NCBI GenBank assembly: GCA_963693365.1
Contig: CAVNZM010000006.1
Location: 10,667,355 to 10,731,354, forward strand
DNA length: 64,000 nucleotides
DNA from: Amoebidium appalachense
Lineage: Eukaryota > Protista > Ichthyosporea
Direction of reading: 5' to 3'
Part shown: positions 1 to 64,000 of the stretch, one piece after another
How the letters are laid out: the number at the start of each line of letters is the position of its first letter
Numbering within the stretch: position 1 is the stretch's first letter
The notes under the pieces: model-generated
The model's input: the letters and a program-made list of their open reading frames with translations, nothing else
Databases searched by the model: none
Told to the model about the DNA's origin: nothing
Program-made: the position numbers and the translations under genes

Positions 1-90
1 TGGGTTTATATAAAAAGTGTGTGTGTGTGTGGAAGGAAGCAGGGGAGGCGGTGGGTGGGTCAGAAGGTGGGAATTCGTGGTGGTGGATGT

Positions 91-161
<71 letters not shown>

Positions 162-359
162 GAGGGGAAGGTGGGAATACCCGCGACCCCTACGCTCCTA
201 CGGTAAGCTAGGGGAGGTGTTTGTTGGGGGGGGTTTTTTCGGTTTTTTTTTTTTTTTTTTTTTCGTTTATAGTTTGGGGGGAGGAGGGGGGGGGGGGGGG
301 GAGGGGGGAGGGCACCCATTCAAAAGGGAAGCCCCCCCCCCCCCCCACCTCCCCCCACC

Positions 360-396
<37 letters not shown>

Positions 397-712
397 CCCC
401 TGCCCCTCCCCGTTTCGGAATCCTGCTTCCTGATGCGCCTGCTTGAAGCATAAGAAATTCGAACCAAGGGCCCTTCTTGTTCAGACCCCTAAAGTTGAGC
501 TTTGGTGCCTAAACACTCGGAAAGATAACCTGGATATATTGCTTACTGCACAAGTTTTAAGTAAAAAAGATGGCGGAATTTTGTGATGACAGACAGGTCA
601 AAGCTTTATGAAATGCAGATCTTTGGATATATTTGTGGTGGTGTTGGAGGGCCCTGAGAGAAGCGGAGGGGAAGGGGGGAGGGGCGAGAGGAGTGTGTGA
701 CGTGTGCGTGTG

Positions 713-761
<49 letters not shown>

Positions 762-1519
762 TGTTTTGTATGGGCCTAAGGGAGCAGAGTGCACAGAGGT
801 TTCGTGTAAAACACGATCAACGCAATAAAGAGAGGGCAATCGGAGTTGTTCACGACACTTGAAAGATTTCAAACAACAACTCACCTTTTATTGTGCTCTC
901 GGGTCTTTTGTACTTGCAACTTAACATCTTATCTCAACTAAAAGAAGAGAACCAATCGGTTCTATCAGATGATAGAAAAACACATTCCAACAGAGCATAC
1001 GCATTCCAACTTCCGACATAACTGAAATTTAGAACCTCTTAATAAAAGTTAAGTAACTATACATCTTGTCACCGTAATACACATATATATTTATACTCGT
1101 CTCTATAAAGAAACCCCGGCTAAATACATATATTTCCTAATAGTCGACACTCTCAAAGTGAAGACACATTACGATAAACCGAATTCCAAACCGTTTCTAT
1201 TGTGTCCAATCATAACACGTATATTAATAGACAGGAATGCACAACACGATCTATGTGCTATAGATGTACTCACTCGCGTCTATTGGTGAGTCATCCTATT
1301 GTGAACTAAAACTAAACTACCTTGAACTAAAACAAAGACAACGAATATAGCTAGCCAATCACGCTACTTCTCAGATAAACAGAGGAGAGCAAACACAGAA
1401 AAAATACAATAAGTTCTATCAGGCAAGAGAGCCAGGTGTGCACAGATCTACAGATATCTGTGTCTGTGCACACAGAAACAAGGGAGAGAGAGAGATACAA
1501 GGGGGGGGGGGGGGGGGGG

Positions 1520-1563
<44 letters not shown>

Positions 1564-1696
1564 AGAAAAGGGAGAGAGGGGGAGAGCACAAAGAAGGAGA
1601 GCAGACACGAACACAAACAAAGCTAAGACACATACATACTTCAAGACTCTTGCTGTCCTACGTAGTGACGGCGTATTCCAACAGTGTGTCTGCGAG

Positions 1697-1750
<54 letters not shown>

Positions 1751-1980
1751 CGAAGCACCCGATGACGTGCATACATGCAGTATACAGCGAATGTTTCTTT
1801 ATTTAATCCCGTAAGGATACCATACATACTACTACATACATGTTAGAATTGGTGTTTAAAAACCAGACATCTGCCCGAAATATGCGTGCTGTGCTGTGTC
1901 GTGCCAGTTCTCAATTGTGCACGTGCCGTACAAATTCACTATTGACTGTGACCACATTCATTCTAATACGGTGCATCTAA

Positions 1981-2553
1981 CTATAAGCTCATAAATCTAG
2001 CTGCCAAGCCCTCATACCAGCCCTTGAACGTCTGGGACGACTGCAGTGCGCAGAACTTCCACTGGTTCCCCTGGCATGCCGCCGGGGACGTGTACAGGGT
2101 CTGCCCACACCCAGCAGACACGCACTTCCACGCCGACGCATCGGCTGTCAGCGCACACGAGAATTCACACCACATGGGGTTTTTGATGGTGCTGCCGTAT
2201 GCCCTGAGCATGAAGCAGGGGGAGTTGTCCACTGGCCCTGTGACGGGCTCTGCGCCAGGGCTGGCCTGCCACCAGTTCTAAAACGAGTCTGCGGCGTTGT
2301 TTGTGCCGCATGGCTGCCCGGTGACGGTCTGGCAGTCCAGTGAGGACGAGAATGGCTGCGCGTCGGAAGAGGAACATTGCACACCGGCACCCTGTGCGTT
2401 TGTGAGGTCGCAGTTGTAGCTGGTGTCCTATAGGTGGGGTAGGGGTCCTGCAGGGAGAAGGGCACACTGGCGGAGCCGGGTGGAGAGGGAGGCACACGTG
2501 GCCGTGCTGGCGAGGGCGGCAAGGGCGGCGGAGGCAAAGACTGTGCGTGCCAT
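1981..2553 (-). pseudogene. Cys-rich secreted protein ORF (190 codons plus final stop) interrupted by two in-frame TAG codons
   Basis: aaaATGg at 2553 opens MARTVFASAALAALASTATCA (signal-peptide-like). The same frame continues through TAG at 2428-2430 and TAG near 2278-2280 to the stop at 1981. It has two internal Cys repeats (YNCDLT..VQCSS..QPFSSSLDCQ..SF*NWW and FSCALT..WKCVS..QTLYTSPAACQ..TFKGWY), is GC-rich and has no intron. Confidence 0.6.
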
Positions 2554-2716
2554 TTTGAATATAGGAGCTGTTGTAAGGTAGGAGACTCGTATAGATAGAT
2601 TGACGTGTGGACTGAACTGAACCGCTCTGGCTTCCTTTGCTTATGTACTCAAAATGTTATCAATACTGACGTTTAATTGGTGAATGAGCTGCAAACAAAT
2701 CCGGAAAAAACTACCC

Positions 2717-3075
2717 AACGTAAAGGTACTACGGTGATATTAATTATCATGCACATACATAGTAGCAAAAGGGGAATTGTGTTCGACCTACAAAGGTGTG
2801 TTTTTGCCGTGGGACCCTGATACTCTAGGAGCACAATCCCCATCCCCCCTCAATACTTTGTGGGTAGTATCTCGTGCCATAAGCTGTTATGTGGGTATTA
2901 ATAGAAAAAAACAATAACGTAAAGGTACTACTGTGATATTAACATGCACATACATAGTGGCAAAAGGGGAATTGTTGTTCGACCTACAAAAGGTGTGTTT
3001 TTGCCGTTTGACCCTGATACTTTAGGGACACAATCCCCACCCTATCCGACTAGGTTGTAGGGATATAACGTGCCA
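2717..3075. repeat. Diverged direct duplication, ~160-bp unit, ~200-bp period
   Basis: aacgtaaaggtactac.gtgatattaa...catgcacatacatagt.gcaaaaggggaattgt...gaccctgatact...cgtgcca occurs at 2717-2879 and 2916-3075. Confidence 0.9.
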
Positions 3076-4017
3076 CCGTGCATAACAGTCCCCTCGCGTT
3101 GGCATGTTATTGATAACAAATTTAAATACCCTGGCCTTTTTCTGATCAATGCATAATAAATTTAATTTAAATATGCACTAGCTTTTTTTTAGTACTACTA
3201 TCAACATGATTATCGTTAGACTTGTACTCTGTGTTACACTCCGGTTGCACGTTACTGATCTGCACCGCACTACTTTATTACGCATGTGTGTGTGCGCGCG
3301 CGCGTGCGCGTGTGCGCGTGCGTGTGTGTGGGTGTGTGCACGCGTGTATAATGCAAGTTTGTGCCACGGTGTGTATGTACAAATATGTGTGTTTGTGTGT
3401 GTGCGGGCGCGTGTATGTAACATATGCTGTGGACAGTCATTTGATGTATGCAGAATCTAATGTTCAAGCCGACATGCATCCGACAGCACGATGCTTTCTA
3501 ATGATATGTTTGTGCTGTGTATGTGCCACATGTACACGTGGTTGACATGAGCAGTAGGGTACATGTACAGTCGCGGAGCGCTGGGACAAAGTTTTTTAGG
3601 CGACCTGATTTAAAAAAAAAAAAACACACCTCATTGGCCCAACGTTTTGTAAAATATATTTTAAGAAAGAGGGGGTATTGGTATGGTCCGGTGAACAGGG
3701 GGGTGCGGCATGCCAGGAGCTACTACTAGAGAGAAGGGGGGGGTATGATTGGAGGGGGGGGTGTTCAGCTAACCTTATATGGATAAAGCAAAGTTACAAG
3801 GATTCAAGCCATTGGTTGGGCAAGACCCCTTTTGCCGAATATGGATAACAGATCATACACTGCTGTAGGCGGCGGTCAGGAATTGGCGCGCTCTTTACTG
3901 GTCACAACCAGTCCGGGAAGGCCATGAGCAGCATTGCCGAGCACACTGGAATACGGGAATGTTTGCGGTAACGTAGTCGCACTAGGGGGGCAGGGGGCCA
4001 GGCCCCAAGTGTTTAAA

Positions 4018-5412
4018 ATGAAGCCAGGCTGCCCTAAGGGCACAACACAGCGCCCTGGGCATAAAACAGGCGGAGCTAGGGAGGGAGCTGGGCGCAAAAA
4101 AAAAGATGCTGCATTTGTTCAGCCTTTAGCGAACTTTGCAGGTTTTGGGACGGCAAACAAAGCTGTTTTGCAGGAACTAAACGTAAACGTACAACCCGAA
4201 CAGCCCCCTCTATCTAAGGCCGCCGACATAAGGGCCCGTGTAGTTGAGGCAGGTAGCGTCCATTCGTTACCAAGAGAAATGGATCGGGCCCCTGCTCCAC
4301 ACCCACCAGACATACAGGTGCAACCCGACGAGGAACCTTTGCTAAATGCAGCAGCAGATGCGTACCGGGTAGACGAGGATGAAGGGGAGGAAGAGGGAGA
4401 AGATAATACGGACGGGGATGACGGTGGAGAGGAGTTTTCTGACGCGGCGGGCGAAACAATCAAGTCGCACCTGCACACAGTGAAAGAGAGTCTCAAAGAT
4501 GAGAAGACGCCTGTGGGGTGGCATCTTCCACCTCCCATTATAGGCTTTAAATTTGGGGGCGATCCAGCGCCTTTCTACAAACCCAGATGTTTTGCCTGGC
4601 TTCCGGAAAGGTTGTCTCCCGGTTTCATGGTGCCGTGCCCCTTCGATGATCACTACGTGGACCCCCACAACCACCCCAACCCACACCGTACTTCTCGCAA
4701 TGGGTTCATGAGCAACCCCGTAGGACGGCGTGTTATCGACTTTGACAGCTGCTACTACATTATCACGGCCCGGTACTTTTGTGACACATGCAAAAAAAAC
4801 TTTGCCGGCACAAACCCCCAGACAATTAAACGCCTTCCACTCTTCATGCGTGATCAGTTTCCGGCCTACCTTAGCCACCGCAGTGGGCTCGACCTAAAGG
4901 TGGTAACATTGTTGCGTGCACTGGCAGACAAAGGTGTGGGCCCAAACGCCTTTGCCACCCTCCTCTCGGAGCTCCACAAGCAGCGATACGACGAGCAGCG
5001 GCTCCTGTATTACTCGAGGGCGCTGCATTGGACCAAGTATGAACTCAAAAAGCGTAACGATTTCCGCCCCCACGACCAGCGCCTGACAGAACTTCCCCCA
5101 GAGGAGCAGGCGGCTAAGTTCTCGGCGTTTGGTGACAAAAATGGTTACGCTGGACATGTGCCTTCAGGCAAGTGTGCACTGCATTTTGGGTGTGTAAATG
5201 GTCCCCATTGTTTTGTATGCACGTGCTTGGGCATTTTTTGGGTTGGCTTGGTAGGGTTTTGTCTTATTATTTTTTATTTTTTTTTTAGGGGGGGGGGGGG
5301 GGACTTGGAAATGGGTTTTGGAAGTGTGGTCAATAAGTTTCTATTATGGTGGTGGTGGATGTGTGGTGGTGGATGTGCGCCTGTGAGTGTGCGTGTACTT
5401 GTGGGTCCGTGT

Positions 5413-5443
<31 letters not shown>

Positions 5444-5526
5444 GGGGAGGGGGGGAGGGGGACATGGTGATGGATTAGGTGGTGGTGGTGGCAATCAGTC
5501 ATGGTGGTGGTGGTGGTGGTGGTGGT

Positions 5527-5560
<34 letters not shown>

Positions 5561-5709
5561 GGGCAGAGGGATCATCAGAGGGGTGAAAGCATAACGGTCC
5601 ATGTACCAGTGAGTGTGCTTGGGAAATCGTGGAGAACTGTTATGCCTGAAATTAGATGGTGGGTGTGCGCATGTGTGTCTGTGTGTGTTGGGGGAAAGGA
5701 GGTGGAGAG

Positions 5710-5751
<42 letters not shown>

Positions 5752-5937
5752 GGGGGCACATGGTGGTAGACTGGATCTTGGTGGCGGTACTTAATGGTTA
5801 TTATAGTAGTGGCAGGAGGGTGTGGGGGGAAGGGCAAACGGACGTGCAGGGGACAAACTGCAGATGGGGCACAAAGGGGAAAGAAGGTGAAAGTTGGTGC
5901 AATGACTTGGAGGGTTTGCGCGCGCCGGGAGGCGGGG

Positions 5938-5973
<36 letters not shown>

Positions 5974-6407
5974 AACGGCCGGAGATGGGTGTGTAGCGTT
6001 TTTGAGATGGGAAAAGCCATACAGACTTACGAAAATACAGAGAGGTGAGATGAACACGAGGGACTAGAGGGAATGGGGGGGATGGTCCTGATGGGAGGGT
6101 GGTGGAGTTCTAACAGTACTTGGGGTTCAGGCAAATACCTGAGTGCCGTGTATACTGAGTTCAGCGACCGCACGGCAAAGTACCAGAGCCTGGACACGCA
6201 GCTCAAGCCCGTAAACAACGTGCTCAAGGCCGACCACACCTTCCAAATTGGGAAGCTCACCGGCATCAATGGGGAGCCTCTGTACCGAGGCCTATGGACT
6301 TGTGTAAACGAGCTTGGCGGTGTGTGGTCCCTCCTCTTCTCCCCCCCCTCCCCCCACTCTCCCCCAGGCCCCCTTCCCCCCCCCTCCCCCCCCCCCACAC
6401 ACGCCCA

Positions 6408-6438
<31 letters not shown>

Positions 6439-6696
6439 ACACGCCCCCTCCCCCCCCTCCCCCCCCCTCCCCCCTCTAGGGCCTTTAAATCTCTTAGGCT
6501 CCACATTTAATGAGGTGGCACACTGTGAGTAGAGGTTTGTAGTATGTGGGTTTTGGGGACAATTCTTGCCCTGTCGAGCAAAAACTAGGAAGCTCCAGAT
6601 ATGTGTGTATGTGTTTTTGCTGGGTAGAGATTGGGGTGGGCTGGGGTGGAGCTTTCTTTTGGCGGGGGAATCGGGGGGGGGGGGGGGGGGGGGGGG

Positions 6697-6732
<36 letters not shown>

Positions 6733-8223
6733 AGCTTCTGCCAAGCAGAATGGGAGTAGGGGCCAGTGATTGCAAGGGATGCAGGGGGGGGGGGGGGGGG
6801 GGAGAGACACCACCGTCGGGGTTGAAGGTAGAGAGGGCAAGAGGCCCGGGGTGGGGTGGGGGGGGGGGGGGGGGACAGTAGGTGCCATATGGAGGGCTGT
6901 CCCATGGTTTGGGGGGAGGGGGAGTGGGGAAGGATCGTGGGCACATGGGTTTGGGGGGAAGGCAGAGAGGGGGAAAGGATTGTGATCACAAGGGTTTAGG
7001 GGGAGGAAGGGGGAAGGATTGTAGGTACATGGGTTTAGGGGGGGGGGGGGGGGGGAAGATTTTGGGGGAAAGGGAGGCCTGGGGAAAGTATGTGGGCACA
7101 TGGGTTTGGGGGGAAGGAGGGGGAAGGGTTTTGGGGGAGAGGGAGGGGAAAGTATGTGGGCACATGGGTTTGGGGGGAGGGAGGGGGAAAGGATTGTGTG
7201 GGCACTGAAGTCTCGTGAAGGGCCATGTGGTAAGGGAAGCTAGAACATGCATGGCTGCTCGGAGATGCCCTCTCACACAGTGCGGCACCCCAGAGATCCG
7301 GGCGCAGGTATTTACACGGGACTGCAGCCACCAGGAGATTGAGCCCGTGATCCAGCGCATCTCTGCCACCACGGCGGCGCTCAACAGCAAGGGCCCGGCC
7401 TTCTTCTACACAGATCGGTGCTGCCAAGACCGGGCGTTTGTTGAGCGCATGTTTCCAACCCTAGCCCGGCCAAAATGCCCCGTCCGTCTGAACGAGGCTG
7501 CGCTGGTAAGCGTGACGGACGGTCTGCCTGGGCTGGAGCTGCCGGCCAACTACCCTAAGCCGGTGTACACCGACTGCCAGGGGGCGGTGGTGGCTACAGC
7601 GGCCATTCGTGCCGACCTGGAGGGGCAGCAGCACCGCGTGGTGGGGCTGGACTGCGAGTGGGTCTATCGGGTGGGCCAGGCGCGGTCCAAGGTTTGCACG
7701 CTGCAGATTGCCACCGCACGGGCCGTGTACATCTTCCACTTGGCACGCATGGGCCCCAACCACAGCCCGCCCGCGCGGCTGGTGGACGAGCTGATTGCGC
7801 TGCTTAGGGACCCCAGCATCATCAAGGTGGGCAAGCAGATCGGCACGGACTCGGCCCACCTCAACAAGGACTACGGCACCCCTGTGGCCAGCTATCTGGA
7901 GCTGGGCCGGTTCTGCTATGCCCGTGCAGCTATCACCTCTGCGGCCCGGGGCTTGGCCGACATCACTGCCCAGGTCATAGGCAAGAAGCTGCCCAAGCCG
8001 GCACTTGTTCGATGCTCCAACTGGCACGAGCCGCTATCAGAGGTGCAGGCCACCTACGCTGCCCTTGATGCATATGCGTCCCTGCAGGTCTACTCGGCCG
8101 TGGTCGATAGGCCAAACCTGTCAGGTGTGTATCCCACCTGCTTTTTGCCCCAGTGCTTATGTGCTTATGCCAGATATAGAAAGATTGTGGGCCCCCCAGA
8201 GGAGGAGGGGGAGGGGGAGGGGG

Positions 8224-8268
<45 letters not shown>

Positions 8269-10056
8269 GGCTGACCACATGGGCCAGTGTTCCAGTTGTG
8301 TTATTCTGGGTGTCGGGTGGCTATCAAAGGAGGGGGTGATTGGTGGTGGTGGTGGTGGTGGTGGGGGGGGGGGGGGGGGGGGGGGGGGGCTATAGCACTG
8401 TTAACACGTGCAAGTGCCACACAAGCTGGGCACTGGGAGAGGGGGGGGGGGGAGGGAGAAGGGGGGGGGGGGGGGGGGGGGGGGAAGGGGGGTTGCTAAG
8501 GAATATGCATTTGATTTTTGTGGAGCGAAGAGAAAAACGTTGGTGCTGTGGCTTTTTGGCTGAGTTTTTTGCTTCCCTCTATGACATGCAGCGCGGCTTC
8601 ATGCAAAGGCACTCGGTGAAGGGGTTGAGATTGTGCCCCGGCGGGGCCCACATGCTGCAGCAGCCACCGGGGTGGTGCTGGCTGTGCAGCCGGAGCGCTG
8701 GGGGGGCATGAAGGTGGGCAAGAAGCATGCAGTGGTGCGGGTGGATCAGGTGCTGTCGCCGGCCATGCAGGTGCCCTTTGGCCCCGACAAGGGCAAGACC
8801 CTGGGAGAGCTGGGCCCGCCGCCCTTTGAGCTGATGGTGCACCTGCAGTGGCTACGGCCCATTCAGCCCCCACCGGACCCAGGTGCCGAGGTGCCGGTGG
8901 TCCCTGACCCAGCCCCTCCCCCTGCCAGTCCTCCCCCTGCCGAGCAGCAGCAACCCCCTTGCCGGCCCACAGGCACCCCCCCAGGACCCCCAGGCAGCCC
9001 CGGGGGGCCTTGAGGCAGCCCCAGGGGGACCCGAGGCAGCTCCCAGAGAGGGCATGTTGGGCCAGGCACCGCCTGGGGAGGTGGTGTGGCAGACTGTGCT
9101 GAATGACGCCTTCCACTCCATTGCAAACACGGCGGACGGCACGTACAAGTCACACCCCCGCAGGGCTGAGTACGCACGCGCACTCAGCGAGGCAATATTT
9201 GTGTGGAATGAAGAGGATTACGGACATGTGAAGGTGCCCCCCCCCCCTCCCCCCCCCCCCCCAAAATAAAAAATAAAAAATAAAAATAAAAAAAACGGCA
9301 ACAACAACATGCGTGACTGACGCGCACACACACATACACTCGTTAGCACACACTCACCATTCCACCCACAACCATGCACACCTTCGACAAAACTTCTGAG
9401 GGAAGAGAGAGAGCCTGAGCCTCAGAGAGAGGGGGGGCAAGGGGGGGGGGGGGGGGGGGGGGGGGGAGGGGGGGGGAGGGGGGGGAGGAGAGTGGGGGTT
9501 ATTCATATGCCTAGAGAGAAATAATGTAGGGTTGTGGGGGGAAATAGCCACATGCATTTTTTACTTGTGTTGGGGGAGAAGATGGGGGGGGTGGAGGGGA
9601 GGGGTCCTACAATAACGGCAGGTATCAAAGTCTACCAAACCCAAATTGCAGTGTGCGTAGTAAATTAATATTGGCATCCTGCCTCACAGGGGGTGCTGGA
9701 GCAGAAGGGCATCGACATTGAAACCGAGCTCAAGGGCGGCGACCTGAGCTACTTCATGGAGCGCATCCGGCGGGTTATTCCCGACCCATACACGCTGGTC
9801 TCGCGGCTGGTGGAGTTCAAAAACACCTACAAGGATGTGCCGCCCGGACCGGATGGCAAGCCTCTGTTCAAGAAGGATGGCTTTGAAAGACTCGAGGCAA
9901 CATCCCCCCCCCCCCCCCCCCCCTCCCCTGCAGGCGCCCAACAACTCCACCACCACAGAAAAGATTCTTCGCTTATTTGTCATCCTTGGTTCATCTGCAC
10001 ACACACGCACACCCTAGCCTCCCCCCCCCCCCCCCCCCTCCCCCCCCCCCAAACAT

Positions 10057-10130
<74 letters not shown>

Positions 10131-10202
10131 CCCGCACGGCCCTTGCTGCCTAGCCAGTTGTTTTTTGCCTTTCCCTGCTCGTTTTTTTCCTTAGCAACCC
10201 CA

Positions 10203-10241
<39 letters not shown>

Positions 10242-11924
10242 ACCACACACACACACACACATACACACACACTACCACCACCACCACCCACCCATCTCTC
10301 TGATGTTTGCTTGTGCCCCCACAGTCGCTGCTCGAACACGCCCAAAATGGCTGTCTGTCGGACCCCCCCCGGCCTGCCCCTCTACTACGAGACCACTGCC
10401 GACGCAGATGGGCTCATGCGCTACCGCTGCATCCGGGGCACCAACGAGGTGGAGGGGGCAGTGCACAACCCCCTGGCCACCCACTTTGGGGCCACACGCA
10501 TGTCGCTGCGCCTGCTGGACGCCACCATGTCCAATAGGCGCCACCGCCACAACCTGCGTGCACACTACCGCAACCGCCTGGGCCAGGCATCGGGGCCCCC
10601 CCACTACAGCCCCTGGATTGTTGACGACATGGAGGCACTGGCGCTGATGCTGTACGGCCATCACCTCGACCCCCAGTGGGTACCCGTAGGCTGCTACAAG
10701 CTACCGGAGGAGTACTTCAACTTTGCCCCGCTCTCCTGTGTGGCCAATGCCCCGGCGCAGGAGCCAGTTGCGGTGCCCGCACCCCCACCTCCGTCTGATA
10801 ACATCGAGCCTGCAGCCAATGGCGTGATGGGCGGGCCAGAGGACTGTGAGGTCGAGGAGGGTGACGGTGCTGCCATGGGGGGGGGCAACCAGGTGGCGCG
10901 TGGTGCACCACAGCCGGACCCTGCACTGAGGGGCGACTACAAGTTCCTGGCGCAGAAGCAACATGTGGCCATCCCCTTCCTTCCGGTGCTTACCCCTCAG
11001 GAGCGCAAGCTATTCAGCACGCTGCTCCTGGGCACCTACAAGGCACATGCAAAGCCCAACGGCCAGCTGTTCGAGGCTTTGGCCCAAGACTTCAACAAGG
11101 CTGCCTCTGTGGCTGGGGGAATCTACATGAAGGATGCGGCCTACATCAAGAAGCATTTCGACAAGTGGAAGACCTGGCAGACGGCACATGCACAGCGCTC
11201 CACACACGAGGGCCTGGCAGATCACCGCAAGCGTATGCGCGAGGAGAGGGCAGACGCTGTGCCAGCAACCATACGGCCTGCCCCCTTGCCACCCCTCCCT
11301 GTTCCAGACGGTGTCGATGCAGGGGCGCAGCGTGAGCGGCCCTTGCCCATGCTAGTGGGCAAAAAGCATCGCAACATTGGCCCTGAGGGGCCCCTGCAGA
11401 TGGATTTGCCGGTGCCCCCTCCTATGCAGCCACCCCAGAGAGCCCCCAAGACCTGCAAGACGTGTGGCCGCCAGGGCAAGGGCTGCCCCGGCTCCAATCG
11501 GGCCAAGAGCTGCCCACGTTGGGTTGCAGCCAATCAGGATGCCATGCCACCAGCACCCGCGCTTGACATGCAGCAGGGCCATGTGCCGCACATGCCCCCT
11601 GCACCCCATCCAGGCCCGCACCACCCACATGGCTGGCCCCCACCGTGGGGCATCATGCCGCCTCAGCCCGGCCCTGCCTTCCCCATGCCTGGGCTACTGC
11701 CGCAGCACGGTCCCCATCCTTACTTGGGCCATGTGGGCCAGCCCTCGGCTGGTGGGCAGTTCCCACCCCCTTCTCGTGCATCTGCTGTGCTGGGCCTGGC
11801 GTTGCCACCTGCTGGAGAGACGCAGCTGCAATGGCACGATCGAAAGCAAAGTAATCGTGGCCGCAAGTCTGCAGGCAGCCAATCAGGATCTCAGAGTAGT
11901 CAGAGTAGCCAAACTAGTGTCTAA
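4018..11924 (+). CDS. ~1538-aa DUF6729-like / MULE-type DDE transposase-like protein with an inserted DEDDy (WRN/EXD2-like) 3'-5' exonuclease and a C-terminal zinc knuckle
   Basis: Exons 4018-5167, 6131-6319, 7294-8124, 8592-9233, 9690-9896 and 10325-11924 join in phase; introns 1 and 5 are GC-AG. Motifs: GGAREGAGRKKK; CPF..GRRVIDFDSCYYIITARYFCDTC..FPAYLSHRSGLD; LKADHTF (D1); FYTDRCC (D2); exonuclease VGLDCEW / GTDSAHL / YAALDA; LNDAFH (DxxH); GCLSDPPGLPLY; RGTNEVEG (E); CKTC..GC..C. The model needs two single-base removals in homopolymer runs (~8950-9010 and 10363-10370). Confidence 0.8.
6900..7206. repeat. G-rich minisatellite (~45-bp unit, about 6 degenerate copies) in intron 2 of the transposase-like gene
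   Basis: Recurring gggcacatgggtttggggggaagg...gggaaaggattgt / gggaaagtatgt. Confidence 0.8.
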
Positions 11925-12003
11925 TATTGGAATGTACACCAATGTAACGGATCTCATATGTGTTGTAGTGCTTCAAGTTATACCTGTTCTTCGTACAGTC
12001 ATG

Positions 12004-12050
<47 letters not shown>

Positions 12051-12376
12051 CTAGCTTTCATTCCGAAGTTTACTGTAAAGAATTAAAATTTAGAATCTGA
12101 GTAATAGTACAGAGCCTTTGCACTTTTCTCTGTTTGTTAGGAATTCTTTGTGATCGAGAGTATGGTGTGTTAGACTATTGGTGTTAATGTGTCCTGGAAG
12201 GTGTATAATGTCTGCTGGCCGTAGTCAGTATCTATTTTTAGGTATATAGTATATTTTTAAATGTTGGCCGCTGGCCAATAAATAGCAAATAATAAACACA
12301 CGATAAAGTCAACAGCGTGCCAAAAAACTAATCCCCAGCGAGCGCACCCAGTGATGTGTGTGTGTGTGTGTGTGTC

Positions 12377-12444
<68 letters not shown>

Positions 12445-13757
12445 CGCGCGCGTGCGTGCGTGTGTGTGTGTGTGTGTGTGCGTGCGTGCGTGCGTGTGTG
12501 CGTGTGTGCGTGTGTGCGTGTGTGTGTGTGAGTGTGTGTGTGTGTGTGTGTATGTGTGGTGTGGTGTGTGCGCGGCTTGTACATATGTACGTGTTCATGT
12601 GCACCTGTGTCGGACCTACGAAGTACATGAAAGTAAATTTTGACAGCATCGATCTGCCGGTGTGTATGTGTATGTGTGCCAGTGCAGCAGGTGTGCCTTG
12701 TAACTGATAGCTTCGCATTTTACGTGTGTGTATATATAGTAGTACGCATAGACACTTGCTGATCATTCGGATCGACATTAATATTTAATCTGTCGGTCCT
12801 CGGTTTTTTGAGTGAATGATGATCAAGTGTAAGAGCATTCACTTGGCAAGTATTAATGTTGCAGAGGCTAGCTGCAGCTGCAAGCGTCGGATGCACACTG
12901 ACAATTGTCTTTTCAGCGAGTCTAACCTGCAGGCAGCAGCTGCACACATATAGGGTTGTTATCTTGCGGCACATGCACGGTGATCATTTCAGAGTAATAG
13001 AGTTCAGAGCAATGAAAATAATGAAAATAACTAAACTTTGTGACTACTTTAAAGTTGCTGAGATCATACGTGGTGCAAGCTGCACTATGAACACATGTAT
13101 AGTGCTAGTAATTAATACATTTTTGTTGCCTTCTGCAGGGTTATCGTAGCTACGTCACGGCCTGCACTCAGGGGGGGAGGGGGGGGGGGAGAGGGGGGAT
13201 GATTCGAAGGGGGTATAAATAAGAACATGCACCTAAAGGTCTTTCCCGTGGATCCTCCCCCCCCCCCCCCACCTCTCCCTCCCCCGGGGCCCCATACTAT
13301 GATATCTAGGCCCAATATTATATGCCCCCTTCCCCCCCCCCCCCCCCTCCTCTCCGGATCCCCGGACCCCACTTCCCTACCCGGAGGCTCAAGAGCTCCC
13401 CCCTTCCCCTTCCCCCCTCCCCCCCCCCCCCCCCAAGGCTTACGGGGGCCCTTCTTCATCGAGGGGGAGGGGGTGGGGGTGGGGGGGGTGGGGGGAGGGG
13501 GTGGGGGGGAGGGAAGTGGAAGGCGGGGGTGGATGCATGTCAGCCTAGGTGAATTCAATTGTTTAACTCCAGTGTGCAGGACTGGTCTGAAGGCTTAAGA
13601 AAACAACGAGGAAATGGGGTCCAGTGGAGGTGGTGGTGGTGTTCTGTGTGTGTGTGTACACGTGCACGTATGTGTGTGGTTTTTTTAAGGGGTGAGTGGT
13701 GGTGGTGGTGGTGGTGGTGGTCACCGTGGTGGTGGTGTGTGTGTCTGGTGTGTGTGT

Positions 13758-13802
<45 letters not shown>

Positions 13803-14718
13803 TAGAAAGAAAAACTGCTCGTGGGTCACTGTTTTTCGTCACTGTATTTGTAACGGGCCGCTCATATTTATATAACTACTTTAATTTAAGTACACGTGTT
13901 CATTATCATATACGATGGCCAAATATAGAAATTTTGGCGTCGAAGTTCTTGGAGCTAAAAAAACGTTTAAAAGGGGGAAATAATAGCTTGGCCCCAAATT
14001 TACCTTGCCGTTTTTAGCGAATGTATTTTTTATTCATGAGTTCTAGTGATTCAGTGAGTGCACGTGCCTGCCTCAGGCTGATCATGACAACTGCAACACA
14101 CCATTCCTACATGGATATCAACCAAAAGAAAATAGTATATACTGTGGTGGTCTCCTAAACCTTGTGCGGCATGCGCATACATGATATTACAGTGACGCAT
14201 GTGCATATTATTGTTCTGTACACCGGAGTGTGCCGGTGCACGTGGCTGTTTTGTGCACATGTTACAATAGCAGCACGATCTCCCTAAACTCCATGTTTAC
14301 AAATCCCTCACCCTGGCTCTGCCTTGTCGGTGCTCCAAAACACACATACAAATCCCCCTAGACTCAGTGCCTGCACATGGTCGCATTCACGTGCAGGTCA
14401 CGTGACACATGCGATGCCATACTGCCGTCTACAGCAACAACCACGGCAGCATGTATACCGGCCCAGCACGAGATATACTTATCGGCAGCCCACTGAACTC
14501 GCCCATTTTCTCTTTTTCATGTATGTCCCTCCTTTTTTGTAAAATCACCCTTTTTGGCCTCCCGGTAGTGGATTTTGCAGGATTTGACTTCTTTGAGGTC
14601 CAAAAACCTCAAATTTTCCCCGGCGGGGCCGGGGAGGGAGAATTCAAAAATTGCCCGCTCCTGATATGGTACCCGGGCCGGTGAACACATGATCTGTGTC
14701 ACTGAAAAAGACTTCAGG

Positions 14719-14782
14719 CGAAGCACGGCCATCTAGAGACTCGAAGCACGGCCATCTAGAGACTCGTCTCTAGATGGCCGTG
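14719..14782. repeat. 23-bp tandem duplication fused to a perfect 17-bp-arm hairpin
   Basis: cgaagcacggccatctagagact occurs twice (14719-14764); cacggccatctagagac-tc-gtctctagatggccgtg spans 14747-14782. Confidence 0.95.
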
Positions 14783-16517
14783 GGCAGAAGCCAAAAACCT
14801 TTTTTCAGAGGGCCGTGCAAAAACACAACACCGTACAATGCCGTATCATACAAGACAGACAAGACAGAAAAAGCAGCCTACGCATACCTTGCTGGCTCCC
14901 TCCAAGTTGAGTTGGACTCCAAAAACTTATGATGCCATCATACATATGCGTGTATTGTGGGACTATTCGGGTCACCGTGATAAATATACAAAAATATAAC
15001 TGTTTAGCCCCTGCATGCAAGGATCCTTACTTCACAATTTATCCCTTGGCTTCAAAATGCCCCTTCTCGGGCCTTGCCCCATAACCGGCCCAGGCTGGCA
15101 GGGGCGCCCCGGCCCCCCCGCCCTCCCAGCCTCCCCAAAACCCCAGCCCCCCCCCCCCCCCCCCCCCCCCCCCCCCTTCCTTTCCTCCGGCCCTGAGGCT
15201 CGTCCTCTGTCATAACTGTGAAATTTGGAAAGATCAGTTAAACCTGTAATCCCTTCGAAATTTCACCCCCTGATCGCTGCTTCTTACTACGACGTCGACA
15301 GCCCCATATGCATCCTTTTCCACCCATTTGCATGCGTGTACAATCTTTTCAATGTCCCATTCAGCGCTTAATACGTGGGCTCCCTTCCCTCGAGCTCATA
15401 TTCCCTCTCAACTTAAATTAAATAGTACTAATATGTACATACAAACCTTTGTCGGACTGGGAAGGCTCGCGATGGTAAAGGAATTGCTCGAATATCAGTA
15501 CCAGTCCATGAATGTGTATCGTGCTCTACATCTTTTTGCCCCTTGCACCATACCTGCATCTCACAGGCTGGTTACTTCGTTCCAAACAGCCGGCATGTGC
15601 AGGTACAACGTTGCACTCGGCAGGGCCCTGTGGTGTAGCCCTACTGTTGTGCTACCTCCATATTGTTCGACTTTTGTTCCATTATAGGCCCTGGCCAAAA
15701 ATTTCAATGCGGTAGAACACGTGCATGCATAATGACCCATTTCGTATACCGTGTCGAGGTTTATACTAATCTAGGCAATGGTGCAGCCCAAAAAATTTAC
15801 TGCAATTCGGAACTTATAATGAACGCACATGTGGCACTTAAAACGGTTGCCATGTTCGGTGCTCGCAGTGTTGGAAGCGCCACAGCACTGCCGGTGCCTG
15901 CCGCAATTTTTTTCTAAATATGCAATGGTAAATAATACACTGACTAAGTAACAGGGCAGTGTTGTGGCACAATATGGCATGCCCTCTTTCCATCTTGTGG
16001 CCTAGTGGGTGCAACAATACTTCGCATGCCCAAATACCAAATACCATACTGTACATACGTAACTTATACCCAAAGCCTGGTGATGTTATACGCCATCATG
16101 TTAACCCTGAGTCTAAAATACAAATCAAATCACTTTCATTTAGTAGATAAACAGCTGCTTAGTGGCGGCCTCAGAGCCTCCAACCACCCAGCACATGCCA
16201 TACGGTAGCTACTTCCACCTTTCCAGCAACTTAACTGCCAATATGCAGTGCTTTTGGGTGCTGAAATAAATAGACGTGTTTTCAGCCTGCATCCACTGTG
16301 ACAGGTCAATATTGCAATATAAATATTTCCTTGTCTTATCCCTGTCTGCTTTAAAAACGCGACTCTGGTCACCGTGTATCAAATTCAGAAAGAACCCTTG
16401 TGAGCACCCCCCCCCCCCCCCCCCCCCCCCTCACCCCCTCCCTCCCCCCCCCCCCTCCCCTCCCTCCCCCCACACCACCAAAAAAAAAAAGAAAGAAAAG
16501 AAAAAAAAGAAAGAAAG

Positions 16518-16634
<117 letters not shown>

Positions 16635-16749
16635 CCCCCAAACCCCACCCCCACCCCCCACCCCCCACCCACGCCCAAAACAAAAAAAAAAAAAAAAAAA
16701 AAAAACAGTCATAGCCGTGCCTTCATGCCCATAGCCACTCCTCGGTGCC

Positions 16750-17077
16750 TCACAGCCCCAGAAACTTCTCGATGTCTGCATCCTCCACGGGGAAATCCAA
16801 CCCGTTTTCCAGATTCTCGTAGCCGTATTTCTCCCGCAGGACGTGCAGGATCTGGGCCGTGACGTCACGGAGGACGTAGTTGATTTCCCTCATGTCGAAC
16901 TCGCCCAGGGCACTGCCCTTGTGCATCTGCAAAAGAAGCAAGGGTTGGTGGGCTGCAATCAAGCATACAACACTGCATGCTGTGTGTGCATCTAAAAGCA
17001 TACATGCACCAGACCAAAAGAGAAGGCCGTCAGCAGCAAGTAAGTTGAACTTCAGTGCCTGAACTTGCTGCGACCAT

Positions 17078-17150
<73 letters not shown>

Positions 17151-17880
17151 GGGCACCGGAACCACTACTTGTGAGGTCAATCGTGTGGGTTTCCACACAG
17201 ATCCAAGGGGGGAAATTCTATGTATGGAGAAAACAGGTTAAATGCAGGAGACGGATGAGGAAGGTGCAAAGAGGATAGCCGGGGACGCGCCCAAAATTTG
17301 TGTGTGTGTGTGTTGGGGGGGGGGGGGGGGGGGGGGGAGGGGGGGGGGGATTTGAATGCGGAACACAGTACGAAGTACGCATACACGATGAGAAGTATGG
17401 TGCAGGACACATGCAAAGGCAAACATTCAAGTATGCAACATCAGCCATGCGCACAGTATGCGTCATAAGCAGAGCCCATCCTCAGGGAGGGCCCAAGTCA
17501 TCAATTGCGTCTGAGTTTCGACCCCTTAGCCCGCGTATATACGACGCTCCAACTCAGACAGCAGCATCAACTGAACTTGGGTGGGTCAACCCGTCTTGAT
17601 CAAAGACGAGCAGGGTTGCTTATGCAAGCAAGGTGAGCAGAACGGTGAAGATGTGTGTGCAAACTAATGCAGTGCAACGAAAAACGCGTATGTGCTTACA
17701 GATGCACGACACAGAGCAACCATGCCCGGTTGCATGGAAGTAAAGATGTCTGGAGGGGGGGGGGGGGGGTTAAAGTACGAAGTAAACATTCATGACGGAC
17801 AACATAATACAAATTGCAAAGCAGACACAAGAATATGATAAGAGCCCGTCCTCGAAGGAAGGAAGGGGGAAAAGGGGCCG

Positions 17881-17915
<35 letters not shown>

Positions 17916-18228
17916 AGGGGAGGGAGAGGGGGGGGGGGGGGGGGGTCAATCAAGGCCTTGAAAAATGCTTTAATGTGAGCAATCGATCAATCCCCCGTAA
18001 GATATAGTTGGGCCAGAGTGCATCCAGAGTCCAAGCTAGGGCCATAGTAGGGGGTCGTACAATGAGGAATATGCAGTGCAGAACGGTTCAAAACATGAAA
18101 CGATCACGGAGCCAACCAGACACTGACGGATTTTCAAATCCCCATGAAATGTGGAACGCGCGTTCGTGCTTGTGTCACCTGGGTGGGATGGGGTGGGATG
18201 GGCAACGGGGAGGTTTTGGTGGCGGGGT

Positions 18229-18259
<31 letters not shown>

Positions 18260-19357
18260 GGGGTTGGTTCAACGAATCAAGCAAGCAGTAAATACATAGA
18301 TGCAAAACTCCAAAGGTGAGGCAGAACTAGGCAATAGGGAGAACCGGGGTTACCCGGCCGCGGGGGGGGGGGGGGGGGGGCAGGCACAACGGATTGAAAA
18401 GTTGGTGGAAGATGGGGATGAACGAAAAGAATAGGGGAAAGGGGGAAAGGGGAGGATTTGATCATGATTTTGGCCCCCGGGGGGGGGGGGGGGGGGGGTG
18501 GGGGGTGGGGGGGGTGGGGGGATGGTGCAAGCACGTAAAGGAAGTGATAGCTGGACAAAAACAAGCAAAACCCCGAAAGAATGTGGGTGACGGACGAGGG
18601 AGGTGGGGGACAAGGGGGGGGGGAGGGGGGGGGGGGGGGAGAGAGGGGGGGGGGGGGGGGGGGAGGGGGGGGGAGGGGGGGGTTCTATCAAGCGTGGTGC
18701 CACCCCTTATTTGGAAATAATCGGCTACTGCCTCTATGACATGAGCATCAACACATCTCACACATACCAAGAGCCACCACACACACACACCAGTATCTGC
18801 CCACCAACCTGCCAGTAGCTCCTATCGGCAAACACATGTCTACAAAGCGCAAACGGAGTCAAACGCACTCTAGCATAGGCAAACACACACCTACTATGCG
18901 GACATACACCCACCCATCAAGCACATACACTTAATAAGTACCACCATGCTCCCACCCACAAAGCACACATAACAAACATTAGCATGGCTGCACTAAAAAG
19001 GTAAAAGCACACACACCTACGAAGGACAAACACCGACATCCAAATAACCCCCCCCACCCCCCCACCCCACCCACACACCCACCCCCCTCCCTCCCTCCTC
19101 CCCCTACTCCTACCAAGCATAAGCACGCAGATCTGCTAAGAACAAACGAGCACCCACCCACCATGACAAGAAAAGACACCTACCAAGTACAAAGCACACG
19201 CCAGGGTGACTGACACGGATACACACACGTGCAAATAGCAGCAAACACACCTACAAGCACACACACACAACTATAAGCACACCTACAAGTGCACACACCC
19301 TCACACATACACAACACACACACACACACAGACACACACATTCTCTTTCTCTCTCTC

Positions 19358-19427
<70 letters not shown>

Positions 19428-19698
19428 ATACACAGCACAACACACACACACACACACACACGCGCGCGCACGCGCGCGCGCGCAGATCTGCCAAGAACTA
19501 ACGAGCACACGCCCACCATGACAAGCAAAGACACCTACCAAGTACAACGCACACGCCGGGGTAACTGACACGGATACACACAAGTGCAAATAGCAGCAGA
19601 CAGACCTACAAGCACACACACACAACTATAAGCACACCTACAAGTGTGCACACACACACACACACCCACACACCCACACACCCACACACCCACACACC

Positions 19699-19729
<31 letters not shown>

Positions 19730-20787
19730 CTCCTGCGCCGTCTCTGCATCCCACAAACAATTATCCTCTTCCATATCCTCCTCCTCCAGTGACTGTTCTA
19801 TGTTCACGCGCCACAGCAACCTCTCATCATATGTCAGGTGGCACTCCCTCATGTATGTGTCGTCTGTCTGTATGGCCGACAGCAGGGCCTTGATTTTGCT
19901 GCCCCCCGGGCGCAGACGGAACGACCCCTTGATGGTCCACGCTAACGTGCCTGTCTTGGGGCCTGTGTCTGTCTCCTGTGTGCAAGCATGGGTGGAGGCG
20001 TTAGAGCCATTGAAGTGGAAGGCATGAAGTGAAAAATGCCCTATTCGGGGTCAACACTCCTTTCGTCTTATCTGGAAACAATGCAGCTACCTTTCCATGT
20101 GGCTGGACAGCTTAGAGGAACCACAGGGGTGTCCTCTATTGCACAACATGCAAAGATGAAAATCATGGTTGCAACTGTCTTTGTGGATGTGTGAGATGAT
20201 GGTGCGATAAGGAAAGGGGACACAAATCACCCCGAAAGTGGAGCGGTGTTTTTCAGGGGAGAGCTGTAGATCTGTTAATCGTGCCCGTGTGTGTGAGTAT
20301 GCTTGTGCAAACACGCATCTCTGAGTGTACCTCTTGAATAATTCCCTTTGTGTGTAAGGTGTGCCACATCGTGTGTGTGTGTCCCAGAGGCGTATCTGTG
20401 TATGTGTGTATGTATCCGCACCCTTCCCCTTTTATGTGCGTGGACGCAAGTGTGTGTGTGAGGGTATGCCACCGTCCACGCGCAACTGCCGTGTTTGTGT
20501 ATGCTGTGTCCTTGCGTGGGTGTATGTTGACGTGTAAGAGAATGCTGGTGTGTGCGCTTGTATGAGTAAGGGCCGAGGGAGTGAGGTTATCCAGTGTGTG
20601 TGGGCGTGTGTGTGTGTGGTGGTGGTTGGGGGGGAAGGGGGGAGGGGGGAGGGGGGGCAGGTGGTGACGATATACTCGGTTTTTCTGTGTGTGGCTCCGT
20701 GTGTCTATATATTTGGGTGCGGATGTCGGCTTAGGTGGTGATTGTATGCAAATGGGTGTTTAGAGGAATGTGTGTGAAGACTGCCAT

Positions 20788-20847
<60 letters not shown>

Positions 20848-21556
20848 GGGGAGGGGGGCGGGGGGGAGAGGGGGAGAGGGGGGGGGGGGGGGGAGGGGGG
20901 GGGGGGGGGGGGCGGTTTAGGTATTGTGGATGTGGGTGATAGATATGCGGTAAGTGGGTGGGTGGGTAGGTAGATGTGTGGGTGAATGAGTGTCCTTGTG
21001 TGCATGAGTGTTTTTTGCTTGTGTGCATGCATCTGCATGTGCATCTGTGTGTCTGTGGCGGACGGGGGAGGGGGCGAGGGGGGGCTTGAAGTCGCTTACA
21101 CTTCCCGACAATCCCCGAGATCTCAGGTTTTTGTCCACACACAAACATAAATGCTATCCAACAACCGAGGAAAACGGGGAAAGGCAATACCTCAGTGCTC
21201 TCTAACATTTGTAACGATGCCTCATACAAGTCATCATACAGACTTTGTGGTGCCTGGGTGCCTTTGTGTGAATACTCCAGACACTTTTGACAGGCCACTG
21301 ACAGAATCTGCTCGTCAATTATTGCCTGAACCGATGTTAGTTTCCTCTTCAGTGTCTTGAGTTGTTTTGGGCTGAAAGATACTAGCAAAGGCACCATTTC
21401 GTTTTGCTTCATAAGCTGCACTAGAACATTATCATCTGCACCTCCATAATGGTCGTTTGCCCCTACTTTGCGAACCTTCTTGCGGTCACCTGCACACAGG
21501 TCCTCGTCAGAATAATCTTCTGCCTTAAACTTCCTTCTTTTGACAGGTGAATCCAT
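16750..21556 (-). CDS. Hypothetical 262-aa protein, 3 exons, with a basic NLS-like N-terminus and an acidic patch
   Basis: Exons 21556-21191, 19975-19730 and 16926-16750, all phase 0 with GT-AG boundaries (GAG|gtattg, gcacacag|GAG, GAG|gtgtgt, cttttgcag|ATG). Non-repetitive coding-like sequence MDSPVKRRKFK...DIEKFLGL*. No family recognised. Confidence 0.7.
17351..17728 (-). ncRNA. Structured non-coding element, copy 1 (core 17464-17624), sense within intron 2 of the hypothetical gene
   Basis: Its reverse complement is near-identical to 48317-48678. Stems cataagca/tgcttatg, cccaagt/acttggg and gtctgagtt/aactcagac; hairpin cgtatatacg. Confidence 0.65.
19126..19653. repeat. ~170-bp direct repeat pair inside an intron
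   Basis: cgcagatctgc.aagaac.aacgagcac...accatgacaag.aaagacacctaccaagtac...actgacacggatacacac...ctataagcacacctacaagtg at ~19126-19298 and ~19481-19653. Confidence 0.9.
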
Positions 21557-22135
21557 GTTTCCGGCAGCATAGCAATAATTTCCTACAGCATAAGAAAAAT
21601 GTCTTCTCCTCTTTATTAATAGTTCTGTGCCCTTGTGACAGAGTGCTCTTTGATGCTTGCCCGCTACACTTCACCTTCACGAAAACGCATGAACGTCACC
21701 ATAACCACTGCCGTATCTAGCCACTATGACAAAGCTAAGTTGCCTTTGACACCAAACATTGGGAGCACAAATCTTCCAGCTGCCTACTCTTTCAGCTAAG
21801 CTTTCTCCTACACAAGTGCTGTGGTCGATTGCCAGTCTTTCGTGTGTGCGCATTTCAAATCGTAAATTTGCCACCCTGTAGATACACTGTACATTTAGGG
21901 GGGATTTCGGCAAACTTTGTTTTTTGAAATGTATGTTATAAATGTTTTTATTATCTCAAGCATGCATATTTCGATTATTATTTCTGTTTTAAGTAACATT
22001 TTTATATATAATAATAACGCTATGGGGCAGAAATCGCACCTTTGTATACTAGAAGTAATGCATATCTATCAAACCTGTCCGGCATCAGAAATCGAATAAA
22101 GGGGTTTAATTCACATCTGGGGGATACTTGGGTAG

Positions 22136-22171
22136 CCAATCAAGCATCTTCAAACCGATTTTGGCGGGAAA
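22136..22171. promoter_or_regulatory. CCAAT box plus canonical E2F-type site upstream of the hypothetical gene
   Basis: ccaat at 22136-22140 and ttggcgggaaa (TTTCCCGCCAA on the minus strand) at 22161-22171, about 600 bp upstream of the ATG at 21556. Motif match only. Confidence 0.35.
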
Positions 22172-22228
22172 CCTTCCCTCGGGCCTCGGGACGGCGGGGC
22201 CTCGTCCAGGAGCCCCGCTGTCCATTTT

Positions 22229-22269
<41 letters not shown>

Positions 22270-22311
22270 AGGGGGGGGATGGGGAGGGGAGAAGGGGGGG
22301 GGGGGATGGAG

Positions 22312-22358
<47 letters not shown>

Positions 22359-22748
22359 GAGGTCCTGTGAGTTCCGGGGTCGACAAAAAGACACGGGAGA
22401 TGAAGTCTTCTTTCTAGCTTCTACATAGTCAATAGTTGGCGAACCGAAGTCTCGGGGTTTGCTTGGTTTCTTTTCATTCGAAAATAATCGACGCGTTTGT
22501 GTATTCCATGGGGCCATAGGTCCGAGAAAAAGTGTGCGGCATAATGCGAGTATCATCACACTGCCGCAGTTTGCACATCTAGTACACCATTTTTTTGTAT
22601 GTGTGAGCGTGTGTCCATGTTTACGTGTGTCACACGGTGCGTGCGTGCGTGCGTGCGTGCGGGTGTGTGTGTGTGTGCGTGTGTGTGTGCGTGCGTGTTT
22701 GTGTTACCGCTTGTGCGTGTGTGCACAAGGCCACGTACGGTGTGTACA

Positions 22749-22790
<42 letters not shown>

Positions 22791-22954
22791 CAAGTGCGTG
22801 CGTGTGTGTGTATTTGTGTGTGTATGTGTGTATGTGTGTGTGTCACAGTGTGTCACAGTGTGTGTGTGTGAGGTGTGTGTGTCTGTGTCTGTGCGTGTGC
22901 GTGTGTGTGTGTTTGTGTGTGTGTGTATGCGTGTGCGTGTGCGTGTGTGTGTGC

Positions 22955-23022
<68 letters not shown>

Positions 23023-23150
23023 ATATGTGCTTGTCAGTGAATGGGTGGGTGGGTGTCGCCGTGTGCACGTGTGGTGAGTGCATGCGCTTTTAAAAAGGAA
23101 TCAACATAGGCCTATGTTCAGCACATACATGCATAGCAACTGTGCTGCAC

Positions 23151-24488
<1,338 letters not shown>

Positions 24489-25394
24489 ACCCAGATGCCA
24501 TATGCCATACGTATGTTGGTTCCTTTTTATAAGAGCGCATCATCACCGCACACTAGTACTGTGGCTCCTACCGTACACCCACCCACCCACACACGAACAC
24601 ACACGAATGTGTGTTGTGTTGGTGTGCGCGCGCACTCATACGAGCAGTGAAAATAAGATTGAGTTTATGAGTTTGTAATAGACTATGTCTAGAGATGGTT
24701 ACTGGGGTCTATATGGATTGGTCTGAAGATGGCCTGACAGCGAGCGCGGAGGGGGAAGGGGGAGGCAACATATAGCGCATGGGGCAAAACACAAACTTGC
24801 GCCATACCCACACACCAAGTAAGTACCCAGTGCTGGGGTTCTCGAGCGTTCTTAGACTTACTATAAGGGCCCAGATGACGAGGAAATTAAAGTCCACGGT
24901 GTTTATTTCTACTTTTCTGCCACCTTTTCTTCCTTCATTATATACATTAATTCTCTATGTACAAGTTGTTTCCGATATTGCAACTAATGACAGCGGGCCG
25001 GGCATAAGGTTTTTGTGACCATTGCAACCTGCTTTGCTACACGTGCCACAAATCTACAATTCGATACCTGCACTAAATGGGTGTATCTATAAAAAAAAAA
25101 AACATCCTGATTAAGAGCACGCCAGACTTAGGCCACATAATCACTTAACACATGTTTCACTGTATCTGGAAAACATAGCAAACAAGAAATCTTAAGATAA
25201 CTTGGTGTAGAACGAGTCTGGAAGAATGCAAGTAAATCCAAGTACTACATAAAAAGTCCATGGCAATGCTAAACTTGAGTCCATAGCTTATAACCGACCT
25301 TATATATCACGTATGTGGTGAAACATACCTTGAACGGAACACGTACATGATGAAACGCCGAGGTGTAAGAACGAACCTAAAGACAATTCGGTAT

Positions 25395-26396
25395 CTATGA
25401 ATCATCAAAAGTTCTCCAAATTCGATGGGATCCCCCCTGCTGATCGAATAATAACATCGTGTGTGCCTCGCTGCCTGCTTGGCTCCCAACCTCGTCTCTC
25501 GTGTCCGATTTCTCTTTTTCCGACCCCTGCCGAGGGGACGTTTCACTGGCGGGACGACCAGGAGATAGGGACATAGGCCGTAAATACGGCATCTTAGCGG
25601 GGGAGGACGACAATTCCTGGCCGGGTTGTGTGTATTTCTGGGGGGAGGTTGCTTCTAACTGTTCGGGCATGTCTTGCCGTTTTGTGGGTGGTACGTTGGG
25701 TGCATGTGTGTCGTACGTCAGTGCCGGACCTATGTTGAGTGCCCGGCCCAGTTCCTCCTCGGCCTTCCATGCCGGCTTGCTGCCTGGGTAGTCGGCCAGC
25801 TGGGGGGGCTGCAGCATCATGGGTGGGCCGGTGGGGTAGCCGGCCTGCATGTGTGCCTCGCCTGGGTGGTGTGCCATGGCTATGGGCGGTGCAGTCCACA
25901 TCTGTGCCTGCTGTGTGTTTGGTGTCTGTGTGGGCCCCTGTGGGCTCCCTTGGGGTGGGGGTCGTTGTCCTGTTAGAAATGGTACCATGGGCGGGTATGG
26001 GTGCTGGTGTGACTGCGGTGTTTGTGGTGTCTGCGGTGGTGGCCCGGACTGGGATGCAAGGTGTGGCGAGGGAAAGCCAAATGCAGCCGGGGGTTGTGGG
26101 GCCTCGGCTTGTGTGCTGGGTGCCGATGGGGGGTAGGGGGCCAGCCCGGGCGATGTGGTGCGACTGGGGGGAGTCTGGGGACTGTGGGCAAGGGGGGGTA
26201 TGCCGAGACTTTGTCCGCTGTACGGCCTGCTGTGGGGCACACCGTCAGTAGATATGAGCGTACAGGGGGTGTCAGTGAAGATCAGTGGGTGCACTAAGGA
26301 GATCGTGCTCTCTGGGTAGGGGAGACTGTGTCCTTTTGCCAACATGGAGAAAATATCTTTGCCTAATTATTATTGTTATCATCATCATCGACATTC

Positions 26397-26435
<39 letters not shown>

Positions 26436-28540
26436 TTTCTTTTTTTTTTTTGGAGGTCGGGGGGAAGGGAGGGAAATGGGGAGTTGCTTGGGGGAACAAA
26501 CGGTTGCAAAAGGGATAGAGCGCAGGGGGGATGGGGGGGAGGGGGGAACTGGGATGAGGAGACGGATACCCTTCAAGCGGCTCAGACGGGGCAGTCCCAA
26601 GCACAGCGGGGGCACTTGGGGGCTGGGCAATGAACGGCTGGTATGTGGGTACCCCGGGGCCGTACGGCGCAGGTAAATTGGGGGGCGGCCATGAATAGAC
26701 CCCCGCAGGGTGACCTGTGGGGACCATGATGCCGGGCACTGTGGGGTACATGGGGGCCAGGAGGGGCTTGCTCGTGGCCATGGCCCCCCCCAGTGTGCTT
26801 AGCCCGGGGGGAAGGCCGGAGGGGCCGGGCTGAGAGCTCCCGGACATTGTGCGTGGTTTCTGAGGCATCCGTCGTATATGGGCAAGAAGGTCCGGATGGT
26901 TGCGCTGGAAGTGCGGATGGCGAAAGATGTTGGGGTGCTTGCGCCCAAAATGCTTGTAGCCGTTGACCTGGGGGGGTGGCTGGGTGAGATTTCCGTGCAT
27001 GGTTGGTGCATGTTGTGCACAGCTGCAATTGCTGTGTCCGCATCGAACCTACTCTAGGCTCTGATCCATATGGGTAGCCGTAAAATAGCGTGCGACAAGA
27101 GTTGGAAAAACACATATCCATTGTTTTAATTTTCACTATGAAGCTCTCCCAAAAACCCTAGCTCTCGAAAACTGCAGTGCAAATCAGACCTCTGAGGTGC
27201 TCGGCGTGGATATGTTTCATTTTATAGCAGATATCCCGCATCTTGATAACAAGGATCGATAAAAGTCCGCATATAGCAACTGCATCAAACACAGAGGAAG
27301 TTTCCATACATGAGCTTGATAAATGCAAGTATATACATATGCACACACCCACCTGCCCTATCCACATACACCCACACGTCACCACAAAAGAGCCAAAGCC
27401 AAACGGATAGGGATGACACAAGAACACACAGAATCGTACACTCGAAAATAATGCCGTTTGACGACAAAAACAATACACGACCGAGCAGTGATATGGCTTT
27501 CACACCAAATGATGCCTTTAACTGCCTGCAAGCCCAGAAGTCATGACATGACTCCGGAACCAACACACACACAATATGGGGCTAAAAATTGGGCGCCAAA
27601 ATGAGTTGTGAATGTGACACTTGATTGTGGAATGCTATCTTCGAGATTTTGGCAGACTGCATGGCCGTACCGTTCGTGAAATCACGATCGCTGAGCTATG
27701 CAGTCGAAATGTTATGACCAAACAGACCAATAAATGTGAGTTTCAACGTAGATGAATGGTCAAAGTCTTCAGCTGATGACGCCACTGAAAACCACATAAA
27801 TTAGCTTTGAAGCGATACGAAATCGAACATTAAATTTTTAGCTCACTGCTTTTATGAAACGGAAACGCGGGTGTGTTAAAAAAAAAAAGACACTTACACG
27901 GTAGGAAAAGGAACAGGACATGAAACTAAGTGAATTGCTCTCAGCGACCCATAGTATTGCCACACACTGTGACACTTCACAAACAGCACAGCGCCACAAA
28001 AGTCGACACACAATATGCACAATGCTTCACACCACGCATAAAAATCACACGTGCGTGTAATCCACACACACACACACACGAGCAGACGTGACACGGACAT
28101 GCACGCTCGTGCAACATGCACATGCATGGCACGCTCGTGCAACATGCACATGCATGCAGCTGTTACAAAACATGCTGCAATGTGAACTGGCAATGAAGCA
28201 CCGTGCCCCAAAAGACAAACACACAACCTTAGCACAAATGCACAACCGAAGAGCCCCGCGCGCACACACACACACTGAAACAACAAACGTGAACATGTAC
28301 CTTGTTGAAGCCGTACATGTTGAGCTGCCTCACAAACGAGGTGTAGTTGCTCGTTTTGAACACGCTGTTGGCGCGCCCAAGGACGCGCTGAGTAAACACA
28401 TCTGTGTCTGGAATGACAACGCACGAGCCATCTGGGGACCACGTTATTGCATCGGAGTAGCTGGCATCGCTGACGAGGGCATGAAGCTTGAGGATGAACG
28501 TCGGGGTGCTGCTCTCTAGGATGAAGTGATGTGTACTCAT
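25395..28540 (-). CDS. HSF-type DNA-binding-domain transcription factor, 490 aa, 3 exons
   Basis: Exons 28540-28301, 26967-26570 and 26229-25395 total 1473 nt, in frame. HSF signature FILKLHALVSD..AITWSPDG..FKTSNYTSFVRQLNMYGFNK|V..FRHPHFQRNHPDLLAHIRR, with the intron at the position typical of HSF genes. Pro/Gln-rich tail. Confidence 0.9.
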
Positions 28541-30874
28541 ATGTGCTGGCCATAGGGCGCGGTCACATGGCCCTGGTGTGGGGGTGGGGTTTTGGCTGGT
28601 CTGCTACGTCTCTCTGTGAGAGATACGGCTCTGTTTTTGGTCGGTCGGAGTCTCATTAGCGCTACGCTTGGGCGTGGAAACCCACGGCCCGCACGGGGTT
28701 GCAGCAGACACCCCACACGTGCCCCTAAAGCTTCTGACCACGCCTATGCCCCTAATTCCTGGTTCCCTCGCCGTGTGTGGCGGCATGGACAATCCTGTTT
28801 GACCGAATTACTGTGTGCTTTTGAGAGTTTAAAATTCCCTGCTTTGGTCCTGCAGCCAGTTAAAAAAATGCGACTGCCTTGTGTCTCCAAATTGACAACA
28901 TACACCACACAATTGCGTAATGCAGGTTCCCTCCAAATGAAATGTAAACAGCCTGCCACTGCACCTAAATTACTGCACCTCGCTCCTATTTGTCCTTTAA
29001 CATAGTGCCCATTAATAATGACCTTATGGCCTGCATTTCTACACACCCAAGCGCGGGTGGGACGCTGCTATCCCGCTGAAAACGCAGGAGACGAAAACGC
29101 AAAACATCCCCCTACCGTGGGTGGGAAGGGCAATGACGGAGAAGTGAAAGACAGTGTGTAATAAAACAGACCATCCACAAAACCCCGTCCTGCCTCGGCA
29201 ATGAGCCTTTTACGCTACGCAGATCCGATTGGTGGAGCCAAATTTCTTAAGTTGCTGTGTGTGGGCGCGGCAAGAGGTCGTGCTTTCCGTTTAGGACATT
29301 TCACAATGAGTTATTTCGACTAACACGAGAGCTAGCTAAGCACCTAAATTTCGAAAATTCAGCATAACACGCTTATAGAATATAATGGACCTATATTTTT
29401 AGTGTTTCGTAACATAATTGGCGAGGCTGCTGCTAACCAGTTGTAGAATGCGGGGTTAGTGTCAATAAACTCTGGGCAACATTGATTGGCTGTTTATCAC
29501 GACAACCAACTGCTCACCTTATAGCCAATCAATCGTGACAAACCTGTATCCAATCGGAAATAGGCAGGTGGAACGTTCGCATTCTCCTGAGATCTACTCA
29601 GGAGGCCGCGCATGTTGCCGTCTGTGGCCCGGACACATAAAGTAGCACATGCCAACATAATTAAAACTTAATTCATCACATCTATAAACAGTGCGGGGGC
29701 GCAAGTTAGCGGCAACTGGAGCCTATGGGGCTCCAAGGATCACCGAAAGGACAACAAACCTTGGTGTTATGATATCTGCCTGTTGCTGCCGGGCGATCTA
29801 TTTGCGTGTAAGACAGAGGGGGGCAGGAATTCAAATAGATCACTACACTTCACAGTGACGCAGCCACACAGGTAACTAATTGTTGTGCTGTTGTGGATAT
29901 GGTCGTCATGCATGCTGCCACAGCGGGCACATAATAATGTTTTAATCCTCTGTCCGGATATCCGTTTGCCAAAACTTCATATTGTAGTGGCTTTACCGGC
30001 CTGGGATTCGACATTCTTGTGATCCGTCGGCCACCGTCGGACAGCTGAACCGTAGCCGTTAAGTTCGAATGTGCACCGAATACAGAAAACCGACGTGCAA
30101 AGTAGGACATCTGCTACACCACTATAGCCCTGCAAAAAGGGAGATGAGCGTTTATTGTTCTCGTTTCCCGTTGTATTTCCTAAGTCAATATGCTATCTTC
30201 AAGAACGTGTTGCATCTATTGTAGTAAGGCAACGCGACTCAACAGAGACCGACGTCGACGCTGCATATTTCAGAGTGGACACGTCATGACATCAATCGTT
30301 TGCCCCCTTCTAGATCGCGCAATGATTGGCTAGCCAGCTAAGCCATATTAGATTACAGTAAAACTGAAGCCAAAATTTCAGCCAATCACATAAAACGAAA
30401 ACTTTATGTGCAGTTGTGTACATTGAATGCAGACATGACTTGACTTATCAAACAAACTAATTAGGTCCTATCGAGCACGATATATCGAGCTAAGCTAGTC
30501 TATAGATAAGCTGATTTTTAGAACGTAATATGGCTATTCTTCTGACATTATATTAATAATACGGTCAAATGCTTCATTTCTGACCCATGTAGATTGCAAA
30601 GACATGGGGATTCCTATTGGCGCCCTGTTTACTACCATCGGCAGCCAATAGAAAGTCGCCGCACCGAAGTACATGTGCTTTTACGCCAGCCAACCAGTTG
30701 AGTGCATGTGTCTGAGAATTCCTCAAGTTGCCCATTTCGGAATAACAGGGTCTCTACCCGAAACAGTCACTTTTGAGGGTGATTATATCGGGATGTGAAA
30801 CTATCGGGTTGTCAATAGAGGGTTAGGGGAATCTATTTGCGCAAACCGAGAACATGGGTTGCGTACCTAGCTCA

Positions 30875-31308
30875 CGCGCAATATTATGCTGCTGGCCATG
30901 GCCTTTGTACGCAGCATGTCGTTCGACATTGGCACCGGCACAGCACAAACCAGTTGTGCAGCTCGGTCTCCACCGCCTGGAACTTGCCCTCGCGAAGGTT
31001 TTTCTGCTTCAAAACGGCAGGCGAGGCTGTCTTGGCCTTTAAAGGATTTTTTTCTTTGTTGCGGGATTCACCAGCTTGGTCACAGTCGAGCGGTCAATGC
31101 CAAACGCGTTGCACACACTGTCGTGCTTCTCTTTATTACCCACACGACGAATGATCGCGATTTTGTCTTTCAAAGACAGACGCTTAACAGGCTTGCGTGG
31201 TTTATGCCCGTCTTGCGCCCTCTTATTAGCCTGCTGCAAACGCTTTTTCAGGGCCTTCTGCTCCTCCTGGGCCCGCTTCGCGGCCTTTACCGCGCCCACT
31301 ACCACCAT
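30875..31308 (-). pseudogene. Degenerate pogo/Tigger (CENP-B-type) transposase N-terminus: HTH_psq-like plus HTH_Tnp_Tc5-like fragments
   Basis: KRLSLKDKIAII..EKHDSVCNAFGIDRSTVTKL, then after a frameshift QKNLREGKFQAVETELHNWFVLCR, then after a second shift VPMSNDMLRTKA. No DDE domain follows. Confidence 0.7.
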
Positions 31309-31510
31309 TTTTCCGAACTCTACTCTATTCCGGGCTCAACGACAAAAATGCCCTACGTGTCAAAGTGTGTGTGAAAATGTTTGCTGACGGCTGCATACCT
31401 GCACGTTTTCTGTTGTTTTTTTTTCGGCGGGCACGGGCCGCGCCAAAACCGCAAACAACCTTTATTTGATACTGGCCCTGCTCGTTCAAATTCAACCGGG
31501 TGATATATAT

Positions 31511-31729
31511 GACACTGACCCATTATTCACCCAAGTGTTGATTTTCAGACTGGTACCAGCTTATCGAGAACACAACTTCATATTTTTGCATGAGAATGTT
31601 GTGGGTTTCTGGCCGTGATATGACACTGACCCATTATTCACCCAAGTGTTGATTTTCAGACTGGTACCAGCTTATCGAGAACACAGCTTCATATTTTTGC
31701 ATGAGAATATTGTGGGTTTCTGGCCGTGA
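31511..31729. repeat. Near-perfect 111-bp tandem duplication
   Basis: gacactgacccattattcacccaagtgttgattttcagactggtaccagcttatcgagaacaca.cttcatatttttgcatgagaat.ttgtgggtttctggccgtgat starts at 31511 and again at 31622, with 2 mismatches. Confidence 0.95.
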
Positions 31730-31879
31730 TCACGATCGAGGCATTTTTTTTGAGGGGGGTTGGGGGGGGGGGGGGGGGGGGAGGGAAAGAAGGAACTGGG
31801 CCGGGGGGGGGGAAGGGAGAGAGAGAGAGAGAGAGACTCGGGGGGAGAGAGAGAGAGGGGGGGGGGGGGGGGGGAGAGA

Positions 31880-31944
<65 letters not shown>

Positions 31945-32701
31945 GGGGGGGGAGGGGGGGGGGGGGGGATGCCGGTATCCGCTTGCTGGACCAGGTAAGG
32001 GGTGGCCGCAGACGCTCTCGTACCGAATCAGCAACCCGGGCCCACACCGGCGCATGCCAGTCCAAACATGCCAGACTATGCATGAGACAGCCCGGAGGGG
32101 TGTCACTGCTGCACTGCAGATCGATGATTGGTAGAAGTAGTAGGGTCCCCCAATAATAGGTACCACTATTGGTTAGCTACCCCCCCCCCCCCCCCCCCCC
32201 CCCCGGTCTCTCTCTAGATCTGCCAGTGAAAAATTGAAGGCGTCACCGGGTGGGTCGGCGTTCTCTCTCCAAAATTTCTGATAAATTTGATCCCCCCTCC
32301 CCCCCCCCCCCCCCCCCCACCCCACCCCCTCCCCCCCCTCTGCGCCCAGAGGGGAGGGGGGCGGGGGGAGGGGAGGGCAGCCGCGAACCACTGGCAGGCG
32401 CACACGGGTGCACGTGCACGTCGGTGAGGGAGGGCGGATAGCTTCACGGGGGGGGGGGGGGAGGGGGGGGGGGGGGGGGGGGGAGGGGGAGAAGGAGCGG
32501 GCATGTACACTCGCAGTAGGCTCGGCACGTACCGTGGCCCGCATACACGACGACACAGCCATAGCATAATTAGAGCACACACACCTGCACAGTGCCTGTA
32601 CATGGCGTGCACACATCCGCACACGTGTGCACACACACATACACACACACAGTCACGTGCGCGTGCACACACACGCGCACACGTGCACACACACATGCAC
32701 G

Positions 32702-32733
<32 letters not shown>

Positions 32734-33195
32734 TGTGCACACACACACGCGCGCGCGCGCGCGCCTCGAACCACAAATTCAATGTCGTGCACAACACACA
32801 CAAACCATTGGAAAAATATGGTAGTCACATGCACCGGCCTGGCTTTCATGAGGCTTATGTCTCTTCACTTCAGTTCAGTGTTTTTTTGTTTTTTGTTTCG
32901 GTACTATTATGTTTTCATGTCTGACTTTGACAGTAACACGGACATAGATACTTACATAAAACAATCGCTCGGTGGGGTCAACGGAAGGGCGGCCCTCTTC
33001 TTTTGCAATCAGGACAATTTATTAAATACTCATAGACAAATCAAACACAGGCCGCGTGACAGGGCAACACAAACATACGAGCGGATCTGAGAAAGGGCAT
33101 ATCAAGAAATGAACAGTGTCTGAAGTAAACAAATATTCATGATTACGGAACCCATGGGTGCAAGTGCCAGCCATTCAAATTACTAAAGTGAATGT

Positions 33196-33238
<43 letters not shown>

Positions 33239-33342
33239 ACAACCAAAATCCCCACACCTACGTGTGTAGTCGTTGCCTGCAGAGCACCCAGGGCCCATCA
33301 CACCACAGCCGCGCACCAAGCCACCGCCTGACATTTGTGAAC

Positions 33343-45309
<11,967 letters not shown>

Positions 45310-45949
45310 ACTGCCCACTGTTGCTCAGCACCTATGTCTTTCCAACGTTGAGTTGGCCCATAAGGAGGGGAGAAGATCCCGCCTGGTGGAGCTGTGTAAA
45401 AATAAAAACTGGGACCATGAGAGGTCCGAATGACCTGTGTATGCGGGGAAGTGAAAGTGAAACTACAAGTAACAGGCGGTTCGCTAAAAAACACCTGACT
45501 CTATGTATCCGAGGCCCTGCCAAAAGTACCGTAAGCCAAAAGCGACTGCGCCTTCGGCCAACTTGAACAGAACAGCTGGTTGAGGAATGCAATATTAGAT
45601 TTTTTGCGTAATGGTTGATAGGCTTGTAACCCAATCGGAACCATTCCCGCCGTTTCTCAAAAGGAACATGATTGGTGGACCATTTGCGGTCATTCCTGTT
45701 TTTGGTGGGACGTGCTTTCATTGGCTACGAGGGAAGCAACACTATTGGACTAAGAGGTGGACTAACTTTAAGCCAGCTTCTAATTGGTAGCAAATCACTT
45801 GGTATTTTCTTGTTTTTGCATACAGCCAGCTCAGCTTGCCTTGACTCGGCCGGCCTGCGCGCGCACCCTCTAGAAAAACAGACACACACCAAGTGGCACG
45901 AGTGACGAGTACACACACCCGCCTCTGACAGCGACCTGCACGCAGCACC
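45310..45949. promoter_or_regulatory. Bidirectional promoter region shared by NFXL1-like and dUTPase
   Basis: 640 bp between divergent ATGs, free of simple repeats. CCAAT/ATTGG at ~45631, 45671, 45720, 45743 and 45783; E2F-like ttcccgcc at 45644-45651. Confidence 0.6.
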
Positions 45950-46567
45950 ATGCCCTCTGCGACCACCACCAGCGCACCCCCCGCCATGCTTAGCCACGTG
46001 CTCCCCAAGCTGCGCGTCAAGCGGCTGACCCCTAAAGCCACCCTGCCACAGAGGGGCAGCAGCAAGGCAGCTGGCTACGACCTGTTCAGGTGTGTTCATA
46101 TGGGTTTGAGTGAGAGGTGCCTGCTTGGAAACATTAGAGGAATGACAGAGTGTATAGGGCTACTTTTGCTTTTCGTGTGAGCTACAATTGCTGTAGGGCC
46201 ACTTGCGCTGTTGGCCATACCTTTGTGGCAGGCGCTTTCTCCTTTCTTCACCATCCTCTCTTTGTGAAGGTAACAAGTGCTTACTAGCTGGGTGCAGCGC
46301 TTACGACACAGTTATCCCTGCACGTGGCAAGGCGCTCATCCAGACGGACATCTCCATCTCTATCCCAGACGACTGCTACGCACGTGTGGGTGAGTGTTGA
46401 TTGGTTCCCCGGCCTACCCAGCACGGGAAAATTTGCTACCGGCCATGTAGCAAATGCACTCTTCCCTTCCATGCCCTTCCCCCAATCTCTTCCCCCCCGC
46501 CGGGGCCCCACCCTTCAACGCCGCCACCCCCAACTCTTTGGGCTTCCACTTCACGTTCGCAAGACCT

Positions 46568-46608
<41 letters not shown>

Positions 46609-47542
46609 CGCACACACACACACACACACATACACATCTACAACAGGAAACACCATACTCGCCTTTGATTTCTATCGATGCTGAGCTCTGCCCATATATC
46701 GTTCCGGTGGTTTTTTTCCTTTTTGCAAAACTTCTAACATCCTGCACCGTGTTGTCCTGTGCGTCTTTGTACCCTGTAGTTTGTTTTCTCTTTAAAGCTC
46801 CCTCTACCTTCAATATCCCCTATGCGACACTCACGTTGCCCTTTCTCAACCACTATCACAAACTTCGGAACACACTGTCCTGTTGCAACAGCTACCTTAC
46901 TCATCCCTTTCACACTCTTCCCTTTCCCTGCATCACTTGAGATAACCCGAGTTCTGCCCCTTTGCTACCTCCCCTTAATCATTTCAACGGCTGTTTTCCT
47001 TTAACCCATAATTGTTTGCCACACCATGGGGTGATACCCCATAGTTGCTTGCCACGACAAATATTTCTGCTTTCTACCGCTGGTCTTTATCACAGCCCAC
47101 TTGGCGCCTGCACACGCCTGCAACTCTCTATGTATCCACTTTTTAGCACTTCCCTTTCCCGTGGCCACTTTCTCTGACTTCCCTTTGCCCCCCCCCCCCC
47201 CACCCTCCCTCGTTACCTGCTCACCTTACCTATCCAATCCCCCCTCCCCCCCCCCCCCCCCCCCCCCCCCCCTCCCCCTCTCTTCTCCCTGCAGCACCAC
47301 GGTCTGGGCTTGCCTGGAAGCACCATCTGGACACTGGTGCAGGAGTCATTGATGCCGACTACCGAGGAAACGTGGGGGTGGTCATGTTTAACCACGCAGA
47401 CACAGAGTTTGCAGGTGGGTGTTGGCTTCTATCGCGCTATGTCTCTTGTTGCTTGTGTTTGTGCAGTACGCATTATCTGGTGCTGCTGTTTCATGCATGT
47501 AAGCGCAGATGCTCCACGCCCCTCCCCCTTCCCCCCCCCCCC

Positions 47543-47573
<31 letters not shown>

Positions 47574-48705
47574 GGGGCCACACACACACACACCCAAACA
47601 CACTTCTGGGTGTCGTGGATGTCTCTAGAAATTTAAATTGCTTTCATCTAGCAACCCCCGTCCACAAATATCAACCAGCTTGTGCACTCCATTTTCTGCA
47701 TCAATAGTGTCCCTGGATTGCATCAGGATTCTGACACCCCCATCTGCATATCTGCATGGAACACCACTTTTCGAGTGCTTCTTCCTTTCCAATTGACCTT
47801 TTGCTGCAGTCACCCCTTTCCCATCCTCCACCCCCCGACCCTCTCTCTCCCTTTCTCCTCCCCCTTCCCCCCTCCCCTCCCCCCTCTCTCTTTCCCTCCC
47901 CTGGCCTACAGCCCCCTCTCGCCCTTCCTCTTCCTCGTCCTGTCGCTGCCCCCTCCCCTCCTCCCTCCCTCCCCCCCCCCCCCCCCCCCCTCCCCGCCTT
48001 TGCCTTTTCCTTTACCCCGAACTATGCACTGACTTGTGCCGTTGCAGTCAAGAAAGGTGACCGCATAGCGCAGCTGATTTTGGAGAGGATCTACATGCTG
48101 GACATCGAGAATGTGGAGGTGTGTATTTCAAACCCTGTGGTCCGTGCATAAGATGGCTGTGCAGACAAAAAGCTCTGCTTCCCTCACACACCGCTTCCTC
48201 CTCCCTACCTTCCACTGTTCTTGTCCACCCCGTCTCCCCTCCTCCTCCCCCCCTTCCCCTCGTCCCCATCCTTTATTCTGGCTCCGAAGCTGTGTGCCTA
48301 ACCTCCCCCCCCCCCGCGGGCATGGTTGCTCTGTGTCGTGCATCTGTAAGCACATACGCATTTTTCGCTGCACTGCATTAGTTTGCACACACATATTCAC
48401 CGTTTTGCTCACCTTGCTTGCATAAGCAACCCTGCTCGTCTTTGATCAAGACGGGTTGACCCTCCCAAGTTCAGTTGATGCTGCTGTCTGAGTTGGAGAG
48501 TCGTATATACGCGGGCTAAGGGGTCGAAACTCAATCGCAATTGATGACTTGGGCCCTCCCTGAGGATGGGCTCTGCTTATGACACATACTGTGCGCATGG
48601 CTATGTTGCATACTTGAATGTTTGCCTTTGCATGTGTCCTTCGTGTATGCGTACTTCGTACCGTGTTCCGCATTCAAACCCCCCCCCCCCCCCCCCACCC
48701 CATCC

Positions 48706-48739
<34 letters not shown>

Positions 48740-49339
48740 AAGCACCACCTCATCCATGCCCACACATTCCTTTCTCAACTTCGTGTGTTTTAAGACCACG
48801 TAGCATGCACACACTGAACAGCATCCCAGGGTTGTTGGTGAGAGTCGGATGTAGCATGCATTGGGAAACGGGAAGTGAAACGTAGGGCAGGGGGGGACAG
48901 GGGAGGGCGGGGGGAGGGGGAGGGGGGGAGGGGGGGGGGGGGGGGGAAGAGGGGAGGGGAGGGGGGGTGAAGGGGGAAGGGGAGGGGGGTGGAGGGAGGG
49001 GGGGGGGGGGGGGGGGGGGGGGGTGTGCAGGAAGGGACGGGATGATGATTGGTGTCCGTGATGGCCGAGGTATTGGCTTCATGTTCTTATGCTTGTCTCT
49101 GTTTTGTTTGTTTTGTTTTTTTTTCCCTTCTTTTTTTATGGTTTCTTTCGGATGTAGGGGCGGCAATGGCTAAGAAGAGCAGAGATGAGGAAGGAGGCAA
49201 GGTGGTGGCATGAGATCAATCATTTTTGTGTAGGCTTTATTGACATGTTTTTGTATTTGTGCAGGACTTGGAGGAAACTGAGCGAGGGGCTGGTGGGTTT
49301 GGCTCCACGGGTGGATTCCAACCACAGCAACAAAACTAG
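45950..49339 (+). CDS. DUT: dUTP diphosphatase (trimeric dUTPase), 165 aa, 5 exons
   Basis: Exons 45950-46089, 46298-46389, 47295-47414, 48048-48118 and 49265-49339 total 498 nt. All five motifs are present: [39 protein letters not shown]. Confidence 0.97.
48317..48678 (+). ncRNA. Structured non-coding element, copy 2 (core 48421-48581), sense within intron 4 of dUTPase
   Basis: Homologous over ~360 bp to 17351-17728 (minus strand), with the same stems. Ends cgcattcaaa followed by poly-C. Confidence 0.65.
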
Positions 49340-49791
49340 AATGTGAGCATGTGTGCATAGGCGTATGTGACCAGCTTGATGCAATATTATCCATGATCTG
49401 GGCCGTAGTTATGTGCATACCCCCACCGTATGATAGAAGAGAGGGTTTGCCTGGAGTCCGGGCAGACACTTAGTGTGTGTTCGCCGAGGGGGGGAGGGGA
49501 TGATCACACTGTATATCGTGATTTGTGTACAGGACGATTGCCCCGGACACCATACCTTCACTAATATTCGTAGCACGAGTTAATGTGACCGTGGTACCTT
49601 AACATATCATGGCGCGATAGTTATGAAGGATGTATCATGCAGTCAGTAGGTCTGCAGAGCTATCGATTAACTCTTCCAATAAAACAAAAATCAATCGACT
49701 CCTGCATGCCCATCTAGTGAAGTGGGAGAAGACACAAGGCAGTTGACTATGCACACACACACATAAACGCACACTCACACACACTCAATCT

Positions 49792-49871
<80 letters not shown>

Positions 49872-49881
49872 CACCCACTCG

Positions 49882-49927
<46 letters not shown>

Positions 49928-50153
49928 CTGCATGTACAGTGGCAATACATCTGGCAGGCGTGTGCACATTGACCATGCATAAACTCTGTATCCTAAGTTC
50001 ACGTGCAGTCCGCAGGCACATATCCATCTTAGAACGCAATTTGATGTTGGCCGTATAATAACTGGCCACTACACACCTGGCCTTATTATAACCACCGTTT
50101 CAACATACGAACTCATATCCCCATTCCCGTTGCACATGCAGTGAAAGCTATCC

Positions 50154-50187
<34 letters not shown>

Positions 50188-50431
50188 ACCACCACCACCA
50201 CAAAAAAAAAAAAAAAAAAAAAAAAAAAAGAAGAAGAAGAAGAAGAAGGAAAAAGAAAAGAAAAGAAAGAATAGGAAAGAGAGATAGAAAGAAGGGCAAA
50301 AAATGGGCCGCACGGTGACCTACAGCCGGAATAGGTCTCCGGAAGGCATAGGTGTCTTCTCCTCCCTCCATCTCCTATTTTTCTTGCTTCTGCTTACTGC
50401 TGCAACTTTAACCCCCGGCCTTTCCCACTGC

Positions 50432-50677
50432 CCTTGCCTGCATAAGCAACCCTGCTCGTCTCTGATCAAGACGGGTGACCTACCCATGTTCAAGTGAAAC
50501 ACTATCTGAGTTGGGTTTCGTTAACGAGGTGAATTAGTCGAAACTCGGGTACTGTGGATGACGTGGGCCCCCCCTGAGGATGAGCTCTGCTTATTATGCA
50601 TACTCTTTATGTATGGCTTGCATTCTGCATCGTGTTATCCGTTTGTTCTTGTGTTCGTACTTTTTGACGCATTCAAA
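50432..50677 (+). ncRNA. Structured non-coding element, copy 3 (diverged; core 50441-50594)
   Basis: Same conserved blocks (cataagcaaccctgctcgtct.tgatcaagacgggt, tctgagttgg, gtcgaaactc, gatgac.tgggccc.ccctgaggatg.gctctgcttat) with pair-preserving stem changes. Ends cgcattcaaa followed by poly-C. Confidence 0.6.
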
Positions 50678-50686
50678 CCCCCTCCC

Positions 50687-50735
<49 letters not shown>

Positions 50736-50988
50736 ACCACCACCACCACCAACCATCCCCTCCTCACTTCCAGGCCCCCCTCCCTAGGCCCTCCCGGCCC
50801 AGCATGAACGTCACTTTAAATCTGGGGTAGCACTTGTGCACCCCTCCCTCCGCCCTGGCCCACCCACCTACCCACTCAGCCACACACACATTTACACACA
50901 CATGCACCCAGGCACCCACTCATCACATTCATGTACGCACGAGTGCCCCCGCGCTTTCGCACACACATGTGCGCGCGCACACACACGA

Positions 50989-51052
<64 letters not shown>

Positions 51053-51545
51053 CACACACACACACGCACGCGCGCGCGCGCGCGCATGTGTAGTCTCACC
51101 CATCGAACGTGGGCATATCCAAATCAAGTTGCAAGGGCATCGACATTAATCAAACCGTTCAGGTCATGTACTCACTATCATAGCGATATTTATGTTGAAT
51201 GATCATGTGCACGAAATTGTTTATTTGGGACGTTTCCGTATGTTTTGGGGGTTGTCATGTATGATTATTTATTTCATTATGGATAACCGATGGTATGTGA
51301 CCATCTCCATATTGTTTGGTCACAAAATGATGCCATTTCGGAACTCTTTATATGGCAAACATGCATATCTCGAGCTCGATTGCACCTATCTTGAATATCT
51401 CGTGAAAGTATGAACTTTCACCAATTGGACGGAAATACATAAATGAACTGGCTGGTATGCATCACTTTATCTGGATGTACCCACTGTTCGGGAAACGAAA
51501 AGGGGGAGGAGGGGGAGGGTTAGACTTGAATGCAATGGAAGCCTC

Positions 51546-51587
<42 letters not shown>

Positions 51588-51594
51588 AAAAAAA

Positions 51595-51646
<52 letters not shown>

Positions 51647-51941
51647 CTAGGAGGGGAGGGGGTGGGAGAAGGTAGATCCAAGGAGGGGGGGGAAGAGAGG
51701 GGGGAGGGGGGAGGGGGGGGGAAGAGAGGGGGAGGGGGGGGGGGAGAGAGAGAAGGGGGAGGGGAGGGAGAGGAGGGAGGGAGGGAGGGAGAAGGGGGGA
51801 AAGGCACCTTTCTGGTAGTATCCAAAGATCGCATCAACAGAAATTAGAGATGACGTGAGTAGGTGATCAGTAGGACTTTCGGCTGGATTTTGCCGGCAAC
51901 AAGTGCAAATAGACCCAAACTGAATTTGATGTTATTTTTTT

Positions 51942-52016
<75 letters not shown>

Positions 52017-52059
52017 GGGAGGGGGGAGGGGCAGGGTGTGGGTGGTGGAGGTGGAGGTG

Positions 52060-52109
<50 letters not shown>

Positions 52110-52842
52110 GGAGGGGGGGGAGGGGGGGGGGGGGGGGGGGGGGGGGTACCAACAGGTGCAATTGTTTAGTGCGTGTTTGGCAGCGCCGTAAAGTCGCGGT
52201 ATTCGTCTTTTCGCGCAAACCCGCGATTGAAAGTTTGCCCTACCAAACACGCCACAGCTTTCTAAACACGATAAAGACGATAGGCATAAATTTTTATCGC
52301 CGTTACTGGGTGTGTGTGTGTGCGTGCGCGCGTGTGTGTGCGTGTGTGTGGGTGTGGGTGTGGTGGTGGTGGGGGGGGAGGGGGGGGGGGATGCCACCGT
52401 CCTTTTTTTTCCCTTTTTTTTCGGGGGGAGGGGAGGGGGGGGGGGGGGAGGGGGGGAGGGGGATTTGGGGGGGGGGGGGGGTAGGGGGGAGGCAAAGGGC
52501 AGGCGAGTGTGGGATAGGGAGGGTGGGGTGGGGGGGTGGGGGAGAGGGGGGGGGGGGGGGGGCGGGGGGGTCCTAGGAAGTTGGTTTGGACATAGGCGAC
52601 ACGCAGGTAATTGAGGGCAGTGGAAGAACGGGCAAAAGAGTTGGAAACTGGCATATGGGCACCCAGTCAGGCATTCCTTATGCATGACTGTGCTACTAAT
52701 TATGACGGGGAAAAATCGTGAAACATAATATTGGCCGGATGTATGCCTCTCCTCTTTCCTCTCTGGTTCCGTCACCAGGTCTCGGCGTTTATGTACCTAC
52801 TAGTATTCATGGTGCGCATGATTTTAGGATAGTGTACCCACA

Positions 52843-52930
52843 TTTATTTTTTATTTTGTTTATTTTTTATCCCGTTTCACTCCCGGCGAGGCACTGCCTC
52901 AGGGGAGCTTACCGTCTTCCGCCTAGACAC
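52843..52930 (-). repeat. Short dispersed repeat resembling a retroposon (SINE/LINE) 3' end: stem-loop plus A-rich tail, copy A
   Basis: Minus strand reads ggaagacggtaagctcccctgaggcagtgcctcgccgggagtgaaacgggat followed by an A-rich tail. Homologue at 60031-60125. Confidence 0.5.
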
Positions 52931-53723
52931 ATATCGTACTGTATAGCACACTCATAAGTCAGGATTCTAATTGACCCCAACTGGCACTATTTTTTAGTTA
53001 CGCCTTATCCCACGGTTCTAGCATACTGTACCCACACACTGTGTGTTTTTTTTATGGTGAAACGTTGGAGGCATGAGTATTAAGCAGCGTGAGTGTGCAA
53101 AAACGCCGTGTGACGGTCTTAGCCTCTGTTTTGGGAAGTTTGTGTGTTGTGTGTAAGCACAGGGGGGAAGTAATACAGCAGGGCCATTGGATACCATTGG
53201 CAACTGAATTCTCTGAAACTTTAAAGTATAGAATTATCTCCCTTCTTCCAGACCAACACATTGGCTGGCAAACATCGACTCGTGAGATTGATAATTTGCC
53301 GTGTACTTTTGCCGAATTCGTGTTGAAAGAGTAGGATGCGAGAATGGAGAGCAATGAGGGATGGGAAACTGAGGAGGATGACGACAAGGTGGGGAAGGGG
53401 GGGAGGGGGGGGGGGGGGGGGGGGGGGGGGGAGGGGAGGGGAGGAAGCGGGGGGAGGGAGGGTGAAAAGATTCCGGCATGCCCTATACATAGTCAAGATA
53501 AGAACATCGACATGCACTGAAACGGTGCGAGAAGTTTCAAGGAATGCAAATGTATGTCTTTACAACGAATTGCTCTGTACAAAGCTATAGATCCGTGGCA
53601 CTTGAGCACTACTAACTACAGATTATATACCAGGGACTATACTATATCGGGATTCACAATTATGTCCATGTGCATCCTGCATGTCGATGCCATCAAATTA
53701 GAGCCGAGTTTCGTTTGCACCAA

Positions 53724-54576
53724 CTAGACTCTGACAAAAGCCTGTGCGGCTGTGGCCGGCACCTCATCGCCAAACAAGACACTGCCGGGCCGCACGAGGT
53801 CAAGCCGGGCCTTGGGCACGGCCAGCGTGGCGTAGGAGCTCGCAGCGTGCAGCAGCAGCACGCTGCGGTCCAGCCCGCCCTCGCGCACGAGCCACTTGCT
53901 GTCCTTGACAAACCTCGCCAGCCCGCCCACCACGGCAGGCTTGTCCTCGGCGGCAAAGTGCGTCATGATGCCGGCCACGCTCAGCCCCGGCAGCTCGAGC
54001 ATGGCCAGGGCGTCGGCCCTGCCCTCCTCGCTGCCCACATCCAGCCACCTCCGCATGCCGCCCGACGAGAGCGCCACGTGCACAGGGACGGTGCTGTTGT
54101 GCCGTTGCGCCGTGTCCGACACCTCCTGGGCCACAGCCAGGCTGGTCACAAGCTCGTCCACACGGAGCCCCAGCGCAGACTCCACCTCGGCCGCGGTGGC
54201 GGGGCGAAGGCGAATGATGCGGCCGGTGAAGTTGCCGTCACGCACGGCCTGTGCCTCCGCGTTGGTGGCCACACCCACACAGGGGATGTCTGCGGCAAGG
54301 ATGGCCGGCAGCACAACCTCGATGCCCCACCCATAGGCGTTGTGCTTGAGGGCCGGGCAAATCTGTGGGCCAGCCTCGCCTAGAATGTCTTTGAGCGTGT
54401 CGATGTTCTGCCCGAATGCAGTGACTTTGGGCTGCAGGCTGGGGGCCACCGACGGAGGGGGTGGGGGCGGAGCTGGAAGCAGTGGGCGCAGCAAAGGCGG
54501 CAGTGGCGGCCAAGGCAAGGCCGAGCACGGCGGGGAGGAGGGCGCCGAAGGATCTGGAAGCACTGGAGCGGGTCAT
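53724..54576 (-). CDS. Secreted alanine-racemase-family (Bsr-like) N-terminal PLP-barrel protein, copy 1, with an apparent +1 frameshift in a C-run
   Basis: gccaccATG at 54576; signal peptide ending AAFA-AP; ICPALKHNAYG, GVATNAEA, VHVALSSGGM, GIMTHF, LHAASS, LDLVRPGSVLFGD. The G5 run at 54457-54461 has one more base than in copy 2. TATA at 54707-54714 and CCAAT at 54736-54740. Confidence 0.8.
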
Positions 54577-55522
54577 GGTGGCGTGCACGTAGAGCGTGAG
54601 GACAAAGTGTTGGTAAATGGAACTGGCGGGTATGGAGATTTGCTTTGGGTAACGCCTTGCGGAGGTTGTGTTGTCGACTAAAAGTATCCACTCTCGGGAT
54701 TCTCATTTTATATAGTTTTTGGTGATGTAGAATAGCCAATCAAAATGAGGACGTCTGCCGCATTGTTTACATTCCAAGTCACTGATCTAAAAATAGCACC
54801 CATGTCAAGATCTCGATTCTGAGCTCGAGGATCCGATATTACAGTATGTACATTGTAGCCTTACTCAAATCAGTGACAACTCTGCATTCAGCCTGAGCAA
54901 ATTCACCGTGTCAACGTACAGATATTCCTCTCTCTTACTCATCTATTTATATTCTTTTTTGCCACAAGCTGCAGCCTGTCTTTGATGCATGGGGGACACT
55001 GATTGGGGGTAACACCGCGCATTCCTGAGCACATTCCGAAGAAGTTTGACGTCACTGCATTCTCTGGCCGTCCCAAGCTTGCACAGGTCCTTGAATTGCA
55101 AGGCCGTGCAAGAACAGAGCCTGTTGCCATACAGCCTTACTTATATAAAAAATTTACTACTGTGTTATTTTGAATAAAATAAGGAGGAAGGACTGCGAAT
55201 TTCAATGATGGGCGAGCGATCTTACTTGCCGTTTGCAGCTAACTAGTGTTGTGCTGTCACTGCTGTGCTATTTTTATTCTGGCACAAGATCACGAATTGT
55301 AAACAAATACACAAAACTTTTATCAATCGTTTGATTGGATGCCCGTTCCACGCAAAAAGCTATATAAACTCCGGGAGTCAACAAAAGGCAACCAGTCAAC
55401 CATTCTCAGTTCCGAGGTCATACAGTACACACCTGTCAATCAGCGCCAACCTCCGGTTATCAAATCTAATTCTACCTACCATATCTCTTCTTGCACTCTG
55501 TAGTAGCTACGTGAACGCCACC

Positions 55523-56371
55523 ATGACCCGCCCCAGTGCTTCCAGATCCTTCAGCGCCCTCCTTCCCGCCGTGCTCGGCCTTGCCTTGGCTGCCACTGCC
55601 GCCTTTGCTGCGCCCACTGCTTCCTCCGCCCCCACCCCTCCGTCGATGGCCCCCAGCCTGCAGCCCAACGTCACTGCATTCGAGCAGAACATCGATACGC
55701 TCCAGGACATTCTAGGCGAGGCTGGCCCACAGATTTGCCCGGCCCTCAAGCACAACGCCTATGGGCGGGGCATCGAGGCCGTGCTGCCGGCCATCCTAGC
55801 CACAGACATCCCCTGTGTGGGTGTGGCTACCAACGCGGAGGCACAGGCCGTGCGTGACGGCAACTTCACCGGCCGCATCATTCGCCTTCGCCCCGCCACC
55901 GCGGCCGAGGTGGAGTCTGCGCTGGGGCTCCGTGTGGACGAGCTTGTGGCCAGCCTGGCTGGGGCCCAGGAGGTGTCGGACACGGCGCAGCGGCACAACA
56001 GCACCGTCCCTGTGCACGTGGCGCTCTCGTCGGGCGGCATGCGGAGGTGGCTAGATGTGGGCAGCGAGGAGGGCAGGGCCGACGCCCTGGCCATTCTCGA
56101 GCTGCCGGGGCTGAGCGTGGCCGGCATCATGACGCACTTTGCCGCCGAGGACAAGCCTGCCGTGGTGGGCGGGCTAGCGAGGTTTGTCAAGGACAGCAAG
56201 TGGCTCGTGCGCGAGGGCGGGCTGGACCGCAGCGCGCTGCTGCTGCACGCTGCGAGCTCCTACGCCTCGCTGGCCGTGCCCAAGGCCCGGCTTGACCTCG
56301 TGCGGCCCGGCAGTGTCCTCTTTGGCGATGAGATGCCGGCCACGGCCGCACAGGCTTTTGTCAGAGTCTAG
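55523..56371 (+). CDS. Secreted alanine-racemase-family (Bsr-like) N-terminal PLP-barrel protein, copy 2, 282 aa, intronless
   Basis: gccaccATG at 55523, uninterrupted to TAG at 56371. Same motifs as copy 1, with the PLP lysine in LKHNAYG. TATATAAA at 55361-55368 and ATTGG at 55334-55338. Confidence 0.9.
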   Translation: MTRPSASRSFSALLPAVLGLALAATAAFAAPTASSAPTPPSMAPSLQPNVTAFEQNIDTLQDILGEAGPQICPALKHNAYGRGIEAVLPAILATDIPCVGVATNAEAQAVRDGNFTGRIIRLRPATAAEVESALGLRVDELVASLAGAQEVSDTAQRHNSTVPVHVALSSGGMRRWLDVGSEEGRADALAILELPGLSVAGIMTHFAAEDKPAVVGGLARFVKDSKWLVREGGLDRSALLLHAASSYASLAVPKARLDLVRPGSVLFGDEMPATAAQAFVRV

Positions 56372-56976
56372 TTGGTGCAAACGAAACTCGGCTGTAATTT
56401 GATGCAGCGACATGCATGTAATATAATCCCTGGATATATAAAGTCTGTATTATAATACTCAAATGCACGGATCTATCTTTGTATCTAACTAATATTAGTC
56501 GTCATAAAAACGTACGGTAGACAGCTGCACAGAATTCTCGCTTGCATACATAGCCCGATATCGATGAGACTTCGTTGCATTTTCTCTTACCATGTACCGG
56601 TCCATGCTTAATGCATGAATCCTCTAACAAATCTGGACGTATACGTTGTAAATAGATCATGGTTATTGAATCCAGTTTTACAAAATCCCTCCCCCCTCCC
56701 CCCTCCCCCTCTCCCCCCTTCAACCGTACCCTCCCCCCCCTCCCCCCATTTCTTCCCTGCCTCTCGTCGCTCACGGTTCTCAGGCGTCCCAATGACTCTT
56801 AACGCCTGGCAATCGAGATTCTCTGTTGCAATATTTCCTTTTGCCGATGTGTTTCTGGAAGAAGCTAGGTTTTCTACTTCTTCTTTTTTTTTTTTGATTA
56901 AAAAAAAAAAACAAAAAAAAAAAAACGGTATGCAATGTGTTTGCGGTGCTACTGGGTACCTTTCTCTCCCCATTGA

Positions 56977-57045
<69 letters not shown>

Positions 57046-57888
57046 AGAAGAAGAAGAAGAAGAAGAAGAAGAAGAAAGTAAGAAAAAAGAAAGAAAGAAA
57101 GAAAAAGAAAAAAAGAAAAACAGCAAGAAAGGAAAAGATCTCCCCGCCCCTCCCCCCCTCTTCGCCTCACAGCCACACATTCATACTCAATCATTGTACA
57201 TAGACTTGCAGCCCTTATTGCTGCAGTATGTGCTTTTCTTCTAGAGATCGTAGTAGACATGCAGGCACGGTGCTTGTGTACACGCATGACCGGTTTACAC
57301 GGTCTATATTTTGGGAAACGATGGGAGCACTGTCCCTCGTGTGCATGTGTGGCTTACTGCGTTTTCCAGCACGGCTACACACACTAGACGAACGGCACCG
57401 CCGGCTATACCTACATCAAATTTACAGGATAGCTATTCACCCACGTGTCATTTTGATGGAAGCCCAGACAAAAAAAACAACAACAATAAAACTACGAATC
57501 AAACTGAGCCGAATTAGAAGGAATTCTATCACAGAGCACCCCTCCGAGTGGGGGTCTCCGCTGGAATAGGACCTACACAACTACGAAAGGAAGCAAAGCT
57601 CTTCTGGGGGGGGGTACCCCCGAGAGCAGCCACCACATTCAACACATCTCCGATTAAAGATACCAGCACAAGTGTACATTGTGTGGAGGCTGTGGGTATT
57701 CGTCACAACAACGTGTACAACACCAAGCCTTAAAAGCAATTTGTACATGACGGCCGTCCACTATGTATTTAATAAATACGCAATATCATCTGTATCACTC
57801 ATATGAAGTTACTAGGCCCACCTAAACATGGAAAGGAAGGACGTAGCTTAAATGCATGCACACATTCCCGCACGTACACACACACATG

Positions 57889-57919
<31 letters not shown>

Positions 57920-57920
57920 G

Positions 57921-57976
<56 letters not shown>

Positions 57977-57978
57977 GT

Positions 57979-58035
<57 letters not shown>

Positions 58036-58499
58036 CGCAAACACACACACGTGACGGACACACCACACACACCATATCATGTGCAATATAAGCTATACCC
58101 TATCAGTAGGCCATTGTTGTGTTTTCACTGTTCTTTCCTGTCGTGATTACTAAATTTATTAACAGTCGTGTGTGGAATGCCAGAGCCCATATCATGCAAC
58201 CCTGTATCCCTTCTCCCGTCCTTCCTTCTACCACCCCGTTTATCTGCCTTTCGCATATGCCTAGCCCATTATCCTAATCCCCCCTCCCCCCCTCCCCCCC
58301 CCCCCCTCCCTCCCTCCCCCCCCCCCCCCCCCCCTCCCCCCCGGGGCCCCCCCGCACTCCCCACCCGAATTTGCCTCTCCTCCCCCGTCCCCTCCCCCCT
58401 CCCTCTCACTCCTCTCCCCTCTTCCGCCAAACAGGGGCATGTCTATGAGTCCCTTTTCTCCCCAGCCCCTTTCCCACCTCTAGATCTTGTGATTTACTC

Positions 58500-58532
<33 letters not shown>

Positions 58533-58989
58533 GCGCGTGAAGCCCCCATTCTCACGGCACGCACATACAGACACAATGCCCATGTTCAGATGCATCGTTT
58601 ACCTGCCACGATGTATTATAATCATGATGCGCACACCAACTGTGGCCTCCCTGCCCCTATGTACCCTCCCCCCCCCCCCCCCCCCCCTCCTCCTTTTCCC
58701 CAACATCAAATCCCCTTCTAGGGTCTATTACAACGTGTAGCTGCTACTTTCAGCACGTGGCACCCGAGTAATCCTACTCAGCTCAGGCATCACTAATTTC
58801 TATTGAAGCGCTCTCTGATTAGAACCCTTAGGCTAGAAAGCAACCCCCCCTCCCCCCCCCCCCCCCCCCCCCCACCCCACCCCCCCTTCCCCCAGGTTGT
58901 GTGACGGGGCCGTACGCGGTAAACACTCACGTGTTTTATAAGGTTGCTATTTTGATGGTATCTATTACATATGGAACATCCTTTAACCT

Positions 58990-59039
<50 letters not shown>

Positions 59040-59405
59040 TTTTTTTTTTTGACATCCCGGATTTCATGTCGGCTCTCACCGGAGGCTCCTTATCTTTGCG
59101 TCGCCGGTTATTTAGAGGCCTCTGAGCCTCCCGACTGTGTTATCTAAAGCCCCCCCTCTCCCCCCCCCCTCCCCCCCCCCCCCCCCCCCCTTCAGGCCCC
59201 CACTTGCTTGTCTTCGTGCACCTCGATCTCTTCACATTATTGCCTCATAACATCTATTGCAGCCCCATCCACTAAGGGAATATCATGGGCATGTACCCAA
59301 CAATTTCAAAACAGTTGAAAGGATGGCTGATCTGAGACACACGGTGCCGTTTGTATTTACACATCCCCCCCTCCTCCCCCCGCCCCGCCCCTCTCCCCCC
59401 CCTCC

Positions 59406-59489
<84 letters not shown>

Positions 59490-60030
59490 TGACATCATAT
59501 TATATGTCGGGCAATCACCAATACATAGTGGAGGTGCAGGCTAGCGCACAACTGGTGGAGTGAATGCATAAAATGACTTACGGAAATTTAGAGAGTGTGG
59601 GTTCTAAGAAAGAACTAAACAGGTGGGACCGACACGGGTGGACTTGGTTTGATCTAGTGTGGGGGAAAACATGTGTGCCGCACCGTACACAACATGACCT
59701 GCAATACTGAGGGTACTGTGCTTATATACAACCCGGACCGTCCCGTCACTTGGTCACCGCTTCCGCCGATAGGAATTGGGCTGTAGCCGAACAGCCAATA
59801 GAATTACACCAAGTATTTGCCAATGATATTTTAAAGCCACGTCCAGCCAATAGACTCGCCCCGGTTTTATGTATGACCAAAGAAGGAGTTGACAACAAAG
59901 ACAATCTCCATGAACTACGAGCGAAGTAACACAAGACCGAAACCATACAACGGAGATAGCACAGCCAAAACAAGATAAGTAGAGACAAACTGAGTGTAAC
60001 ATCGAAACCACAAGACAAGACAACCCCCCC

Positions 60031-60125
60031 ATTTTTTATTATTATTATTATTTTTTTTTATCCCGTTTTGTTCCCGGAGGGACCCCTTGGGCCCTCAGGG
60101 GGAACTACCGTCTTCCACCCAGCAC
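60031..60125 (-). repeat. Short dispersed repeat resembling a retroposon 3' end, copy B
   Basis: Minus strand reads ggaagacggtagttccccctgagggcccaaggggtccctccgggaacaaaacgggat followed by an A/(TAA)n tail. Confidence 0.5.
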
Positions 60126-60511
60126 CGACAGTACTCTAGCTAGGGTGCTATGGTATTATTAGCTAAGCTAACACACCTTTAAACAATCCTAACTATTTGC
60201 ACACACTTTGCCCAGGGTATTCACCCCAGCCACGCCGCGACAAGACAAACCTAATGAGTACTCATTCCAAGTGCTGTGCACGAAGGGAACAGAAACCATG
60301 CATGCAGGTCATGCATAGCTATAAATCTTGCAATAAACCGTAAGCACAAAGGTATGCTATTGCAACAGGCAAGTATGTGCAATCTGGCAACAAGTGTACG
60401 TGCGCATCTACAGACTCAGAGGGAGAGACGGAGAGAAGGGGAGAGAGAGGGAGAGAGGGAGAGGAGAGGGAGAGAGGGAGAGGAGAGGGAGAGAGAACTT
60501 GAACCTACACT

Positions 60512-60655
<144 letters not shown>

Positions 60656-60785
60656 TGTGTGTGTGTCAAGAGGTAAGAGAGGACTCAATCTGGGAATTCA
60701 GCACACAAGCTTATGTATTAAATCAGGCAATACCTTGCGAGTTTACATCCCTCTCCGCCCATCCCTCCCCGGCTCCTGGGTCCTC

Positions 60786-60825
<40 letters not shown>

Positions 60826-61969
60826 CCCGCCCGCCATGTGCTCCCGCTCCATTTCATTCACCCCGTACACCCTAATACAGGGAGGCCCATCCCAGTACAC
60901 GTACACGCCAGACCACACACATGCATACATGCGGGGACACCCCCTCGATGCTTCCGAGGTGTGTGTGTATACATGCACGTACCGCTGCATGATTGCGATT
61001 TTTGACCATCTCGTGTCACTTTCTGTCTGTGCCACACAAGTGATGAAGTAGACCCGTTGTGATCACGGAGGCTAAATACCAGCTTACCATGGGTATGTTT
61101 CGTTCCATTCCAAAACAACACAGGCCGTAATTTGAATACTAAAAGGACCCGGTCGGTCTCTAAAGACATTAACAGCACTCCATGACTCACGTTTCATGAT
61201 GGTTTACGGGTTCCCGTGCACAAGCACGGCACTAAGTGTCACATGGGTGCAAACACACTTACGTACACAGAGTCTCGGACCCACATAAGAAAAGCAGACC
61301 CTGCACTTTCTCACGGGACACGTATCACACACAGCATTCATGGTAAAGTCAAATGTGCAAGGTATTTCTTTTCCAAAGAAGGTGGATATTTTAAAATTTC
61401 AAACCCACCCCCCGTCTTTTTTGGGGGGGGATCAGGGAGAGGGGGGAGGGAGGGGGGGGGGGGGGGGGGGGGGAAGGGCCCGGGGGGAGGGGGAGGGGGG
61501 TAGTACAGAATGCTAGGGACTCGGAGGGAGGGGAGGGCTAAACGGCAAGGCGGGGAGGGGGGGGGGAGGGAGGGAGGGGGGGGGCAAGTGATAAGTGGCC
61601 CAGGATAGCGAGGGCGCAAAGAGCCAACACATATGTTGTTATTGCGGTTAGGGACGATAAGGCTGGGGAATGTTAACCTTGAAAGTTATAAGGGGAAGGA
61701 AAGGGAGGTGGGGGCGGGAGGAGGGAGGGAGGGGGGGGGGGGGGGAGGGGAGGAGGGGAAACAGGATTTTCACAGGAGGCTGTGGTTTGGTCGACAACTT
61801 TGATCCTTCAACCCCCCCCCCTTCCCCCCCCCCCCCTCCCCCCCCTCCCCCTCTTCAAAACGGAAAAGAAAAAACCACCACCACCACCATTACCACCACC
61901 ACCACTAACCACATTGTACTCCCACCCACCCCTAATTCTGGTCCATCCGCAGTTGGTAAAATAGACCGA

Positions 61970-62002
<33 letters not shown>

Positions 62003-62173
62003 CCCTCTCCCGGGAACCGTTGCCGCAATAACACCAACAATCACCACCACCCATTCACCCACTACCTTTTAAAACCCACTTCGAACGTGTAAAAGCCCCC
62101 CCCCCCCCCCCCCCCCCCCCCCCCGCCCCCCCTCCCCTCCCCCCCCCCCCCTCCCCCATTCCCCTCTCTCCCC

Positions 62174-62216
<43 letters not shown>

Positions 62217-62446
62217 GGCCCCCTCCCCCCTCCCCCTCCCCCCTCCGCCCTGGAACGGGAGATTTAGGGAGACAGTACCTTAGAACTCGATCAAAACATA
62301 TGAAAATCATCAGCTGTCACGAAAGCAAAAATGGCTTCCCGATCAACACAACCATCTAAATACTACGCGAGTCTTAATAGTGCACAAGTTGCCCGGTGCA
62401 AAAGCCACCTGCTCCCCCCCCCCCCCCCCCCCTCCTCCCCCCCCCC

Positions 62447-62493
<47 letters not shown>

Positions 62494-62638
62494 CCCCCCC
62501 CCCCCCCCCCCCCCCCCCCGCTGCGCAGGGGGCTCCCGTTCCCCTTTTCCTATGCGTTCCCCTTTTCCTATGGGTTGGAATTCATGGCTTTCGGTGACAA
62601 CACGACGACAGGCACATTGTGCAAACAAATTACCACCC

Positions 62639-62722
62639 TTTCCCCTTTCTCTTACATTAAGGTGTGTTTCCCCTTTCTCTTACATTAAGGTGTGTTTCCC
62701 CTTTCTCTTACATTAAGGTGTG
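62639..62722. repeat. Perfect 28-bp x3 tandem repeat
   Basis: tttcccctttctcttacattaaggtgtg three times with no spacers. Confidence 0.95.
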
Positions 62723-63796
62723 CCATATAAAGCAACCACTCCAAAGCACCTGAGTTCCGTTTGGGCAATGAAAGTGCAGCAAATCCAATACCTAATTTGG
62801 TAACCAATTACCACACCTCGGGCCGCATAGTATTCCACACATCGGACCATATATGGTATGCATCGATATGTTGCAATACATTCCTTGGGCGGGGGGGGGG
62901 GGGGGGGGGGAAGAGTCCGACAGCGAGCCTCGGAGAGAGAGAGAGAGAGAGAGAGAGTAGAAAATGTCGATATCCGGCAGGCTCTTGGTAGCCTCCTCCT
63001 CCTCCCCCCCCCCCCCCTCCCCCCCTCTCCCCCCCCCCCCCCCCTCTGGGAGACCCGGTTCAACCCGTCAGGACATCAGGAGAGCAACACCATCATCATG
63101 CAGGCTAATCTAGCACATTGTTTCTGCTAATGTGCCTTTTGAAGGCGAACTCCCTCGCGCAACTCTGCCAAGAGCAGGCGATGTCTGCTTCAGCAAGTTT
63201 GTTCTGTTGCAATCAGCAAAGTCATTCTGCTCAAAGTAGACTAACTTGGCGCACCAAGAATAATTCTGCTGTTGCAGAATCTATCTCTTTTAAGCAGAAT
63301 GATAACGTTTTTGCAGATTATTCCATTTCTGCTAAACAATTCTTCTCAGAATTTGAAACAGAATAACTCAATTTTGGGCGAATAATTCAGCATGATCACG
63401 GTTTATTTTACTCTGTTGATGTGGATTGAGGTTGTATTTTCCTTTCTTCCTTTTTCTTTTCTCATTCACGATCAGTGTTTTCCTCGGGGTTTTTTTTGGG
63501 TGGAGGAAAGGGGGGGGGGGGGGGGGGGGGGGGGGGGAGGGGAGGAGAGATGGAGAGAGAGTGAGCATAAGAGAGGGCTTGGAAGGCACAGAGAGAGAGT
63601 TAGAGAGGGGCCGGGAAAGAGAGGGAGACCTGGAAGAGAAAAACTTTTCGTGGTGGTGGTGGTGGTGGGGGGGGGGGGGGGGAGAGAGAGAGGGAGAGGG
63701 AGGGATGGGGAGGGAGAGAGAGGGAGAGAGAGACTCTGGCGAGAGAGAGAGAGAGGGAGAGATATAGAGAGATAGGGGGGGGGGGGGGGGGGGGGG

Positions 63797-64000
<204 letters not shown>

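Follow-up and report, generated by a model that had tools for sequence, protein, structure and literature searches.

The 64,000-nucleotide stretch of Amoebidium appalachense DNA analysed here (the window) holds a gene for a transposase-like protein with a 3′-5′ exonuclease nested in its DDE core. The locus raises the question of what kind of element encodes such a protein, and what the exonuclease would do there. It is best explained as an expressed, exonuclease-bearing Dada transposase, likely encoded by an autonomous DNA transposon, with a WRN-type exonuclease that likely trims free 3′ ends arising in transposition (a probability of about 0.65).

Gene structure and transcripts

The gene has six exons, all on the forward strand. 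Exon 1 (4018..5167) contains the start codon, a basic GGxRxGAGRK motif (4069-4098) that is AT-hook-like by sequence only, an acidic linker and the DUF6729 region. Exon 2 (6131..6319) carries the first catalytic aspartate, D418 (6232-6234), and a conserved NExG strand. The second, D487 (7413-7415), is in exon 3 (7294..8124), followed by the entire WRN/EXD2-like DEDDy exonuclease, with residues D566, E568, D632, Y701 and D705 (7650-8069). Exon 4 (8592..9233) encodes a predicted β-rich segment, a Pro-rich disordered linker and the DxxH motif, D895-H898 (9105-9116), and exon 5 (9690..9896) the helical insertion domain. Exon 6 (10325..11924) contains the SDPP and GTNxxE motifs, the catalytic glutamate E1049 (10452-10454), a Pro-rich tail and the stop codon; it also encodes a three-helix Myb-like segment (approximately 10995-11213) and a CCCC knuckle (11454-11513). 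All the introns have AG acceptors. The donors are GC in intron 1 (5168..6130) and in intron 5, downstream of exon 5, and GT in the remaining three.

The six exons give a 1538-aa protein that is identical to a protein in the transcriptome of Amoebidium parasiticum (P0014). Spliced transcripts exist in several isoforms. Use of a second, GT donor within intron 1, at 5190, leads to a 399-aa product (P0019) consisting of the N-terminal region only. The isoforms further show a 5-residue indel variant and a non-canonical internal join, from 9695 to 10816, with loss of the catalytic glutamate. There is one copy of the gene within the window.

The 1538-residue spliced protein had been put forward in the original prediction, and P0014 matches its exons. 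However, the sequence of the window is itself frameshifted twice, which that prediction had corrected silently. The joined exons come to 4619 nt, which is not divisible by three, and as written they reach a stop at residue 864. Their match to P0014 is exact but divided over three frame segments (residues 1-845, 846-1021 and 1022-1538), and apart from the two frame changes there are no amino-acid differences over the 1538 residues. The breaks are located in C runs, at 8954..8958 and 10363..10370, and each run has one base in excess of P0014. Judging from these sequences, both are likely to be assembly errors. The strongest alternative, although an unlikely one, is that this Dada copy has recently been broken in the genome, its extra bases being real, and that the open transcript derives from an allele or a sister copy of nearly the same sequence. 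The early stop is in keeping with this, and the 5-residue indel and the 9695-10816 join hint at more than one template. On the other hand, each of the two breaks is the gain of one base in a run of Cs, long homopolymers abound in this region, and base-calling errors are a more economical account than two independent, real +1 C insertions with no accompanying replacement.

Transposase core, exonuclease insert and accessory domains

The motifs and the predicted structure support a C/DxxH-group DDE transposase whose RNase H core encloses an intact DEDDy exonuclease. The original motif order, D418, D487, exonuclease, D895-x-x-H898 and a glutamate, stands. That glutamate had been placed in the GTNEVEG motif. 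The motif is present, and the conserved acid in it is the second glutamate, E1049 (Glu in 63 of the 64 aligned proteins), the first (E1047) not being conserved.

In the AlphaFold model (mean pLDDT 74, pTM 0.66; the model numbering is that of the protein minus 364), D418, D487, the DxxH motif and E1049 are positioned on an RNase H core, and the exonuclease is inserted after the second aspartate, as had been anticipated. The first strand carries D418 and the fourth ends with D487; the DxxH motif follows the fifth, and E1049 is on a helix. The core is predicted to be of the IS256/Mutator type, with the exonuclease just before the DxxH helical insertion domain. The top non-exonuclease structural match is ISCth4 of the IS256 family, with a Z score of 13.8 and an rmsd of 4.1 for 248 aligned residues, and this alignment covers model residues 10-728, on both flanks of the exonuclease insert. 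The two best matches to the model of a natural exonuclease-less homologue are ISCth4 (Z score of 11.4) and the P element (Z score of 8.4). Foldseek also ranks ISCth4 first for this homologue, with an E value of 1.3e-3 that is above the 0.001 line; for the full model its list contains exonucleases only. The core profile finds no matches among PDB sequences, and Pfam scans of seven exon pieces and eight full proteins find no MULE family. One homologue has a weak match to a ZSWIM RNase H-like Pfam family (E value of 0.009), and a Mutator lead has a cosine of 0.83 only.

ISCth4 (PDB 6xg8; PMC7780238) and the eukaryotic Mutator/MULE transposases share with the Amoebidium protein an RNase H core and a helical insertion domain with C/DxxH, the D-D spacing being 66. 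ISCth4 differs in having terminal inverted repeats and no exonuclease, and the sequence identity is 11-12%.

The exonuclease had been described as complete and placed between the second aspartate and DxxH, and its five catalytic residues do lie between D487 and D895. Exon 3 matches the Pfam family DNA_pol_A_exo1, with an E value of 2.7e-15. WRN is nearest both by sequence (E value of 5.7e-17) and by predicted fold (mouse WRN, with a Z score of 27.8 and an rmsd of 1.7, the next match having a Z score of 20.3). The structural neighbors also include EXD2, Nibbler/MUT-7, RNase D and EXD1. WRN and EXD2 (PDB 2e6l, 2fbt, 6k17) have the same DEDDy active site and fold, but their exonuclease stands alone or together with a RecQ helicase, whereas in Amoebidium it is fused inside a transposase core. 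The segment of about 90 residues after the exonuclease is predicted to be β-rich and is common to the homologues.

DUF6729 has a Pfam match in exon 1 (E value of 1.8e-18). From the alignment with homologues, its putative zinc-finger ligands are C207, H212, C255 and C258; the second is Cys in the homologues, and there are three further His residues nearby. A literature search for the term DUF6729 returned no papers. The Myb/HTH-like segment is a confident three-helix element in the model, but the Myb/SANT matches are weak (Z scores of 4.3-4.8, for the model of a homologue). The zinc knuckle is formed by C1383, C1386, C1393 and C1402. Its last spacing (x8) is as in the CCHC finger of Dada, with Cys as the third ligand; among 56 long homologues, 28 have a CCCC knuckle and three a CCHC one.

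Relationship to Dada

An exonuclease within a transposase is an architecture known since 2013. A DEDDy 3′-5′ exonuclease is located between the second aspartate and DxxH in the Dada transposases of Laccaria bicolor and Ectocarpus siliculosus (Kojima and Jurka 2013, PMC3706591), and end processing by this exonuclease was already proposed in the same paper. The original prediction of a poorly described Mutator-type lineage is not borne out, as the layout is that printed for Dada-1_LB, Dada-2_LB and Dada-1_ES, with all the catalytic residues of the exonuclease, an N-terminal Cys finger, a C-terminal knuckle and introns. An exact match to a described family had been named as the finding that would count against the idea, and at the superfamily level Dada is such a match (PMC3706591).

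The link to Dada runs via a fungal-type intermediate, P0153, and the printed motifs. P0153 and P0014 align collinearly over 970 columns with 26% identity (E value of 4e-81). In the exonuclease, P0153 and Dada-1_LB (Fig. S1 of PMC3706591) have 66 of the first 99 residues in common in a by-eye count, about two-thirds. The spacings in P0153 (C-x4-C, C-x2-C, 136 residues to the first aspartate and 70 between the two) match those printed for Dada-U6_DR (C-x4-C, C-x2-C, 135 and 68; PMC3706591), and its N-terminal finger has the full set of ligands, C185, C190, C222 and C225. DUF6729 is likely to be the N-terminal zinc-finger region of Dada, to which this Pfam family can now be tied. Fish Dada-5S DNA, read by eye, contains the same series of motifs, CIDGTKK, VLNEWG and YADNNCC. 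A search for fish Dada proteins with residues 150-510 returned the protein's own cluster only, an alignment search restricted to proteins of 2516-5000 aa gave no match, and the ESM Atlas has Chordata and Basidiomycota clusters at 0.94-0.97. A KDZ/Zisupton identity was dropped, its only leads being CxC5/KDZ at a cosine of 0.79.

Among 57 proteins that span the region from the first aspartate to the glutamate, the D, D, DxxH and E residues are present in 55, the exonuclease residues in 53 and both sets in 52. The trees of the transposase and exonuclease parts of these proteins agree. The exonuclease-bearing clade of Dada is large, and the exonuclease has been preserved in fungi, in a diatom and in a holozoan. 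An Apophysomyces cluster (P0167, P0179 and P0181) is without it, and the gene models there look fused or mis-spliced. The Amoebidium protein is on a long branch of its own, 24-28% identical to its 15 best relatives.

There are also differences from Dada-1_LB, Dada-2_LB and Dada-1_ES. The host is an ichthyosporean, a group missing from Table 1 of PMC3706591; the finger has His in place of Cys as its second ligand; and where CCHC is printed for the Dada knuckle, that of Amoebidium is CCCC. Exonuclease-bearing Dada is thus extended to an ichthyosporean, by an intact, transcribed and deep-branching member. A literature search, with Repbase outside its scope, found no paper uniting Amoebidium, transposon and Dada.

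Animal Dada elements (Dada-U6, -U1, -5S and the tRNA-targeting ones; PMC3706591, PMC8869645) resemble the Amoebidium locus in D-D spacing (68-70), DxxH, zinc-finger spacing and an intron-rich gene. They lack terminal inverted repeats, and none were seen at the Amoebidium locus in the flanks searched. They have no exonuclease, however, and the distance from the second aspartate to the glutamate is 176 residues in Dada-U6_DR compared to 562 in the Amoebidium protein. Moreover, animal Dada elements lie in small-RNA genes, accompanied by duplications of 6-7 bp; at the Amoebidium locus, neither feature was found.

Flanking DNA and possible functions

A repeat search and a masked self-BLAST of the window revealed no terminal repeats, and the flanks are not connected by any long inverted repeat. 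With the ends of the element undefined, there are no inverted matches of at least 12 bp between 2500-4017 and 11925-14500 (0.2 expected), and Rfam scans of the flanks (400-4100 and 11900-16400) detected no tRNA, spliceosomal snRNA or 5S gene. The inverted 10-mers across the flanks number 10, versus about 3.7 expected, and are scattered rather than nested. No target-site duplication was seen within the window, ARAGORN found no tRNA genes, a search for pol III boxes and published target motifs gave nothing, and none of the 6082 in-silico excision joins rebuilds a tRNA. For the whole window Rfam gives 223 matches; the 150 listed are of low complexity, nearly all to miRNA families and all below the gathering score. 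A 140-bp tandem duplicate (2705-3039) was rejected as a split target, having no downstream partner.

MuDR/MULE elements have long terminal inverted repeats, of which the flanks show none, and duplications of 8-10 bp. For a Dada element, it is expected that no terminal inverted repeats are seen, because Dada has none (PMC3706591, PMC8869645). Insertion in small-RNA genes is stated for Dada families with definable termini, and exonuclease-bearing families are also named without a target gene (PMC3706591).

In the preferred reading, an expressed transposase with end-trimming activity, the zinc finger (DUF6729), the Myb-like helix bundle and the knuckle would bind the element ends or the target, and the DDE site would carry out cutting and joining. 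The exonuclease would act in cis on 3′ ends, whether of donor flanks, flaps or carried-over spacer bases. The transposon's own joining 3′-OH would be spared, because digestion of that end would abort integration. No bench test of Dada exonuclease activity was found in the literature. For the function proposed in 2013, the locus supplies a full-length protein that is verified by transcript and has both its active sites intact.

Next in standing among the alternatives, and also unlikely, is a domesticated, immobile host gene derived from Dada that retains nuclease activity, for example in DNA repair or genome rearrangement. The spliced transcripts and isoforms, the single copy in 64 kb, the lack of detected termini or target and the long branch are compatible with it. 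However, every transposase residue is intact, including all the catalytic aspartates and DxxH, unlike in domesticated dDada, which has mutated aspartates and DxxQ. Transcripts are normal for Dada. The five introns, once taken as a sign of domestication, are no argument for it, because introns occur in every Dada element outside Perkinsus, with 11 exons in Dada-U6_DR (PMC3706591).

A broader and rather doubtful extension of the end-trimming proposal is that exonuclease-bearing Dada is a large, eukaryote-wide branch using an IS256-like asymmetric route. One transposon end would attack the flank adjoining the other end, and the carried-over donor bases would be trimmed by the fused exonuclease. 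If so, this branch would be freed from the small-RNA targets of animal Dada, and the known swap of six target bases for ancestral flank in animal Dada would be this step without trimming. The intact, expressed Amoebidium protein would then be the first member from a holozoan, ready for use in tests of a self-end-processing transposase.

It is quite improbable that the exonuclease of a Dada transposase instead degrades small silencing RNAs or their precursors. The RNA-related thread comes from the structural neighbors EXD2, Nibbler/MUT-7, RNase D and EXD1, and Amoebidium is reported to methylate its own transposons (PMC11244446). This anti-silencing role fits the anatomy less well than end processing, as the DNA exonuclease of WRN is closest by both sequence and fold, the domain is locked within the catalytic core, which suits cis action on DNA ends, and it is retained in fungi, in a diatom and in a holozoan. 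A Mutator-related superfamily of its own, as yet undescribed, can be practically dismissed: the link to Dada is indirect, an IS256/Mutator-type enzyme provides the nearest solved fold and small-RNA targeting is not seen, but the homology to a Dada-1_LB-like protein is full-length and collinear, the motif spacings match and the fish Dada-5S motifs are alike, and Dada itself was related to MuDR and IS256 in the 2013 paper (PMC3706591).

KolobokD provides a parallel to end trimming by a Dada exonuclease. According to PMC9587614, this C/DxxH-group transposon encodes a DnaQ-fold 3′-5′ exonuclease, proposed to act on transposition intermediates, and Kolobok has TTAA target duplications. Its exonuclease is a TREX/ERI1-like DEDDh enzyme, while that of Amoebidium is DEDDy and WRN-like.

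Gene structure and transcripts

Reading and translation of positions 2500-13500 in three frames gives six exons on the forward strand, at 4018-5167, 6131-6319, 7294-8124, 8592-9233, 9690-9896 and 10325-11924. They are separated by introns of 428-974 bp, of which the first and fifth use GC donors. The joined exons comprise 4619 nt and, as written, reading stops at residue 864. A 1538-residue transcript protein (P0014) is identical to the joined exons when these are read as three frame segments (residues 1-845, 846-1021 and 1022-1538), which shows splicing and expression at the level of assembled transcripts. Two C runs in the window each carry one base too many compared to P0014, and an assembly error is the likelier cause of both. 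A sequence search also finds a EukProt protein that is 100% identical to residues 1-280 of the frame of the last exon. Its cluster comprises 18 proteins, P0014 among them; the 15 that are listed bear the label Amoebidium parasiticum.

A five-residue indel is found among the transcripts. Moreover, a non-canonical join (9695 to 10816) in one isoform removes the catalytic Glu, resembling an internally deleted derivative. These are weak hints at more than one template, and either may be an assembly artefact. In intron 1, the weak GC donor (5168) competes with a GT donor located 22 nt downstream (5190). Use of the GT donor gives a truncated protein of 399 residues, containing the N-terminal region only, which one might speculate to serve as a repressor.

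Predicted fold of the transposase and its exonuclease

Pfam recognizes DUF6729 (residues 155-342) and DNA_pol_A_exo1 (residues 557-715) in the protein, and no further domain. The nearest solved proteins to the exonuclease by sequence are WRN (E 5.7e-17) and EXD2 (E 4.2e-15). DUF6729, of which no mention was found in the literature searched, spans the region named the N-terminal zinc finger in the text of PMC3706591. The Atlas clusters for this region are rich in DUF6729 and mainly chordate or basidiomycete, which fits the range of Dada.

The AlphaFold model (mean pLDDT 74, pTM 0.66) is of the isoform P0010, which consists of residues 383-1538 of P0014 after 18 intron-derived residues, with an alignment of 75 sequences. 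The original prediction of an RNase H fold with the exonuclease as an insertion is borne out in this model. Its secondary-structure elements come in the order typical of RNase H. Asp418 is predicted in strand 1, followed by two strands, a helix, and Asp487 at the end of strand 4. A 408-residue insert comes next, and then strand 5, the DxxH motif, a helical domain, and Glu1049 on a helix. A comparison against 48,161 chains, with VIA-align, places WRN at the top (Z 27.8, rmsd 1.7, 184 residues aligned). The best row other than an exonuclease is ISCth4 (Z 13.8, rmsd 4.1, 248 residues aligned, model residues 10-728). The model of P0179, a natural Apophysomyces homologue lacking the exonuclease (pLDDT 76.5), has as nearest neighbors ISCth4 (Z 11.4) and the P element (8.4), followed by integrases, Transib, Hermes, Mu and RAG1. 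Its residues 677-748 give weak Myb/SANT structural rows.

Dada membership and joint inheritance

In PMC3706591, the name Dada is given to a superfamily of DDE transposases that have a DxxH motif, and MuDR, hAT, P, Kolobok and IS256 are named as its relatives. Membership of the Amoebidium protein is suggested by an indirect but tight chain of sequence comparisons. A homologue, P0153, is the nearest to Dada-1_LB in a motif scan of 176 proteins, and 66 of the first 99 residues of its exonuclease are identical, counted by eye, to those printed for Dada-1_LB (Fig. S1). The alignment of P0153 with P0014 starts at the zinc finger and runs past the catalytic Glu (E 4e-81), and the Cys and Asp spacings of P0153 agree with those printed for Dada-U6_DR. 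The motif series is alike, when read by eye, in fish Dada-5S DNA from the 2022 supplement (PMC8869645). The transposase-exonuclease feature is real and correctly read, and adds one member to Dada. The first proposal of a poorly described lineage is not supported, since the architecture is already published for Dada (PMC3706591). The exonuclease of KolobokD, in comparison, is reported as DEDDh (PMC9587614).

PMC5751038 reports 1,023 fungal Dada elements across four phyla. The word Dada is absent from the main text of PMC11244446. Among the matches listed for Amoebidium, transposon and Dada, none contains Amoebidium; a Dada element of Amoebidium may already be listed in Repbase, subscription journals or supplements. 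By title or start of abstract, the matches listed include no functional study of a Dada transposase with its exonuclease since 2014.

A profile of six sequences, covering the core from just upstream of DxxH onward and excluding the exonuclease, finds 4078 representatives at E ≤ 0.001 (982 at 1e-30), of which the best 150 were used. These lean to the exonuclease-bearing branch because all seeds were exonuclease-bearing. From the resulting 156 homologues (148 new and 8 from the first search), 63 of 900-2100 residues were aligned with P0014; the 93 left out are nearly all shorter pieces. The first Asp through the Glu is spanned by 57 of the 64 aligned proteins. Among these 57, the transposase residues (Asp, Asp, DxxH, Glu) are intact in 55, the exonuclease residues (Asp, Glu, Asp, Tyr, Asp) in 53, and both active sites in 52. 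In FastTree trees of these 52 proteins, 20 of the 26 supported transposase splits are found again in the exonuclease tree, and 18 of the 19 supported exonuclease splits in the transposase tree, with one supported conflict. This agreement shows long joint inheritance of the two parts, and it says nothing on function.

Relatives with a named source come from agarics, rust-relative yeasts, Mucorales and one diatom. P0014 is on a long branch, with 24-28% identity to its 15 best BLAST relatives. Three Apophysomyces proteins (P0167, P0179 and P0181) have the transposase residues intact, 12 residues from the second Asp to DxxH, and no exonuclease, through either natural loss or a skipped exon. Two of their gene models extend into a long C-terminal part, with SH3 domains in P0181.

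Element ends, possible mechanism and neighboring features

Dada elements are described as having no terminal inverted repeats, and those with known ends are inside tRNA, snRNA or 5S genes and have duplications of 6-7 bp (PMC3706591, PMC8869645). The exonuclease-bearing families are named without a target in the text of PMC3706591. Within the window, no terminal repeat and no tRNA, snRNA or 5S gene or fragment was found at the locus. A 140-bp tandem duplicate (2705-2842 and 2906-3039, 88% identical) is located roughly 1 kb before the start codon and could be a subterminal repeat; it is found nowhere else in the window and matches no Rfam family. A near-perfect 36-bp palindrome occupies 14747-14782, and a short direct duplicate lies immediately before it (14724-14782 overall).

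In C/DxxH enzymes, DxxH assists the DDE site and the insertion domain steers flanking and target DNA (PMC7780238). By analogy, the DDE site here would cut and join DNA with the help of DxxH. Binding of the element ends or the target is a likely role for the zinc finger, the helix bundle and the knuckle. Because its place is where the insertion domain begins, the exonuclease probably trims 3′ ends made in cis. The transposon's own 3′-OH must be spared, so donor flanks, flaps and spacer bases would be likelier substrates. A bolder, speculative version, which we consider improbable, is an IS256-like asymmetric route in which the exonuclease would trim carried-over donor bases, with no need for a small-RNA target. 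It combines the end-to-end junctions of ISCth4, with 6-8 bp spacers derived from the flank (PMC7780238), the one-ended events of animal Dada, where six target bases are replaced by carried flank (PMC3706591, PMC8869645), and the exonuclease branch, which has no known target.

Several other features are found in the window. A 286-bp repeat, possibly a short mobile element, is present at 17443-17728 and, inverted, at 48317-48602 (97% alike, with a loose B-box word inside). A frame at 26272-27048 (−) has by eye what we take to be a heat-shock-factor-like motif, and no Pfam match at E 0.01. RING-finger exons (Pfam E 0.001) are located at 36500-45100 (−), together with Cys-rich repeats that by eye are presumably NF-X1-like, and a dUTPase exon (Pfam E 5.7e-11) at 47147-47704 (+). 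Two divergent, near-identical alanine-racemase-like genes, at 53727-54572 (−) and 55247-56371 (+), match Pfam Ala_racemase_N (E 3e-38). Their 776-nt arms are 97% complementary, a hydrophobic leader is seen by eye, and the product may be a secreted racemase that came from bacteria.

Follow-up and report, generated by a model that had tools for sequence, protein, structure and literature searches.

Genes and repeats in the window

The window, i.e., the whole 64-kb stretch of DNA analyzed here, has the gene structure of an intron-rich eukaryote. Exons of a dUTPase gene match PF00692, and intron 4 of this gene (48120-49264) contains a poly-C tract facing a poly-G tract (48678-49022). The minus strand carries exons of an NFXL-type zinc finger gene (34347-42689), with an exon that shows similar identity (48 to 67%) to plant proteins, animal proteins, and unnamed ones, and an exon of an HSF-type DNA-binding protein (28232-28603). 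For the HSF exon, no similarity matches were obtained, and its Atlas match read "Eukaryota" only. GC-rich coding stretches with poly-C/G introns between them occupy 3928-11921 on the plus strand and include DUF6729 (3928-5475) and a 3'-5' exonuclease domain (7209-8336); they likely form one large transposon-related gene. Two alanine racemase genes (53678-54592, minus strand; 55507-56416, plus strand) form a divergent inverted duplication at 96% identity. Both are intron free, have a signal-peptide-like start, and end after the N-terminal domain (PF01168), and the minus-strand copy seems frameshifted near its start. Their best matches are bacterial or unnamed proteins of 407 to 429 amino acids (47 to 51%). 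The two genes are candidates for gene transfer from bacteria.

Three repeats in the window, namely, a direct repeat at 19123-19340 and 19478-19696 (89% over 219 bp), a 112-bp tandem pair at 31507-31730 (98%), and a direct repeat at 2705-3042 (87% over 143 bp), are unrelated to the repeat that is the subject of this report. The latter occurs in three copies, each with a structured domain (Table 1).

Table 1. Coordinates of the repeat copies and of the predicted RNA elements within them
Feature	Position	Strand	Details
Copy 1, subfamily A repeat	17351..17760	-	~410 nt, amid poly-C runs
Copy 1, structured domain	17464-17624	-	
Degenerate 3' fragment of another unit	17775..17854	-	Adjoins copy 1 upstream; starts near GAGGA word; partial tandem
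Copy 2, subfamily A repeat	48317..48670	+	Flanked by poly-C runs
Copy 3, subfamily B repeat	50383..50677	+	5' boundary uncertain
Copy 3, structured domain	50441-50594	+	
5' arm	48421..48457	+	Closing stem strand (pairs 48574-48581), GCUC strand, GUCU/AGAC hairpin; pairing predicted
Partner of GCUC strand (predicted)	48568-48571	+	Includes GG after CUGAGGAU
Stem II 5' strand (proposed)	48458..48463	+	G48458 is G10.1; pairs 48520-48525
Stem II, copy 3 (proposed)	50477-50482 with 50534-50539	+	
Joining helix, 5' strand	48464..48473	+	Pairs 48545-48553, one U bulge; C-helix of kink-turn
Kink-turn bulged strand	48474..48479	+	3-nt bulge, then G and A facing A48544 and G48543
Block S	48486..48498	+	Stem III 5' strand, GUU triplet, stem I 5' strand GGAG
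Predicted cut, copy 2	48494/48495	+	U17 is 48494
Predicted cut, copy 1	between 17551 and 17550	-	
Predicted cut, copy 3	between 50512 and 50513	+	
Variable linker with small hairpin	48499..48519	+	Length, 21 nt (copies 1 and 2) or 18 nt (copy 3)
Block G	48520..48533	+	Stem II 3' strand, G12 A13 A14, A15.1, stem III 3' strand
C11.1	48525	+	
G12 A13 A14	48526-48528	+	
Joining helix 3' strand to extra U	48545..48567	+	
Stem I 3' strand, CUCC	48556-48559	+	
Core C3-A9, CUGAGGA	48560-48566	+	Followed by extra U

A high-copy dispersed family of noncoding repeats

The original prediction had described a structured RNA motif in three copies. All three are real: the three-block pattern matched three times in the window and in 0 of 100 shuffles. 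Copies 1 and 2 are alike at 92% across ~415 bp and represent one subfamily, and copy 3 is ~72% identical to them across ~340 bp, so the window holds only two independent versions. Copy 2 is shortened at its 5' end relative to copy 1. The degenerate fragment adjoining copy 1 aligned with the 3' part of copy 3 at a local score of 100 (500 shuffles: mean, 61.8; maximum, 84), with nhmmer E values of only 0.06 to 0.4. A weak nhmmer match at 43229-43378 was dropped as a further copy; it sits in a coding stretch.

Copies 1 and 2 are in the sense orientation within genes, the former between exons of a minus-strand gene with no Pfam match and the latter in dUTPase intron 4; copy 3 lies ~1.1 kb beyond the dUTPase stop. 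Each copy is closed by the same short word and then a poly-C run, with (C)n at the end of all three and (CA)n after it in two. Since the window contains 169 C or G runs of at least 10 bases (3,945 bases), many of them intronic, these flanks say little.

The stretch, or part of it, is present in 20 of the 24 listed runs, with 3,625 variant contigs matching copy 2 in run X3 and 1,807 contigs matching copy 3 in run X4. Contigs of four runs were compared with copy 2 and those of four runs with copy 3; summed depth as used here is not copy number, and the depths of runs X14 and X20, both only guessed to be RNA, were left out, since contigs reveal neither RNA ends nor expression. Thousands of distinct short contigs, together with three copies per 64 kb, indicate that the carrier is a high-copy dispersed noncoding repeat of ~410 to 440 nt. 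In a 468-nt contig of run X17, the sole contig giving a tandem period, the start recurs after 438 nt, which fits a head-to-tail array. The window itself contains no full dimer, and a partial upstream copy is found at copy 1 only. Long contigs of runs X4 and X14 differ from copy 3 (50396-50680) at ~25 positions with few or no gaps, suggesting a third subfamily. In one X14 contig with a loose end, the C-rich linker before the core is lengthened.

All hammerhead letters in a noncircular order

Judged from its letters, the motif carries the entire hammerhead core in the noncircular order cleavage site, GAAA, CUGAnGA (blocks S, G, and C), i.e., the order of the type-SGC hammerheads. The core words are invariant in the three copies, in each of which C3 U4 G5 A6 N7 G8 A9 reads CUGAGGA and directly follows CUCC or CCC. 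With pairs counted by coordinate, stem III has 9, 5, and 9 bp (including A15.1-U16.1) in copies 1, 2, and 3, respectively, and the NUH triplet, GUU, is followed by a stem I of 4, 4, and 3 bp. GUC and GUA are stronger triplets than GUU. C11.1 is invariant, and a G partner for it is available either from a 5' strand or after an insert. The subfamilies differ by two-sided changes in stem I (A-U to G-C at the third pair) and stem III (G-C to A-U); these and the two-sided changes given below compare only two subfamilies.

We wrote a descriptor after the sequences had been seen, with at least 4 stem III pairs beyond A15.1-U16.1 and at least 3 stem I pairs. On both strands of the 64-kb window it matched exactly the three copies. 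It matched 1, 2, and 1 of 20,000 dinucleotide shuffles of the respective copies and, when both core words were kept fixed, 256, 309, and 222 of 20,000 (1.1 to 1.5%). The motif is likely a working self-cleaving hammerhead.

The nested, circularly permuted block order of the classical types I, II, and III was not found in the motif, and the Rfam hammerhead models gave no match. The whole window yielded 0 Rfam matches at the gathering threshold, and the 8 weak matches obtained at an E value of ≤10 in 48200-50800 overlap none of the copies. In single-sequence folding, copy 2 had a z-score of -3.2 and copy 3 one of -0.5; the structure is therefore not evident from nested folding alone. Copy 3 has private letters at two stem II positions (50535 and 50536) and one position of the long stem (50502), where the majority letters restore the pairs.

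The original prediction had dismissed the hammerhead while listing its CUGANGA and GAAAC words, and in this it was wrong; those words form a complete core in a noncircular order, and the undescribed class that it envisaged is instead a known ribozyme class with a new wiring. Its general reading of a selected, pseudoknotted RNA on this strand was right, and it rightly listed a ribozyme and a mobile-element scaffold among the options. The sequence bears out its closing stem, GUCU/AGAC hairpin, and long UCUGAG stem. Its main stems hold, with stem I missing from them (GGAG/CUCC; GGG/CCC in copy 3). It recognized the motif as repeated and overlooked the kink-turn signature and the high-copy repeat carrier. 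The proposed gggc/gagc change is visible in the window and private to copy 3 (G in ~99.7% of the summed depth at 50583, run X4).

A probable split stem II, a joining helix, and a predicted kink-turn

GGUC has two candidate partners, a GACC strand located 5' to the cleavage block and the strand that follows the core. The former pairing, already proposed as tgacc with ggtc, is supported by the comparison of the subfamilies. It gives 6, 5, and 3 bp in copies 1 to 3 (5 to 6 in subfamily A) and 6 Watson-Crick pairs with the subfamily B majority letters (run X4 summed depth: A in 97% at 50535 and G in ~100% at 50536). Pairs 5 and 6 show two-sided changes between the subfamilies, C-G to U-A and U-G to A-U, of which the U-A pair rests on majority letters from public contigs. 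Among the variants listed, the depths of two minority changes at pair 5, 50481 T>C and 50535 T>G, nearly coincide in each of two runs (13,346 versus 13,266 and 1,412.9 versus 1,410.9); this linked pair could stem from clipped subfamily A contigs. In helix-only energy sums, the 5' strand is favored over its rival by 4.6 kcal/mol (-26.0 versus -21.4) and 6.2 kcal/mol (-24.0 versus -17.8), loop and pseudoknot costs being excluded.

The CCCAAG/CUUGGG helix described by the original prediction, including its A-U to U-G change, is part of a predicted joining helix for which each of the three copies has 9 of 9 pairs, this change being the single two-sided one. Only with a stem II formed by the 5' strand does this helix connect stems I and II at their far ends. 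The connectivity is GACC(C/U), one base, and CCCA, and the partner UGGG precedes CUCC. A standard kink-turn signature, i.e., a 3-nt bulge and tandem G.A and A.G between two helices, is present in all three copies and is predicted to join stem III to the joining helix. The bulge is GUU (AGU in copy 3), and the next pair, 3b.3n, is U.U (A.G in copy 3). The standard kink-turn is defined with an included angle of ~50 degrees, and for copy 3 the 3n = G rule predicts ion-induced folding (PMC8191799). From the connectivity, the complete joining helix, and the kink-turn signature, we infer that a kink-turn closes a type-SGC ribozyme into a ring, which is opened again between A9(+U) and G10.1. That the active fold takes stem II from the strand 5' of the cleavage block, with the core opened between A9 and G10.1, is the arrangement that we consider probable.

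A small hairpin at 50310-50340 on the plus strand, ~110 nt upstream of copy 3, repeats the subfamily B stem II strands (GGTGACCTA and ATAGGTC). It might be a decoy, or else a ribozyme duplicate that has collapsed.

Alternative readings

The motif might instead be an ordinary type-SGC hammerhead with an insert of 1 to 2 nt after A9, in which the 5' GACC strand acts as a masking off-switch or a branch-migration partner. A UG insert then gives a stem II of 6 pairs in copies 1 and 2 (three of them G-U); the UG after the core is invariant, resembling the published CUGAUGAUG descriptor (PMC10085705), and an off state would suit the copies in sense introns. With an insert of 0 to 1 nt, only 2 pairs form before a G.G at the third, and with 2 nt copy 3 has no pair at 10.1 and 4 pairs when the majority letters are used. 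In this helix, pairs 5 and 6 are lost through the subfamily B changes, which are compensated in the helix made by the 5' strand, and the contiguous stem II is the weaker one (-9.2 versus -12.8 and -5.6 versus -10.8 kcal/mol). It also leaves stems I and II with no helix tying them directly. In two passages from Naiad Penelope-like elements (PMC8557442 supplement), only C letters follow CUGAUGA, making a contiguous stem II impossible, so that stem II could come only from the 5' strand. We regard the ordinary type-SGC wiring as unlikely.

Somewhat less probable still is a hammerhead-derived RNA that no longer cuts, conserved through recent amplification or as a scaffold for binding a protein or the reverse transcriptase. 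Two copies lie in the sense orientation within genes, stem II letters have decayed in copy 3, and contig ends do not pile up at the predicted cut, an observation tempered by the fact that contigs cannot show RNA ends. Against loss of cutting, the core letters are identical in both subfamilies despite diverged linkers and flanks (72% over ~340 bp), and pseudoknot helices that matter only for the hammerhead fold are compensated. Coincidental hammerhead words in an unrelated kink-turn RNA (box C/D-like or U3-like) would account for the resemblance of the kink-turn strands to boxes C and D and, again, for two copies within genes. We hold this to be very improbable: Rfam gave no match, the motif lies in a dispersed high-copy repeat, and the hammerhead register is rare by chance. 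In comparisons by eye, the motif lacked the ordered blocks of U3 and other C/D snoRNAs, SECIS, telomerase RNA, HDV-like, twister, pistol, and hairpin ribozymes, SAM-I and TPP riboswitches, or tRNA-derived SINE boxes.

Proposed mechanism

The explanation that we favor overall, and think reasonably probable, is a split-wired hammerhead with a kink-turn that cuts the RNA of a short nonautonomous retroelement at GUU. In the predicted fold, a type-SGC ribozyme would be joined end to end via the kink-turn, which would bend stem III back. The CCCAAG/CUUGGG helix would take the role of the SGC helix tying stem I to stem II. The resulting ring would open between A9(+U) and G10.1, the point from which the closing stem and the remaining transcript would hang. 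The RNA is likely cut at the predicted GUU site (Table 1), and cutting would free unit-length RNA (~438 nt) from head-to-tail copies. Reverse transcription of the unit RNA could then be carried out by an autonomous Penelope-like element, probably a member of the Naiad/Chlamys clade, with insertion presumably at C- or CA-runs. Copies in sense introns would be passengers in which cutting is probably slow or tolerated.

The carrier is likely a nonautonomous Penelope-type element, and the balance tilts modestly toward its derivation from Naiad/Chlamys elements. Its surroundings weakly match Chlamys habits, i.e., (C)n, (CA)n, and partial tandems. Among the 16 stretches of the window scanned with Pfam, none contained a reverse transcriptase domain. 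A more sweeping proposal joins three elements: a seventh wiring beyond the six thought possible (opening at A9/G10.1 and closure by a kink-turn); the missing ribozyme of the whole Naiad/Chlamys clade across eukaryotes; and a subfamily A U.U kink-turn that needs the host 15.5K/Snu13, i.e., a natural protein-switched ribozyme. Taken jointly, these are unlikely.

If correct, a natural, high-copy, covarying separation of the core from stem II would enlarge the range of folds open to a textbook ribozyme, and the split wiring would explain why Rfam and the published descriptors missed it. A kink-turn within a hammerhead would provide a ready handle for protein-controlled ribozyme switches. The repeat also offers a direct test of why Naiad and Chlamys elements thrive without a canonical hammerhead.

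Searches for relatives

Pattern scans returned 1, 8, and 120 loci in viral contigs (the last scan covering 21 of 64 parts), 47 in metagenomes, and 1 in prokaryote genomes, with no relatives among them. For 48 of the pattern-scan loci, no BLAST similarity was obtained and the descriptor did not match (0 of 48). It likewise matched 0 of the 120 viral loci, which had been chosen for both words in S-G-C order, and inspection of the pattern-scan loci revealed no motif fold. In listings and abstracts of the open-access literature, we found no split-core, kink-turn, or genomic type-SGC hammerhead. The term "type-SGC" occurred there in one paper only, the supplement of which contains neither "kink" nor "k-turn."

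Comparison with known systems

The Naiad consensus 3' motifs are annotated only as HHR_core or HHR_half_core in Craig et al. 2021 (PMC8557442), which describes Naiad and most Chlamys elements as lacking canonical hammerheads. Short-motif look-ups in its supplement led to 9 and 23 places, which overlap. By eye, four Naiad passages, two of them from closely related octopus elements, show the order of the present motif with other stem sequences: stem II strand, joining helix, S, G, joining helix, stem I strand, and CUGAUGA. The remaining looked-up places contained canonical hammerheads or nothing, and the narrow look-up found no split fold in the Chlamys passages of the supplement. The two octopus passages share the kink-turn signature, with the bulge on the 3' strand; in the present repeat it is on the 5' strand. 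The Naiad motif is compact (S-G linker, 2 to 3 nt), whereas the present repeat adds a closing stem and an extra hairpin. The likeness is one of order, as seen by eye in these passages. Chlamys elements favor (C)n and (CA)n and occur as partial tandems and nonautonomous head-to-tail forms (PMC8557442). The present repeat shares the short unit, and perhaps the partial and head-to-tail forms, with the nonautonomous ones but differs in its hammerhead, Chlamys elements being reported there without canonical ones.

Non-LTR retrozymes (PMC7229834; bioRxiv 10.64898/2026.07.22.740005) are likewise noncoding repeats of 150 to 450 bp with one hammerhead per unit. They occur as monomers and as partial and head-to-tail copies and are defined in these sources with type I hammerheads, whereas the present hammerhead is not of type I. 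The PK hammerhead (PMC11300833) also has a core held by a pseudoknot, but there A9 runs into a G10.1-C11.1 stem whose loop makes the pseudoknot, whereas in the present motif stems I and II themselves are the pseudoknots.

Type-SGC hammerheads (HRIMA-1 and variants; Eckert et al. 2023, PMC10085705) were found by that study only in metatranscriptomes. The published ribozymes cleave in vitro at 0.007 to 0.19 per minute and depend on a fourth helix between stems I and II. Their alignment places one base and then a fourth-helix strand after the stem II strand, with the partner of that fourth-helix strand before the strand of stem I. In some of them, stem III connects directly with the fourth helix, even though the crystal structure shows the two far apart. 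That study assumed CUGAnGA and its stem II strand to be at most 1 to 2 nt apart; with block C taken as uninterruptible, six block orders are possible. Its descriptors fix CUGAUGA and allow an S-G linker of 0 to 8 nt and a G-C linker of 0 to 15 nt, and the present motif falls outside all three limits.

The motif shares with the type-SGC ribozymes, as described in PMC10085705, the order S, G, C, the full core, the extra U after CUGAnGA, and a helix that ties the far ends of stems I and II and is entered after one unpaired base. It differs in its stem II strand, which here probably lies 5' of block S and splits block C after A9, and in an S-G linker of 18 to 21 nt with a hairpin, compared with ~3 nt. 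On both strands, the joining helix here continues into stem III through the kink-turn signature, and N7 is G. The motif also resides in repeats of genomic DNA, where the published survey (PMC10085705) found no type-SGC hammerheads. Because of the linker length and the probably split block C, we do not class the motif as a type-SGC member; its sequence suggests an RNA that acts like a type-SGC hammerhead from outside that class.

Follow-up and report, generated by a model that had tools for sequence, protein, structure and literature searches.

A duplicated, likely secreted racemase-derived barrel in a eukaryotic genome: a possible single-domain PLP binder

Results

The window (the whole 64-kb stretch of DNA that was analysed) contains a pair of head-to-head reading frames, here called copy A and copy B, which correspond to the barrel half of the bacterial broad-spectrum racemases (Bsr). 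The features of the locus are the following.

53691-56404, no strand: inverted-repeat unit, with arms at 53691-54592 and 55507-56404 and a 914-nt unique spacer that holds both promoters
53724-54576, minus strand: copy B, which lies head-to-head with copy A and is about 97% identical to it, with its ATG at 54576 and its stop at 53724; frame broken near 54457
54708-54740, minus strand: copy B promoter boxes, a CCAAT box 164 nt ahead of the ATG and TATATAA 138 nt ahead of it
55334-55367, plus strand: copy A promoter boxes, a CCAAT box (ATTGG, 55334-55338) and TATATAA (55361-55367), 189 and 162 nt before the ATG
55523-56371, plus strand: copy A, intronless 849-nt open frame of 282 aa, with a signal-like peptide and a Bsr-type PLP TIM barrel and without the C-terminal domain
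55523-55609, plus strand: predicted signal peptide, residues 1-29, from hydropathy and from alignment to the bacterial Bsr signal peptide and cleavage site
55670-56329, plus strand: Ala_racemase_N barrel, residues 50-269 (PF01168, E 1.3e-38; AlphaFold model pLDDT 88; TM 0.81 to 4bf5)
55748-55750, plus strand: Lys76, the position of the PLP Schiff-base lysine, invariant in 29 of 29 aligned homologues

An earlier sequence-only reading had described one gene here, for a secreted racemase-like protein. The frame of copy A is indeed open, intronless and GC-rich (GC 0.69, GC3 0.82), and its product does contain a Bsr-type barrel. However, the gene is one of an inverted pair with further paralogues, and the protein is the N-terminal half only, without the C-terminal domain and the catalytic Tyr.

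The arms of the inverted repeat are 91-97% complementary. In copy B the frame is broken by a single additional base within a homopolymer run around 54457, and this base is missing from the sole covering contig of short-read runs X1 and X8, while run X3 has no cover at that point. The frameshift was discounted as an assembly slip, and once it is discounted the frames of both copies are open. A CCAAT box followed by TATATAA occurs exactly twice in the 64 kb, once ahead of each ATG, and GCCACCATG is found at both ATGs, so the TATA, CCAAT and Kozak signals that had been named for copy A are all present. When the 200 nt upstream of the two arms were compared, 109 identities were found against a shuffled mean of 107, which is background, and dS between the coding regions of copies A and B is 0.057. 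This suggests that the pair is an old inverted duplication that has been kept alike by gene conversion. A 36-nt element at 54763-54798, just upstream of the copy B CCAAT box, recurs at another locus in runs X1 and X3, again beside a CCAAT box, and is possibly a regulatory element common to the family.

Contigs less than 95% alike in runs X1, X3, X8 and X9 indicate further paralogues, although numbers of contigs are not copy numbers. Five X1 contigs have in common a change at 55768 that is absent from copies A and B. The 3' end was seen for one paralogue type only, whose loose end at 53745 (X1 and X8) reads E-L-F-V-S-V-stop by hand translation, with the same stop codon as the window copies; a loose end at 56328 in run X9 is in frame toward the same tail. 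In run X10, all seven listed differences over 55599-56256 are G>A, as from a base-converted (methylation) library, and this run was excluded from the paralogue comparison because it shows G>A changes only.

Exons of an HSF-type DNA-binding protein (28232-28603, minus strand), a RING (NF-X1-like) protein (42693-43415, minus strand) and a dUTPase (47294-48119, plus strand) identify the host as a eukaryote. The dUTPase gene, with GT-AG introns at 47.3-48.1 kb, is the nearest identified intron-bearing gene and lies 6-8 kb from the pair, which agrees with the intron-bearing neighbourhood reported earlier. Long ORFs with a DUF6729 and 3'-5' exonuclease domain at 3928-11921 (plus strand) are probably a DNA transposon.

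An intronless, GC-rich frame whose best matches are all bacterial could be bacterial contamination or the product of a chimeric assembly, and no short-read contig reaches from the pair to the intron-bearing genes. However, the stretch is present, in whole or in part, in 9 of the 24 listed runs, which come from three studies (one of which may be the source of the window). The step from coding sequence to noncoding flank is bridged by contigs in three runs: record 3 of X1 and record 22 of X8 cross the spacer and both 5' ends, and record 16 of X3 joins the copy A stop to its flank. Codon likelihood over 275 codons was -292 with a host table made from seven in-frame window stretches and -327 with an Aeromonas table made from two genes, and A. 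caviae bsr, the closest of the named bacterial genes tested, is 59.6% identical at the DNA level. Taken with the eukaryotic promoter boxes and Kozak context, these results make contamination or chimerism extremely improbable and support the residence in a eukaryotic genome that had been proposed.

Ala_racemase_N is the sole Pfam domain in copy A, and the earlier assignment to Bsr rather than to Alr was confirmed by several comparisons. Among NCBIfam models the Bsr-type NF009879 (E 1e-67) ranks ahead of alr TIGR00492 (E 6e-23), with a score of 228 bits that is under the family cut-off of 434 because the match spans just positions 44-271 of 406. In a PDB sequence search the top six matches were Bsr, Bar and Lyr, from E 2e-73 (4bf5) to 6e-46, whereas the best ordinary Alr was at E 8e-15. 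The AlphaFold model fits A. hydrophila Bsr 4bf5 with an rmsd of 1.3 A. Rfam gave no match.

Hydropathy of copy A peaks in the 15-residue window at residues 10-24, which is followed by an A-F-A/A-P site that lines up with the Aeromonas signal cleavage site. This fits the signal peptide of the earlier reading, and export of the product by secretion is predicted to be likely. All three N-glycosylation sequons previously listed are present (N49, N114 and N159); N114 stands where 85% of Bsr have Gly, and the N49 sequon is gone in copy B.

Copy A ends where the Bsr C-terminal domain starts. The catalytic Tyr column, which is Tyr in 54 of 55 Bsr-like proteins (a conservation set thinned from 144), has no counterpart in it. 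When full-length Bsr and C-terminal parts were used in tblastn against all six frames of the 64 kb, the C-terminal domain was absent from copy A, from copy B and from the whole window, a search that reaches 53 kb downstream of copy B. Additionally, a 127-sequence profile of this domain gave a best E of 6.3 on both strands of the window, compared with E 1e-26 at a control Alr locus. A likeness seen by eye to the start of the domain, in frame behind the copy A stop, was rejected, as copy B has an indel there and no profile match was obtained. Both PF01168 and PF00842 were found in 9 of 9 homologues from one search and, in a larger search, in all 120 matches listed of 379.

Short bacterial matches (50 examined, 36 printed) stop at scattered points. 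Four of the 36 printed database proteins (P0027, P0036, P0039 and P0054) end at Bsr-equivalent 277-282, near the same domain boundary, and the N-terminus of P0027 is signal-like; these four may be fragments or independent barrel-only forms. A metagenomic protein of 2222 aa (P0013) has a Bsr-like region at 1712-1972 and is a possible fusion.

The available text of PMC4542195 describes the racemases of this family as two-domain head-to-tail dimers, with an active site built from the barrel of one chain and the beta-domain of the other and with a Lys/Tyr pair that requires the C-terminal domain. By that mechanism copy A alone would have neither the second base nor the contacts that normally form the dimer, because the C-terminal domain is missing. 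Judged from its sequence, the copy A product on its own is predicted not to be a normal racemase, and the implied production of non-canonical D-amino acids is not supported, since the missing half of that two-domain dimer is supplied by neither copy and nowhere in the window.

Of the 42 columns with at least 90% conservation in Bsr, copy A keeps 35; it keeps 26 of the 43 conserved at 70-90% and 61 of the 157 below that. The available text of PMC4542195 names five invariant PLP residues on the barrel side (Lys, Tyr, Arg, His and Gly), and at the sequence level all five are found in copy A, as K76, Y80, R174/175, H205 and G263; position 174 is Gln in one paralogue, and this favours R175 as the conserved Arg. 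S246 and R261 are also present, and the changed residues beside Lys76 are P73, H77 and R82. Losses cluster in the N-terminal W-x-E strand, which presumably pairs with the beta-domain, and in the N169/N174-G175 loop. The strand is lost together with the conserved Asn residues (in Bsr numbering N167, conserved at 98%, and N174, at 84%). In the Bsr loop G-M-x-R-N-G and its preceding Asn, the Arg is kept, both Asn and the Gly are lost and one residue is deleted; PDB 4beq is an R173A/N174A mutant of this loop.

Between copies A and B dN/dS is 0.45, with 12 synonymous and 15 non-synonymous changes (P 0.036 against neutrality). Differences from paralogues were scored in two subsets. The first had 10 synonymous of 25 (P 0.10), these being the 25 classed from the 40 rows shown out of 114 after seven X10 rows, three X9-only rows and five rows beside compensated gaps were dropped. 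The second, 14 of the 40 rows shown out of 146 and from one paralogue contig, had 8.5 synonymous of 14 (P 0.016). Constraint on the copies and paralogues is real but moderate.

In a BLAST search among 280 stored proteins, the top 13 non-self matches were 47-50% identical and the named ones were Aeromonas; the barrel of copy A is 48-51% identical to Aeromonas-type Bsr. A quick tree of 74 rows put copies A and B, at the end of a long branch, among the 63 rows of the Bsr side, which has an SH-aLRT of 98; the viral and Alr rows are outside that side except for one outgroup row. Across this tree and the careful one described next, the branch measures 1.2-1.5 changes per site. BLAST and tree thus uphold the bacterial Bsr origin that had been suggested. 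In a careful tree of 36 rows, copy A and ten Aeromonas/Chromobacterium-type rows made up one side of a 78/89 branch, and an insertion of one residue, placed ahead of the strand that runs to the lysine, is found in exactly these 11 of the 36 rows and in none of the other 25. Backed by this common insertion, the tree weakly suggests that copy A is sister to Aeromonas/Chromobacterium Bsr, and the nearest relatives are of this type rather than the Vibrio/Pseudomonas type named earlier. Acquisition of the gene pair from an Aeromonas-like bacterium is likely on these comparisons. According to the available text of PMC5898190, Bsr is mainly Gram-negative.

A viral search gave 72 loci. Of these, 70 are alanine-racemase-like genes on viral contigs L010-L079, many in giant-virus bins, and share 21-31% identity with the query. 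A giant virus as the vector was rejected, since the four viral loci included in the tree grouped with the outgroup, where they form a branch of their own. Protein searches named no eukaryotic homologues. However, a control search with the HSF exon also found nothing, so the absence of eukaryotic relatives is weak evidence and these collections say little on eukaryotic spread. A GTDB scan gave one irrelevant locus among the 601 stretches listed, a metagenome scan gave none among 598 stretches, and a family-specific pattern had no match in metagenomes or in viral contigs.

Discussion

The explanation that accounts best for these data, with about an even chance of being correct, is that copy A encodes a domesticated, likely secreted single-domain binder of PLP (vitamin B6) that derives from Bsr, likely from an Aeromonas-like bacterium, rather than a racemase. 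In the proposed sequence of events, the bacterial Sec signal would have been reused for the eukaryotic secretory pathway after transfer, and the exported barrel would be glycosylated. Dropping the beta-domain would have removed the head-to-tail dimer and with it the second base (Tyr), leaving a monomeric barrel in which PLP could remain attached to Lys76 within a pocket open to solvent, the arrangement found in YggS/PLPBP. Such a protein might capture or carry B6 outside the cell and react with amino acids or amine compounds to give adducts, but would not racemise them. Its affinity for PLP may be low, given the changes beside Lys76 and the loss of the PLP contacts made by the C-terminal domain.

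Other readings of the barrel can be set against this one. The secreted barrel could bind peptidoglycan stem peptides or peptides ending in D-amino acids through the wide entry channel of Bsr, with or without PLP, and serve as a sensor, adhesin or decoy for bacteria. The available text of PMC7890096 reports that BsrV binds muropeptides and sacculi, the product here is likely secreted, the family is multi-copy and diversifying, and the barrel-side residues R121, R123 and Y247 are kept. However, BsrV binding as described there sits in the dimer channel, to which the missing domain contributes, and of the four entry residues named in that text (N207, Y208, Y246 and D300) just one has a match in the alignment, at the Y246 position. 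This reading is unlikely, and the role towards bacteria raised earlier is a bare possibility. It is also conceivable that copy A is half of a split racemase, with a separate gene elsewhere encoding a secreted C-terminal domain and the two reassembling an active enzyme. The cut at the domain boundary would suit such an arrangement, and an active site that is built in trans from a barrel and the beta-domain of another chain, as the available text of PMC4542195 has it, makes it structurally possible. Against it are the 64-kb window without a C-terminal domain and the loss of the W-x-E strand, N167 and N174, the last being one of the two loop residues replaced in the 4beq mutant; a split enzyme is quite unlikely.

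Judged a shade less probable again is a decaying or near-neutral relic, in which a truncated transfer was duplicated and has no present function. Half of the enzyme is missing, the tree branch of the copies is long, dN/dS is only modestly under 1, and no RNA support was found, no RNA run being listed among those that contain the stretch, although the two runs guessed to be RNA (X12 and X13), with no contigs over the pair, say nothing either way on expression. However, both frames are open apart from the assembly slip, conserved columns are preferentially kept (35/42 versus 61/157), and the promoter boxes have survived in a spacer that is otherwise no more alike than background (109 versus 107). 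A new one-base PLP chemistry outside the cell, such as elimination or half-transamination of amino acids, could draw on Lys76 and the retained PLP contacts, on the new pocket residues H77 and W176, and on the precedent of aldolases and dehydratases within fold type III. The fold-type-III enzymes found in the fold search, aldolases and dehydratases included, are all two-domain, though, and single-domain members have no shown activity in the available text of PMC9605639, which leaves this chemistry highly improbable.

If the PLP-binder reading is correct and PLP is bound, the family would be a natural experiment on what a lone fold-type-III barrel can do, and a case in which a transferred enzyme was domesticated through the loss of its catalytic half. 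PLPBP/YggS is without an agreed activity, and here the same architecture would have arisen once more, out of an enzyme whose mechanism is known and in a product that is likely secreted and directly assayable. It is possible, if somewhat doubtful, that the eukaryote arrived independently at a PLPBP-like barrel: a periplasmic racemase obtained from bacteria would have been severed at the boundary between its domains, its export signal would have been retained, and the resulting secreted family would capture B6 or peptides of the bacterial wall outside the cell.

That a eukaryote should gain a gene of the racemase family by transfer is in itself ordinary, with many cases on record. The available text of PMC5169069 counts 14 events of Ala_racemase_N transfer to eukaryotes, and copy A resembles the horizontally acquired genes of this family (S. 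pombe alr1/alr2, oomycete, trypanosomatid and others) in being a bacterial Ala_racemase_N gene in a eukaryote. In the available part of that survey a signal peptide is noted for one DAO event only, and its Ala_racemase_N table (PMC5169069 supplement 4) names no Bsr or Aeromonas donor. A literature search, with most subscription papers outside its scope, found no barrel-only secreted Bsr in a eukaryote.

Copy A is like Bsr (BsrAh 4bf5, BsrV 4beu/7agz, P. putida Bar 4dyj and Proteus Lyr 4dza; NF009879) in its predicted signal peptide, its barrel sequence and fold and in keeping the PLP lysine and phosphate-side residues, and it has the insertion of the Aeromonas/Chromobacterium Bsr. Unlike Bsr, it is without the C-terminal beta-domain (PF00842), the catalytic Tyr, the W-x-E strand and N167/N174, and the pair has a eukaryotic promoter, sequons and multiple copies. 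By its sequence, copy A descends from Bsr but does not itself belong with the active Bsr enzymes.

The other close comparison is with PLPBP/YggS/PROSC/PipY (COG0325), which like copy A is a single-domain fold-type-III barrel. The available text of PMC9605639 describes PLPBP/YggS as a single domain in which the PLP site is exposed and a second catalytic chain is lacking, and such barrels as binding PLP without a shown racemase activity. A fold search with the copy A model found PLPBP-type structures at Z 19-21 with 13-17% identity, and no YggS-family model was among the nine NCBIfam matches to copy A (E up to 0.1). Unlike PLPBP/YggS, copy A descends from Bsr in the tree, and it has a signal-like peptide where the roles described in the available text of PMC9605639 are cellular; known PLPBPs are intracellular, and an extracellular B6 role for the copy A product is predicted only. 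The best reading by analogy is that the copy A product converges on the YggS/PLPBP architecture.
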